Positions 1 to 64,000 of a stretch of DNA of 64,000 nucleotides are shown piece by piece. Numbering within the stretch: position 1 is the stretch's first letter; the number at the start of each line of letters is the position of its first letter. Source of the DNA: Zootoca vivipara (lineage: Eukaryota); NCBI RefSeq assembly GCF_963506605.1, contig NC_083276.1, positions 78,368,001 to 78,432,000 of the forward strand. The letters are read 5' to 3'. The position numbers and the translations under genes are program-made. The notes below the pieces were generated by a model. The model saw nothing but the letters and a program-made list of their open reading frames with translations, did no database searches and was not told the origin of the DNA.

Positions 1-137
1 AGAGGCCTGAGCCTTGGGTCTTTTGTGCTGGGCTCTAGATGCCCTGCCTGTTTTTCTCCTCGTCTTAAAAAACTTCTTAAACTTTCTTTACAGGCTAAGT
101 AGGCATGTTGCAAAGCACACTACTGTTGAGTCCCCAG

Positions 138-227
138 CATAGCTGCCAAGTTATCCCTTTTTTAAAGGGATTTTCCATTATGCTGAATAGGCTTCCTCGC
201 GAGAAAAGGGAAAACTTGGCAGCTATG
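138..227. mobile_element. 90-bp hAT MITE
   Basis: TIR CATAGCTGCCAAGTT; 8-bp TSD GTCCCCAG. Confidence 0.85.
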
Positions 228-689
228 GTCCCCAGGCATTTGCCATCTTAATTTGCCCAGAGACATTAATTAAAATAGGCAAATTGGTGGCATAGAGTCA
301 ACCTATGCTCTCAAGTACCTAGCAGTGCACCTGCTGTGCAGGGAGGGACCTCCTGCTCTCAGTTTTCCTGCAGGGCTGGAACATGTGTATAATAGTAGCA
401 ACAGAGGCAGTGAATTATCATCACTTATCTAAAAAGATTTAAAAGGATCTTTGTCAATGGGCAACAGTGTGATCTGCAGTGGGCAAGAGTCATGAGCTAC
501 AAGGTTTTCAAAGCTGCCTAACCATTCCAGGGTTTAAAGCAAAAATTCAGACTAGTGTGAATTTCAATGGGCGACTGGTTCTCATGTTTTCTTTCACGTG
601 TTGTTTTGGAAAGTGCGTATTTGACAGGTCCACCTTTAAATACGAACTGGGTTGAATTCTTTGCTCACCAGTGACATGCTGTCCTGCAT

Positions 690-787
690 TCCTTGACTTC
701 TCTCCTAGCCCTACCTGGAGATGCTGGGGGTGGAATCTGGGACCTTCCACATGTAAAGGCTCTGCCACTGAGCTACATCCCTTCCCT
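690..787 (-). mobile_element. tRNA-derived SINE fragment
   Basis: Reverse complement GGGAAGGGATGTAGCTCAGTGG...GGTCCCAGATTC. Confidence 0.6.
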
Positions 788-1811
788 GATATGTAAGTAC
801 TCCATCTCCACCCCAGAGATACAAAGGTGAGATTAGAGGTGCAGTGCATATGCTTCACATATGGTCAGACCAAGCTCTGGATTCGGCTCCCATGTGCAGC
901 AGGATCATGCTGCAGGGATGGTATATCTCTACCCAGGCACCATTCTGTGCCACCTTATTGGTCTCTGAGGACAGGGGAGTGATAAGCCAAGCACAGTGGG
1001 GTACAAGGTTGCCTGAAAAGCAAGGATGAACTGGATTCTTGACTAGCATTGGCTGCCATAGCTGATGCTAAATTTGGCTGGTAGGATCAGGCTCTCTGAT
1101 GTCTCAAGTTATTTCATGCTTCTTGAATCCTTGTGCACTAGTGCCACCTTGTGGATGATAGATACATTTGCTTTTGTCAAAACTAATATTGTTCATCTAT
1201 CATGATATTTCAAAATGCCCTCTTCCTTTCCTACTGCATATGGAGAACAAAAGTATTTTTTAAAAAAACAACCACCACCACCAAAAAACAGCATTGCTCT
1301 TCCAGCAACTATTTCTGTCCTTTTTTTGGCATTTGTGGACATAATAAAGCATCAGAATCACACAGGCTGGGATTTGCGATCTTTTTCAGCCCGACCAACA
1401 CAAAGTTCCTCCCACTCTGCACCTACTAGTCAAATACACTTCCCCCCCAAGAGACTATGTGTTTCCTCAGCAGCTGTAGCACAGTGCAGGGTTGGCGGTT
1501 CAGTTGCTTAGCACAAGGGTAGGACGGCAAAGAGACCTTCAACTTACCTCAAAGCTAGGACTAATTCTGGTCAGTTTGCTAACAATTAACTAATTTGAAG
1601 GGCAGCTTCATCATGCTGCACTCCTGATCTTCCTGGACAATATAGATTATTTGGACTGGATTCTTATCAGTTTGATTTCTAGCCTGGACTTGGGACTGAG
1701 ACCACCTTTGTATTTTAAGGACTGTCTCCTTCTACACAAACCTACTTAGCCACTCTGTTCAGGAACCAATGTCCTCTTCTTAAATTCAGTGGGTGGTAAC
1801 AGAAGATTCTT

Positions 1812-3178
1812 CTTCATGGATCACTGCCTTGTTGTGCCAAAGGGGCTTGAATAACTCAGAGAAGCTATGAGCTATGCTGTGCAAGGCCACCCAAGATGGA
1901 CAGGTCATAGTGGAGTTTTGACTAAACGTTATCTACCTGGAGCAGGAACTGGTAAGCCACTTCAGTATCCCTGCCAAGAAAACTCCATGGACAAAGACAA
2001 CAGGCATATAAAAGTTATGACACTGGAAGATGAGCCCCTCAGGTCGGACATGCTACTGAGGAAAAGCAGAGGACAAGTACAAGTAGATTCAGAGCTGATG
2101 AAGTGGCTGGGCCAAAGCTGAAAGGTCGCTCAGTTGAGGATATGTCTGGAAGCGAAAGGAAAGTCCAATGCTGTAAAGAAAAATATTGCATAGGAACCTG
2201 GAATGTAAGATCAAATAAAACTAAAATAGAAGGGGAAGAAATGGAGGCAGTGAGAGATTTTACTTTCTTGGTTCCCATGATCACTGCAGATGGTGACAGC
2301 AGTCACGAAATTCAAAGACCTCTGCTTCTTGGGAGAAAAGAATGACAAACCTAGACAACATCTTAAAAAGCAGAGACATCACCTTGCCGACAAAGGTCCG
2401 TATAGTTAAAGCTATGGTTTTCCCAATAGTGATGTATGAAAGTGAGAGCTGGACCGATCATAAAGAAGGCTGATCGCCCAAGAATTGATGCTTTTGAATT
2501 ATGGTGCTGGAGGAGACTCTTGAGAGTCCCATGGACTGTAAGAAGATCAAACCTATCCATTCTGAAGGAAATCATCCCTGAGTGCTCACTGGAAGGACAG
2601 AACGTGAAGCTGAGGCTCTAATACTTTGGCCACCTCATGAGAAGACTCCCTGGAAAAGACCCTGATGTTGGGAAAGATTGAGGGCACAAGGAGAAGGGGA
2701 CAACAGAGGACGAGATGGTTGGACAGTGTTCTCGAAGCTACCAACATGAGCAGGGCCAGCTCTAGGCCCGCTCCCGGTGGCGTGGGGCGCCAAGGCGCCA
2801 GGCCACTGGGGCGCCGCTGCACCCGCTGAGAGGCGCGGCTGAGGCTGCCCCAGGCGCAGCTCCGCTGTTCAGCGGCTTCAGGCCGCTCTTCGGAGGTGCG
2901 CGGGCCTGGGGCCACCTCCGCCGTGCGCAGGGGCGGGCAGTGCCCCCTGGCCTAGGGCCAGCCCTACGGCAGGCTGGGTGGCGCAGTGCAGCTGCGCCCG
3001 TGGCAGCCCGCCCGCCACGCTGGAAAACGGGGCGGGGGGGGGCGCCGGGCATGCTTAAGACAGCCCTGAACATGAGTCTGACCAAACTGCGGGAGGCAGT
3101 GGAAGACAGGAGTTCCTGGCGTGCTCTGGTCCATGGGGTCACGAAGAGTCTGACACGACTAAACAACAACAACAACAG
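1812..3178 (+). mobile_element. Internally deleted RTE-BovB LINE (interrupted by a hAT MITE)
   Basis: IGTWNVRS and RIDAFELWCWRRLLRVPWT remnants; 3' end GTCCATGGGGTCACGAAGAGT...(CAA)n. Confidence 0.85.
2751..3068. mobile_element. GC-rich non-autonomous hAT element nested in BovB
   Basis: CAGGGC...GCCCTG termini; 8-bp TSD AACATGAG. Confidence 0.85.
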
Positions 3179-3579
3179 ATGGATCTTATCAACTCGAAGG
3201 AAGGCCAACACAGCTACCTTTTGACAAGCAGCTTAAAATGTGGCTATCAAAGAATACTTCAGAACAGAGTTGATTTTACTTGTTGACCCTGTAAAATTTA
3301 AAAACAGCCAATTACACACATGTAATTGGACTGTATGCATCATGGAAAGGCAGGCTATAAATGTTAAGATGAACAAGGCAAAACAGATAAAAAGGCACCT
3401 TTCAGATAAAATATAAACATTCAGATCTGAAATCTGGATTCAGAAGCCAGTTCTTAAAAACTGGTGACTGTTGAGCCTAGACTATGCCAAGTGTGCTTTA
3501 GCAAAATGGATTACTTGTTGACCTTTCAAACCAGAACATTTTAAAAACAGAATCTTAAACCTTGTCCCAAACTCCCCAC

Positions 3580-3985
3580 AATACCTCAAGGACCACCTCT
3601 TTCCATATGAGCCAACCTGGACCCAGAGATCATCTTCTGAGGCCCTTCTTCATGTGCCTCCTCCTTGAGAGGTCCAGAGGGTAGCAACATGAGAACAGGC
3701 CTTCTCTGCGGTGCTCCCCGTCTGTGGAATGCTCTTCCCAGGGAAGTTCGCCTGGCACCTTCATTATACACCTTTAGGCGCTAGGCAAAAATGTTCCTTT
3801 TAAACTAGGCCTTTGGTTGATTTGATTGACATCCTATGCCCTTTTAAAATATGTTTCTTTTTGGGGGGAGGGGTGTCATTAGGTTGTTGTTTTTATTTTG
3901 ATTATATATATATTGTGGTTTTATTTTTTGATTTTGTTCTGTGAACTGCTCTGAGGGCGGTATATAAATTCAATAAATAAAATAC
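3580..3985 (+). mobile_element. L2-like LINE 3' fragment (relatives at ~4800-5175, ~16115-16470, ~58260-58450)
   Basis: Shared GGCCTTCTC...GCTCCC...TGTGGAATGC block and AATAAAT tail. Confidence 0.6.
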
Positions 3986-5395
3986 AACTCATAAGCTCAA
4001 AAAGGGTGTACAATATTTGTTTTCTCTTTGGGATAAATTACATTGCGGCTAGCAGAGCAGAGCAGATTTTAGCACATGCTGTTGCTTTTGCAACTGGCAT
4101 TTTGTTCAAACAAAACATCAACTATGCTCATCTTCAGACTGTTAGTTACAAAGGGGGGGGGGAATCCCAAATCAGTTGGAAACAGAATTGCAGCTGTGTT
4201 TCTAGGTCATCCGGAAAACAAACTGTCAGTTGATGCAACTTGCTGTCCAACTGCTGCTTAGTGGACTGGAGGAAAATTAGTTGCACAGATTTCTCAGTCT
4301 CCAGTGTGGTAGTCTGAACTAATTTTGCCTCTAAATGCAACATGACCAAGCCTTGTATTCTTCAGTTAAAAAGGATTGGGGGCATGGGAGCAGGACATTT
4401 TGCAAAATTAACATTTATTTAAGTGGCTTACTGGTGACACATAGCGGTTGACAGACTGAACTATGAACCTGACAGTTCTGAGTTAGTATATGTGAGAGTC
4501 TAAAATACTCTTAACACCTTAGTATCTAGGGGAAAATATCCACCTCCTTCCATGTGAGCCTGTCCAAGCGCTCTGCTAAACAGCCAAAGCTGCTTAATCG
4601 TCCTCCTAATGCCTGGCATTTCATAGGTGGGTCCCATGACATGACTTTTCCAACTAGACTGTGGAAAGAGCTCCCCAAGTGGGTTTATTTCTCTCTCTTG
4701 CTCCTTGCTTTTTTGGGAGCAACTAAAACCTGGCTCTTATGAGAGCATTTGCTCAATTCATCTGCTTGTTCCCATTAAACTACTGCCTGTTTCCCCTCTG
4801 CCTGCCTCTGAAGATGATTCGGAAAGTTCAGCTGCTACAGAATTTGGTGGCCAGGTTGCTCACTGAGGCAAAATGGTTTTAGCACTGATCCTGACCCGAC
4901 TACACTGGCTGCCAATTTAGTTTCCAGGCCCAAGTCAAAGTGCTGGTTTTGAGCAATAAAGTCTTAAAAGTCTTAGGGCTTCAATACCTCAAGGACTGCT
5001 TCTCCCCATATGAACCTACCTGGAACCTGGGATCATCATCTGAGGCACTTCTTCGTATGTCTCCTCAACGAGAGGTCCAGTGTATGGCAACATGAGAATG
5101 GGCCTTTTTGGTAGTGGCTCCCCATTTGTGGAATGCTTTCTCCAGCGAGCTTTGGCTGGCACCTTCATTATACTGTACACTTTAAATAAAATAGCAAAGT
5201 GTACACCACCTTGGAAATCATGTGGATTTTTAGATTTTTAGAAGATTCCTTTTAGCACACTGAATTTGTGGCTATATAGACTTCTGAATCACCTTATTAT
5301 ATAAACAGAAACCAGTTTCTAACATCCTGTGTGACTGTGAAACAGAACCCAGCACAAGCAGGGCATGTGGAATTCCCTAACTGTATACTGTACCT

Positions 5396-6162
5396 GAGGG
5401 ACCCAGGTGGCGCTGTGGTTAAACCACTGAGCCTAGGGCAGGGGTCCCCAGACTTACCGAGCGGCGGGCCGGTGCCCGCCGCGCCGACCGCGCGGTGGGC
5501 CGGACTGCAGGGGAGTGCGCGCGCAGCGGGCCGGAGGGCGGGGGAGTGCGCGCCCGTGCGCATGCGCACACGCACACGGGCGGAAAAAAAATCGGCGAAA
5601 ATCGCTTGTGCGCATGCGTATGGGCCTCCCCCGACCCGGAAGTGCACCAGAAATGACCTCTTCCGGGTCGGGAGAGGCCCGTACGCATGCGCACAAAGGA
5701 TTTTCGGCGATTTTTTGCCGATTTTTCAGATCGCCGCTGCGCCGCGCGCCGTGAGAGCGGGCGGCGGCAGCGGGCGGCGGGGGTCGTCGCGGGCCGGATT
5801 GGAAGGCCGATTGGGCCGCATCCGGCCCGGGGGCCGTAGTTTGGGGACCCCTGGCCTAGGGCTTGCTGATCAGAAGGTCGGCGGTTCGAATCCCTGTGAT
5901 GGGGTGAGCTTGGTCCCAGCTCCTGCCAACCTAGCAGTTCGAAAGCATGTCAAAATGCAAGTAGATAAATAGGGACCGCTACAGCGAGAAGGTAAACGGC
6001 ATTTCCATGTGCTGCTCTGATTTTGCCAGAAGCGGCTTTGTCATGCTGGCCACATGACCTGGAAGCTATACGCCGGCTCCCTCGGCCAATAATGCGAGAT
6101 GAGCGCACAACCCCAGAGTCGGTCACGACTGGACCTAACGGTCAGGGGTCCCTTTACCTTTT
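5396..6162 (+). mobile_element. Sauria SINE (interrupted by a hAT MITE)
   Basis: GGGACCCAGGTGGCGCTGTGGTTAAA head, B-box GGTTCGAATCC, (ACCTTT) tail; 12-bp TSD TATACTGTACCT. Confidence 0.9.
5439..5853. mobile_element. CpG-rich hAT MITE nested in the Sauria SINE
   Basis: TIR CAGGGGTCCCCA(G/A)ACT; 8-bp TSD GCCTAGGG. Confidence 0.9.
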
Positions 6163-8095
6163 TATACTGTACCTACTGAGGTTTTTAATTATGCTTTAGG
6201 TATATACAGAAGCTTGACTTTATTGAATTTTATATGTTGTAAACTGACTCGCAATATTTTTGGGAAAAGTGGATTATAATTTTTCAGATAAAAGGGTTGC
6301 TGTGAATGTAACTCTGTGAGGGGTAAACTACAGTGCCCAGAATTCTTCGAGGGAAATATGCTTTCAATATGCTTTAAATGTATAGTGTAGTATACATATA
6401 TACTGTATATATGTATATACAGCCTTCAGTTCAAAACATCCTTACGGGAAACAATGATGTACTAAAAGCACAGGTCCAATAGATCAAAATGCCTGTGGCA
6501 ACTGATGCCTTCTTGCATGATTTTGTTTTTGAGCCAGATCAGAGATATACAGGGGCTTTGGACAAAGATTAGTGTGGCGGGGGGAGAACCTATCTACTTT
6601 TGCTGCTTCCTTGACCCCCATTTTTTCTAAATGACTGGAACCTAGGTCTTCGTATTGAACCCACTAATAACTGTTCATTAGCTCACTGCAGCTCATAAAT
6701 GTTTTCAAATTTGAGCCCGGTATTGGGCAAGAGATTCCTGGATTGCAGTAGCTGGACTAGAATAGATGACCCTCATCATCCCTTTCAACACTACAATTCT
6801 GACTTTAGAAAACAACACTTCCTTTGCAAAGATGTCAGGCTGGCACCCAGATGCACTGCACCATAAATGGAAGCTGTTTTCTCTCTGCATTGTTTTTAAC
6901 AGCATAGGTTTCAGACAAGTGCTAAGTTCTTTTAAAGACTTTTCAGATAGACTCTGAAAAACAGCTCATGTACCTTTTCACACTAAGCATCACTTTCGTA
7001 TTTCTGAGCTCAAATTAACCAGAAATAGTGCCAAGGCAGCAAGGGCTGTTATCAGCATCTTGCAATATGAGTGTTGGATTTATAATCACAAAGGAAATGT
7101 AGCATCTTGGAATTTGGTCTCCTGGAATTTTTCTGCTCTCATAAAGTTAGAAATATGTAGGCAGTGTCTGATAAAGGCTTCCAAATCAAAGGATGGGCCA
7201 GAACAGGTTCTATTTAAGGTGAGGCTTCTTTGGTTTATCTTTATCTGTAATTCCTATCAATTGTAGTCCCCACTACCATACTATTTTCCTCCTAGACCTG
7301 CCTCTCTCTCCTTCCGTAATTAATTTGACTCTAGTCCACACCAGAATATTTTATGTTTTGTACAAACACAGCTATCACATGTTAATCAGTCACACAGTCC
7401 AGAGTTTCCCATACCTAAAGCCTAGAGTAATAGAAACAATAGCTTTTATATTTATTTTCTCCTATGCATTACTGGACATGGCCTAAAATTAAAGTCAGTT
7501 CCAATAAGCAAATTAACACATAAGGTATGGTATACATTTAAAAAATGTAATAGGGAATTTAATCTATTTTACATTTCAAGCAAAACCCATTTTTAACAGA
7601 ACCTGGCCACGTGCTCAGTACCTCTGCACTGATGCAAAAACAGCTACCTATAACGATTATAGCTATAGACAGATGGTACTCATACACCTTTGCTTACACA
7701 AGTGTCTAAATTAAAATACATGGTAGGTAATATTAGTAACAAGACAGCTGCAGTTCATTCTGTACTCCTTGACACCTATTTTACATTATGGCATTGCAAC
7801 ACAAGCTCCTGGCGAACCTTTAATTCTGGAAGACAGAATACTGGGAAAAAGCATCACTGCACTTCCACAGCCAAAGGTCAGATTTCAGAAACTCAGAAGG
7901 AGGGGTCAATAACCGGTTTTCTCAACCTCACAGATGATGAAACGGATATTCCAGCAAGGAGAGAACTGGCAGTGAGCCTCTTGTGTAATGTTAGCACTAC
8001 AGCCATATCTCTCGGCTAACAATCTTGCAAGTGTGACAAATGTAGCCTTAAGAAAAATCTGAAAGCTCTTTTCGTGCTTAATGGAAAGTCTACAT

Positions 8096-8298
8096 CAGGG
8101 GTCCCCAAATTTCGGGCCGGTGCCTGCAGCGCCGATGCCACGGTGGGCTGGAGGGCGGGGGAGCGTGTGCCCTATGCGTGCGCACACACTATTTCCGGTG
8201 CACTTCCGGGTTGCAGGAGCACTGGAAATAGCTTGTGCACATGCGCACGGGCCTCCTCCCACCTGGAAGTGCGCCGGAAATGACGCTTGCGCATGCAA
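8096..8298. mobile_element. Truncated relative of the 5439-5853 MITE
   Basis: Same left TIR and CCGGAAGTG/GCGCATGC motifs; right end missing. Confidence 0.65.
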
Positions 8299-8592
8299 TG
8301 TGATTTGATCTGTAACCATTTTGTTTTACTTCCACAGGAAATCCAAGATATTCCTGAATAATTTGGTGCAATACAGATCCATGTTCCCTTAAAACCAACA
8401 GGACCTAGATGTGCCTATTTTAACTTTGGGCAAGTTAACAGAATGTTCCTGATTTAGTGTAGCCACGTTAATAACTCTTCAACAAGTTAGGCTTTTCATC
8501 ACTCTTAGAAAATCACAGCTATGTAGTCAATGAGAACCCACTCCCTTCTAAAACAAAATTTGTAATTCAGGACACACCAGCAAACAACCTTT

Positions 8593-8598
8593 TTTATT
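8593..8598 (-). terminator. Candidate PTDSS2 polyadenylation signal (AATAAA)
   Basis: AATAAA on the minus strand followed by GU-rich GGTTGTTTGCTGGTGTGTCC, about 2.2 kb past the stop. Other AATAAA hexamers exist. Confidence 0.35.
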
Positions 8599-9488
8599 AC
8601 ATTTGTTCAGTTATCCAGACTATAACTGTAAGACTCAATATTTCAATGAACATAAAGATCAGTACAAAAGTAATGTTTTAAGAGGTCAACTTCAATCTGG
8701 GAAACCATTTTCCCCCCCTCTTATACTTCAAATTTTACACAATTAGTTCCTCAAAAAACAAAAACTTAAAATTCCTTTAACGTTCTCCCCATTGCACTTG
8801 TTACCTCCAGAATACATGGAGGGCACAACAATACAAAATTACAAGGGGGCAGAGTTTACTAGTACAAAAACAGACATGGACTATATGCCTATGCAAGCCT
8901 TGAAAAACTAGGGCCACATTAGCACAGGTACACTGGTACTACCTCTAGTCAGTTCACGAAACAGGTACAAAATTAACCTGAACAACTTCAAAAACCTACT
9001 GCTTCCATGTGGGGAGAAGGTTGTTTTTATGTACCAGCTCAACTCAGCATCTGCTCTTTTAAGATGTCTGTTAATGCCTAGCTATAGCCATAGTATTTAT
9101 TATTACTGAACAACAGATAAATCCTAATTATAAACATCACCCATTCAGTGACTTATCAGTGGTAAATCTTGCACAAATCAAGAAATAAGCTTCACATGAT
9201 CTTCTTAATTCTGATCATCATGAAACAGAGTTCCTTCACTCATTTTATATGCTAAAAAAATTACTTCATTTGCTGAGTTTTCAAAGATTCATTTATATGG
9301 ATTTTTTTTTAATTTTGCCCTGCTGAAAGTGTCAATTGTTTAAGAAGAGAGCATTAGTGTCACTCTAGAAACAAGGCAAAGGCAGACTTGTTTTCCCATT
9401 CAAGTATTGACATGAAATGAAGCCAAGGTCTGTGCATTGTGCTTTAACCCGCAGCATTTTTGAGATTTTATTGGGGGAGGGGAGGGGG

Positions 9489-9490
<2 letters not shown>

Positions 9491-9562
<72 letters not shown>
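9491..9562 (+). repeat. (GA)n microsatellite
   Basis: Seen directly. Confidence 0.95.
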
Positions 9563-9565
<3 letters not shown>

Positions 9566-10793
9566 GTAGGGCTAACATTTTAACTTATATTCACTTCAAA
9601 GCAAATTTCCAGAAGTTTCAACATATTTAAGACAGTGTTATTTTGTTAATATTAATTTAGTGTTACATTTAAGGAGAAAATTCACACAACTGTTTTAGGA
9701 ATTTGAAACCTGTTCCTATGACAACTCTAATTGTAGAGAAGATATTTGTAACATGAACTCCCATTTGTTCAATGGAGTTTTAGGAGGCAAATGACAAATA
9801 AGACAGCCAGAGTTCTTGGACTGGAGGCTCTCATGAGCAGTAGCCTTTTAGCATATAGTGGCTGACTGTGCACACTGCAGTTGCCTCGATATAACTCCAC
9901 CTTATCTAGTGCAGCTTAAACTCTAGAAGTAACAAGACAGTTCTGGACGATCATATGATATGCTCTGCCATGTGCAATTGAGGGGGGGGGGAGGTCCTAA
10001 GACTCAAGGCAAGAGCAGAAACCAGCTCAGTGGTAGAAAAATAAGGCAAAGAACACACAGCTTTGGTGGATTAAATATTTTTCACGTTCATTATAGCCTT
10101 CATTTGCTCTATTTAGCTAACAGACAGGAAAGTTAAACTTTCTGGCCTAAGAAGAACGACAAGGATAAATATGAACTGAAGAGGTATTTGGTATCAAGAG
10201 GATGCAGTATAAAACTAGCAGGCTGTTTCAAGGTAATGCACCTTTGCTTTGAGACAAAGGCAACTAGATCGAGGACCCCCAAGAGCTGTTTGCAATAGTA
10301 TATTGTGCAAAGTTATGCAGTTTGTTCTTGAGCTTCAATTGCATCTCTCCATTTATTTTGTTGATATTGTATTAATAGTTGAATGAAAATGAATGGATGA
10401 GGAGGACATATTAGTAACACAGTCCAAGGTAGTTGCAGCGGAAAATACCAAACTGTTTTTCACAGTGCACATATTTATTCCATAAAATGTGTTCCTGACA
10501 CCCCACAAACAGCCATGATTTTCCAGAACTGAGGCTACTAAGATTCCCTTTGCACCTGTTTAATCCTCCATTTTGTAAGATGACAGACATTTATAACACA
10601 CTTAGGTGGAATTCCCCTTTTGGGAGAAGCATTGCTTCTAGCGTTAGTTGTAAACACCTTCCTCAAGAGAGATTAGGTGGCACCTTTTCCAAAAGGATTC
10701 TCATTCATGAGAAAACATCAAAACTTACAAAACTAGGGAGGGTTAAACTTGCAAGAAAAATAACTCTCTCAGTCCTTAATTCATTACTCAAGT

Positions 10794-10938
10794 TCAAAGT
10801 TCTTTCTCTCTGAGTTTATTCCCATTGTGCTCATCTGCCAGTACAGGATGTCCATCACCATTCCTTAAACAATTGTCCTTCCCATATTTATGTTCTTGCT
10901 TTTGCCTTCTTATCTCTTTATACCGTAAGGTGATATTT
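10794..10938 (-). CDS. PTDSS2: PTDSS2 exon 12 (coding part to TGA)
   Basis: [17 protein letters not shown]...NGDGHP...REKEL-stop. Confidence 0.92.
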
Positions 10939-13900
10939 CTAGAAATAAAACAAATACATTTTAGGAAAAAAAGAGAAACACCACAAATTTAGAAAAAAAG
11001 CTCAGTCCTTTTGTTGCCTCTTTTCATTTCCCTGAATGAGGCAATTATATGACCAAACTCAGAGTTTGGCTATAGCTAAACATTAAGCATTTCCTTGTTC
11101 TAAAGTGATAATTCTACAGCAATTACAATAGCCTTGTAAATACTCAGGATTTGGAGATGATCCTTCCCACCCCGCACACAAATTTGCTCTCCCCCTTCTT
11201 TATAAACTCCATCAGTTCCAACTGTCCAGCTACTAAAAGACAAGGAGCAAATTGCCACTATCAATTCAGTTTCTCCATAGTGCAAGCAGCTGCTCCCATT
11301 TTCTCCCCCAGATTTAGAGCTACAGGGTGGAATTCAATGTTGCACAATTACAACCATTCCATCAGTGCATGCATTTCTGTCTGCCAGACAGAACAAATTC
11401 TCCAGTCTTCCCCCCTGTACATTGTTCTGGGGGACTCTCCTGACATATACAAACACCCCGCCTTTTTGGTAGAGATGTGTAGGGAGAGAAGGGTGGGGGA
11501 AAGTCCCATTGCAACAGCAGCACTAGTTGCACTGGCTTCCACTATCTCAACTGTTTAATTGACTCTGGCCTAATGACTTTAAGCAAAGTGGCAGGAGCAG
11601 GAATTAGCCTGCAGCAATGGAGAAAGGGAGAAAATGCATGCAGTGAACCAGTTCCAGTGTATGCCCAGGCAAACACTGTAGGAAGACGCCTGGTGGATCA
11701 GACCATGAGTCCACCTAGTCCAATCAGGAATTCAACCCTTGCTTACCGAATAAAGAAGCGCCACACTGTCCAAATAAGAACAAGTGTGACTCCAAGAATC
11801 CAGCACTGAGTAATGTAGAACGGAAGTGATAATGTCAGGGTGTAGGGATCATATTTTACCACAATCAGGAACTCTGTAGCTGTGATAGCAGCAACCAACC
11901 ATGCTTGCTGACCCAACTTCTTATAGAACTTTCTGCAATAATAAAACAGTGTTAGTGCATAGGTATACATTCAAAATGGTATTTCCAAAACAAAAACAGA
12001 ATAGGCACTTCTCTGATAACAAGACCATATTTCACATAATACTATAATAGCTTTGTTCTTCATCAATTAAAAAAAGGAAGATACAGTTTAGTTTAACAAC
12101 TGCCCTTCTAATTTCTACCACTGAAGGTTGAAAAATATACAGTATAGCAATATTGTGTGGCTTAACAGTTAAGCAAACAATCTAGTGTGCAATTTCCGCT
12201 TATTTACAAAGCAGAACTTTATTGTTCAGTAACTTGACAGAGCAAAATAACTTTGAAGTGACAAGCTCTAACAAAATAAGCTCCAGCAAAATTCTTCAAG
12301 AGGCATGCCCAAGTTATCTGTTTCTACAGTGGGAAATAAAAAGTCACATCCAGTATTTGTTGCCTTAAAACACACACTTCCTGGAAAAATCTACACAAGG
12401 AAACTTTTAAATACCGTATATACTGGCGTATAAGACGGCTTTTGAACCCAGGAAATTTTTTTCAAAAGTTGGGGGCCCGTCTTATACACCGGGTCCAAGA
12501 ATCTGCGGTCACCGCATACGGTGGGGGGAGCTCAAAAACGGCCGCATCCCCACTGTATGCAGTGACCATATGAACGCAAAGAAGCGCGCTCGGGAGGGGG
12601 CTGCTCCCCGCCAGGGAGAATGGCTCCCTCATGGCTTTGTGACCTGGATCAGCGCAGAGATACAGTTTTGTGTATTTCATTGGTGTCAAGCTGCTGCCTC
12701 TTCTCTTTTTGTCAGCGCAAAGCAAAGGGATCTCTCCGTCTCTCTCTCTCCGCTCTCTCTTTCACTGCTCTGCTCAGCGTCTTTCGCTGGCTGTGTGAGC
12801 CTCTGATGTCTCTGCCTCTCTATCGCTATCCTCTCTATGGTTTCTTTCCCCCCTTTTCATCGATGTCTCTGCCTCTCCCTCTCCCTGGCTTCTACTCCCC
12901 TTTTGCTCACTGAGCCAGCCTCGTTGTCTCTCTCTCCGCTCTCTCTTTCACTGCTGCTCAGCGTCTTTCGCTGGCTGTGTGAGCCTCCGATGTCTCTGCC
13001 TCTCTATCGCTATCCTCTCTATGGTTTCTTCCCCCCCCCTTTTGCTCGGTGTCTCTGCTTCTCTATCTCTCCTCTCTCTGGCTTCTTTCCCCCTCTCAAT
13101 AACTAAGCAAACAAACAAACAAACAAACCACCATTTCCCCGGCTTCAGACTTGAGTGCTGGAGAAGACAGCCTCCCCTCCCCTCCCCGCCAAAAAAGGGC
13201 TGGAGTACATCCCAAATTCTATATTTTAACTTGAAAAGTAAGGGGTCGTCTTATACGCCCAGTCGTCTTATACGCCAGCATATACGGTAATAGCCACTGC
13301 TATAGCAAGAAAAGTTAATCCTTACTGCCCTTATTCTATTTACTAGCATTAAAATGTTGCCCAATCCAATGGGTGTGTGCGGACATTTCCCTCCCGCAAA
13401 CAATGATTACCATTGCTTCAGACAGGGCACGATTTTCCAAATCTGGCCTGTCTTTTATTTCTCCAAACTAAGTATTTCCTCCAGTCCTGGAAGAGTGGAG
13501 TGGAATTATTTATTTTCATAGCCCCAACTCTGCAGCTGTATTTAACACAGAGAAGTGGCAGTTCTCTACAGTGCTGTCTTCCCTCCTATTAAATCCAGAT
13601 ATTGGTGGCAATATACCAGAAATGTATTGCTCCCTTCTTTCTCTATACTGGAACCACCTTTAGCAGGGTGGGAAGCAGCACTGTTCTGTTTCTCCTACCC
13701 TAAGCTGAAGTTCCTGTTGATGGTGGCCAGGTCAGCCTGTCAGGGTTGCTGGCAATACTATATATTTTCTCTGTTGGAATGAACACCATTCATTTATATG
13801 GAGGAAACTGAAAGCATACACAAAGCAATGCCAGTGAGGTTGGGTGGACCCTGGGTCCCTGGTGATACCAGAATCAAGCATGAGAGACAGAGGTTTTTTG

Positions 13901-15313
13901 ACCTCTCAACTGTTCCAGAATGCAAAGTATTTGCTTTGTTCCACATTACTTTGTGGAAGCTGATGGACCGACAATGACATCTGGCTTTTGTTGTGTTCAG
14001 TTTCTTGGCCACACAGGGCATTAGGAAGTGGCTTCAACATATATATTTGGTGTTTCAAAATATCTATATAGGCATGAACGCAGTCTGCAAAAAAGGAATT
14101 CAGCAATCTTTTCAAAATCTTGCAACTCTCAACTGCCTCTTAAAATATTGCCTACCAATACAGGATTTCCAAAGTGGTTACAATTTACTATGGAAGAACA
14201 ATCACAAATAAAACAGACTGGATTGACAATTTTTCAGGAAAAGGTAGTTTTTCATAGTACAGTGATGAACAAGTTTTCAACCAGGGAAATGGAGCAAGGA
14301 CACTGTATCAGCATCCAGATAACACTGGAAGGATAGAACATAAGTTTTCAAAATTTTGAGAACATTCACTGAAAATTGAGAAACAGGGTCTCCCATTGCT
14401 ATCTCAGATCTCAATAAGAAAGACTGCAGGTACAAATGATACAAATCTAGTTGGTATTCCAGACAACACTTGGAGATTTTTCTACCCTAGATCAACAGTG
14501 CATTTTCATGTCCATTTCTAGAGAGTGAAAAAAGAAATATGCCATGTGTTCTATCACTAAGCCATCCTTTGCACATATAAGGACCCAGGTTCAACCCCTG
14601 GTATCTCCAGATGAAAGATATCAGATATTATCGCTGAGAAAAACCTCTACATGAGATCTTTCTGCTAGGCAAATGAGGCAACACCAAATTAGCTGGTTCA
14701 GTAGTCTGCCTTACTATAAGGCCCTTACCTATGTGTTTGCAGTCAGATATGACATAGAGCTGGAAGGCACTAAAAAGCCCTTCAAGATGCACAAGAACCT
14801 TGCACAAGAATACTGTAAAGCAAGATTGTCATATACAGGTCAGCCCCTAGATTCCAAACTACAATGTGTTGCAAGCAATGTCGGGGCAACAAACTAGACT
14901 GGATTGAAGATTGCAAAGGAGATAACTCCAAAAAGTCTGAGATGAGTAAGCCACCGTAGGCAAGAAGGGGGAAAGCCTTCGTCAACCAAGAATAGTGTGA
15001 TCAAGTAGAACCCATATGGGAGAAAACCCACCCATTTACTCTTAAAAAATGAAATATTATTCAGTACATGTCCATACCACTCACATCTAGTCTTGGTGTG
15101 CAATGCAGCAGAGGGGAAAATAACTCCCAGGTCTCTGCAGCCTCTAACAAACTGTAATTTGACTATTTCTCAAATACCTGGATAAAGTATCTTACCACAA
15201 AAAGAAATGGGTCTCAGTTCAAATGTGGTGATGGCCTGTGTTCATATTTAACATATATTTTTATATTGTGATTTTATCCTTTGAACTGCCCTGTATACAA
15301 ATTTAATTAATTA

Positions 15314-15347
<34 letters not shown>

Positions 15348-18300
15348 GGACTTTTTATACTCCCACTGTTGTTAGGTTTCACCTTATCATCCTGATTTGT
15401 CCTCAGTTCACTTCATGCTTTTAATATCAAGGATCATAAACCATGTGTGATCTTAAGCCTGAATCAGGTAGGGAAACGTCTATGGTCCGAACCTTTCTCC
15501 ACAAAACTTGTCCGGAACCCCAATGGATACTTCCAAGAGATAAGACCAACCAAAACTCCATCACTGGTATACCTGCTTCCATCAGCTATCTAAGACTAAC
15601 ACACCCACCACTGACATCAAATTGCTTTGATTCCATATCCTCTTGACCTTATTCTTTGAAAATAACCTTAACAGTGCATTATTTATATAATCCAGAGGGA
15701 ATGACACCAATACTTTCCTCCCGTCTTCCCAATCCAGTTTTCCATGTTTTTTCAAAACACAGCACGACAAACTGCAAAGTGACACTTAATCATGGTAGCC
15801 ATAGGTAAGTGCATGGCAGAACTGGGGAAGAGATGAAGAGCAGCATGATAGTGAAAAGGAACTAAAAGGCTATTTAAGATTGAAGGGGGGGGGGTGGCGA
15901 TGACCATGTCAACATTGTCTGCCTGAAAAAAGAAAGGTACTGAATAGCAACAATATGAGTGCTTGGGCTTTCAATTTCCTGCTCTACTATTGGGAAAAGA
16001 TCTAAATTTACAGAGAACCGGGGGGGGGGTGCTGCCTTCTGTTGAAGTTTGGCTGTTGCATCTCATTCCAACAACTTTTTTTCCATGTAGAGGGCAAATC
16101 AAACTCTATATGAACTTACCCAAACCCTGCAGTCATCGTCTAAGGCCCTTCTTCGTGTGCCTCCTCCATGAGAGGTCTGGAGGGTGACAACACAAATAAG
16201 GGCCTTTTCTACGATGGTTCCGCATTTGTGGAATGCTCACTGGGCACCTGCATTACATATCTTTATGTGCCAGGTGAAAATGCTTCTCTTGATAATCAGC
16301 CTTGGTCTGATTAACATGGCCTTTTAAATGTGTTTGTGGCAGGGATGTTATTGGTTTATTTTGTTCTTGTTTTTATTCTGTATTTTGCATTCTCATTTTG
16401 TATTTTTATGATGTGAGCTGCTCTGTGATCTTCAGATGAAGGGTGTATACAAATTTAATAAATAATAAACAGCAACACCTGGCCAAAGTGTACTCAAGAT
16501 GAGATCCTTTAAAATCCCAGTTGTTTACTTGATCCATATTGGAGACTTCAGGTTATTCTGTTCTGTGATGGACATTAACTTTCCTTCTTCATTTCTCAAG
16601 ATTGTTCTGGACTGACTTGAGTACCACTCTAATACAACATGATAAAAATACTTTACTAAATTCAGGATAATAGTCCCCTGCATCTCTCTCCATGTATTTG
16701 ACAAGCTGATTGTAGAGGCAGAGCAACAGAAGCTACTCTTCTCCATCTCCTACAAAGCATGCAATCAATAAGGAAGCCACTAAGAAGCAGCAACAGTGGA
16801 AGGTTTCCTGCCTTACAGACAATGTGGTGTTGAAAGGCAAGGGAGATTTATTCAACCAAACTTGAAGAATTCAATGACAAAGAATTGCATCTATTGACTA
16901 AGAGCTGCCTTTGAGAGCTGTATTGAACTTCAGTGCTATTGTTCATATTTCACAGAATTATATAACTGTCAAGACAACTGTCAGGATGCTTATATGGTGT
17001 GCTGAGGATGGACTCCACTGCAAGACAACTTTAGAACCTTTTGAATCAAACCTAAGTATTTAAATCAATAATTTTATATTGGCTATGCCAAAGATTGTTA
17101 AAATAATCAAAACTTAAAACCAATCCAAAGTCCTCAAAAATCAACAGGGATAAAAAAAGAAGCATGGGACCTTTAAGGAGACGTTTGACCACCATAACCA
17201 GGAATGGTCAGCCATTTTGAAAGAGGTACAAGTGGTAAAGATTTTGAAAGAGAAATCAGGGATTCAGGAAAAGTATCTTGCCATTAAAAAATTTCCCAGA
17301 AAGTTCAAACGTCCAAACTGCCTTGGCATTTTGTCAGCGAAGAAATCCTCTAAGTCAAGATTCCTCAGTTGTTAAGTGGCACTGCCATCTTACTGCTCAC
17401 AGTATATGGTTGACTTTGTGGATACAGTCCAGTAGATCAATTACAACATTTTGCTTTAAGTACACCTGTTTGTTGCCATCTTCACACAGGCTATGCTTAC
17501 AGTTGTGAGGCATCTAGAACCTCCTTCCAGAAGCAGATTCACAAATAGGGAGCTGTTCCAGCATGTTGTTCTTTCTGAAGTTTCACAGGCCCCATATGTC
17601 TTGTTGGTGGTGGCCTCTCCAAGGAAGAAAATAGTCTGTTGCTGGCTGCAATAGGAGCTTCCTTGCCATATTGAAAGGAATTTTAAAGCCCTCCCTCCCC
17701 CATGCCATGAACCAAGCACCCATTATTGGAAGGGAGGCAGCTTAAGTAGTTTTGCCTACCTGAGCAAGAAACAAAAGAAGAAAGCTGCAGGCAACTGTCC
17801 CACTAACTGAAGAAAGTAGGAAAAAATATGCAAAAAACTCCCTAGGGAAAGGCAAAACATATTTGCCAAGAATATATGAAGTAGAAAGGCCTCAGAACAA
17901 AAAGACTCTTGTGAACGCAGCATCAGTAAAATAAAATAAAAACTGATTACAAAGCTGATTACTTTGTCATCTGGCACATATGTAGTTAGCCAATTAGAAA
18001 GGCAGGGATAAGAGCCTTCACTTCTGTCTTGAATTCAAGACGTTCCCCCACATTTGGGCCTATACACCCCCAAATCTTTTGCTGCAGATGGAAAAAGACT
18101 GATTATGACTGATGAAACATCACATTTGCAAATGAATGTTAAGCTTATAGACTCTTAAATGAGCAGCTTTCCTGCTGCATGACAGCAGCATGTACACATG
18201 GTAAAATCTGGGATGTTTTGCAGGAAATGGTTCCGCTAACCAAATATTATTATTTAGGAATTGTTTGATAAATCATTCTGACTTCCTCATAAAGTGATGT

Positions 18301-21300
18301 AGAAGGTATCAGAAAAGAAGTAAAAGGCTAAGATTTTTCTGAGAATTATATACGTTGTGTTTGAAAAGATGCCTTTTAGGGAGGAAAAAAAGCAGTTATG
18401 GAGACAGGTCTTTTGCTTCCAATATTCTCATCAGTGGAAAATGTGAGAGTGGGGAAATTCTTCTTAACTTCATGTGGATCTGGAACATCAGCAGAACCGG
18501 GATGTGCTATCACTTTAGCAATAAGAAGAGCAAGTAGTAGAATATTGTTCATCTATAACTCATGATGGCTCTCTTTGCTGCATGTAGTCATCAATTTCTG
18601 CATCTTGAATGGCAACACAGTGAATGAGGCACTGATGACTTATGACGCTCCCCTGTTACAATGTTATGCCATGTAGTTGAACAGAGGGCAGAAGAACAAA
18701 GGACAAGATGTTTTTTCCAACTCAAACACAAGGACTAGAAGATGGGCCGGGGTGCTGAGGAGAGGAGCTCACTAATGAGAAACGGAGGCCTCTTCTTACC
18801 TTAAAGCAGGAAGTACATCTCATATCAGTAGGTCCAACACGAGGGGGCAGGGAATGGCCTGTCACTGCTGAATGTCCTGAAATCCGACTAAGTAATCAGG
18901 TTGGGCCCTTCTTCCCAGTTCTAGGAGTCAAAGACTTGCAAGTGAAACTGATCTTCATAAAGTATTGGAATCCTAGATTCTGAACAAACACTTTTTGTGT
19001 TGGTCAGTGAAGAAACAGTAAGCTTAAGTGGTGGGATCAGCCAGTTTGTTCCATCACCACTAAGCCAAAACCAAACTCAGCCTAAGGGATCTGGGTCCTA
19101 CTGTTTGCTAAACAAGGAAGCAGAAGAAACAAGCTCTAATCAGGCTGGTGTTTGGTGCATGCACTGCCATGCGAGGGCACACTCTTATAAAATTCTAAAG
19201 ATGTATAGGACATTAAAGAGATCTGTTGGAAAATCTCAAGGAACAAGATTTAAGAAGGGTCTTATGGCTAGACACAGCTATTTCCTCAATCATTCAGTTC
19301 CTTAGAAAAGGCCATTCAAAGTGCTGTTCTATGCAAAAGCTAACTGTGTGCCCAAGCTAATATGAGTCATGAGCATATTTTCAGCTTGTTGTGTGGTAAT
19401 GTTTGAGGACAGCACACAGCAAAGTGACATTTGCAATCCAAAGCATACAACTGGCAAACAATGATATATTTCGTGTCTGAAAACAAAAAACTGCAACTCT
19501 TCTCAAGGCTACAGATGTTTTAGCAGCAGCAGACTGATCCATCCATTGCCCTAAAATTTTGCCACTAAAATGCAGCAATTCTCACAAATTCTAAAATTAA
19601 GCAAATAAGCATGAATAAGAAGAGTAACCACTTACGGATCATCCATGAAGTCATAGATCTCTCTCATGGCTACACCTCCCACATTCACATAAAATACAAG
19701 CCGCAGCAGGACCAGGTAGTGTTCTGGAGGCATCCACAAGACGAATTTCAAGTAAAAAGTGTTCAACTCTGCTAATAAAAACTGAGAGATATGTGCCATT
19801 CAATCACTTAATTTCAGGTGGTTTCCAATTATTCATATCTATAACATGCTGTAAATCCTTAAGTATAGGAATTTGAATATACCTGCAGTACCTTGCAAGA
19901 GTGGTATTCCTCACCCAAAAGGAGGTATTTTCTTTTACTTCAGAATCAGAGAACCACACAGGTGGCCATCTTTCTGTCTTTAGCTATACAACACTGGAAC
20001 AATGGGGAAGCGTGTTCTTGGCTTCCCTGGGCAGGTATTAACAGGGAACTTAATAAAATTTTACCCCACTTCTGTCATACCCAAAGACCTAGTTTCACTC
20101 AATGTTAAGCCAAACATTGAACAGGTACCCCAAGAGAACATCACAACCATTTTGCTCCTCTAGTCCTGGTGCTTCTGTGGGCTGTCATAGCTTGGCTTAA
20201 TGTTATGCCCAATTCCAAGCTTGTGGTTTATCCCATTCCAGACAAACAATGACTTGTAGCCAGGCTCTGTTCTATGGCTTACAGCTTCAGGTTTGTCTGC
20301 AGCAAGATAAACCATAAGCCCAGGTTCAGATGCAATATTAAACCAAATCATGGTGTAGCTCGCAGCATCAGGACCACAGGAGGTTGCAATCTTTTCTCCA
20401 GAAACCCACACATTTGCTCATTAATGTTAAGCTATGGTTTAGGCTTAGTGTTACACACTAACTGGGCCAAAATGGCTTATAAAAAAATGAAATAGCAATC
20501 CCTGCTATAAATTAGCACACTCTGCACAGTTTATAGATACTTGTAGATGCTATGGGTGCAGATGGTTTCTTCTCTCCTTACTTCTTACAATTGCCTTGCT
20601 CCTGGGATAAATATAGGCATGCTGCTAGAGAAACCCTACCCTTAACTATGTCAGACTCAATTAGTCTTTTTTCTGACATAGGGAGAATTTGAGAACTCCA
20701 TCTTTGTAATATTAAAAAGCAAGAATAATTCTAAACACTTATGTCAGTTTGGTGCAGCTACAAGAAAGTAGTGGTCCTTACTATAAAAATAATACCACAG
20801 ACTGCTAGCCATCTGCGAAGACTGGATGCTGGCTTCCACTCAAATTTAACCCAGCTGTATGGCGTGAATTGGAAGGCAATTCTCTTCATTTTTCCTCTGA
20901 GGGAGAAAATCACAAGTATCTCATGAAAAGTGTTGCATCAACCATGTTACTAAATTATAATTTTTATTTCACTATCTATTCAAATACCCAAAACTCTGTT
21001 CCATAGTCAGTACTGAAGCTCAAGGATGCTGGGAATAAATTTGGTGGATTTGTTAACTTTGTTTAGATATTAGACCTTGAGCTAATCCAGAAAGGTTTGA
21101 ATAAATTGCTTATTAAGTTATACAAAATCAACTTTGCTTCAAATATCAGTGAATTTTTGTTCGTATTTCAAGATTACTGTTTTACTCCCTGTATTGCTAT
21201 AATTATACTAATCAATAATTAGTATGGATTTGTTTGGAAGTGAACATGATTTGAGCTTGGCTATCCCTCTAAGGACCCAGGTGGCGCTGTGGGTTAAACC

Positions 21301-24300
21301 ACAGAGTCTAGGGCTTGCTGATCAGAATGTCGACGGTTCAAATCCCTGCAATGGGGTGAGCTCCCGTTGCTTGGTCCCAGCTCCTGCCCACCTAGCAGTT
21401 TGAAAGCACATCAAAGTGCAAGTAGATAAATAGGGAAGGTATACAGCATGTCCGTGCGCTGCTCTGGTTCACCAGAAGCAGCTTTGTCATACTGGCACAT
21501 GACCCGGAAGCTGTCTGCGGACAAACGCTGGCTCCCTCGGCCTATAGAGTGAGATGAGCGCCACAACCCCAGAGTCGGACACAACTGGACCTGATGGTCA
21601 GGGGCCCCTTTACCTTTATCCCTCTAGTTAAAACTGGATTCATTATTTAAATGGTTAATTGTCAATACACATTTATATAGACCATTTGAAAAAAAGTGGT
21701 AAATATCCTAAATTAAGAGACTTCCCATATGGCTCCTAGACAATTTTTCTTTACAAAAAGCAATTTGGCTATAATTCTTTTCTACAATATGGTCTTTATT
21801 TGCCCAGCCTAACTATGGTTTGTTTGAATGTATGGGCTTGAAGTCCTACAGATTAACCAAGGGCTTTTTCTTTGGCTACAAAGCACAATGCAAAGGCACT
21901 GTTTGCTGTTGGCTTATGAACCATGGTTTGCTTTAACTATGATTTGACACTATGTTTGAACCAAACAGCCTTGCTTAATCATGGATTGTTTGGCATCCCA
22001 CTCCAGATGCATGTCAAGCTATAAAGGCATGAGTCAAGAAGTTTGGAAAACAAACCAAACTTTAGAGAAACAATCCATTACTTGTTTGCTAGGCTGTGAG
22101 ATAGACGACTCATGGTTTGTTGCTGAACTACAAACGAATAAGACTAAGCCATGGCTTAGTGTTTTGTGTGAATGAAGCCAATCAAGCAAGAAGCTATTCT
22201 CCTGTCTTGAAAGACTGATGTTATAAGAAAAAGGAAGACCTAGAAACAAAGGTATCTGGGAACATTACTGCCTAAAACACACTTCTTTAAAGACTAATGC
22301 AATAAATAAGCATATCAGAAATATGAATGATGCATAAGAAACGTTTGGTTTAACATCAGCAGAGCTCGCCCTAAGCCTTCGTATATCATAAAAAACACTT
22401 GTAATTAGCAAACCACAGTTCATTGTTGGTGATCAGTTTGACTTTGCATTTTGAGAAGTATTTACAGAAGCTAGAGAGCAACAATTTCATTCATGGGAAA
22501 TATAGTTCATATCATGGTTACTTTTTATCGCTTTAGTAGTGAAAATGGCAAAAAAGAACCCTACTGCCTCCTCCTCATCTCCTGTAGAAGCCAGCTGGCC
22601 TAATCTATCACCTTCCAGAAAGTCAAATATTTATGTCACATAAATTCATATTTCTAATATTATTTTTTAATTCTTTGTTTTGAAAATAGCCATTTAGCTA
22701 TTGTTATGTTTTCACATTTGTTGTATATTGGATAAGATTTTTTTTGAGCAACACCTCTGTGAAATGCAATAAATAATAATTTACTCTAGATTAGTCCTAG
22801 TCTGTATCAGAATGAAAGAACTATAACAACCCAAATGAAAATAAATTGGTTACATTAACATACATAGAATTAAAAGTTATTTCATTTAGGTATGAAATTT
22901 TATCATTTAACGTACTTGTATGTCGGAATGTTCCAAAGTCCTTGCCATTTATACGTTTTCAAAGAAAGCCACCCCAAAGTCTTCATGCCACAATAAATGC
23001 CAAGTCCATTGCATACTACTACATCCATAATCCACTTAAAAAGAAAAGAAAAACTAACTTAAATCACCACTACAAATTCTGTGGCATAGCATTAGCAGTA
23101 GTGTGGATTCACAACCATATACTTTACATCTGCTTTCTATTAAATTAGGTTTTCAACAAAATTTTGCACAATTCTGATATGTACATTACACATGCTACAA
23201 ATTATTTCAAAAGATTGTTATATAACCTAAAGTGGACAAGAAATGGTTTTTCTCAAGCTGTGTTTAGTAAACAATAGAAGCAAAAGCTTTTGCTCTCGTG
23301 GCTAAGTCTTAACTGTGGGTTTAGAAAAGCAAGCCAACTTCTAACCTCTGCTTACTAAGATGGTTAGTTCTGCTAACCACATTTTAGGGTTCAAAGTAAT
23401 TTTAATCTGCAGCTACGCAAAAGCTGAAACAAAAGCTTCCAATTCCCTCCTCACAGCTGCAGTGGAGGTGGGGGCTGTCCTAGGTTAATTCTTCTTGCAA
23501 TAAACCATACCTCATTGCTATGTCCAAACACAGGAAATATCTTTATTGGGAAGAGCCTATAAACTAACATAAGTCTATTTCAGGCATGCCATATAGCAGA
23601 CATTTAATAGGCATACACAAAAAGGTAATTCATACAGATATTACAGTTTAGAACTACCTGGATTTCAGATAGCAAGGATTAAAATAGAAAGAAAAAGAAA
23701 CACCCCCATCCACCTAATGCTATTCACATTAATAACTAAAAGCACCTAAAGTAGATTCTTGGCATAGTAATTTGAGCCATTAGCATATTTCTTTAGAGAA
23801 CAGTACTCACGTGGTCCCACCAACATTCACTGAAGTTTGGGAGCTGATGTTCCAGACTGTACTCCAGAAATTCAAACATTACACTGATAATCATGCACAT
23901 CCACCAATCACGAATCATTAAGGTCTGAAAGGGTTTAAAAAAGGAAAAGGAAAGTTAATCCTACAGATTATTCTGAATCTTGAGTTACTAAATAAAGGAA
24001 CAAGCATTATATAGTGTGCTCTACAAAGGGTACAGAATAGTCTTTAATTATAGTGGGGAAAGCTTGCAGCCATAGTGGATAACAGTATAGTAGGCTGCAC
24101 ACTATATTTCTGTGCTCCTTTGAAGATCAGCAGTTCCAGACAAGTGGATCAGAAGACCTTATAACCATGAGCAGCACAGACTGCTAAACATATTTTCAAT
24201 CAGAAGACAAAACTATTCTTTAAGTTTTCAGACATCTTTCCAAAACCTGGGGTGACTCTCAAGGATGTTTCCATTTTGATCTGAAAGTACTATTCATGTT

Positions 24301-25460
24301 TATCCTGCAGGGACAAACTCTGCATCAACTATCCAATATTCTAGTTTTAATCAAAAAGAGCAGAAAAGATTTCCAAACTAGCCACTTACACATGTATCTG
24401 TTAAGTCACAGAGCAGATGGAGCAGAAGGTTTAACAAGCTACTCAACTGAAAGAAGTTGCCTTTCACCGAGGGACCAATGGGTGGCTGGGCTGCTTTAAT
24501 TTTGAGATTAAATACTGAGCAGCACAATCAGCATTTTACCTGGAAGAGAAATGCTAAATATCCATGACAACTATATAAAAATACAGATGTTGTTGCACTG
24601 TCCTAATGGAGCACTATTATGATGATGCAGCAACATCAGAACATCATGCAAAATTCCATGTTAAGCAAATGTTCCCCCATAGTTGCAATTCAGTCATTAA
24701 ACTTAGTTCTGAAGTCAATTGTTGACAGTAGGTGATATTCAAGGAAAGCATATTCTGAGTAATCTCAATGAAATCAGTGGTTGCTTATGTCCATTGATTT
24801 CAATAGGTCTACTCCAGACAAATACTGGCTATCATCCAGATAAAATATGTTGCTGTTAACATGCAGAGGTTTAGAGGTAGAAGGTGTACTCCAATTCTGT
24901 ACTTTAAAATGCATTTACCTGGGGTAATTGCACCTGGCTCAAAAAAACAAACCCAAAACCTCTTTTGCCAACACAAAACTAAGTTTCATTTATTGTAATC
25001 CATAAAACAATGCATTTTACATAATTCATATTCATAATGTACATATACATTTTTATACAAATATTTTATACAAATATTGAAGGAGGTAAAGTTGGGGGGC
25101 ATCTGCATGTGTCTGGGATATATATATCTCAAATGTTACGCCTGCATTATAGGGTAGTTAAGCTTGCATTATGTTGTCTAACAGGCAGCAACATAAATTC
25201 TCTTTATAGATCCAAGGCAAAAATACAGTCATTTGTGGCCAGAAGTTTTACATTTGGGCACAAAGAAATTTGTTAGCTATGGAGAATCAGTTTGAAATGA
25301 GTACCTAAAATAATTTCTGGCCTCAACAGCTGCAAAACAATATTGAAAACATAAATGGCATATTCCCTAAGCAACATTTACAGACTGAAAGGGCTCTGAC
25401 TACATATCACAAGGGGATGCTTCAACAGCACCAGAAAATTAAGCTGATTCTTATTTGCAG

Positions 25461-25512
<52 letters not shown>

Positions 25513-28500
25513 ATATCACATCTGTATGAATTAGATTCATTAAAGCCTACAAACTATTTTTATAAGTTGCACATTAAAATTATTTGCATAAGAATTAACG
25601 GTATCTAAAGGTGTGTGTGTTTGTTTTTTAAACTATTCTAGATTTTATGTATCAAAATGTGAGGACACAACATGTAAAAAGATTCCTAGCCTTGAAGGAA
25701 ATTAATGACCCAGTATAGGAAGAAATAGTTTAAGTTGAACAAATACAATTTAAACTTTTTCACAGATGAGTGCCTGACAGAACTGATTTTGCATACTAGT
25801 AACACTGAAGGAGAAGGAGTCAAGCTGCAAATGCTAACAACAGCTGAACATAAATAGGACCAATTCTTACCTTTATATACCAGCCAAGGAAATGAGCAGG
25901 AACAAATCCATCTAGTTTGTCCTTTAATTCAAGCAGAAAAACTGGGTTACACAGATTAGACCTGTTTAAAAGATAACTAGTTCACTAATTACTAGGTTGT
26001 AGTTTGGAGTATTTCTAATAAAGTTTATCAGATATTTTAGATACATACATAGTGTCGATTTTAATAAGGCAATATTTTTATTGCTTACGTCTAATATGCA
26101 AATATTCATCCAGGAAGGCAACAACGCTAACCCAAAATAAATTTTAATCCATTGTTTTAATTGCATTTTGGGGAAATCTAATTCTTCTCCTCCCAAATTT
26201 TTGTAACATTTCAATTTTGACAGAATAGTGCCTTGTATCTTAGATCAGAGGTTCTCAAATTTTCTACCCCCACCTACTTGAGATGGCTGAAAATTGAAGC
26301 CAGTCAGTTTCAAAACAGTGGTGCAGAAAATGGTGGTGGATGAAGGCAGAATTTGGCACAATCAGCTGGCAACAGATTACATTTTCTACTGATAGCTTGT
26401 TTTCCTTGTGGCAAGAAGCACCATAACGCAGCTGCCTCAAGCTAAGTACAGACATTTGCAGGGGAGGTATTGTGATAGCCTCTACATTTTAAGCAGAATT
26501 TGCTGATCCAGAGGCTCTTTTATATTTCCTTTCTCGCTGCCACATGCCTCCTAAAATCAGACAAGATTTCTGAACCCCAGAACACAGTAACACTTGACTT
26601 AGATAGTAGCCTATTCTTTTTCGATAGTCTTAAGTCTGAGCAGATAAAATATTCTAGCTTTGAAATGCTAAGGCAGATATGTAACAGCAACAGAGAAAGG
26701 GTATAGTTTTACATCAGTACACTTTGAATTGCAAAGAGCAATTAAATAATTTAACCCCACTTCTAAAGTGCCTAGTTATGTTACAGGCAAATGGATAGCA
26801 CTATCTGGTCAATAGAAGGGTCAGCTGATAGTTATAAGCAGCATGTGTATATTTTGTGCAACAACAACAATAGCAAAAGAACAACAACAACAAAAGGATT
26901 TCATGCATAGAATTGCTGAATCCCAAATATAGATCTGTGAAATTTTGCTTATTTTACACAATTTGTTTTGCTTTTAACAAGTCATTTGGGGGGGGGGGAC
27001 TATACAGCCTCCGTCTTCAGCCCACTGATGCCTGAAAACAATGCTCAACAACTTCTATATGGTATTTCATCCAGGCACTGCACACTCACATTTTATCATA
27101 CCAGCTAAAAATTCTGAAAGCTTGGTTTTGTGTGGGGGTTTTTTTTTTAGTAAAGCCTGAGATTCTCAGAAATCTGAATTCTGCACTTGTATGGAGTTAC
27201 AGAATACATATTAGTGGTTTTGAAGCAGGTGATGTATTGTCATTAGGCACAAATACCAAATGATACATTATACATACACAAATTTTTAGATCAGCTTCAG
27301 TGCTAAATCAGATATTTCAGTTTCAGTCTCTTACCCAAATATTGTGAAAGGGATCTGTCGCATTGTCTGGATCATATATAAGGCAATTTCCACCATAATC
27401 TCTTTCTGGTAAGGGGACTCCTAAATTTGGATCAATGAATTTCATAAACTGTCTTCCATCATGTACAGTCTAAAGAATTAAGCACATCTATTAGTAAGAA
27501 ACAGTTAAAACAAGTAATTTTTACATTTTCTAAGATTGCAACATAGGTGGAAGTCGAGCACATTTGGTTTCATTACCTTAAATAAGAGATTGGATAAAGC
27601 CCTGTGTCCATTCACTGCTTAAGCGTATAAGTTAATAACTTACATAAGACAAGACTAAAGACAGCTAAAAGTCTCCTCAATGTATTCTTTTCAGTACCTT
27701 CTACAAACATCATTGCTTAAACAAGCCTATCCAGATGCTTAGAAATGCTGGTGTGAATTTTAATATGTTTTGAGTATTTTAACTTTTTGTCTGTTGTAAT
27801 GTTTTCTTGATTTAATGGTTTTATCTTTTTGTAATGTTTTTACAATCAAGCAATAAATTTATTTAATAAATTTTATTAAATAAAATAAAATAATTATTGC
27901 AGCACTCTCCTAAGTGTACCCTGCACTCCACCCCTAATTGTGGCACCCATAGAAAATGCTTCATTAACAACAAGCACCTTTGCTTTCTGAACGACAGAAG
28001 CAAGTGACCTGAGATCCTTTGGCATTTGAGGTGAAAGTGAAATCTTCTCTCAAATAACTGGCACTTGGCTATAGGTATAGCTGCCAAGTACCCCGTTTTT
28101 CCCGGGAAACCCCCGTTATTTTCTTACCGTTTCCCGCTGGTCTCCCGAAAAGTAGTTCCTGCTGGTGGCCATGTTTCTGGCGCTGCTCTGCCCATTTCCA
28201 AAATGGCCGCTTCTACGCATGTCCGGAAGTGCGTAGAAGCAACTTTCGGTGCCGCTATGCCCATTTCCAAAATGGCCGCAGCGCCAGAAGTCGCTTCTAC
28301 GCATGTCCGGAAGTGCGTAGAAGCGACTTCTGGCACTGCGGCCATTTTGGAAATGAGCACAGTGGTGCCGGAAGTTGCTTCTACGCACTTCCGGACATGC
28401 GTAGAAGCGACTTCTGGCGCCGCGGCCATTTTGGAAATGGGCAGAGCGGCACCAGAAGTTGCTTCTACGCATGTCCGGAAGTCGCGTAGAAGTGACTTCC

Positions 28501-31500
28501 GGTGCCATGCCGCTGCTGGTCCCGGATTTTTCAATCCGGAACTTGGCAGCTATGGCTATAGGAGACTAGAACTAATAGTATCTGAAGAAGAGTATCTCAT
28601 ACCAATGTTCTCTAAAGTGCTACTAGAAGGGGTTTTTTTTTATTTTGTTTCGACTATGCCAGACCAACATGGCTACCTACCTGTAACTAGAACTAATAGT
28701 GTAAGACAGGCATGGCCAAACTTGGCCCTCCAGCTGTTTGAGGACTACAACTCCCATCATCCCTAGCTAACAGGACCAGTAGTCAGGGATGATGGGAATT
28801 GTAGTCCCAAAACAGCTGGAGGGCCAAGTTTGGCCAACACTGGTTTGCATGGATGTGTGAAAGAAACTGAGTGCAGAGGAAACAATCCTCTTGCCTTGAG
28901 GAGAAGAGTGGATACCTCCTCTTCTGACAGCTCTCAGTAACATTCTCCACAGGTACATTCTCTTACATTGGACCGTAGAGATGCCATGAAGAATTAAATT
29001 ATACAAATTGTATTATGGGAGGGGCAAAGCACATGCTTTATTGGCAGAAGGTGCCTGATTAAAATCCTGATGGGTCCAGTAAGAAGTACGAGGCACGAAG
29101 TCCCTGGAGAACTGCAGCCAGTCAGAGTAGATAATACTGAACTAGATGGACTGGTGATCTGGTCTGGTATAAAGAGAGCTTCCTATGTTGCCAGGCTTCC
29201 TTTTAAAGAAAACTTCCCATTTTATTGTTCATATTTGTTACCTTTTACAAAACTTCTTTCAAAATCCCCAATAAACTGCATAAAAGATGTAATTTTTAAT
29301 CCTTACCTGAAAAAGTATGAAGATGAGGAAAAGCTCATATACTACACTGACACACAGCCAAAACCTCCAGTAGGCTAAAACAACAAGCAAGAAAATCAGA
29401 ACATACACATAAATGGGTATCTTTAGTGCAGAATGTATTTCAAGTTATGGAGTTGTTATGTCTTCAACAGAACAATGAACAAGATTTAAAATGTGCTGCT
29501 AGGAACCCACATTTTTTCAATTAATTTTCCACATTTATTTATAATCAAGAATTGTTTTTGCACAACATAATCTTGTTCTATTCCTTTGTGACAAGATTCA
29601 CATAAATATTTAATAGCTGCCTACCATTGTAATATTTAGGAAGACAAGATGACCTTTCAAAATCCTGAGATCTGATAATACCCTTGCTAAACAAGTTCTC
29701 TCTTTGTTCAGCCCATAGTTGATGAAAATGTTAAGGAATATAAGGCTAGATGGATATAGCTCAGATTTTCTACTCTGGCAAAAAATATCAGTTCTGATTT
29801 TATTATGATAGTTTTAGATATTCCATTTAAGTATCTCATGAATGAACAACCAACATAGGCAATGTTCCTCAGACACACCTTGAATTATAAACATTTACTA
29901 AGCTTTCTTCAAAGTGTATCATAGCATTGCTATTTTTAACTACTCCTGTTTTGGCAATTTAATTAGGAAACTTCCACAACTAACACACTGTAATGCACTT
30001 GTTAAAACTAGGATATGGTAAATATAGTTCAAATGCCCACACACAGGCTCCTGCTGTGAAAAGGTCCACATTTGCCTCACAAATGCAAGCCCTAATTTAC
30101 AGGGTCATTTTTCTGTCAGGAATGCTAGGAATTGTAGTCCCAGGATGGTGGGGAAGGAAGAATGAAAGGGACAGTTCTAGCCCTAGTCTCCTGCTAGGAA
30201 CAGGAACACCGATCACTGCCTCACCCAAATAAGGTCTGTAGTTTTGTAGGGCCTATGCGTGTTCTGTGGCTGCTCACAAGGAGCATTTGAAAAGTTCAAG
30301 CTCCATTCAGGGCAACCATAGGAATGCTCATGCATCCCTAATTAGCACTCATTTCTCTTCAGTGACAGATCACTCATTTATTCTTTTATTCTAGCACTCT
30401 TATTAACAGCTTTATGTCTTCTTCACTACTCAAGTTCAGACGACAGACTAGCTGAAATGTCCTTTCTCTAATAGCTTTGTTGCTCTGTAGAAAGCAGGTT
30501 TTTTTTTATGCTTCCCAAGCAGTTTTGGAAATCATTTTATGTAACTGCAGAGATGTGTGCAGTGTTTGAAAACAATGCTTAACTCAGGAGGGGGGTGAAA
30601 ATTGGCCACTTATTCCTTTTGAACCATTTTCAGGTGATCCACCCATTCAATATTACAAAAGCATCTCCATTCTATCAAGTTGCCTTTTTCTTCTCACGTA
30701 TATGATAGAAAAGGTAACATTTCTAACAGTGAAGGTCAGCATTGAGTTACAATTTCTAAATTGTTTTTCATTATGTTTTGCTTCAAAACCTGTACTATGA
30801 GTGTTTAAAGCACTCAGTTTGTTGACAAGTGACTCACAGAATCACATTATGTGACAAAGACTGCAATTCTGAACACGCCTGCCAGGGAATAAACCCACTG
30901 ACCAAAGTAGGCCTGATTTGAGAGTTGACAAGCATAGGATTGCACTTTAAGGTCTGCATATTCATCCTCCTTCAACAAAGAAAGAAACAAAATAAACATT
31001 AATTTGAAAATGAGGATACTTAACAGTATCAGTCATTTGTTAGATATGCAGAAAAAACTATGGGTCCACCCTCTGCACAACAATACAAATGTTGTTTAAA
31101 ACTGGGGGGGGGGGAGTGAATATGAAATAATAAAATACTGAATACAATACTCATGCTTTGGAAATTCACAAAACAACAGATACAGAGAAATGAATGCATT
31201 TTGGTTATTCCCTTCCAACTCTACAGTTCTATGAATCTCTAGATACTGAATGCATTGGCATGGAAAATGGACATAATATCCTCACTAGATCAGAAGAAAA
31301 TCCAGGACTTAAAGATATTCAACAAAACGACACAATATAAACTATTATGAAAAGGAATAATCAACAATAGATATCCTTCAAAAAACATTTGATTCTTTTT
31401 ATTTCTTATTGGAATTGGCATTATACAAGGGAATCTATGGTGATGGATATCCCAAGCATGTAATATAAGAACTGAATTGATGCAACTCAGAAAATGCTTT

Positions 31501-34500
31501 CTTGAGGCCTATGAAATGGACACATTCTGTGATGTTTCTTACTGGTCATAAATTACAATTCTTTATCAACTTTGTTATGGAGAATTTTTTTTGCAAATGT
31601 TCACACACTCTTAAATTGTATTTCTGTAATGTGTTGAATAACAGATAGGCAACAAAAGTGGGGTTGAGAACCCTTATGGTAGCTAAAATACTTATACTGA
31701 GAAGCTGGATGGACAAATATCTACCATCTACCAGTCAGTGGTTTGAATCTCACTGTCCTTTACGTTTGAATGAACAACTTCTCAATTGTAAATTCTGTTT
31801 AGATACCTATTTGGACATTTGAACTACCTATGTTTTTATCAGAATTATATCATACGTTTATATCAGAATTGTCAGAATATTATTAATGTTAATATCAGCT
31901 GGCAATCTTATTTTTGTTGTTATTTATATTTGTTTTGTTATTTTTTCTGTTATATTTGCAAATAAAAATGTCTTTTTTAAAAAAAGTGATTGCATTTGTT
32001 AAGCTGCAATTATATAAATGAAAGAAATTTTAAAACAAGGATACTGTGTTATCTAAACAAATAAGAGCCATACTGCTGCATTCTTGCATCACAGTAGCAT
32101 ACTTGTCTACAACAATATTTCTACAGTATTGTACTTCTGACTAATGAAATGGAAAGTATGTCAGACAAAAATATTAATGCTCTGAAGAAGAGTGTTTGTG
32201 TGTACAACGACCCACAGAGGAAGCTGTCTCTGTGATGCAAAACATTTACGTATCATGTTACCATGTTTAGCAAAACTTCAAGTGTGGGATGGTGAATACA
32301 TTGGTGTTAAATAGCTTAATGTTTACACCAATATTACTTTCATTTTTTTTTTAGCATTTTCAATTTTACAAATCTGCAAAGTGGTGTTTAGCCAAATACA
32401 AACCATACATTTTCCATCAACTTCCCTTTTCAATACAGTATATTTATTTTTGTCACATCTTCAAGGATACTTGAAAGAATTAGTTACAACAATATACATT
32501 AATAAAGTCACAAAAATATCAAAATGTAACAAGTCATCAGGATCTTTCCCACAGGGCATTCAATAGTAGACAACCCTATTGTGGGGAAGACAATAGTCCA
32601 GCTAGAGCAGGCTATTCTTTGCCTGCGTCTCTTTCTATCCCACAATCTTTTCCACAGGGTGGCTGGTGGCAGATGGACTTGTGGAATTGGGGGCAGGCGG
32701 TAGACAGTGGAACAGGAGCATGAGTTTAGTGCTCTCTTTGCCTGTCTCCCTTACTCAAGGTAAGTTAATTTTGGTAGAAGAGGCAGGGGGTTGGGAACCT
32801 TCTTCAGGTATAATCTAAATCTGAAACAGATAACTGAAATGTGTGTCCTTTTCTTAAGCACTCACTAAGTGGAATACATTCGTTTATGTTCCACAATGCT
32901 CTGCAGTTGCAGTTCTCCAGCCTACATGCACATACAGCATTGGCCTGATCTAGCAAGTTCTTCTTATATTTTTATAGCAAATACTGCATTTACTTGAATC
33001 TAATGCACCATCGAATCTAATGTACACCTCAATTTTCAGAACCCTGAAACCAAAAAGAAGTATTTGCTGGTGAAAGTAAATGTGCCATCAAATCTAATGC
33101 ACGCCTTAATTTTCACAATGTAATTTGGCCAAAAAAGGTGAGCATTAGATTCAATAAAATACAGTAAAATATGTCATCTGTTAAGTGACTAATGAGTACA
33201 CAGTCAGATGAGGACTTCTGAAAACTATGCTAGATTCTGTTAATGAAATCACATTCTACCTAGGGGATACAGGCTATGAAACATAGGTTACTACTTTCAA
33301 CATTTACATATAACCATTAGGAGCAATTTTACCAAGTGTATCATTATCAAGAGAATTTTTATGATATGAGCAATTTTGATTACCTGGATGAGGTCTTGAA
33401 AATGGCCCATCTTTTGCTTGAGTGACTCCAAAACACAAGAAAACTAAAATGCTGGCAACAATACCTCTGGGGGAAAAAAACACTTTCAATTTACATCTGT
33501 TCATGAATCATTATGGTATTTGTCAAATATGTCTTTTGAATGCCCACAGAACATCTAAAATCAGAAAAACTATTTGAAGGCAGTCTAGTCCTGAAGACTG
33601 AAAGACCATGAAGTTCATACTCTGTGATAAGTAGGTTGTTTTAGATACATTTTAGCAGTCAAAAGCATGCAACAGGGAAGAAAACTAATTTTGCCTGGCT
33701 CAATATATAGTTTAACTCTTATTACCTATTAAAAGCTGTTTGCAAATTCTTTTGAGAAAAACAAAAAGATACAACACTAATCCTCTTAAAATTGAAAGGC
33801 AGGTAGATTCTTTAAAAATCTTATTCAGATCAGTCAAGCAGTTGGCACAATTCAATTTCCCCAGCTTCTGCTTTTGGTGTGGCCATATCAAGAAATCACA
33901 TTCTACCTAGGGGATACAGGCTATGAAACATAGGTTACTACTTTCAACATTCAGCGTTTGAAATTCGCCAGGCACTAGGTGCATTTTGCACCTGGCTACC
34001 GGCCAATCAAGTGAAGATGCCTGAGCACCTGGTGCCTGATGTCTCCACCATCAGAAGGTGCATGTCTAGGGATCTTTAGATCTTGCCTGTTTCTGCACAC
34101 TAACAACACATCCTTTAGAATTCTATCCACAATATCAGAACAAATCTATCCACAAAATCAGAACAAATTTCAGGAACCAAAAAGTTGTATTGAAAAATAC
34201 AACTTTTGAGCCGTCTGGTTCCAAAATGCCCACTAGACATTTCATTTTGGCAACTGTAACCCTGGTTTAAGGAGCCATTTGGTGCCTAGCTTATTTATCA
34301 CAGTTTCTAACATTGAAATATTTCCCAAGGACACTAATGAAGTCTTGATGAGAATCAAGACCTTATGGTCATTGCTACCTGCTTTGGTAGCAGCTGAATT
34401 CCTTCCTAGCAGGGACCCCCTGAGAAGTCTACCAGGCAGTTTTTCCCCTACCGTACCCAATATGCCAAAGCTGATAAAGGCAGCAAGGGGATGGAAGTCC

Positions 34501-37500
34501 CAAGCTAAGTGCATGTGTGGGTATGGATCAACCAGTCTGTAGTTGAGTTATAATTAACTTGCCTGGTCATCTGCAACATGTGAAGTCCCTTTTATACAAT
34601 CTGACATGCTTCCATTTGTCATTCATACCATAAACAGTTACTTGGCTCATAAATGTTATGGGGAAGCACAGGTAATATTCCGCTTCCATAATGTGTAGCT
34701 AAAAGGGGAGTGAGGCACAGCCATAGATCAATAGGTCTCGCTAATTACATACTAGTTTTCCATAGGCACATGTGATCTCATTGGCACTTTAAAACTGTTT
34801 GGGAAAGGCTGTAACATATTCTATTTCTGCACATGTGAATTAATCCTTAAAGAAAGTCAACCTAGTACAGTATTTAAGTATTTCCTGTACACAAGCCACA
34901 ATTACAGAGCGATATTCAACATTAGTAATACTCAGAGTAGATCAATTGAAATAAATGATACTAACTCAAGTCTATGATTTCAACAGGCCTACTTTGAGTT
35001 TGCCTTAGTTGGAAATCACCTTATTTAGTTTGGCTGTAAGTTACCACAAAAGTTTTAATAACTAAACTAGATAGAAATATTTTCAAATCAATCAAGTTAC
35101 TGAACCATAATACTGAAACCTAATGTTCTAAGGATGAACTGTTTAAACTACTAAACTATTGGAAGCCACACCATGTCTTCATATTCAGTCAGATTTGTGA
35201 CCTCTATACCCTACACCAATGCTAAAAATCAACATCTGGGTCAAGTTATCATGAGTTAAGACAACATGGAACTAATTTATAGACCCTGTTTAAGTTTCAC
35301 TTTATTTAATACATGAAGGCAATCTAGATTAAACATGTTGCTTCAATTCATGCATCTTGCTATAAATCATCACTGTTTTTATCTTACCATAATTTGAAAT
35401 TAGGTTGCTTCTTGAGTAAAAAGATAATTGCTAATCTGAAGTTTGAGGCACACATATCAGGGGGAGAATGTTCAGGCTGTGTACAGTTTAGAGTTTTTTA
35501 ACTCTATAAAGGGAGTCCAAGTCACATAGATTATTTATGAAACTGTACATCGTCATGGAAAATCTAAGCAACTAAATGAATGGTTTACGCCTTCATTTGG
35601 TTTTATGTTCCATAAAACCAAAGCAGCAAGATCAATTCAAATTGCAGGAACCTAAATTATTTGTGTGCAGACCAAAAAGCAACTCAGTAGCCTTGAGTGG
35701 CAAACAACAATACTGCAACAATTATACAAGACCTACTGCACTCAAATATGGAACTATAGATATATACCCAGAGTATAATGCTAGCCAAGGTGCACCAGGT
35801 TAACAAGCAAGTTGAAGCGCAGCCTCCATTTGAACTCTTAATCCCTTTTGTAGAATTAGGCATGCTTCCTTTTAATTTATAGAGAAAAAAAGATCACAAC
35901 AGGGTAGAAATACATCTTCTAATTGCTGCCTGATAGTACTTTATCAAATGTAATTACAGTCACCACCTTACATCAACTACACAGAGCACTGGAAAACAAA
36001 TTTGCCTGCTCACGTATTAAGGATATGCTCAGTAGTTTTATTATTTTTTAAATATTACTTCTATATCACCTTTCATGAAACACTCAATCAATTAACAATA
36101 TACAATGGGTGGAATTCAATATAGCACAAAGGAGAAAGTGCAAGCATTTTAGCTTGCCCAACAGAACTGTTGAAACAATTTCCCCTTTCTCTCTCCCTCT
36201 CTCCCTCCCCCCCCCCTTCTGGGGGTTCTCCCAACGCTCCAAGGAAGATTTGGGGGAGGTGCAGGAGAGAGCCCCATTCTGCTTGTGGGAATCTTCATGC
36301 TGGCATTCACTAATGGAGCTGGGTAGCTGAATTCAGCCCATTAAAAATAATTAAGACAATACAACAGCAGCTACAGAGCCAGTACAAATTACAGTAAGCT
36401 GGTATTAATGGGCAGTGAAGGCTGGGGAGAAAACTTTTATCAGGCACCAAAACAAAGCACCATTGGTGCCTGCTTATCACACAAGGCAATGCTGTTTTAT
36501 AGGCTTGGTAACATAATGGAAAAGACCACCAACCTAGTTACTGCAAGATGGATCTCAGCAGGCTGTAGCACAAACGTAAGGGCCTCATTCAAATATCTTA
36601 CTGGCTGGGTAGTCTGTAAACATAACCTGGGCCCAAGTTGTTTAGGGCTTTGTAGGTCAGCACCAAAGAGCCAGTGCAATTCTGTTATAAGTTATAAGTT
36701 ATGCTATGCTTGCAGCAGTAGCTCAACCTAGTCAATGCAGCATTAAGGGGGATGTTGCAGAGACATCTAAAACGTGATTAGGAAATAAACTGCATATTTG
36801 TATCTACCTACACAGGCGGGTCATTGGCTGAATACTGGTTATCACTTCTGCCCAATCAACATTATGAGATGCCTCAGCTTTTTTTATTCAGGTAGTAGTA
36901 TGAAGTTTGTGTCCCTGCACTCCCTTCCCCTCGTGGTGATAAGAGGTTTTCCAATGTGAAATCTAGGAAACATGTCATCTATTATTTTTAGAACTTTTAC
37001 ATCCATCAAATCATGTTGCTTTCTTTTATCTGCAGTCAATTAGAGTTGCAGGCACCAAATGATGACCCCAGGTTATTTAACAATGTAAGAGCATAAGAAG
37101 AGCCTTTGGTTCAGACCAAAGACACATCCTGTTCTCACTAGTGGCCAATGAGATGCCCAGGTGAAATCGACAGGCGAGACCTGAGTATAAACAGCACTTT
37201 TCCCCATTTGCAATTACCACCAACTGGCATTCAGAGGCATACTGCTTCCAACACTGGAGATAATACATAGACATCATGGCTAGCAGTCTTACGTTCCATG
37301 AAATCTAAGCTCTTCAACGAATCCCCAGGACAAAGCCCCGCATTAGATACCACTAAGAATAGGATGCCCTTCCAAAAGAGGATTGAAAGGTGTGCTACTC
37401 TACACTTCAGAGTGTGGTCAGAACTGATATACGGGACTGAGAGGCCTTAAGATTTAAATTATTCCATTTACAGCATTATCAATGCACCTCCAACATAAAC

Positions 37501-40500
37501 CTGCGAGTCCCTCAATAGCTCTACTCACATCTGGAATGAAGAACTGCAGCTCTGTTGAAGAGCATATGGTTTGCATATATACATTCCCAGCTTCCGTTTC
37601 TGGCATTTTAAGTTACAGCATTCTCCTCCAAGTCTTTGTTTCACCATTATACAATTCACTCTGGCCATACTGCATTAGCTTGACTATAGCCCTATAATCT
37701 TACTGTAACATAGGTGAGCCTTTGTGCTGAAAGTGGGTGGGAGAAAGTAGTACAGTGGTACCTCTGGTTAAGAACTTAATTCATTCCGGAGGTCTGTTCT
37801 TAACCTGAAACTGTTCTTAACCTGAAGCACACTTTAGCTAATGGGGCCTCCTGCTGCCGCCGCACCGCCAAAGCACGATTTCTGTTCTCATCCTGAAGCA
37901 AAGTTCTTAACCTGAGGTACTATTTCTGGGTTAGCAGAGTTTGTAACCTGAAGTGTTTGTAACCTGAAGTGTTTGTAACCCGAGATACCACTATATTTGG
38001 CATTGCAGGGAGGGAAACTAGAGGTGGCAGCAACATAGCTGGATAAACTCACTAGCCTTGTCACCTATTATTTGTATTCTACTACAACACCGTAATTTCC
38101 AACTACTCCACAAGTAGCAAGCACGTTTCAATATATTCAGACACATTCAGTAACTTTATATATACAAAAATTCAGTAAGTGGTTCCAATATGGACCAGTT
38201 ATACGAAAACTGTAACACAGGAACTATACTTCCCACAATATTGTTTTTTAAAATTGTGGTAGAATTAAACTTCATACTCTTTCCATCGTTCTATCTGCAC
38301 AAGCATTGCAGTCTGCTAGATGGAACAACCTCTCCCTTCCTCCCCCTGCACACTGTTCTGGGGAGCCTCCTGACACACACCTGCACAGAGGCAGAAAGCC
38401 CCAATATGCAAGAAAAAGTCTGCATGGGGCTTCTGCAGATTATGTGAATCCTGCCCAGTATTATTTAACAAATTTTACATACGACTTACTCTACAGAAAA
38501 CCTCCATCTGATTTATTTTCAGCAGATAGGAATATTTTAATAATGCTTCTCTATGGGAGAATACTTTGGCCACCTCATGAGAAGAGAAGAATCCTTGGAA
38601 AAGACCCTGATGTTGGGAAAGATTGAGGGCACTAGGAGAAGGGGATGACAGAGGACAAGATGGTTGGACAGTGTTCTCGAAGCTACGAACATGAGTTTGA
38701 CCAAACTGCGGGAGGCAGTGCAAGACAGGAGTGCCTGGCGTGCTATGGTCCATGGGGTCACGAAGAGTCAGACACGACTAAACGACTAAACAACACAACA
38801 ACATGGGAGAAGCCTTTTGGTTTATCCTTTTTATTTACTTTTATTTACTTTTGGGCAGTCTTTTAAATCTCATGATATAAGTCGAGGAATTCAGTCAATA
38901 AACAAAAGGTTTTTTTCCTTATACAACTACAAAAGTTAAAGGTTTGATATAATTGTGGAATCACCTCATACAGAAAACATATTTACATATTTGGTGTTGT
39001 TATTTTTACAAATTACAGGGGAGTCATTGCTATGCATACAATGGACTGATAAATTTATCAAAATCCAAAATAAATTAAAAGTAAATGTAAAAAATGGGTA
39101 CTCTAGCTAGTTAATAAAAAAACTGGCAATAAAAGCTGACTGCAAGACTTCTGTGAAAGCTAGTTACCTCTTTGTGTTGTAGGCTGTATCCTGTGGGGTT
39201 TCTTCAAGCAGTGTCACATATCCCAGGGTGCAGGTGAGGATGAACAGGACTGTTAAGGTGTGTGCTTGCCTATTGTATGGGGGGGGAGAGAAGGGGGAAA
39301 AAGTCAACAACAAATAATATTTTTCAGGACTATTTACTGTTGCTCAGTATCTTCAGCGGGTTAAAATGTATTTATTTTATTTCATTTATTAAAGATTTAA
39401 CCTTCCTCCAATCTAAAGTTCAGGGCAGCTAAATTTACTTATTTATAGACCACCTTTTCAGAAACAGTTCACATAAGAATACACTAAATATAAAAATAAA
39501 TTTGAACAAAATAATTGTTTCAGAGAGAAAAACAAACAACCCCTATACTTAACAGTTTCCTCAAACAACCCAAAGCCTTGCAGACCCTTTGGAAGGTTAT
39601 AAAGAAATATCTAGTCCTAACTTCCACAGACAGAATATTAAAAAAATCCTTCCAGTAGCACCTTAGAGACCAACTAAGTTTGTCATTGGTATGAGCTTTC
39701 GTGTGCATACACACTTCTTCAGATACACTGAAACAGAAGTCACCAGATCCCCACATGCCAACTTTGCTGCCACATACACCCAGACAACATCATTATTGGC
39801 CCCAACAACATCCAACATACCATCTCAGGACTATTTAATTGCTCATCTTTTAACATTGTGTATGCCATCAAATGCCAACAGTGCCCTTCAACTCTCTATA
39901 TCGGACAAACAGGCCAAACCCTACGCCAAAGGATAAATGGACATAAATCTGACATCAGGAATCACAAGACAGAGAAACCAGTAGGAGAACACTTCAATCT
40001 CCCAGGACATTCTATACAAGATCTCAAAGTAGCTGTCTTATTACAAAAGAATTTCAGAAATAGACTAGAAAGAGAAGTTGCTGAGCTGCAATTCATCACC
40101 AAACTTAAAACGATGGCGAAACCTGGTCTAAATAAAGACATTGGATTCTTATCTCATTATACATGATAAAGCTATCTTTAACCATCTCACCCCTTGCTTC
40201 TCCTGTGGGACCAATCGTCGTAAATTCTTCCTGTAAGACCAAATGCAGCCATAAACAGTCCGGCCCCTTCCCACCCTCTCACTATATTTGGGGATCTGGT
40301 GACTTCTGTTTCAGTGTATCTGAAGAAGTGTGCATGCACACGAAAGCTCATACCAATGACAAATTTAGTTGGTCTCTAAGGTGCTACTGGGAGGAAAAAC
40401 TTTTATTTTGTTTTGACTATACCAGACCAACACGGCTACCTACCTGTTCCACAGACAGATCATCTACAGCCTGCAAGTGTAATAAACCAAGCAGCACAGA

Positions 40501-43500
40501 TGGTAACATCAAGCCTTGAGGAACACTTTCTACCAATTTCTAAGGGGTGAATTAGTTTCCAAATGGCAAAATTCTGAGCACAGTCAGACAGACACTGCTG
40601 CAGCAACAGCCCATATGCCCGAACAAGGTGATCAAACTGACCTAAAAGAATGGCAAAGGTTGCAGTAAAAGTTACTCTGATAGCATTAGCACAAAAGCAT
40701 TCCTTCTGTCAATCTTTAGCTAAGTAAGGGATCACAACACTGCATTGGAAGCTTTCCTGTAAATAAAACAGCTTCTGAAAATACAATTGCCTTCTCACAA
40801 CTATACAGAAGCTTTGTATATAAATAATATGAGCACTGTAACCAACAGAACCACACTATTCATAATCAGTGTGCAGGACCACAATTTTTCAACTCAGAAG
40901 ACTGGATGTTGAGGCACAATTTTAAGGAATTTCAGTTACACAATACACGAAAGGTTATCAGAAAGGTTTGTTTCTCCACACTAAGTAACCAATACAAACA
41001 TGTCTGCAACTTTTCATGTACCAGCTTTCAGTAAACTCAAAACTCCTATTTATAAACACCCACATTCTCAGTTTCAAATATAAAAAGACTTTGTGTATTA
41101 TTCTAAGAGAATAAGTATGCAATGTATGTCACACAATTCACATGATGGGACTTCCCTTTCTTCTCCTGCTCACTATATCCCTCTGCATGCTCCCGAATCT
41201 GTTCTAGAGGATCCTCAAACTCTTCAGAGCAGATTGGAAGGCATACAGGCATTATAGAGTGTAAGGGGAATTCATTCCAGAAAGAGTGATGGATGATCAT
41301 CACTCAATAGTTTTCTTTATCTCTCATGGGCCACTTCACTAAACAGAGGGTCCAATATTCAACCATCATTTAACCAAGGAACAGAAAAGGCAAAAAAAAT
41401 ATCATCAATAGCAATAGTATACTTTGTTGAGATGGCAGCAATAAGGAATGGAAGAGGACATTCATGACCTAGCTTCTATGCAGAGATTACCACCAGTTCA
41501 GTAAGCTATGGTTTAATTTTGTAAAACTAGATTAGTTTTCTTTTGTGGCTCCTACATAAGGAAATGTGGTCCCCAAGTTATGTTCCATCCCATTTTCTGC
41601 AAGTCACAGAATGACAGCTGCTTGATAAACTCTTAAGTATGAAACGAAGGACAGGCAGAATCACCCCCAATGACTTATTTTCAGCATTGGGGCATTCTTC
41701 TCCCAGAAATCAATGACGTCCCAGCAACTTTGGGATGAAAACAAATAAAAGGTAAACCATGTGCTCTTTTGGTAGCATTTATCTTTAAAAACTTCTAATT
41801 CATTTCAATCATCTATATTAGAGTACAGCATAAAATTAAACTCAATGAGAGGAGAGGGCAGATTTTAGTAAACACACAAGAATCAATTTAAAGGAATCAG
41901 TAACAGGACAGCCACCTATGTCTAGATTAGTGTTTCCCAACAGGTGGTCCGCGGACCCCCAGGGGTCCGCGAGCTATGCCAGAGGGGTCCGCACCGCTGC
42001 CCAGCGCTGCCTGGGGCTGCTTCCCGCGTCCGCAGGGAGGGTGTAGTTCAGCACGGCTACTGATTGGCTGCAGGAAGCGCCAATCAGAAGGGGCAGCCAA
42101 TCAGAAGGGGCAGGAAAGAAGTCTCCGCCCAGGCGAGGGAGGGGAAGGCTGGCCGGCAGGAAGAGCGAACCGGAGCGTGGGAGTGTGCGGAGGAATACAG
42201 CGCCGCGCCCCGCCGCGCCCGAGAGGACATTTCCTGGCGCGCGCCTCCGTCCTGGTTCCCTTGGGGATGATGGGGACGAGGGAGCGCCCTTCCCCGCCAG
42301 GGCCTTCGGGAGCTGCGTGCCGGTTCGGCTGCCTTTGGTCCTCGCAGAGGCTGCAATGCACGGCCTGGCGTGCGTGGCGGCGGCGGCTCCGCGGCCTCCC
42401 TCCCACCCGCCAGCTGCGTGCCTCAGCTCCCGCCAGTAGCAGACAGAGCGCAAAGCTCTTCCCGGCCCCGCATCACTCTCCTCTTCCCTGGTAGCTCCCA
42501 ACCCTCTGCAGGAGACTCTCCCGAAGGGGCAGGAGGAGCAAAAGGGAGCCCAGCGCCCCACTTTCCTGGGAATGGAAGAAGATGAGTTCGCCTTCAAAGT
42601 GAGCACTTCTTCCATCTTCCATTGCTGCTCCTGAGCCGTACAGAAAAAGTTTGAACGCCAAGAAGGTTTAAAAAATGTATTCTGTGTTTTTACTTGTAAC
42701 CAGGCAGTTTATATTTTCTTCTGTGGCTGTTCTCCTATGACAGGGTGTTTTTATGTTAATTTGCACATGCATTTCCACCAATTATGAAAACTATTTACTG
42801 TATGATATCATAAATACTAATGTCGATCTGATTCTCAGGGAGCTGTACCACTATAGGAGAGCTATGAGCTGCCTTGCTGGAATCTAAGTAAAAAAATTCC
42901 TTCCAGCAGCTCATACCAAAATAAAAAACTTAGTTGGTCTTTAAGGTGCTGCTGGAAGGAATTTTTTTTATTTTGTTTCGACTACGTCAGACCAACACGG
43001 CTACCTACCTGAAATCTAAGGTTTGTAGGTGCACAAAAATATTTTGAAAACAGCTGCCTTGGGGTTAGAATCATAGAGTTGGAAGAGACCACAAGGGTCA
43101 TCTAGTCCAACCCCCTGCAGTGCAGGAACCATCTCTAAACAAATTAATGGGGGTCCTTGTCACAATAGTAGCTCGATGTGGGGTCCTTGAGAAAATTTTG
43201 TTGGGAACCCCTGGTCTAGATAAACAAGCCATTTCCCAGCACTTTCCAGAAGTCCTTATGAAAAACAAAGTCATTTGACAATGGTTAATTGATTATTCTG
43301 TAAAAACAGCAGAGCTAAAAGAATTTGAGGGTTGCTCCAGAAGTTCTGGCGCAACTCTCAACAGTACACAGATAACCTCCCAACTTCTCCTTCATGTACT
43401 TCTGAAGTAGTTCACTTGGGGCCAAACAAGAAGTTATGTCAGAAGAAGTGAATTACAATAATGCAAAGCCCCTACAAAATGGGGTGGCAGCACTGATGGG

Positions 43501-46500
43501 TTGGCAGCACAGGCAGGAGAAGCATCCCCTGCTATGCTCTCTCTCCAAGCCTGCTTTAAGGTGGGGGGGGGAGAGAACCTTCCATCAGTGGTGCTCCATG
43601 ACTGAAGCAAGCCTCACTAAGAGAAATAGCTTTAAAGACTTTATTTTAGGAGGGTGGCACAGAAGGTTATTTACCTCCCTCCCCCCCCTTCATGATCTCC
43701 CACTGCAATTTCAGTACAGATTTCAGTACCATCCAGCCTAAATTGTGTTGCTGTCACATCTACTTTGCCCCTCAGTTGAGATGTTAAATGCTGAATGAAT
43801 TTCAGAGGAAAAATTCTAGCATGAACATGCTGAACTACAATGAACCAGCAAGTGATTTTAAGGTTCAACTGAGACCAAATATTTTTCTTCCCCTACAGGT
43901 GTGCTATGTTATGAAGTTTAAGTTTGTGCTACAGCTGTGAATGGTCACAGTGCTTCTTTGTATATATTTCAACTTTGTATAGAAATGTCACACTGTTCAC
44001 AAATGCACATGCACTCTCTATGCATGTACTGGCTACACTCTGCTTCCACCCACATGTGGAAATGTGCCTACACATTAAGAAAAATGCCAGGAAGAAAAAC
44101 CATGCATGTGCCACTTTACATAAATATGGCTGCCCTTTCCAGCATTTCACTGGAAGCATTATTTTAGGGATTGAAACCCAAGTGTACAGTATTCATATGG
44201 TGGCCAAACTTGTGTGCAAACAGTCCTCATACGCCTCTTACACAAGCAGTGGAGAAGCTTTGACCTATGGGGCCCAATCAGGCCTGCCAGGCCTTTCCAC
44301 TTAGCTCACGAGACCATTTTGGCAGAGCCATGCTCACCTGTCCTACACCTGACATCATATATTATATTGGCTGTGGGGCAGGCAAAGGGGGATTTGCAGA
44401 CATCCCCCATACAGTTCTCTCTAAGCACCACTCATCAGCTGATTGATTACCAGTGCTTGCAGGAAGTCAACCAACTGATGTCACAATGACATTGGGCAAC
44501 CTAATTTTGCCCAGTGCAGTTTGTGATTTTTGAAGTTCTGACAATAAGCTAATTGTTGGGGCTTAAAAGTGCAACACAAGGCTCTCTGGAAGTACTAACA
44601 ATCAGCTGGCTATCAATGATTGCAGAGCTGTGTGCAGCTCTTTGAAACGCTAACAATTGGAGAATGGTCAGGACCTTCAAAGCCATGTACCCACAGGGTG
44701 AAAAACAAGGTACCCAACATCACAGGAATGTCAAGTGATTGATAGGTGGGTGGTCCCTATCAAACATAGCCTGCAGAGGTCAAACTCTATGATCCAGACC
44801 ACTGACCAGATCTAAGCCCCTTTTCCTCTTTTACATTTAATGAGCATTCAGCTCCATTTACATGTTTGCTTTTAAACTGAGGGTAACACTTCATATATCT
44901 GATGAAACTGACTCCTGTCCATGAAAACATACACCACACTAAATCTGTTTATCTTTAAACTGCCAATAGATTCTCTTCTTTTTGCTGTAACAAACTCTCA
45001 GAGAATGAAAAATTACTTAGACTACAATTGTAATACTACTGGCTAGGAATAAATCCTAAAGGAACGCAATGTTTTTTTAAAAAAACTGTTTATTTGTCTT
45101 TTTCAGATACTATAAAGAACATTGAATGACTGAATGGGGTTTATTTTTGAGTGGACATGTATAGTATGGGGGGGACATTTTTCTGGCCAAGGGCTGCATT
45201 TTGGGCAACCTTTTGTGGGCCACAGGGCAGTGCTACGTGTCAGAGACAAAAGTGGGGACAGCATGAAATGTAAAAAAATTACTTTTATACAACAGATTAG
45301 TTTCTACACATATCTCTCTAGCCTCCATTCAGACAAACAAAAGGTAAAATTTTACTTCAAAAACAAATCTCAGCCAGACAAAACACTCAAGGACACTACA
45401 AACCCAGCAAGGGACATGCCTGGAAGAGTTCCAAGGGCAATAGAGCTGTGCTTGGCCCTGAGGTTATCCACCCCTGATGCCTAACTACCGGTATTGTCCT
45501 TCCAAAAATATCAAAAGGTATGTGTACATGCTGCACTTTGTGGCAGCATGTATGTTAATCCACCTTAAATTATGATCAATGGAAAATTACATTCCTCAGT
45601 TATTCAGTATTAGAATGAACTACTGTACATTGAATCTCTGAAAGAATCTGTTTGGTGATCAAGGTAACATAACAAGGTAAAATACTATGAAAGATCAACA
45701 TTCTGTCAGTTCTTAGATTCCTTTTTCAAAAGTTATCGAGGATATCCAAGTATCAAATGTAAGAGTAGTTAAGAACTCATTAAATACTGCACTTCTGTTC
45801 ATAGCTTAGACACATATAATCAAAATAGCAGTTAAAAAATGGTCAAATCATTGAAGTAGATCTAAAAGAACATCTGACTATAGAACACTTATCACCCAAA
45901 ATAAAGAAACATCATCAACAGTGTTGGAAAAATAGTTCAGCAATAAAATGTACAATCTTTAAACTAGTATTAAAGAAGCAATCAAGTTACAATTTTACCC
46001 ATTCTCCATTTAAAGGGCAGTACTGTGCCGGTATGTCTGCAAGATCGTTATTTGGTCACTAATTTAGCCAACTTCCCAGAATGTTCTCTGTGATCCTTCC
46101 TGAACTCTGATAAAAGATTGTGTTTCCTAAAACAATGTTGCTGGAATGAAACAAACACTACAGTCTCAATAGCTATACTCTTATGTTTGCAGGAGTCTCA
46201 CTGAGTATCAGCGGAACTTTCAAGATCAACATACGGTATTCCAAATTTTATTACTGCCAAGATCAGAGAAGTCAGACTCAAGCCAAACCAGGTCGGAGTC
46301 ACTTCAAATCAGGCTCTTCTCTCTTTACTAAGCCTCTCGCAGAACCAGAAAATCTATGCTCTCTGTTGTCTTTGAAGAAGGTAAATTGATGTCTAAAGCT
46401 AATCATTGTATTCCCTTTTCCATAATTGATGTATGTGGCACAAGAAGAAGAAAGGGTTTTGCAGCTAGAAACCATGTTACTTAACATACTGCAGAGGATA

Positions 46501-48552
46501 AAATGCTTGAGAGATTTTTTCAAAGTTTTCAGGAAATTTCGTCTCTCCCAGTGAAACTAAGGACACTGAGTTGATACTTAATTAAATAACCAGATTTCCA
46601 ACTAACATCATGTTGTTTGCTAGAAAATAATTTGCCTTCTCAAGAATTGCACAAAAAGAAAAAGTTACACCCAATGTGGAGGAAGAAAAGAACCATCATT
46701 CTGGGTATTGCATTACAAGGCTAACAACTGTAATGGAAAGAATACTGTGGCACATTAAAGATATAAAGCAAGTGGAATAAATAAAGACACAAAGTGGAAA
46801 AATATACAAGAATTAGTGATGCCACAATTACTATATCTTCGTGGGCAGGTATTGTGCTATATCTTTTGTTCTTGTGTAGGCTTTTCATGGCAAAAGAATT
46901 TATTATTCTTTTTGTCTTGAAGATGGTTTTGATACAGTCTTTTTTCATACTGTCTCAACAATAACAAAGTACAGTACAGTATGGCTTTGCTTTTAGGTGT
47001 GCATCAGGACAAGTAAAGTTTTAACCAGTTCTGTTTGAGAATATAATAAACTAAACAAGGTAGTCATGATAAGTCTAAAGGAGAAAAATAACAGCACACA
47101 AGTGCACATCTACTTCATCAGATATGGAAATGTTGAGGTCTGTCAATCCTTTTTTACTATAGATGAAAAATTACCTACTAATATGTAGTTACAGGTAGGT
47201 AGCCGTGTTGGTCTGTATCTGAAGAAGTGTGCATGCACACGAAAGCTCATACCAAAATAAAAAACTTAGTTGGTCTTTAAGGTGCTGCCGGAAGGAATTT
47301 TTTATATTTTGTTTCTACTAGTATGTAAATATTAGTAAATATTCCGCCTCCATCTCTTCACGAGACTGCTCAACTACAAAAGTCACACTATCTTTCATCA
47401 CCTGTGTCTACAAAACCTTATATTTTTTGTAGTACAAATGCTGGAGTAGTAGAATGATATCTGGAATACTATCACAAACCATTAAGCAAGGGCACTTAGA
47501 GAAGTGCTCTCCCTCTTCTCTACAAACTGCCCAGGCAAGTATTCTCTTGAGATAAGGAGATGAAAGTGTGGTTTTGCCTTTCAACTACCACAAGTAGGTT
47601 GTGCCTAGGAAAGCTATCCCACAAGAGTGCAATTGAAGCAAGATCAAATGTATTTACTCTGAAATTAAGTCTAACTGAATTAAACAGGATATATTTCCAA
47701 GTATGCATGGGAAAGCAGCCTCAGTTCCTTCTTGGTGCTGTAAATTACAGATATTTCTCAGAGATTTTGCTATATCAAATACTTATCAAGCCAGGAATGG
47801 TGGAAAAAAGCCAACAGTAAATATAAAGCATATTTACTCAGCAGTAAGTCGTACATGATATTTACTCAACAAGTGTGTTTAGGAATGTAACACTAATGAC
47901 TTCCCCCGACTGACCGCAAAAGCTGAGGAGAGAAACCAAAAGAGGGCCAATTCTTAAGAGAAGGCACAGCAGAAGTGACTTGAGAAAAGAGGCAGGTTCA
48001 GCAGGGCTCCTGGGACGGAGACATCCAGGAAGAGAAGACCCGCCAAATTCCAACGAGATGCACACCCTTCTTTATATCCTCGGCTCCAGCATCAAGTTCA
48101 ACCCGCTCACTCCCTCCTCCTTGTTGGTCCCTAGCCTTTTAAACGGACAGCCTGCCTACCCGCATCTTTAGTTGTGCATACACGCGTCTATTTACTGTGG
48201 GCAACCCGTGTCTATGGGCTGCGCCGTTTCCTTCCACGTGTCAGGAGGAAAGGGCCTTGGGGAAGAGAGGCGACCAGGGGGAAAGGACACGGGGCGCCCT
48301 GCTCCGGCCCCCTTACCAGAAGAACGTGTTGGTCCCGTCATCGTACACCTCGGACTCCGTGCTTCGCCGGCTCCCGTGCGTCGCGGTAGAACCAGTGGTG
48401 GTCGTGGGGGCGGCAGCGCCCTTACAGCGCCCCGGCGAAACCTCTGCCACGGGGGGAGAAGCCCCGTTGGGCTCCGCCGGCGGCTGCTCCTCTTCCTCCA
48501 GGGCTGCTTTTCCAGTGCCCCCTCCGTGACCTCTCCGCTCGGTGCGCCTCAT
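10794..48552 (-). CDS. PTDSS2: Phosphatidylserine synthase 2, 12 coding exons (join of the exons listed below), 499 aa
   Basis: Exon translations match vertebrate PTDSS2 ([68 protein letters not shown]). Exon lengths 236/102/83/68/135/51/114/119/115/146/186/145 sum to 1500 with consistent phases and GT-AG boundaries. Confidence 0.97.
11747..11932 (-). CDS. PTDSS2: PTDSS2 exon 11
   Basis: [44 protein letters not shown]...WRFFI; 186 nt. Confidence 0.95.
12414..13287. mobile_element. Tc1/mariner (Tc2-like) non-autonomous transposon
   Basis: TIR CCGTATAT(A/G)CTGGCGTATAAGACG; TA flanks. Confidence 0.8.
15314..15347 (+). repeat. (AAT)n microsatellite
   Basis: Seen directly. Confidence 0.9.
19636..19781 (-). 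CDS. PTDSS2: PTDSS2 exon 10
   Basis: [48 protein letters not shown]; 146 nt. Confidence 0.95.
20782..20896 (-). CDS. PTDSS2: PTDSS2 exon 9
   Basis: [38 protein letters not shown]; 115 nt. Confidence 0.95.
21272..21616 (+). mobile_element. Sauria SINE
   Basis: Full head and tail; TSD TATCCCTCTA. Confidence 0.9.
22916..23034 (-). CDS. PTDSS2: PTDSS2 exon 8
   Basis: [39 protein letters not shown]; 119 nt. Confidence 0.95.
23811..23924 (-). CDS. PTDSS2: PTDSS2 exon 7
   Basis: [38 protein letters not shown]; 114 nt. Confidence 0.95.
25464..25509 (+). repeat. (GA)n microsatellite
   Basis: Seen directly. Confidence 0.95.
25871..25921 (-). CDS. PTDSS2: PTDSS2 exon 6
   Basis: [17 protein letters not shown]; 51 nt. 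Confidence 0.95.
27335..27469 (-). CDS. PTDSS2: PTDSS2 exon 5
   Basis: [45 protein letters not shown]; 135 nt. Confidence 0.95.
28076..28554. mobile_element. hAT MITE (same TIR family as 138-227) with an internal palindromic repeat array
   Basis: TIR (T/C)ATAGCTGCCAAGT; 8-bp TSD GCTATAGG. Confidence 0.85.
28580..28685 (+). mobile_element. Short PLE pLTR insertion, hammerhead stem II deleted
   Basis: GTATCTGAAGAAG...CTCATACCAA...CAGACCAACATGGCTACCTACCTGTA; 15-bp TSD ACTAGAACTAATAGT at 28565-28579 and 28686-28700. Confidence 0.85.
28707..28842. mobile_element. Palindromic MITE
   Basis: Long inverted arms TGGCCAAACTTGGCCCTCCAGCTGTTT...GGACTACAA. Confidence 0.75.
29307..29374 (-). CDS. PTDSS2: PTDSS2 exon 4
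   Basis: [22 protein letters not shown]; 68 nt. Confidence 0.95.
32984..33164. mobile_element. Tc2-like MITE
   Basis: Imperfect TIRs with TA flanks; repeated AATCTAATGCAC motif. Confidence 0.6.
33245..33951 (+). repeat. Perfect 60-bp direct repeat (33245-33304 and 33892-33951) flanking PTDSS2 exon 3
   Basis: GAAATCACATTCTACCTAGGGGATACAGGCTATGAAACATAGGTTACTACTTTCAACATT occurs twice. Confidence 0.9.
33384..33466 (-). CDS. PTDSS2: PTDSS2 exon 3
   Basis: [27 protein letters not shown]; 83 nt. Confidence 0.95.
37085..37300 (-). mobile_element. CR1-like LINE 3' fragment
   Basis: CATAAGAAGAGCC...CAGACCAAAG...CATCCTGTTCTCAC pattern typical of an antisense CR1 tail. Confidence 0.5.
37753..37993. 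mobile_element. Tigger/TcMar-like MITE
   Basis: TA-CAGTGGTACCTC...GAGATACCACTA-TA termini; internal TAACCTGAAG repeats. Confidence 0.75.
38560..38803 (+). mobile_element. RTE-BovB 3' fragment
   Basis: Matches the 3' end of 1812-3178; CAA tail. Confidence 0.85.
39168..39269 (-). CDS. PTDSS2: PTDSS2 exon 2
   Basis: [33 protein letters not shown]; AG/GT boundaries; 102 nt. Confidence 0.95.
39689..39726 (-). ncRNA. Minimal hammerhead ribozyme (inverted copy; sense to the PTDSS2 pre-mRNA)
   Basis: Reverse complement GTAT-CTGAAGA-A-GTGTGTATGCACAC-GAAA-GCTC-ATAC; core intact, one change in stem II. Confidence 0.75.
40316..40353 (+). ncRNA. Minimal hammerhead ribozyme
   Basis: Identical core and stems to 54501-54538. 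Confidence 0.8.
42889..43012 (+). mobile_element. Short PLE pLTR/leader insertion with a 22-nt inverted 5' piece
   Basis: AGCTCATACC...CAGACCAACACGGCTACCTACCTG; TSD AATCTAAG at 42881-42888 and 43013-43020. Confidence 0.85.
43066..43130 (-). mobile_element. CR1 LINE 3'-end fragment
   Basis: Reverse complement ends CTTCCAACTCTATGATTCTA. Confidence 0.65.
44895..44992 (+). mobile_element. Old degenerate PLE pLTR/hammerhead fragment
   Basis: ATCTGATGAA...GTCCATGAAA...CTTTAAACTGCCA has the same layout as the PLE HHR and leader, but decayed. Confidence 0.5.
47188..47320 (+). mobile_element. Short PLE pLTR insertion with intact hammerhead (47215-47252) and an inverted tail segment
   Basis: Inverted GTTACAGGTAGGTAGCCGTGTTGGTCTG joined to the forward HHR. 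Imperfect TSD CTACTA(A/G)TATGTA at 47175-47187 and 47315-47327. Confidence 0.85.
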
Positions 48553-48860
48553 GACAAGGACGGCTGGTTGCAGGCAGGAAGGCGGCGGGGAGAGAACGGC
48601 GACTCAAGCGACGCCCCGCGCGCATAAGGCGGGCCCCTCCGCGCGCCCCATCTGAGAGGAAGAGGCGAGCCCAAAGAGCAACAGCGCGCTCCGGAGTTCA
48701 CATACGGCGTTTCATCACCGCTTGCTCGTGACCCTACGTAGGCCGGGGTCGAGGGGCGGCTCCGCGCTCGCGGAAGGCGTGATTCGCTGCCGAGGCGGTG
48801 CGCGTGCGCAGTCGGGGGCGGCAGCATGAACTCCACAAGCGAGGGCGGGGGGGGGGAGAC
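48200..48860 (-). promoter_or_regulatory. CpG island / promoter of PTDSS2
   Basis: CpG-dense, GC-box-rich sequence (GGGCGG) spanning exon 1 and the upstream region. Confidence 0.8.
48317..48552 (-). CDS. PTDSS2: PTDSS2 coding exon 1
   Basis: ATG at 48552; MRRTERR...[11 protein letters not shown](W); donor TG|GTAAGG. Confidence 0.95.
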
Positions 48861-49102
48861 AAAATGGGGCGTGGTTTTTTTTGTGTGTGTCTTTTGCTCG
48901 TGGGCGAAGAGCGGTCTGTTATGCTCTTCTAGTCCCGCCCCTACAGCTTTTAGATAAGTTAAAAGTCAAAGTTGTAGCCGTGCGCTTGCATGTTTTGAAG
49001 CAAGTTCCACGGCGGACAGTGGGAGCTACAAAGAGAGAGAGAGAGAGCCCCGTGGTATCCTAAAGGCGAAGACGTTTTATTATGGTGGGCTAGAATCTTT
49101 AA

Positions 49103-49932
49103 GGACGCGGGTGGCGCTGTGGGTTAAACCACAGAGCCTAGGCAGAAGGTCGGCGGTTGAATCCCTGCGACGGGGTCAGCTCCCGTTGCTCGGTGGTCCC
49201 AGCTCCTGCCAACCTAGCAGTTCGAAAGCACGTCAAAGTGCAGGTAGATTAATAATAATAATGATAATTTATTTATACCCCGCCCATCTGGCTGGGTTTC
49301 CCCAGCCACTCTGGGCGGCTTCCAACAGAAATATTGTTGTTTAGTCGTGTCCGACTCTTCGTGACCCCATAGACCAGAGCAGGCCAGGCACTCCTGTCTT
49401 CCGCTGCCTCCCGCAGTTTGGTCAAACTCATGTTCGTAGCTTTGAGAACACTGTCCAACCATCTTGTCACAGAAATATTAAAATACACTAATTTCTTAAA
49501 TATTAAAAGCTTCCCTAAACAGGGCTGCCTTCAGAGGTCCTCTAAAAGTCTGGTAGTTATTTTTCTTTTTGACATCTGGTGGGAGGGTGTTCCACAGGGC
49601 GAGTGCCACTACCGAGAAGGCCCTCTGCCTGGTTCCCTGTAACTTGGCTTCTTGCAGCGAGGGAACCGCCAGAAGGCCCTCGGCCTCGGCACTGGACCTC
49701 AGTATCCGGGCAGAGCGATGGAGGTGGAGACGCTCCTTCAGGTATTCTGGTACCGCTACAGTGGGAAGATAAATGGCGTTTCCGTGTGCTGCTCTGCTTT
49801 GCCAGAAGCGGCTTTGTCATGCTGGCCACATGACCTGGTAGCTGTACGCCATCTCCCTCGGCCAACGCGAGATGAGCGCCGCAACCCCAGAGTCAGTCAC
49901 GACTGGACCTAATGGTCAGGGGTCCTGACCAT
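49103..49932 (+). mobile_element. Sauria SINE interrupted by an antisense L2-like fragment (~49249-49748), itself interrupted by an antisense BovB 3' end (49336-49468)
   Basis: SINE halves are contiguous across the insert. Outer TSD TAGAATCTTTAA; inner TSD ACAGAAATATT. Confidence 0.8.
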
Positions 49933-51607
49933 TAGAATCTTTAAACCAAGTTCTGTGGATTTTGCCGCGAAGGACTAAAACGGCTTCCCCGCTGGGAAAT
50001 GGGAGTTTTGTCCTTGGAAAACAAACTGATCCTAAAACTTGTTGGTACGGAAGGAAGTCCCACCTATTTCAAAATGGAGGAAAATCTCATGTTACCATAA
50101 CAACAGCTTATTAAGCAAGTAGAGAAGGGTCTTCTGTAACTAGGTGGTGGGAGCATAGGGCCACTTTTGAGATCAAGTATTTTGGGTACACATAATAGAA
50201 ATCTGTTAAAGTGTCAAAAGCTGACCTGCCGACTTCCATCCTGGATCACAGATTTCACTACCATTTGTCTCCCACCATACAGTAAGGTTATGTCATGTAT
50301 AGCACAGTCTTATGCAGCCAACTTAGAAATAAGGTGCTTGGAAATTAAACAGGGTCTGCTGATTTCTCTTTAAGGTTTCCAGACTCAAAAGAGAGCAAGG
50401 CAATTAAAGGCACAGAAGTCCTGTCCTCTATTGAGACTGGCAACCCTACAGGTTTCATCCCTGTGTCTCCCCCCCACCCTGTTCTGACCCATTATCTATC
50501 CTTGCCCCCTTTTCGCCCCCCCAATCCCCCCCAGGCAGGCCCCTACCTCCACTTGGCGTAGTCTGGAAAGCGGCCTAGTCTGCTGCGGCCTATTCAGTCT
50601 GCTGGGCAATGTTGGGCCTTGTTGCTGCAAAAGGCGTGTTTTCAGTTGGTTGCTGTGGAATTTTGAGATGTCATCCGGTGGTGCGGCTTTGGAGGCAGCA
50701 GCGTGCTATCTGCCTTTCTGTTGGATGCTGCTGGAGTCTTCAGAGCTTCTGCTGGTGATGTCTAATTTGTGCACCACTTTTTGTGTTTAATCATTATTTT
50801 AGGTGTGAAAGGTGTGGGTTTTTAAATAATTTTTTAATGCTAGATACCTCCCTGATGGGCAAGGTGCGTTGTGCCCAAATTTGTTGCAATGCGGTTCAGC
50901 GGTTATGGTGAAAGGCTGGGACATCTACGCACGCAATGCCTACATTTATGTATATATAGATTTATTAAAATTAAAATAAAAGCATGCATGAAAAGAGATG
51001 TACCTAGGGTCCCTTGCACCCTGGACAAAAATATGTATTGGTGCCCCCCCAGTCCCTTGTGCTCCTCCCTGGGGTGCCCAAGGGAGCCTGCATGCTTCAC
51101 CTGGCTGCCCATAACAGCAAAGGAACAGTTTGGGGAGTAGGCGGGCTCCTAGCAACTCCGAGCCAGAGCGGACAGACACGGTTTTAGCGGGCCTGCACCC
51201 TTGGCAGGGGCCAACCTGGCCAACCCCTAGATACGCCCCTGTGCATAAAATAACATGATGGGTGCCTTTGGGATGTGTTTTAGAAATATCACAAACCTCA
51301 AGAGGCCAGTATGTGCGTCAGCTTCCTAACACACACTTGCCCAGCCATTCTCTTCAATACACATGCACGAGTTTCCATGTATAAAAAGTTAACATGAGAA
51401 TCAGTGCGTACACACACACACAAGTCAGATAGAACAGGTTCTTCTTTTTGCACTCACCTCTGACTCAGCAATCTCACCTATAGCACACTAAAATCAAAGG
51501 GGCCTCCAGCTTCTTCAATTTGCTTTTGGAGCTACCCCTTAAAAGCATTAGCATCCAAATACGAGAACACTATTATGCACAGTCATTACCTACCTGTAAC
51601 CAGAACT

Positions 51608-54313
51608 ATGGAAGGCACCACATTGAGCCGCATGAAATGGAAGTCCATCAACCTCACCAAGAAACTTGCCCAGGTACAAACTGACATCCTCTTTCTATCT
51701 AAATGCAAAAACCTGGACATTGTACCTAAGGGTCTTAGAATTAAGAACCCTCTTCAATCAACTTATCCCACAGAATATGCCAGAAAACTATGCCACACTT
51801 TATCTAAGAAACTGCTGAAACATCTTATCGGCGTTCTGTATTCCAAACAGAAGTTAATAAAGGAGGAACTCTCTGCACTGGAGAACTCCATCAGGAATCA
51901 CCCGGCCTGGCAGAAGTTCCACAAGGAAAAACAAACAATTTACCACTCTCAACTGGAGTTACTGAAGAACCAGAAAAATAAAAAACTCTGCAACCTTTCC
52001 AACCTACAGGCCACCAATCAAAACAAGATCAACAACATTGTCAATCTTTCACAGCAAACACTCAGCCCAGCTGAGGAATCCGTCCTTTCACGGGGACTAT
52101 CATTCTGCCCTGCCAAATCCCAACACATGATTCAGTTCTGCGGGGACCTGGAAGCATTTTTCCGCCGTTTACGCCTGAAGGAGTATTTTCATCACACACA
52201 AGAACAAGACAAAGTAGAACAAACTACATCCCCACAACACAACACCTCTCAACTTACTGGGGAACAACCATCACCCTCCAAACGCATCAATGAACAGAAC
52301 ATTGACCACCAACTACCACCGAAAAGAAGTTACACAAAAAGGGACTCCACATGGACCCCTCCTGATGGACGCAATACCACACTAGATCTGTACATCGAAT
52401 GCTTCCGCCACAGAATCCAAACGGATGTGACCAGAAAACACCATCGCTTACAACAAAATCTAAACCATGCTGAAAGGAGAGCCATAGAAAATCTCAGGAA
52501 CAACCCAGACATTATAATTAAAGAGGCAGACAAGGGTGGAGCTGTCGTCATCATGAACAAAACTGATTACATCCAAGAGGCCCACAGACAACTTTCCAAT
52601 ACTGCCTTTTACATGAAATTGGACTCAGACCCCACACAAGCATACAAAAAAGAACTGAACAAGATTATTAAGGAGCTACCCCTACACATCCAAGAACAGA
52701 TCCTCACAAACACACCAGCGGAACCTCGGCCAGGAACTTTCTATCTTCTACCCAAAATACACAAACCAGGAAACCCAGGACGCCCCATCATCTCAGGTAT
52801 TGGCACCATTACAGTGGGTGTTTCCGGCTATATGGACTCTGTTCTGAAACCATATGCTATCAGTGCTCCCAGCTACGTACGTGACACCACAGATTTTCTG
52901 AGGAAAATACAATATTTGAACAATCTTCCTAACAATACTATACTAGCCACTATGGATGTGGAATCTCTATATACCAACATCCCACACAATGATGGTTTAC
53001 AAGCCATAAGGAACACCATTTCAGATAAAACCACAGCGGACTTTGCTACCAAACTCTGCCACTTTGTCCTTACCCACAACCACTTCAAATTTGGTGATGA
53101 CCTGTTCCTCCAGATCAGCGGCACAGCCATGGGCACCCGCATGGCCCCACAGTATGCCAACATCTTCATGGCAGATTTAGAACAACGTTTCCTTAACTCC
53201 TACCCACTCAAACCTCTCCTGTACCTGCGATACATTGACGATATTTTTATTATCTGGACACATGGACAACAGACCCTGGAAACCTTCCACCAGACATTCA
53301 ATGACTTTCACCCCACCATCAACCTAACAATGAACCAATCTATGCAAGAAATACATTTTTTGGACACTACTATAAAAATACAGGATGGACGTATAGACAC
53401 CACCTTATACAGAAAACCAACTGACCGACAAACATATCTACATGCTTCTAGCTACCATCCCAAACATACCAAACAATCCATCGTATACAGCCAGGCCTTA
53501 CGTTACAACCGCATCTGTTCCAACTCTACAGACAGAGAATCTCACCTAAGAGATCTACAGCAAACCTTTTTAGAACTAAAATATCCACCTGATGAAGTTA
53601 AACAACAGATCAACAGAGCCAGACAGATACCTAGAGAGAACCTGCTGCAAGACAGACCCAAAAAAGAAAATAACAGAACACCACTAGTCATCACATACAG
53701 CTCCCAAGCTAAAACAGTACAACGCATCATCAGAGATCTACAGCCTCTCCTGGACAATGACCGCTCCCTTTCTCAAGCTCTGGGAGGAAGACCTTTCATT
53801 GCCTACAGACAGCCACCCAATCTTAAACAACTCCTCACCCACAATAATACAACCACCAGACTTAACATGGACACTGGTACCAGAGCCTGCAATAAACCCA
53901 GATGCCAACTTTGCTGCCACATACACCCAGACAACACCATTACTGGCCCCAACAACATCCAACATACCATCTCAGGACTATTTAATTGCTCATCCTCTAA
54001 CATTGTGTATGCCATCAAATGCCAACAGTGCCCTTCAGCTCTCTATATTGGACAAACAGGCCAAACCCTACGCCAAAGGATAAATGGACATAAATCTGAC
54101 ATCAGGAACCAGAAGACAGAAAAACCAGTAGGAGAACACTTCAATCTCCCAGGACATTCTATACAAGATCTCAAAGTAGCTGTCTTACTACAAAAGAATT
54201 TCAGAAATAGACTGGAAAGAGAAGTTGCTGAATTGCAACTTATCACCAAGCTCAAAACCATGGAGGGACCTGGTTTGAACAGAGATATCGGGTTCTTATC
54301 TCATTATACATGA
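51608..54313 (+). CDS. PLE reverse transcriptase + GIY-YIG endonuclease, copy 1 (901 aa)
   Basis: ADKG motif; RT motifs LPKIHK, GRPIIS, MDVESLYTNIP, GTAMG, YIDD; Cys linker CNKPRCQLCC; [15 protein letters not shown]...LYIGQT...RINGH. No stops or frameshifts. Confidence 0.95.
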   Translation: MEGTTLSRMKWKSINLTKKLAQVQTDILFLSKCKNLDIVPKGLRIKNPLQSTYPTEYARKLCHTLSKKLLKHLIGVLYSKQKLIKEELSALENSIRNHPAWQKFHKEKQTIYHSQLELLKNQKNKKLCNLSNLQATNQNKINNIVNLSQQTLSPAEESVLSRGLSFCPAKSQHMIQFCGDLEAFFRRLRLKEYFHHTQEQDKVEQTTSPQHNTSQLTGEQPSPSKRINEQNIDHQLPPKRSYTKRDSTWTPPDGRNTTLDLYIECFRHRIQTDVTRKHHRLQQNLNHAERRAIENLRNNPDIIIKEADKGGAVVIMNKTDYIQEAHRQLSNTAFYMKLDSDPTQAYKKELNKIIKELPLHIQEQILTNTPAEPRPGTFYLLPKIHKPGNPGRPIISGIGTITVGVSGYMDSVLKPYAISAPSYVRDTTDFLRKIQYLNNLPNNTILATMDVESLYTNIPHNDGLQAIRNTISDKTTADFATKLCHFVLTHNHFKFGDDLFLQISGTAMGTRMAPQYANIFMADLEQRFLNSYPLKPLLYLRYIDDIFIIWTHGQQTLETFHQTFNDFHPTINLTMNQSMQEIHFLDTTIKIQDGRIDTTLYRKPTDRQTYLHASSYHPKHTKQSIVYSQALRYNRICSNSTDRESHLRDLQQTFLELKYPPDEVKQQINRARQIPRENLLQDRPKKENNRTPLVITYSSQAKTVQRIIRDLQPLLDNDRSLSQALGGRPFIAYRQPPNLKQLLTHNNTTTRLNMDTGTRACNKPRCQLCCHIHPDNTITGPNNIQHTISGLFNCSSSNIVYAIKCQQCPSALYIGQTGQTLRQRINGHKSDIRNQKTEKPVGEHFNLPGHSIQDLKVAVLLQKNFRNRLEREVAELQLITKLKTMEGPGLNRDIGFLSHYT

Positions 54314-54500
54314 TAAGCGATCTTCAGCCATCTCAACCCTTGCTTTTTCATGCAAAACCATTTGCAGTCGTTTGCGGTCATCAACAGCTATCAGTCAGTC
54401 AATCACCCATTTCCACCACCCTTCTGAGTGATCCCCCCTCCCCATCCCCACCCCTCCCCACCCCTTCTCTACATAAGTGCCTGGAAACTTCCATTTCACT

Positions 54501-54538
54501 GTATCTGAAGAAGTGTGCATGCACACGAAAGCTCATAC
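54501..54538 (+). ncRNA. Minimal type I hammerhead ribozyme (PLE pLTR); predicted cleavage after C54534
   Basis: GTAT-CTGAAGA-A-GTGTGCATGCACAC-GAAA-GCTC-ATAC: CUGANGA/GAAA core, stem I GUAU/AUAC, stem II hairpin, vestigial palindromic stem III (AGCU). Confidence 0.85.
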
Positions 54539-54637
54539 CAAAATAAAAACTTAGTTGGTCTTTAAGGTGCTACTGAAGGAATTTTTTTATTTTACTTCGA
54601 TCCAGACCAACACGGCTACCTACCTGTAACCAGAACT

Positions 54638-57343
54638 ATGGAAGGCACCACATTGAGCCGCATGAAATGGAAGTCCATCAACCTCACCAAGAAACTTGCC
54701 CAGGTACAAACTGACATCCTCTTTCTATCTAAATGCAAAAACCTGGACATTGTACCTAAGGGTCTTAGAATTAAGAACCCTCTTCAATCAACTTATCCCA
54801 CAGAATATGCCAGAAAACTATGCCACACTTTATCTAAGAAACTGCTGAAACATCTTATCGGCGTTCTGTATTCCAAACAGAAGTTAATAAAGGAGGAACT
54901 CTCTGCACTGGAGAACTCCATCAGGAATCACCCGGCCTGGCAGAAGTTCCACAAGGAAAAACAAACAATTTACCACTCTCAACTGGAGTTACTGAAGAAC
55001 CAGAAAAATAAAAAACTCTGCAACCTTTCCAACCTACAGGCCACCAATCAAAACAAGATCAACAACATTGTCAATCTTTCACAGCAAACACTCAGCCCAG
55101 CTGAGGAATCCGTCCTTTCACGGGGACTATCATTCTGCCCTGCCAAATCCCAACACATGATTCAGTTCTGCGGGGACCTGGAAGCATTTTTCCGCCGTTT
55201 ACGCCTGAAGGAGTATTTTCATCACACACAAGAACAAGACAAAGTAGAACAAACTACATCCCCACAACACAACACCTCTCAACTTACTGGGGAACAACCA
55301 TCACCCTCCAAACGCATCAATGAACAGAACATTGACCACCAACTACCACCGAAAAGAAGTTACACAAAAAGGGACTCCACATGGACCCCTCCTGATGGAC
55401 GCAATACCACACTAGATCTGTACATCGAATGCTTCCGCCACAGAATCCAAACGGATGTGACCAGAAAACACCATCGCTTACAACAAAATCTAAACCATGC
55501 TGAAAGGAGAGCCATAGAAAATCTCAGGAACAACCCAGACATTATAATTAAAGAGGCAGACAAGGGTGGAGCTGTCGTCATCATGAACAAAACTGATTAC
55601 ATCCAAGAGGCCCACAGACAACTTTCCAATACTGCCTTTTACATGAAATTGGACTCAGACCCCACACAAGCATACAAAAAAGAACTGAACAAGATTATTA
55701 AGGAGCTACCCCTACACATCCAAGAACAGATCCTCACAAACACACCAGCGGAACCTCGGCCAGGAACTTTCTATCTTCTACCCAAAATACACAAACCAGG
55801 AAACCCAGGACGCCCCATCATCTCAGGTATTGGCACCATTACAGTGGGTGTTTCCGGCTATATGGACTCTGTTCTGAAACCATATGCTATCAGTGCTCCC
55901 AGCTACGTACGTGACACCACAGATTTTCTGAGGAAAATACAATATTTGAACAATCTTCCTAACAATACTATACTAGCCACTATGGATGTGGAATCTCTAT
56001 ATACCAACATCCCACACAATGATGGTTTACAAGCCATAAGGAACACCATTTCAGATAAAACCACAGCGGACTTTGCTACCAAACTCTGCCACTTTGTCCT
56101 TACCCACAACCACTTCAAATTTGGTGATGACCTGTTCCTCCAGATCAGCGGCACAGCCATGGGCACCCGCATGGCCCCACAGTATGCCAACATCTTCATG
56201 GCAGATTTAGAACAACGTTTCCTTAACTCCTACCCACTCAAACCTCTCCTGTACCTGCGATACATTGACGATATTTTTATTATCTGGACACATGGACAAC
56301 AGACCCTGGAAACCTTCCACCAGACATTCAATGACTTTCACCCCACCATCAACCTAACAATGAACCAATCTATGCAAGAAATACATTTTTTGGACACTAC
56401 TATAAAAATACAGGATGGACGTATAGACACCACCTTATACAGAAAACCAACTGACCGACAAACATATCTACATGCTTCTAGCTACCATCCCAAACATACC
56501 AAACAATCCATCGTATACAGCCAGGCCTTACGTTACAACCGCATCTGTTCCAACTCTGCAGACAGAGAATCTCACCTAAGAGATCTACAGCAAACCTTTT
56601 TAGAACTAAAATATCCACCTGATGAAGTTAAACAACAGATCAACAGAGCCAGACAGATACCTAGAGAGAACCTGCTGCAAGACAGACCCAAAAAAGAAAA
56701 TAACAGAACACCACTAGTCATCACATACAGCTCCCAAGCTAAAACAGTACAACGCATCATCAGAGATCTACAGCCTCTCCTGGACAATGACCGCTCCCTT
56801 TCTCAAGCTCTGGGAGGAAGACCTTTCATTGCCTACAGACAGCCACCCAATCTTAAACAACTCCTCACCCACAATAATACAACCACCAGACTTAACATGG
56901 ACACTGGTACCAGAGCCTGCAATAAACCCAGATGCCAACTTTGCTGCCACATACACCCAGACAACACCATTACTGGCCCCAACAACATCCAACATACCAT
57001 CTCAGGACTATTTAATTGCTCATCCTCTAACATTGTGTATGCCATCAAATGCCAACAGTGCCCTTCAGCTCTCTATATTGGACAAACAGGCCAAACCCTA
57101 CGCCAAAGGATAAATGGACATAAATCTGACATCAGGAACCAGAAGACAGAAAAACCAGTAGGAGAACACTTCAATCTCCCAGGACATTCTATACAAGATC
57201 TCAAAGTAGCTGTCTTACTACAAAAGAATTTCAGAAATAGACTGGAAAGAGAAGTTGCTGAATTGCAACTTATCACCAAGCTCAAAACCATGGAGGGACC
57301 TGGTTTGAACAGAGATATCGGGTTCTTATCTCATTATACATGA
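54638..57343 (+). CDS. PLE reverse transcriptase + GIY-YIG endonuclease, copy 2 (901 aa)
   Basis: Same protein as copy 1 except one visible difference, T->A (NSTDRE vs NSADRE; A53528 vs G56558). Confidence 0.95.
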   Translation: MEGTTLSRMKWKSINLTKKLAQVQTDILFLSKCKNLDIVPKGLRIKNPLQSTYPTEYARKLCHTLSKKLLKHLIGVLYSKQKLIKEELSALENSIRNHPAWQKFHKEKQTIYHSQLELLKNQKNKKLCNLSNLQATNQNKINNIVNLSQQTLSPAEESVLSRGLSFCPAKSQHMIQFCGDLEAFFRRLRLKEYFHHTQEQDKVEQTTSPQHNTSQLTGEQPSPSKRINEQNIDHQLPPKRSYTKRDSTWTPPDGRNTTLDLYIECFRHRIQTDVTRKHHRLQQNLNHAERRAIENLRNNPDIIIKEADKGGAVVIMNKTDYIQEAHRQLSNTAFYMKLDSDPTQAYKKELNKIIKELPLHIQEQILTNTPAEPRPGTFYLLPKIHKPGNPGRPIISGIGTITVGVSGYMDSVLKPYAISAPSYVRDTTDFLRKIQYLNNLPNNTILATMDVESLYTNIPHNDGLQAIRNTISDKTTADFATKLCHFVLTHNHFKFGDDLFLQISGTAMGTRMAPQYANIFMADLEQRFLNSYPLKPLLYLRYIDDIFIIWTHGQQTLETFHQTFNDFHPTINLTMNQSMQEIHFLDTTIKIQDGRIDTTLYRKPTDRQTYLHASSYHPKHTKQSIVYSQALRYNRICSNSADRESHLRDLQQTFLELKYPPDEVKQQINRARQIPRENLLQDRPKKENNRTPLVITYSSQAKTVQRIIRDLQPLLDNDRSLSQALGGRPFIAYRQPPNLKQLLTHNNTTTRLNMDTGTRACNKPRCQLCCHIHPDNTITGPNNIQHTISGLFNCSSSNIVYAIKCQQCPSALYIGQTGQTLRQRINGHKSDIRNQKTEKPVGEHFNLPGHSIQDLKVAVLLQKNFRNRLEREVAELQLITKLKTMEGPGLNRDIGFLSHYT

Positions 57344-57530
57344 TAAGCGATCTTCAGCCATCTCAACCCTTGCTTTTTCATGCAAAACCATTTGCAGTCG
57401 TTTGCGGTCATCAACAGCTATCAGTCAGTCAATCACCCATTTCCACCACCCTTCTGAGTGATCCCCCCTCCCCATCCCCACCCCTCCCCACCCCTTCTCT
57501 ACATAAGTGCCTGGAAACTTCCATTTCACT

Positions 57531-57568
57531 GTATCTGAAGAAGTGTGCATGCACACGAAAGCTCATAC
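57531..57568 (+). ncRNA. Minimal hammerhead ribozyme, second unit; predicted cleavage after C57564
   Basis: Identical to 54501-54538. Confidence 0.85.
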
Positions 57569-58933
57569 CAAAATAAAAACTTAGTTGGTCTTTAAGGTGC
57601 TACTGAAGGAATTTTTTTATGCACAGTCAATTATGGCCTGAATTAATCATTATGCTAAGTACTCTGCTAAGTAGGCCCCCTGCCAAATGGGGGTTCTTGT
57701 GATGCTCTAATTATCTGGGAGCTTTCCCAATATGGAGAGTATACCCATATTGATGCTTGTATTGCAGCCTTTTAAAATTCCCTGTGGTTTGGAACAGGAT
57801 AGCTATTATTTTATCACAAGAAAGCGTGCCAAATCTGTAGTGGGTGGGAATTGAATATTGAGAGCCTGGTTGGCACAAGCAGTAGAATTCTTTGAACTGC
57901 AGGAGGCTGCGTGCCTGGCTGCATATATCTATGTCCCATTTTTATATATGAACACTGACCAGGTAGAAAGGGTTACTCAGAAATTTGGAGCCCTAAAAGA
58001 TAGTTCAGCTTTTCATCTGGCCATATTCCATTCCACTTGGTTTGTTAAATTATTTGTTTTACAAAATTCATACAGTACATTGTTTAAAGAAAACCTCATA
58101 ATGGTTTACAAAGAGCAGCAAGGCCTAAAAGGTGAAATTCAAAAGTGTGGGGGGTAAATATTTACATATGCAGGGTAATCCAAATCATATGGGAACTCAG
58201 AATTCAAAACCATATCCCCCCCCCCCCCAAAAAATCCAAGCCTGTGGCCAAGAGTTGCAAGATCCTGTGATTGCCATCTAAGGCCCTTCTCTCTGTGTCC
58301 TCCACAGAAGGGCCAGAGGGTGTCAACATGAGAATAATTGTTTTTAGTGGTGGCTCCCCACTTGTGGAATACACTTCCCTGATATGTTTCCCTGGGCCCA
58401 TGTTTATCTACATTTAGGCACCAGCCAAAGCTTTCCTTTTTACCTGGCTTTTTGTGCCTGAATTTGAAAGGTTTTCATTGCTTTTTTGGTTTTTTATAAG
58501 TTTATTTATATGCTGGCAGACAAACTTGACATTCATACATACATATAACAATTAAACCTAAAGAGTGAAAAAATTATAGTAAAAGGATGTTAATACACAA
58601 AACAGAAAAAACAATATTAACAATATTAACAAAAAAGAAAAAGAAAATAATAATTAAAGTAAACACATATCTCAAAAATAAGTGATATATGTAATCAAAT
58701 TTCATATCCATTTTCTTAGGTTTTCATTGGTTTATTCATTCTAAGTGATTTCAATGCTTATATTTTGTTGTGAGTTAGTTTGGGCCATTTTTGTGAGTAA
58801 AGCAACTAATAAATATTAATAATATATAAAAAAATGAGTGTGTTGCACAAGAGTAGCTAAGCCAGGGCCAGACCTAGCATTAGGCAAACCAAAGCAGCCG
58901 CCTCATGAGTAGATGCTGGTTTATGGGTCTTTA

Positions 58934-58936
58934 AAA

Positions 58937-58971
<35 letters not shown>

Positions 58972-58974
58972 ATA
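58934..58974 (+). repeat. (AAAT)n microsatellite
   Basis: Seen directly. Confidence 0.9.
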
Positions 58975-59006
58975 CTGTACCAAAAACAAACAAACTACAA
59001 AGGGAT

Positions 59007-59358
59007 GGGACATGGGTGACGCTGTGGGTTAAACCACAGAGCCTAGGGCTTGCCGATCAGAAGGTCGGCGGTTCGAATCCCCGCAACGGGGTGAGCTCCC
59101 GTTGCTCGGTCCCTGCTCCTGCTAACCTAGCAGTTTCGAAAGCACATCAAAGTGCAAGTAGATAAATAGGTACCACTCTGGCAGGAAGGTAAACGGCGTT
59201 TCCATGCGCTGCTCTGGTTCGCCAGAAGCGGCTTAGACATGCTGGCCACATGACCTGGAAGCTGTATGCTGGGTCCCTCGGCCAATAAAGCGAGATGAGC
59301 ACCGCAACCCCAGAGTCGGTCACGACTAGACCTAATGGTCAGGGGTCCCTTTACCTTT
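59007..59358 (+). mobile_element. Sauria SINE
   Basis: Full length; TSD TACAAAGGGATGG. Confidence 0.9.
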
Positions 59359-60302
59359 TACAAAGGGATGGAGAGACCATGGAGAAATGTATATGATTGC
59401 AGCAGGTGCCAAACAATGTGTCTGCATCAGTCTGGAAAAAAATATCTTTGCAGATATTGGGCCCTAGACTAGGAATTATAATGCCTCGGGCACAACAAAT
59501 TTCAATAAGTGCTGTTATGTATGAAAAGGCAGTCTGCCAAGGCCAAGATAGTCAGAATTCTGCTCTCTAGCCAGAAGCAACAAAGAACTGCATGCAAGTG
59601 AGTTCATGGAATTCCACTCAGGCAAATGAGCAGAGAGGAAAAGTATTCTCTCTGTCTTCTGTGTCCAGCATAGAAAGCAACCAGATGTGCAGCAAACTGC
59701 TGCAAGAGGAATGGAATCAATTCTCTTATCCTTCTCTCCTTGCCCCCAGTAGGCTGGTAAAGAGTTTTGCAGGCTAGTCATTTCTTGTGGCCTTGTTTAC
59801 AATACCACTTTAAGAATTATATACAGTACAGTGCTTTTTCTGGGGGTACTCAAGAGAACCTTTCCGCCTCCCTCACTGCAAATATTAAAAGTATTACACT
59901 TACTGTAACAATTGCATAGTGAGTAACAGCACCTTTTTTCTATTAAAAAAGCACTGATCATATACATTTCATATACAGTACTGTATCACATGTTTTTCAA
60001 CATAAAACCCAAACAAATATAAAAAGTGATCCATCATGTGTACAATAAAGCAGTACTGTATATACTAATACTTGCAGTCTTGTCAAAAGCACAGTAGATG
60101 GTGCTGTAAGACAAGTCAGTCTCAAAATGCTTTTATATTGCTATTAACTGAGCACTACGGGTTCACTTATTGGATAGCACTGTGCAGCTTTGGGACTGCA
60201 TATACACCATACATCTGAAGTACATTATCCCGCAAATAATCCTGGGAGCTGCACTTTGTTAAGGGTGATGTGAATTGTAGCTCAGTAAGGGGTCAGCTAC
60301 CA

Positions 60303-60403
60303 GGGACCCAGGTGGCGCTGTGGGCTAAACCACTGAGCCTAGGGCTTGCTGATCAGAAGGTCGGCGGTTCGAATCCCTGTGACGGGGTGAGCTCCCGTTG
60401 CTT
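60303..60403 (+). mobile_element. 3'-truncated Sauria SINE head
   Basis: tRNA-like head only; flanked by the direct repeat GGTCAGCTAC. Confidence 0.8.
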
Positions 60404-60969
60404 GGTCAGCTACAGTTCCCTGGTTCTTGCCCCCCCCCCCCGCGTTTTAAATGTATGGTGTGTATACACAGCCTATTTCATAAAAAAACCCACAGCTTAT
60501 TATGAAAATCTGCTGACCTCCACACCCAGTTTATGCTTCCAGCTTTCTTCCAGAGTATGCCACAAGATCCATTGCCTACAATATGTGACCCTCTGGATGC
60601 TGTTGGACTTCAACTCCCATCTTATCTAACCATTAGCCATGCTGGCTGGGGCTGATGGGAGCTATAGGGCAACAACACTGGGTGGCAGCAGGCAGTTTTC
60701 CCATCTCTGGTTTACAGCCAAACAATGCAATCCTTTTTCTCCCAGTTGCACGGAAGATTAATACATAGCAAGAATACCAGAATTTAAAAAAATACTTCCA
60801 TTTAAGGTAATAATCAAAAGGCATATATTTAATTCTTAGTAAGCAGCAGTAAAGACTTTCCAGTTTTACATGCTTACTTATGATTTGGCATTTCCTGTGC
60901 CTCTATGGATTAGGAGAGCATTGTCTGGGATGCTGCAGATCCACAACAGGAGACCATCTGACCTTCTCA

Positions 60970-61165
60970 AAGACAAGGACTGGATCCTGCTGCAACAAAC
61001 CCCAGTGTCAACTCTGTCCCTATATTTGCACATGTAAGACTATTATAGGGCCTAATGCCAGTTGTTCCTGGGAACTCAGGTCATCTGCACATCTTCAAAA
61101 ACAATATATGCCATCACTCACTACTACTGCCAGTGCTTTTCTGCTGCTTACACAGGACCTGCTTG
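60970..61165 (+). mobile_element. Ancient decayed Neptune-type PLE linker/endonuclease fragment
   Basis: CNKPQCQLCPYI...IIGPN and CTSSKTIYAI...YTG (frameshifted) align with CNKPRCQLCCHI...ITGPN and CSSSNIVYAI...YIG of the intact element. Confidence 0.7.
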
Positions 61166-61212
61166 TCATATGCCAGCCTTCCCCAACTTGGTATCCCCCA
61201 AATACTTTAGAC

Positions 61213-61814
61213 CAGTGGTTTTCAACCAGTGTGTTGTGGCACCCTGGCGTGCCTTGAATGATAGCCAGCGGTGCTGTGGGCCTCTGTCCCTCTTTTCTTT
61301 CCTTCCCTCCCTCCTCTGACTCCCTCTTGTGTCTCTGCCTCCCAAAGGCTTGCACAGCTGCTTGTTGCAGCAGCCCAGGCTACAAGCTCCACAGGCAAAT
61401 GATGCCTCTGGGGCTTGCCAAGGAGTGCTGGTTGCCAGGAGCTGAGGTAGCCTTGGAATAAGCAAGCAAGGAAGAGGGCAAGGGAGCCCAGCCAGCCAGT
61501 CTGCCAGCCCTTGCTGTTGGGATTGGACAGACAAGTCCCAGGTCCCTGTGAGGCAGTTTGAGGAGGCACCTCTCTTTGGGGTGGGTGGTGGGGCAGCTCA
61601 GTAGCTGCCCAAAGGATTCCCAAAGAGAGGGGAGAGGAAAGAGGAAAGGAGGCTGAGGGAACACTCCACAAGGGTGGGTATTTGAAAAAGGGTGAGAGGC
61701 TGCCAGCTCTGCAGGCAAGGAGTGACAAAACGGGCTCCTGAACCCCACGGGGTGCCGCAGAAAGAATGTAGTTGGTCAAGGGAGCCATGGACTCAAAAAG
61801 GTTTAAAACCTCTG
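61213..61814. mobile_element. Non-autonomous hAT element
   Basis: CAGTGGTTTTCAACC / GGTTTAAAACCTCTG termini; 8-bp TSD CTTTAGAC. Confidence 0.8.
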
Positions 61815-62067
61815 CTTTAGACTAAAACTCCACTCTGCCCCACCAACATGGGCAGGGGTTGATAGGAGTTGGACAGTGACTGGGAAACAGGAAATTTAAC
61901 TCCATTTACCCCATTTCTCATTTTATAGATTGATTTAATGGGACAACCCTGAATCCTAATAATATTAAAGAGGAAGGGGACAGGGGCGTACCCAGGATCA
62001 AAACTGGGGGGGGGTGTCCAGTAGAAACTGTAGCTTTCACCGCTATAAACACATGCTGAGAGCAAGT

Positions 62068-62345
62068 GGTGGTATGGTGGTAAGAGAGTACTGCACTAGG
62101 ATGTGCAGAACTATGGTTCAAATCCCTACTCAGCCATGAACTTCTCTGGTGACTTTGGGCCAGTCACTGCCTCTCAGCTTAACCTACCTCACAATGTATA
62201 AATTATTATTAATAATAATAAGGTTATTGTGGGGATTAAATGAGCAGGGGGAGAACCATGGACACCACCTTGAGTTTCCTGGAGAAGAAAGTGAGATATA
62301 AATGCAACTTATAAAGTATTAATAATAATAATAATAATAATATAC
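62068..62345 (+). mobile_element. MIR-like tRNA-derived SINE
   Basis: A/B-box-like head, CORE-like GTGACTTTGGGCCAGTCACT...CTCAGC, (AAT)n tail. Confidence 0.6.
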
Positions 62346-62489
62346 CACCACCACCCATTATTCTTCAGTTCTGAAATTCTACCTAGTGAATTAGCTGGGA
62401 CTTGGGTCATTCTGGTTCTCTAAACACACAAACATACGGAAGAAAACCATTGTGGCTTTTCAGCTGCCATCAGCAGTATTAGTCTGACA

Positions 62490-63090
62490 CATCAATGGCG
62501 GGAAGTGCCTGCCTTGTCCCTCCCCAGCCACTTGTGGTGCCCAGGTAAGGCGGAGGAGGGGGCGGAAAGGGCACGCTGGCTTCCTCCTCCTCTTTTCTGG
62601 CTACGGCAAAACCCGACAGGCGGCTCCCTCTCATCGGGAAAGGAGAGAATCGCGGCGCAGCCAGGCAACCTCACGCGGAAGTCCGCAATCCCAGAGCTGC
62701 GGGAACTCTCTGAAACCGGAGACGACAACACACGGGAGTGGAGAGACCTAAACGAAGCGTTCTGGGGGTCCCTGAGCGATTGTTCCTCTCATGCTGCGGG
62801 ATCGAGCTGAGTTCTAGCAAGGAGAGATCTTGTCCTGATCTTGCTGCACGAGGGAAGGGGAGAGAAGCACTTGCATTTTTCCATCATGCAGGTAAGGGGG
62901 AAAAGAAAAAAGAAAAGCGCATATGCAAAGCCCCCTAGAGAGCCCGCCTTTTTTCAAACTGTTTCGGAAGCTTTCATGCGGTCCAGCCGCTTCGGCTCTT
63001 GCCTTTATGAACCCTGCTGGTCTGCCCAGTCGCCTTCGAGGCAAGGAGAAAACTGGCGCGGATCGAGCGAGGGCTGCCGGGAGCACCTGT
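62490..63090 (+). promoter_or_regulatory. CpG-rich promoter / first-exon region of a divergent gene
   Basis: Local CpG enrichment, GC boxes and ETS-like GGAAGT motifs, with no TE hallmarks. Confidence 0.55.
62886..62891 (+). CDS. ANO9: Probable 2-codon first coding exon (M-Q), possibly anoctamin-9
   Basis: ATC-ATG-CAG|GTAAGG (A at -3, consensus donor). As I recall, human ANO9 starts MQ and lies head-to-head with PTDSS2. Only 6 nt are visible, so the call rests on synteny. Confidence 0.45.
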
Positions 63091-64000
63091 AAGGTTGTGT
63101 GGCCAAGGGTGACCGGACAGAAAAATCTCTTGCTTTACTGACTGAGCTATGTAGAAGAATTGGGTTTCATTTGGGAACAGTTCATGCCCATCTATTTTTG
63201 CAAAGTGCACTCCCCCCCCCACATTAACTTCGATGCTGAAAGTATAAGGGTTTATGTTTATATTGGTGTGCAGCGGGATCCTGTGAAGCAACTGCCATTC
63301 GGTTCAGGAGGGGGTCCTTACTCTCAAGTAAGTTGGTATGGCATTGTAGCCTTAACTGCGATGGATACAACAATATTTAAACAGCTACTTGTTTTATTTT
63401 GTTGCTTAGCTTAAGTAGCTAACTGACAGTTGGGTAATTTATGTTAAATAAGCTTATCTACCTACCACTGCAATCAAAGTTTCCCAGGAGTTTCATACCT
63501 CCTAAGGCAAGGGTGGTGGCATAGTCCGCTGAGCACTGGCAGAGGGGGGGGAATAAGACTGTAGTTGGTTCTTCCTTCCTTATTATTTGTTCCCCGTTCC
63601 CATCATGTACACCTCCTTCCATTTACTCTGCATCCACTAGTGTGCTCCCCCTCTAACCAGTTTCGATTTGAATTGAGAAAAAGAAAGAACTAGTTGCCTT
63701 TTAAGCTGGTAGTGTGTACCCAGCCTGTAGCACTGAAGTTTGGATGCTGATGCTGCTCCGACCACAAAATAAGGAACCAGGAAACCACTCCAGTCCAATG
63801 ATTAACAACCATTACCTTTCCTTGAGAAACATTTTCTCAAGCACCATTATGTGTTACAGGATGGACTAGGCGTCACTAGGGAAAGAGATTACCTGATTAG
63901 ACAATGCAGTGGTTTGTGGAACTTCTTTATGCAGAAGCAGTGTCTGTACCTACCCTTTAAGCTTCCCCTGGACTTGTTCACTGTCTCTGTTCTACTCCTT

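What the first reader, a model, noticed from the sequence alone, without database searches (positions are those of the whole stretch)
51587..57620. Intact ribozyme-punctuated Penelope-like dimer inserted in one event: footprint of a circular or multimeric RNA template
Seen: two head-to-tail units with a 3030-bp period, both with open 901-aa RT-GIY-YIG ORFs and only one visible amino-acid difference. One TSD (TTATGCACAGTCA) brackets the whole dimer. The insert is exactly two units minus 26 nt. The 26-nt segment 54591-54616 occurs only at the internal junction, and similar sequence occurs in independent fragments at 28.6, 40.4 and 43.0 kb. A monomer with these two ends could therefore not produce the dimer by simple duplication. 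Established: PLEs often form partial tandems with pLTRs, and their pLTRs carry minimal hammerheads. Inference: the two ribozyme cuts (after 54534 and 57564) would release an exact unit-length RNA containing the whole ORF, with 5'-OH and 2',3'-cyclic-phosphate ends that could be ligated into a circle. Almost two rounds of reverse transcription around such a circle would give this structure. The locus is also a candidate active source element and a candidate compact RT-endonuclease tool.
Basis: partly seen in the sequence, partly recalled or inferred. Interest (0 to 1): 0.85.

Follow-up and report, generated by a model that had tools for sequence, protein, structure and literature searches.

The report
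Young two-unit Penelope-like retrotransposon insertion
This is a real, very young, intact two-copy insertion of a Neptune-type Penelope-like retrotransposon, but its odd junction is the already described Penelope "tail" and the circular-RNA idea was published in 2014, so it is a clean example of a known kind, not a new mechanism.

Summary
51587-54590 and 54617-57620 are head-to-tail copies (period 3030) with one difference. Both carry an open 901-aa RT + GIY-YIG frame. One 13-bp duplication (TTATGCACAGTCA) brackets the pair, and a minimal hammerhead with predicted cuts after 54534 and 57564 sits in each unit.

The junction-only 26 nt are part of a 40-nt segment (54591-54630) that matches the known Penelope "tail", the stretch between two alternative reverse-transcription start sites (Frangieh 2024). 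Other copies in the window and loose ends in reads and contigs end at 54589-54593 or 54630-54633. The dimer's 3' end is the upstream site. Its 5' end keeps the last 14 nt of the tail.

The seamless inner junction shows one event on a template continuous over about two units. Whether that template was a linear multi-unit transcript (current model) or a ribozyme-made circle cannot be decided here. The circle idea was already proposed (Cervera and de la Peña 2014).

Two RNA runs show no pile-up of ends at the ribozyme cut, very low depth over the ORF and no locus-specific reads. Short family copies start at about 54501, upstream of the cut, so their templates were uncleaved.

Verdict: new member of a known kind, modest interest. 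The scan's first readers noted a similar layout elsewhere in this genome.

The parts
51573..51585 (.). Left copy of the 13-bp target-site duplication TTATGCACAGTCA
   Evidence: found only here and at 57617 in the window
51586..51586 (+). One extra T at the 5' junction that does not match the element (C at 54616)
51587..51600 (+). Last 14 nt of the tail (TACCTACCTGTAAC) at the 5' end of the insert, a 5' partial tail
   Evidence: the same 14-mer ends the copy at 28674-28687
51608..54313 (+). ORF of unit 1, 901 aa plus stop, RT + GIY-YIG. No terminal repeat or promoter lies upstream of it
54470..54477 (+). TATA-like box TACATAAG, 24-31 nt upstream of the family's common 5' end at about 54501 (repeated at 57500)
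   Evidence: the 5'-end cluster at 54500-54507 is, table 7
54501..54538 (+). Minimal type-I hammerhead of unit 1: helix I GUAU/AUAC, CUGAAGA, bulged A, palindromic helix II GUGUGCAUGCACAC, GAAA, helix III reduced to the self-complementary AGCU. Predicted cut after C 54534
   Evidence: no Rfam match
54554..54611 (+). Predicted stem GUUGGUCU (54554-54561) / AGACCAAC (54604-54611) that encloses the upstream 3'-end site
   Evidence: (third fold); the fold as a whole is no better than shuffles
54591..54630 (+). The 40-nt tail between the two alternative 3'-end (RT start) sites, 54590 and 54630.
   Evidence: copies end at either site; table 7 (loose ends at 54589-54593 and 54630-54633)
54638..57343 (+). 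ORF of unit 2, 901 aa plus stop. Carries the private G at 56558 (Ala641)
   Evidence: table 3 (A in every X1 and X12 contig laid there and in the 9 RNA reads of X23; X22 has none)
57531..57568 (+). Hammerhead of unit 2, predicted cut after 57564
57617..57629 (.). Right copy of the TSD. Its first 4 nt (TTAT) are also the last 4 nt of the element, so the insert ends at the upstream (tail-less) start site

Best explanation
This is a very young Neptune-type Penelope-like element inserted in a single target-primed reverse-transcription event as 1.99 units. Shown: there is one 13-bp TSD, two near-identical 3030-nt units and a seamless inner repeat region. The 3' end lies at the upstream one of the family's two recurrent 3'-end sites, and the 5' end keeps the last 14 nt of the 40-nt tail. 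Inferred: the enzyme nicked an AT-rich target and started cDNA internally on the RNA at the upstream start site, helped by a 4-nt TTAT overlap with the target. It then copied a linear RNA that ran through two ORFs and the inner repeat. That RNA would be a read-through transcript of a source array of three or more repeat regions, as in the Frangieh 2024 model. Synthesis stopped 5 nt before the next predicted stem, which leaves two units minus 26 nt. On this reading the hammerheads are passengers of the repeat region and were not needed for the event. The roughly 90-130-nt copies that dominate the family would be by-products of the same internal start, acting on the repeat region at the 5' end of transcripts that begin near 54501.
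For: Dimer, TSD and single difference. RT and GIY-YIG domains. DKG, YIDD, the C-x4-C-xx-C linker and the two cysteines between IVY and YIG. Two 3'-end sites: in the window, the dimer and the inverted arm 39635-39746 end at ...TTTTTAT or TAATAT, while the copies at 28.6, 40.4 and 43.0 kb end at ...CTACCTG(TAAC), 40-44 nt further on. In reads and contigs, loose ends 'behind' cluster at 54589-54593 and 54630-54633 (table 7). This matches the published tail and the two internal RT start sites of an Anolis Poseidon element (PMC11167929; PMC8557442). Distances from the ribozyme cut are 56 and 96 nt here. For the downstream site of the Anolis element I derive about 85-92 nt from that paper's text. 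Uncleaved templates: common 5' ends at 54500-54507 lie upstream of the cut at 54534 (table 7; copies at 28580 and about 47214). No pile-up of RNA ends at 54534/54535 (table 6). The published model of a multi-copy mRNA and of ribozyme-independent insertion in vitro. A steep 5'-truncation gradient in contig depth is typical of target-primed copying (table 2).
Against: No source array of three or more units was seen; the genome could not be searched. A linear model has a regress problem: each copy lacks whatever lies 3' of the start site and 5' of the transcription start. This dimer therefore has no unit that owns both a promoter and a complete downstream start region. Arrays would have to regrow by unequal exchange, or another route would have to exist. 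The 5' end falls inside the 40-nt tail, about 1.3% of the unit if truncation were random, which hints at a programmed stop that I only infer. The two RNA runs are of unknown tissue and only about 6% of each was read.
Confidence: 0.6

Rival explanations
1. Rolling-circle reverse transcription. A transcript carrying both hammerheads is cut after 54534 and 57564 equivalents. The 3030-nt RNA is ligated into a circle, and the enzyme starts at its usual internal site and goes almost twice round.
For: The geometry fits: the two predicted cuts are exactly 3030 nt apart and enclose a whole ORF. Helix III is reduced to the palindrome AGCU, as the dimer-dependent minimal hammerhead model requires (PMC4209133). 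The family's common 5' end at about 54501 puts a hammerhead at the very 5' end of a repeat-driven transcript, so a transcript from 54501 through 57620 would hold both ribozymes. A circle would restore a complete start region and so solve the regress problem of linear templates. The only inter-unit difference is a private change in unit 2 (table 3). The published hypothesis.
Against: The insert ends do not coincide with the ribozyme cuts (56 and 82 nt away). There is no pile-up of RNA ends at the cut in two RNA runs (table 6), and none was found in Anolis. Ribozyme mutants did not affect insertion in vitro, and unprocessed RNA was the dominant substrate. Minimal hammerheads cleave poorly in vitro. 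Short family copies retain sequence upstream of the cut, so their templates were uncleaved. A circle's junction cannot be told from the genomic tandem junction, so no positive evidence is possible from these data.
Confidence: 0.13
2. End-to-end template jumping between ribozyme-processed, unit-length linear RNAs. The enzyme reaches the 5'-OH end at 54535 and continues on the 3' end (57564 equivalent) of another molecule, giving a seamless junction without a circle.
For: Contigs of run X1 show many independent junctions between an RT start site and the common 5' end: 54625-54630 joined to 57529-57532, and in table 5c 54630 joined to 54501. Table 5c also shows one or two filler letters at joints into 54500/54501, such as TA at 54630 to 54501. 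This shows that the family's enzyme does join templates (tables 5 and 5c).
Against: Those junctions sit at the start site and the 5' end near 54501, not at the ribozyme cut. No insertions or deletions at 54534/54535 reach the listing threshold (table 4). The objections to ribozyme processing are the same as for the circle.
Confidence: 0.07
3. Assembly artefact: a monomer, or reads from several loci, wrongly assembled into a dimer.
For: 3-kb near-identical repeats of a family with thousands of copies are hard to assemble. No long read was available. The G at 56558 is absent from all X1 contigs (table 3).
Against: The inner junction carries 26 nt that are absent from both ends but match the family's tail, so a monomer with these ends could not be expanded into this sequence. 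The right junction is held without differences in an X1 contig (table 8). Contigs drop rare variants, so the missing G means little. A first-reader note reports a similar two-unit layout of about 6.26 kb elsewhere in this genome (unchecked).
Confidence: 0.04
4. Two successive insertions, a later tandem duplication, or a jump from the RNA's normal 5' end (about 54501) to the internal start site of a second RNA.
For: Penelope endonucleases can target their own repeat region. Junctions between a start site and the common 5' end are common in the family.
Against: There is no second TSD at the inner junction. Unequal exchange cannot create a 26-nt segment that the monomer lacks. A jump from 54501 to 54630 would duplicate about 130 nt at the junction, whereas the inner region is a single seamless copy with an exact 3030 period.
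Confidence: 0.02

Closest known systems
Poseidon_Ac (PAc), Penelope/Poseidon-clade element of Anolis carolinensis, characterised in vitro (Frangieh et al. 2024, PMC11167929)
   Same: Tandem or partial-tandem units with pseudo-LTRs. A hammerhead in the repeat region. Two adjacent internal RT start sites whose spacing gives the 30-40-bp tail. Start sites in an AC-rich region some tens of nt downstream of the ribozyme cut. AT-rich targets. Fold-back copies consistent with extension of both strands.
   Different: Here the linker carries C-x4-C-xx-C, which is absent from Penelope/Poseidon. The hammerhead lies about 100 nt upstream of the ATG instead of overlapping it. Both end sites lie upstream of the ORF (site 2 is 8 nt before the ATG) instead of 111-118 nt inside it. 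No biochemistry was done here.
Neptune clade of endonuclease-bearing Penelope-like elements (Arkhipova 2006, as summarised in Craig et al. 2021, PMC8557442)
   Same: DKG motif, C-terminal GIY-YIG with the two cysteines between GIY and YIG, an extra CX2-5CxxC linker, pseudo-LTRs, a tail, fold-back insertions and a vertebrate host.
   Different: Clade placement rests on the linker motif only. No phylogeny was made, and Nematis also has such a linker.
Circular-RNA, more-than-unit reverse-transcription model for Penelope-like elements (Cervera and de la Peña 2014, PMC4209133)
   Different: It remains a hypothesis. This locus adds a clean example with exact coordinates but no RNA evidence.
Animal non-LTR retrozymes (tandem hammerhead units of about 170-400 nt expressed as circular RNAs; PMC7761336; Li et al. 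2026 preprint, 10.64898/2026.07.22.740005)
   Same: The family's roughly 130-nt units (54501-54630) occur in tandem in run X1 contigs and carry the same hammerhead (tables 5 and 5c). This fits the view that retrozymes derive from Penelope repeat regions.
   Different: The unit here is a 3030-nt coding element. The junctions of the short arrays sit at the RT start site and the 5' end, sometimes with filler letters. No circular RNA was shown.

Membership tests
Penelope-like elements with endonuclease (EN+ PLE) | Reverse transcriptase domain with the PLE-diagnostic DKG motif | tested here: met
   Pfam RVT_1, E 3.8e-12. DKG at residue 308 and YIDD at about 542. 1230 homologues at E <= 0.001 among the 8000 scored candidates; the 120 listed nearly all carry RT-associated Pfam families.
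Penelope-like elements with endonuclease (EN+ PLE) | [quoted passage not shown] | tested here: met
   Pfam GIY-YIG, E 5.9e-05, residues 799-840. [17 protein letters not shown], followed by histidines.
Penelope-like elements with endonuclease (EN+ PLE) | Tandem or partial-tandem units forming pseudo-LTRs, often with fold-back copies | tested here: met
   Dimer of period 3030. Fold-back insertions at 39635-40447, 42889-43012 and about 47188-47300.
Penelope-like elements with endonuclease (EN+ PLE) | A 30-40-bp tail present at only some ends, reflecting two internal RT start sites | tested here: met
   A 40-nt segment, 54591-54630. Copies end at either side of it. Loose ends cluster at 54589-54593 and 54630-54633.
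Neptune clade | CX2-5CxxC zinc-finger-like linker between RT and EN (absent in Penelope/Poseidon) | tested here: met
   C-NKPR-C-QL-C at about residues 760-769. The criterion is taken from PMC8557442.
Neptune clade | Phylogenetic placement of the RT among named Neptune elements | not tested
   No clade-labelled reference sequences were at hand. The best named relatives are unlabelled turtle proteins at 61-70% identity.
Minimal type-I hammerhead of Penelope repeats (min-HHR, Cervera and de la Peña 2014) | CUGANGA, helix II, GAAA, UH cut site, helix I, and helix III reduced to a short palindrome | tested here: met
   Descriptor hits at cuts 54534 and 57564 plus three other copies, against 0.005 by chance. 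The minimum-energy fold gives helices I and II. AGCU is self-complementary. There is a bulged A 5' of helix II, as described in PMC4209133.
Rfam hammerhead families | Match to a curated covariance model | tested here: not met
   No match at gathering score over the window, and none at E up to 10 over 51000-58200. My reading is that the missing helix III explains this.
Minimal type-I hammerhead of Penelope repeats | Self-cleavage in vivo or in vitro | tested here: inconclusive
   No pile-up of read starts or ends at 54534/54535 in two RNA runs (table 6). However, most reads there come from fragments embedded in other transcripts, and 5'-OH ends are poorly sampled.
Retrozyme-like circular-RNA elements | Unit-length circular RNA | not testable with these tools
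   The circle junction is identical to the genomic tandem junction. No RNase R or long-read RNA data were on offer.

The most novel reading that the evidence does not exclude
An autonomous, protein-coding Penelope-like element replicates through a ribozyme-excised, ligated 3030-nt circular RNA. Its rolling-circle reverse transcription from the usual internal start site yields multi-unit insertions such as this one. That would also explain how the element regenerates complete repeat regions, which linear templates cannot carry.
Probability: 0.13. Interest if true: 0.75.

Novelty: new member of a known kind. Interest (0 to 1): 0.3.

Why it matters
The role of hammerheads in Penelope-like elements and the origin of their tandem layout are still open (PMC7761336 calls the ribozymes' in vivo role 'a mystery'). 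This locus does not settle either question.

It is, however, an unusually clean specimen. It has two intact ORFs, an unambiguous TSD, one end at each landmark of the tail and a seamless inner junction. The family is large and apparently recently active, and it reproduces in a Neptune-type element the two-start-site signature so far shown biochemically only for an Anolis Poseidon element. That makes the family a reasonable second system for testing linear versus circular templates.

As a 'compact RT-endonuclease tool' it is not a new idea, since the Anolis element has already been purified and assayed.

Tried and rejected
- Rfam at gathering score and at E up to 10 found no hammerhead. The corrected one did.
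- Single-strand folds of the hammerhead and tail regions are no better than shuffles (z -0.75, +0.43, +0.04), so the predicted stem 54554-61/54604-11 is only a lead. A co-fold of two hammerhead copies prefers a 14-bp trans duplex of the palindromic helix II. That says nothing about catalysis.
The distribution of 5' ends and unit numbers genome-wide could not be tabulated.
- The PDB sequence search found no relative.
The empty allele and the whole dimer could not be tested, and I chose 54300-58000.
- No long-read run was on offer.
- Run X12 (organism B) has no depth on the flank, so presence or absence of this insertion there is unknown.
- Copy numbers from contig depth are rough ratios only: about 8,000-12,000 over the ORF 5' part and 1.2-1.5 million over the hammerhead-tail region, against 27.7 on the flank.
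- The AATAAA at 54542 is not conserved in older copies, and I did not pursue it.
- I built no consensus and repaired nothing.
Full report
**1. What is in the sequence**

A direct repeat of period 3030 runs from 51587 to 57620. 51587-54590 equals 54617-57620 over 3004 nt with a single mismatch, 53528 A versus 56558 G. Tandem Repeats Finder misses it only because its longest period is 500.

Each unit holds an open frame of 901 codons, 51608-54313 and 54638-57343. The ORF list gives 912 aa for the first because an ATG inside the flanking duplication is in frame by chance. The one nucleotide difference changes Thr641 (ACA) to Ala641 (GCA).

TTATGCACAGTCA occurs twice in the window, at 51573-51585 and 57617-57629, directly flanking the repeat.
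- At the left end, one unmatched T (51586) separates it from the element.
- At the right end, its first four letters TTAT are also the last four letters of the element.
- The repeat span is 6034 nt, which is 2 x 3030 - 26.

**2. What kind of element it is**

- Pfam finds RVT_1 and GIY-YIG in both frames.
- The protein has DKG at residue 308 and YIDD.
- It has a C-x4-C-xx-C linker ahead of the endonuclease, and two cysteines between IVY and YIG.
- According to Craig et al. 2021 (PMC8557442), DKG and the CCHH finger mark endonuclease-bearing Penelope-like elements. The extra CX2-5CxxC linker is present in Neptune and Nematis but absent in Penelope/Poseidon.

I therefore call it Neptune-type, on that motif alone. 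No phylogeny was made.

The best named relatives are turtle proteins at 61-70% identity. One unnamed 585-aa protein from a Logan assembly is 95% identical. No solved structure is related by sequence.

**3. The ribozymes**

Rfam finds no hammerhead at gathering score or at E up to 10. By eye, 54501-54538 reads as follows:
- helix I, GUAU/AUAC;
- the core CUGAAGA, followed by a bulged A;
- a palindromic helix II, GUGUGCAUGCACAC;
- GAAA;
- a helix III reduced to A-GC-U, followed by the cleavage-site C.

The predicted cut is after 54534, and after 57564 in unit 2. The minimum-energy fold gives helices I and II.

A descriptor with these elements hits only five places in the 64 kb. All five lie in copies of this family: cuts after 40349, 47248, 54534 and 57564 on the plus strand, and 39693 on the minus strand. 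Shuffles give 0.005 hits on average.

This is the 'min-HHR' of Cervera and de la Peña 2014, including the bulge 5' of helix II and the palindromic AGCU that lets two copies build helix III in trans (PMC4209133). The two cuts are 3030 nt apart and enclose ORF 2.

**4. The 26 nt**

The 26-mer 54591-54616 occurs once in the window, and related sequence occurs in other family copies. Aligning those copies shows what the segment is.

- Copies ending 40-44 nt downstream of the dimer's end, at ...CAGACCAACACGGCTACCTACCTG(TAAC), the equivalent of 54630:
  - 28580-28687, with a 13-bp TSD;
  - the direct arm 39750-40447;
  - 42889-43012.
- Copies ending at ...TTTTTAT or TAATAT, the equivalent of 54590:
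  - the dimer itself;
  - the inverted arm 39635-39746.

The family therefore has two alternative 3' ends, and 54591-54630 is the segment between them.

Reads and contigs say the same. Loose ends 'behind' cluster at 54589, 54593, 54630 and 54633 in the two RNA runs, and at 54593 in run X1 (table 7).

This is the published Penelope 'tail', a 30-40-bp extension present at only some ends (PMC8557442). Frangieh et al. 2024 traced it to two adjacent internal start sites of reverse transcription in an AC-rich stem-loop (PMC11167929).

The dimer has no tail at its 3' end and the last 14 nt of the tail at its 5' end (51587-51600). The remaining 40 - 14 = 26 nt are therefore seen only inside. The start sites lie 56 and 96 nt from the ribozyme cut here. 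From the paper's text I derive about 85-92 nt for the downstream site in the Anolis element.

**5. One event, continuous template**

A single TSD and the lack of any second duplication at the inner junction argue for one insertion.
- Unequal exchange or duplication of a monomer with these ends cannot create the 26 nt.
- A jump from the family's usual RNA 5' end to the start site of another RNA would duplicate about 130 nt at the junction. Such joints exist elsewhere in the genome: 54625-54630 joined to 57529-57532, and 54630 joined to 54501 with the filler letters TA. Table 5c lists one or two fillers at other joints into 54500/54501 (tables 5 and 5c).
- The inner region of this dimer is a single seamless copy.

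The template therefore ran uninterrupted from the 54617 equivalent, through one repeat region, to the 54590 equivalent two units on.

**6. Linear multimer or circle**

Nothing in the sequence decides this. The ends of the insert do not coincide with the ribozyme cuts.

Points against ribozyme processing:
- The common 5' end of the family's short copies is 54500-54507. This is seen as loose ends 'before' in both RNA runs (table 7) and in the copies starting at 28580 and about 47214. That is upstream of the cut, so those templates were uncleaved.
- A TATA-like TACATAAG sits 24-31 nt upstream (54470-54477), so I infer a transcription start near 54501.
- No pile-up of read starts or ends occurs at 54534/54535 (table 6).
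- In the Anolis system, ribozyme mutants did not change insertion, unprocessed RNA was the dominant substrate, and no reads began or ended at the cut.
- Minimal hammerheads cleave poorly in vitro.

Points for a circle:
- Linear templates lose whatever lies 3' of the start site and 5' of the transcription start.
- In this dimer, ORF 1 has a complete start region downstream but no promoter. ORF 2 has a promoter but no tail downstream.
- A transcript from 54501 to beyond 57570 would hold both ribozymes. Cutting and ligation would restore a complete unit.

That point is an argument, not evidence, and arrays can also regrow by unequal exchange between 3-kb repeats. I put the linear read-through template at about 0.6, the circle at about 0.13, and end-to-end jumps between processed linear units at about 0.07.

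**7. Prior art**

The circle model is not new. The Discussion of Cervera and de la Peña 2014 proposes that the ribozymes cleave the precursor and that the ends may be ligated into circular RNAs. These would serve as templates for more-than-unit retrotranscription, which would explain the head-to-tail tandems.

The multi-copy mRNA model is in Frangieh 2024. A 2026 preprint links animal retrozymes to Penelope repeat regions.

**8. Age and activity**

One difference in 3004 nt between the units means a very recent insertion; a single difference could even be a copying error. The G at 56558 is private to unit 2. Every X1 and X12 contig laid there and all nine RNA reads of X23 read A; X22 had no reads there (table 3). 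Contigs drop rare variants, so this does not disprove the G.

Contig depth in run X1 gives rough ratios only, not copy numbers:

| Region | Summed contig depth |
|---|---|
| ORF 5' part | about 8,000-12,000 |
| ORF 3' part | about 1 million |
| Hammerhead-tail region | 1.2-1.5 million |
| Unique flank | 27.7 |

This is the 5'-truncation gradient of a very large family (table 2).

RNA depth over the ORF is only about 0-9 in most of its length, rising to a few tens (up to about 120) over its last 500 nt, and it is zero on the right flank. In addition, 82-89% of what was laid runs on into unrelated sequence. Most RNA signal therefore comes from fragments embedded in host transcripts, and this locus itself is not seen to be expressed (tables 1 and 2). 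The tissue is unknown and only about 6% of each run was read.

**9. Limits**

- No long-read run was on offer.
- Only one read-laying run of at most 6000 letters was allowed, so the dimer as a molecule and the empty allele remain untested.
- An X1 contig spans the right junction without differences (table 8), but that run may come from the assembled individual.
- First-reader notes from other windows of this genome are unchecked leads that agree with the picture. They mention another layout of about 6.26 kb with a 3030-nt unit, tandem 138-nt hammerhead units, fold-back insertions within 13-bp TSDs, and a TATA box ahead of a hammerhead.

**10. Verdict**

The '26-nt footprint' is the known tail. 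This is a new member of a known kind, with interest 0.3.

Noticed in passing
window 28580-28687 (TSD 28567-28579 / 28688-28700): A 108-nt copy of the family with a perfect 13-bp TSD (TAGAACTAATAGT). It starts at ATCTGAAG (the 54503 equivalent), ends at the downstream start site (...CCTGTAAC), and has most of helix II deleted. It looks like a full-length copy of a short RNA running from the repeat's transcription start to the internal RT start.
   Followed up: partly
window 39635-40447 (TSD TCCACAGACAGA at 39623 and 40448): A fold-back insertion. The inverted arm 39635-39746 ends at the upstream start site, and the direct arm 39750-40447 ends at the downstream one, so both 3' ends face outward inside one 12-bp TSD. 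Both arms carry a hammerhead. This fits extension of both nicked strands, as reported for the Anolis element.
   Followed up: partly
window 42889-43012 and about 47188-47300: Two more small fold-back copies. One has a 21-nt inverted piece joined a few nt upstream of the ribozyme cut, with an 8-bp TSD (AATCTAAG). The other has a 28-nt inverted tail piece joined to GTATCTGAAG, and its TSD of about 13 bp has one mismatch.
   Followed up: partly
run X1 contigs laid on window 54300-58000 (tables 5 and 5c): Many independent joints from 54625-54630 to 57529-57532 (equivalent to 54499-54502); at 54630 to 54501 the joint carries the filler letters TA. These are tandem arrays of the roughly 130-nt hammerhead-tail unit and look retrozyme-like. 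Their boundaries sit at the RT start site and the RNA 5' end, which points to repeated template joining and away from a purely circular origin.
   Followed up: partly
run X12 ('organism B'), contig on window 54670-56449: A second labelled organism holds a 1780-nt stretch of the ORF with a single difference. The family is near-identical in two labelled taxa, which could mean very recent shared activity, close kinship or transfer. The flank of this locus has no depth in that run.
   Followed up: no
window 54516/54582 (table 5): RNA reads (64 in X22, 8 in X23) join 54516 to 54582 on opposite strands. This is a transcribed fold-back copy of the hammerhead region somewhere in the genome.
   Followed up: no
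window 54542-54547 and 57572-57577: An AATAAA lies between the ribozyme cut and the upstream start site in this young subfamily, where older copies read AATGACAAAC. If it is used as a poly(A) signal, transcripts would end before the RT start sites.
   Followed up: no
window 48001-50000: This is the most G+C-rich 2-kb bin of the window (0.576, against about 0.35-0.50 elsewhere), just upstream of the insertion. It may be a CpG island or an exon.
   Followed up: no
window 52001-58000: There is a strong strand asymmetry over the element: GC skew -0.25 to -0.34 and AT skew +0.15 to +0.26. The unit has 1044 A, 862 C, 663 T and 461 G. The sense strand is A/C-rich and G-poor.
   Followed up: no

What the first reader, a model, noticed from the sequence alone, without database searches (positions are those of the whole stretch)
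54501..54538. Minimal hammerhead ribozyme with two palindromic arms, suited to dimeric cleavage
Seen: CUGAAGA and GAAA core, 4-bp stem I, an extra A before stem II, stem II formed by the perfect 14-nt palindrome GTGTGCATGCACAC, and stem III reduced to the palindrome AGCT. The motif is identical at 40316, 47215, 54501 and 57531, even though the upstream 3' UTR of the 40-kb copy has clearly diverged, which points to selection on the RNA. Established: minimal PLE hammerheads are reported to cleave better as dimers. Inference: a read-through transcript of this dimer supplies two copies in cis, so cleavage may be triggered specifically in tandem transcripts.
Basis: partly seen in the sequence, partly recalled or inferred. 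Interest (0 to 1): 0.7.

Follow-up and report, generated by a model that had tools for sequence, protein, structure and literature searches.

The report
Penelope retrotransposon's minimal hammerhead ribozyme
This is an ordinary member of a known kind of tiny ribozyme carried by a very common jumping gene of this animal; it likely forms the first 38 letters of the element's RNA, and the genome's copies were almost never made from RNA that starts at the predicted cut.

Summary
The 38-nt motif is real: exact at 40316, 47215, 54501 and 57531, with a fifth, inverted copy at 39689. It is a minimal type I hammerhead in the pseudo-LTR of a young Penelope-like retrotransposon, a class described in 2014. 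The genome holds 13,219 exact copies. Selection on the fold is supported: 1 of 38 positions varies among five subfamilies (the free N7), against 14 of 47 third codon positions, and related families covary. The 'two palindromes for dimers' idea is half right. AGCU is the known dimer feature. The helix II palindrome is not kept in a related family, is predicted to form a competing duplex, and serves as a DNA fold-back joint (292 loci). Copies' 5' ends pile up at the ribozyme's first base (about 4,400, mostly with an extra G, 31 nt behind a TATA-like box), likely the capped start; only 81 matches begin at the cut site. So cut linear RNA is hardly a template. Cleavage was not tested. The scan noted the start-site pile-up before, on other DNA of this genome.

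The parts
54501..54538 (+). Minimal type I hammerhead: helix I 54501-54504 with 54535-54538; core CUGAAGA 54505-54511; extra A 54512; helix II 54513-54526; GAAA 54527-54530; AGCU 54530-54533; predicted cut between 54534 and 54535
   Evidence: fits the consensus of PMC4209133 Fig. S3
54470..54477 (+). TATA-like box (TACATAAG; TATATAAG in other subfamilies), first base 31 nt before the hammerhead's first G; likely the pLTR promoter
   Evidence: promoter function inferred
54501..54501 (+). Likely transcription start: genomic copies' 5' ends pile up here, mostly with an extra G
54539..54637 (+). Rest of the leader; genomic copies end near 54590 or near 54630 (the PLE 'tail'), likely two internal reverse-transcription start sites
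   Evidence: analogy to PMC11167929
54638..57343 (+). Intact 901-aa ORF, RT plus GIY-YIG endonuclease, with a CX4CXXC linker (second unit)
51608..54313 (+). Same ORF, first unit; no promoter or hammerhead of its own in front
51587..57620 (+). Whole insertion: 1.99 head-to-tail units of 3,030 bp, seamless in the middle, one A/G difference (53528/56558)
51573..51585 (+). Left target-site duplication TTATGCACAGTCA
57617..57629 (+). Right target-site duplication TTATGCACAGTCA (first four bases shared with the element's end)
57531..57568 (+). Second hammerhead of the same insertion
40316..40353 (+). Hammerhead of a 5'-truncated copy of another subfamily (copy spans about 39750-40447)
39689..39726 (-).
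47215..47252 (+). Hammerhead of a leader-only copy that begins at the motif, joined to an inverted tail (47188-47214)
42908..43014 (+). Leader fragment beginning about 30 nt into the motif; no intact hammerhead
28578..28690 (+). Leader-only copy with helix II lost

Best explanation
The motif is a minimal type I hammerhead in the terminal repeat of a young, high-copy Penelope-like retrotransposon, where it likely forms the first 38 nucleotides of the element's capped RNA and is predicted to cut only rarely, when two copies pair through AGCU, probably with help from the element's protein. Shown: the anatomy, the position between two RT-endonuclease ORFs, conservation across subfamilies, covariation, the pile-up of 5' ends at the first base and the scarcity of 5' ends at the cut site. 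Inferred: transcription starts at 54501 behind a TATA-like box; most transcripts stay uncut, and reverse transcription starting about 90 or 130 nt downstream runs back through the intact ribozyme to the cap, which gives the thousands of short copies. Inferred, least certain: when both copies in one pLTR-ORF-pLTR transcript do cut, a 3,030-nt unit is released, closed by a host ligase and copied more than once round, which would give seamless tandems like this 1.99-unit insertion and so restore a promoter in front of an ORF. The helix II palindrome is family-specific and not part of the active dimer; its visible effect is as a joint in head-to-head insertions.
For: Anatomy matches the published consensus point by point. 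RT and GIY-YIG on both sides. Among five subfamilies 1 of 38 motif positions varies, the catalytically free N7, against 14 of 47 third codon positions, 15 of 33 promoter positions and 93 of 154 3' UTR positions (binomial 2.5e-5). 16 aligned motifs from this and related families: 19 cells with double-sided changes, 7 of 10 pairs, covariation 0.38 against 0.06-0.15 for slid partners. Of 100 copies chosen by the downstream tail, 26 begin at -5..+9 (7.4 expected, p about 8e-8) and 4 at +31..+37 (4.3 expected). Genome-wide, 4,489 copies have G or C just before the first base, 81 of the first 100 listed a G; only 61 matches of a narrower pattern keep the upstream sequence. Matches that begin at the cut site behind three foreign bases: 81; controls at +31 and +38: 50 and 15. 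RNA reads cross the cut site at depths of several hundred to over 2,000 with no listed pile of starts or ends there. The insertion has one target duplication, no terminal overlap and a seamless middle, so it was copied in one go through two intact hammerheads. Published: monomer inactive, dimer low (PMC4209133); anole Poseidon hammerhead cuts only with its protein, is not needed for insertion in vitro, and shows no RNA-seq ends at the cut (PMC11167929).
Against: No cleavage, cap, start site or circle was measured. The sequence downstream of the motif is conserved too (4 of 12 and 2 of 28 positions vary, the latter biased by the search pattern), so part of the conservation may belong to the leader as a whole or to exchange of leaders between subfamilies. 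The count at the cut site (81) is above both controls (50, 15), so a small excess of cut templates is not excluded; the three patterns differ in base make-up, and at least 3 of 25 inspected cut-site loci are internal deletions. The double hammerhead is predicted to be less stable than two monomers. The RNA reads are mostly short copies inside host transcripts (93-94% run on into unlike sequence; two samples of one study, about 6% of each read), so they say little about the element's own RNA. Seamless tandems are explained as well by template jumps or by longer source arrays. The covariation alignment mixes old decayed copies that were found by core and helix II patterns, so part of the pairing is built in.
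Confidence: 0.6

Rival explanations
1. The ribozyme plays no part in making tandems. Reverse transcription reaches the cap and jumps to the identical leader in the downstream repeat, as in retroviral strand transfer, or copies a read-through RNA from a longer array. The hammerhead then only limits translation or RNA life by occasionally removing the cap.
For: Jumps from the first base (with an extra G) to about +180 of another copy are seen in L120 and in public contigs. Core mutants of the anole element insert normally in vitro (PMC11167929). Naiad elements multiply without canonical hammerheads (PMC8557442, passages). Other more-than-unit copies exist in G000 (L117).
Against: A jump after copying the cap should leave G before the first base in copies with intact upstream sequence; only 22 of 61 such copies have G against 39 with C, as point mutation could give (weak test, two subfamily groups not covered). 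L109 repeats one deletion junction through four near-identical units, which a circle explains simply, though later tandem expansion would too.
Confidence: 0.25
2. One reading: both palindromes prepare the motif for efficient dimeric cleavage that fires specifically in tandem transcripts.
For: AGCU is kept in all five subfamilies and in 9 of 17 old related copies although the search did not ask for it. Axolotl retrozyme hammerheads cut much better as dimers (PMC7229834, passages). A transcript from 54501 would hold two copies.
Against: Helix II swap and helix III swap cross and cannot be one nested fold; the swap is far more stable and has no helix III. Loop palindrome in 2 of 17 related copies. 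Published minimal PLE dimers cut poorly (PMC4209133); 8 of 9 Xenopus dimers not at all (bioRxiv 10.64898/2026.07.22.740005). This insertion was copied through both sites uncut or rejoined.
Confidence: 0.1
3. The motif no longer cuts; it is kept as a binding or dimerisation structure for the element's protein at the RNA 5' end.
For: No footprint of cutting. The whole leader is conserved. PMC4209133 leaves non-cleaving functions open.
Against: The only core position that varies between subfamilies is N7, which catalysis leaves free; the core is invariant in the 16-motif alignment, though partly by search design; the anole homologue cuts with protein and shows C3G/G8C rescue (PMC11167929).
Confidence: 0.1

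Closest known systems
[quoted passage not shown] S3
   Same: CUGANGA-H core, extra nucleotide before helix II, G10.1-C11.1 pair, 4-bp helix I, no helix III, palindromic 15.2-16.2, place in the pLTR, thousands of solo copies. The turtle motif has helix I GCAU/AUGC, helix II GUGGG/CCCAC and G-C at 15.2/16.2.
   Different: Helix II here is a perfect 14-nt palindrome with a 4-nt loop; the turtle motif has a 7-nt loop. Copies here are very uniform (young family). No lizard example turned up in a search of the supplement (file 1 not searchable).
Poseidon_Ac (PAc) of the green anole (Frangieh et al. 2024, PMC11167929)
   Same: Lizard PLE in tandem repeats; hammerhead at the pLTR-ORF junction; two preferred 3' ends (tail); uncut RNA as main template; no RNA-seq ends at the cut site.
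   Different: PAc is Penelope/Poseidon clade with its start codon at helix II; here the main ATG lies 137 nt after the first base and the protein has the CX4CXXC linker of Neptune/Nematis.
Penelope elements of Adineta vaga (Arkhipova et al. 2013, PMC3846280)
   Same: TATA and initiator-like TCACT in the pLTR; head-to-head inverted pLTRs with palindromes at the junction; tail; target duplications.
   Different: There the palindromes were read as self-priming on an antisense template and not tied to a hammerhead helix; copy numbers are tiny.
Non-LTR retrozymes of animals (PMC7229834; bioRxiv 10.64898/2026.07.22.740005)
   Same: Tandem units with a type I hammerhead; dimer-dependent cutting in amphibians; circles closed by RtcB in vitro.
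   Different: Retrozymes are short and non-coding and mostly carry canonical hammerheads; this locus is a coding element with a minimal one. The 598-bp array L109 is the retrozyme-like derivative.

Membership tests
Minimal type I hammerhead of metazoan PLEs | Core CUGANGA, GAAA and NUH in type I order with helix I open | tested here: met
Minimal type I hammerhead of metazoan PLEs | [quoted passage not shown] | tested here: met
   A 54512; G 54513 with C 54526; G-C in 16 of 16 aligned motifs, which the search patterns required
Minimal type I hammerhead of metazoan PLEs | Helix III absent, positions 15.2-16.2 palindromic | tested here: met
   AGCU 54530-54533
Minimal type I hammerhead of metazoan PLEs | Lies in the pLTR of a PLE | tested here: met
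   between two RT/GIY-YIG ORFs, repeated 3,030 bp on
Minimal type I hammerhead of metazoan PLEs | Families with compensatory changes | tested here: met
Minimal type I hammerhead of metazoan PLEs | Self-cleavage at NUH (low, dimer- or protein-dependent) | not testable with these tools
   no bench test; genomic and RNA footprints not found
Canonical type I hammerhead (Rfam models) | Match to an Rfam hammerhead model; helix III; 6-bp helix I with loop contacts | tested here: not met
   no hammerhead among 20 matches at E<=10; helix I is 4 bp, no helix III
Endonuclease-bearing Penelope-like element | Single ORF with RT and C-terminal GIY-YIG | tested here: met
   PF00078 5.5e-12, PF01541 6.2e-5
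Endonuclease-bearing Penelope-like element | Tandem or partial-tandem pLTRs, inverted 5'-truncated partners, optional 30-40 bp tail | tested here: met
Neptune/Nematis clades | CX2-5CXXC linker between RT and endonuclease | tested here: met
   CNKPRCQLC in the translation; criterion from PMC8557442
Neptune/Nematis clades | Placement in an RT tree with reference PLEs | not tested
   no tree built; no reference set fetched
Non-LTR retrozyme | Short non-coding tandem unit | tested here: not met
   3,030-bp unit with an intact 901-aa ORF

The most novel reading that the evidence does not exclude
The hammerhead is a switch at the very 5' end of the RNA. Uncut, capped RNA is translated and yields the short copies; a protein-assisted double cut removes the cap and commits the unit to a circle that alone makes new promoter-bearing tandems. 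Its palindromic helix II doubles as an RNA dimerisation signal that loads two templates on a protein dimer and then joins their cDNAs head to head, which would explain the inverted insertions typical of Penelope elements. With tens of thousands of datable junctions and intact young ORFs, this family would make the long-open question of what PLE hammerheads do directly testable.
Probability: 0.12. Interest if true: 0.65.

Novelty: new member of a known kind. Interest (0 to 1): 0.22.

Why it matters
The motif itself is ordinary: such hammerheads were described across animal PLEs in 2014. What has some value is the genomic footprint. The role of PLE hammerheads is still called unclear (PMC8557442). 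Here thousands of insertions show that the ribozyme likely begins on the first transcribed base and that RNA starting at the cut site is at most a minor template. That narrows the models to 'rare cut, then circle' or 'cut only to silence', and the family offers intact young elements for the bench test.

Tried and rejected
my pattern had the wrong spacing and found nothing; one search replaced it. Rfam scan: no hammerhead match. Single-strand folding gives no unusual stability (z -0.44 for the 38-mer, 0.08 to 0.60 for longer pieces), so folding energy is no evidence either way. Two window copies (42908, 28578) first looked as if they began at the cut site; one begins 2-5 nt earlier at a microhomology and the other is an internal loss of helix II. 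All-against-all BLAST for 5' ends was confounded by inverted dimers and replaced by anchored alignment to 25 reference copies, 24 usable. Fold-backs centred on the cut site were considered as a sign of cleavage: 10 pairs among the 81 matches, but 2 of the first 50 short inverted junctions against 6 of 50 at AGCT, so microhomology explains them. The cap-jump test was inconclusive (22 G, 39 C of 61). No RNA holder was listed by the run index; two raw RNA runs added by species label were laid. Paper searches: searches listed no paper that maps PLE 5' ends to the hammerhead's first base or ties helix II to inversion junctions; (guessed lizard genera) gave nothing relevant; subscription journals are not in the library. 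The supplements of PMC11167929 gave no text hits, its figures and the supplements of the 2026 preprint were not seen and may bear on the start site and on lizard families. A look-up of earlier findings by sequence was empty.

Full report
1. Observation. Window 54501-54538 reads GTAT CTGAAGA A GTGTGCATGCACAC GAAA GC TC ATAC. It is identical at 40316, 47215, 54501 and 57531, and a fifth copy with one change lies inverted at 39689-39726. Read as RNA it is a type I hammerhead with a 4-bp helix I, an extra A, a 5-bp helix II closed by CAUG, and AGCU where helix III would be; the predicted cut is between 54534 and 54535. G000 (1.44 Gb) has 13,219 exact copies and none of the reversed control; a relaxed pattern gives 23,725 against 112. 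Rfam lists no hammerhead among 20 matches at E<=10; its models expect a helix III (my knowledge).

2. Context. The motif lies 187 nt after the stop of one ORF, and its first base lies 137 nt before the ATG of an identical ORF. [quoted passage not shown] The insertion runs 51587-57620, is 1.99 units of 3,030 bp with one difference, has a 13-bp target duplication, begins at +117 and ends at +90 (counting the motif's first G as +1) and is seamless in the middle. As its ends do not overlap, it could not have doubled by crossing-over of terminal repeats; it was most likely copied in one event through two intact hammerheads (inference). Sauria-SINE-like repeats suggest a lizard (recalled; an earlier scan note also says lizard).

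3. What is known. PMC4209133 (main text parts 1-3 of 4; supplement file 2 parts 1-2 of 3; file 1 unavailable) defines this class, lists the extra nucleotide, G10.1-C11.1 and the palindromic 15.2-16.2 as consensus traits, reports it in turtle and snakes, and found no cleavage as monomer and low cleavage as dimer or trimer. PMC11167929 (parts 1-2 of 4; supplement text searched without hits; figures not seen) shows that the anole Poseidon hammerhead cuts only with its protein, is not needed for insertion in vitro and leaves no RNA-seq ends, and that RT starts at two internal sites that define the tail. bioRxiv 10.64898/2026.07.22.740005 (parts 1-3 of 5; supplements not seen) saw cleavage in 1 of 9 Xenopus dimers. 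PMC3846280 (passages) already describes TATA and initiator-like motifs in pLTRs and palindromes at inverted junctions. PMC7229834 (passages) shows dimer-enhanced cutting and RtcB closure for axolotl retrozymes.

4. Selection. Identity among four young copies proves little. I aligned 36 long copies, 35 of them sorted into five subfamilies of 2 to 23 members. Positions that differ among subfamilies: motif 1 of 38 (N7, A or C), third codon positions 14 of 47, first and second 9 of 94, promoter 15 of 33, 3' UTR 93 of 154. At the third-position rate, at most 1 of 38 has probability 2.5e-5. Against a motif-specific reading, the 40 nt downstream vary little too (4 of 12; 2 of 28, biased by the search). 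Searches that excluded this family's helix II found related motifs: 20 matches (3 of this family, two of them with a double change in helix II; 17 of an older family with a similar tail, no ORF near) and 65 matches against 39 controls. On 16 chosen motifs (2 window copies, 10 of those 17, 4) 7 of 10 pairs show double-sided changes, 19 cells, covariation 0.38 against 0.06-0.15 for slid partners. The rows are old, related and found by partly paired patterns, so this supports rather than proves the fold.

5. The two palindromes. In the double-hammerhead model helix III and helix I form between copies while helix II stays within each. AGCU serves that and stands in 9 of the 17 old copies though not searched for. 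The helix II palindrome does not: nearest-neighbour energies are -30.6 kcal/mol for the best dimer (a 14-bp swap, no helix III), -11.1 for the double hammerhead and -13.6 for two monomers, and the two swaps cross (tertiary contacts, Mg2+ and protein are not modelled). Only 2 of 17 old copies have a palindromic loop centre. What the palindrome visibly does is join inverted copies: 292 loci are perfect fold-backs on it, and it is the strongest self-annealing 14-mer of the DNA leader (-18.9 kcal/mol). AGCT fold-backs are 6 of the first 50 short inverted junctions.

6. Footprint of the RNA template. I took the first 100 of 35,939 copies listed by a pattern downstream of the motif (after 1.3 Mb the list shows plus-strand copies only) and mapped where each stops matching upstream. 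26 begin at -5..+9, 15 at +10..+30, 4 at +31..+37, 7 at +38..+50, 29 between -6 and -340, and 19 run beyond. Expected from the neighbouring rate: 7.4 and 4.3 for the first and third bins. Genome-wide, 4,489 copies have G or C in place of T just before +1, 81 of the first 100 a G, and a pattern that also demands the upstream sequence finds 61 (two subfamily groups not covered). A TATA-like box starts 31 nt before +1. An extra G at the 5' end of a retrocopy is the usual trace of a copied cap (my knowledge; one search listed two papers holding the terms, not read). So transcription likely starts at +1. I saw the pile-up before looking up earlier notes; note e1-9556134 reports the same with the extra G, which I then counted. 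At the cut site only 81 matches begin behind three foreign bases, against 50 at +31 and 15 at +38 (one spacer type only); at least 3 of 25 inspected are internal deletions. A small excess is not excluded, but cut linear RNA is at most a minor template.

7. RNA. No indexed holder was on record as RNA. Two raw RNA runs of one study, about 6% of each, cover 54490-54633 at depths of hundreds to over 2,600 and the ORF and UTR at 14 or less; 93-94% of reads run on into unlike sequence. These are short copies in host transcripts. Reads cross the cut site freely and no pile of starts or ends is listed there. That fits an inactive monomer, but fragmented libraries show ends poorly.

8. Mechanism. Best reading (0.6): a weak, conditional ribozyme at the RNA's 5' end. 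Most RNA stays uncut; RT starting near +90 or +130 runs back to the cap and leaves short copies, often as inverted pairs. A transcript from 54501 holds both hammerheads; a rare double cut, helped by the protein, would free a 3,030-nt unit that a host ligase closes and RT copies more than once round, restoring a promoter in front of an ORF. L109 (four near-identical 598-bp units with one repeated deletion junction) and L117 fit this but do not prove it. Rivals: template jumps or longer source arrays with the ribozyme uninvolved (0.25); efficient two-palindrome dimer cutting (0.1); a non-cutting binding structure (0.1).

9. Verdict. A true feature and a new member of a known kind. Interest 0.22.

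Noticed in passing
L109:1320-3742 (G000:C1, about 2777320-2779740): Non-coding array of about four 598-bp units (leader +1..+216 joined to the element's last 386 bp), 99.5-100% identical to the window element, each with promoter and hammerhead: a retrozyme-like derivative.
   Followed up: partly
L120:5750-6041; contigs of run X1: A copy's first base, preceded by a G, is joined to about +180 of another copy: a likely template jump from the cap.
   Followed up: partly
window 54519-54554: The AUG in loop II opens an 11-codon upstream ORF in weak context, out of frame with the main ATG; the frame differs in the 40-kb subfamily.
   Followed up: no
L141, L143, L145, L146, L150-L153, L156, L158 (39 of 65 matches): An imperfect hammerhead-like motif in a different repeat, about 60 nt before codons reading IGTWNV (an RTE/BovB-like endonuclease start, label recalled); no hit to the PLE protein; helix I is mismatched next to the cut.
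   Followed up: no
L144, L147, L157, L149: Rare further minimal hammerhead families with other helix II sequences and no ORF nearby.
   Followed up: partly
L115:1285-4284: A full-length unit plus the next leader whose 5' end falls at +31, near the cut site, joined to an inverted partner; a single case.
   Followed up: no
window 28175-28482, 28697-28853, 5586-5716: Long inverted-repeat elements (MITE-like) that give the sub-threshold Rfam microRNA matches.
   Followed up: no
window 5392-6161, 21267-21617, 49097-49935, 59002-59358, 60298-60432: Dispersed copies of one repeat family, Sauria-SINE-like by recollection.
   Followed up: no
window 54316-54395: A few RNA reads skip 78 nt (GC..AG) of the 3' UTR; probably a subfamily indel rather than splicing.
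   Followed up: no
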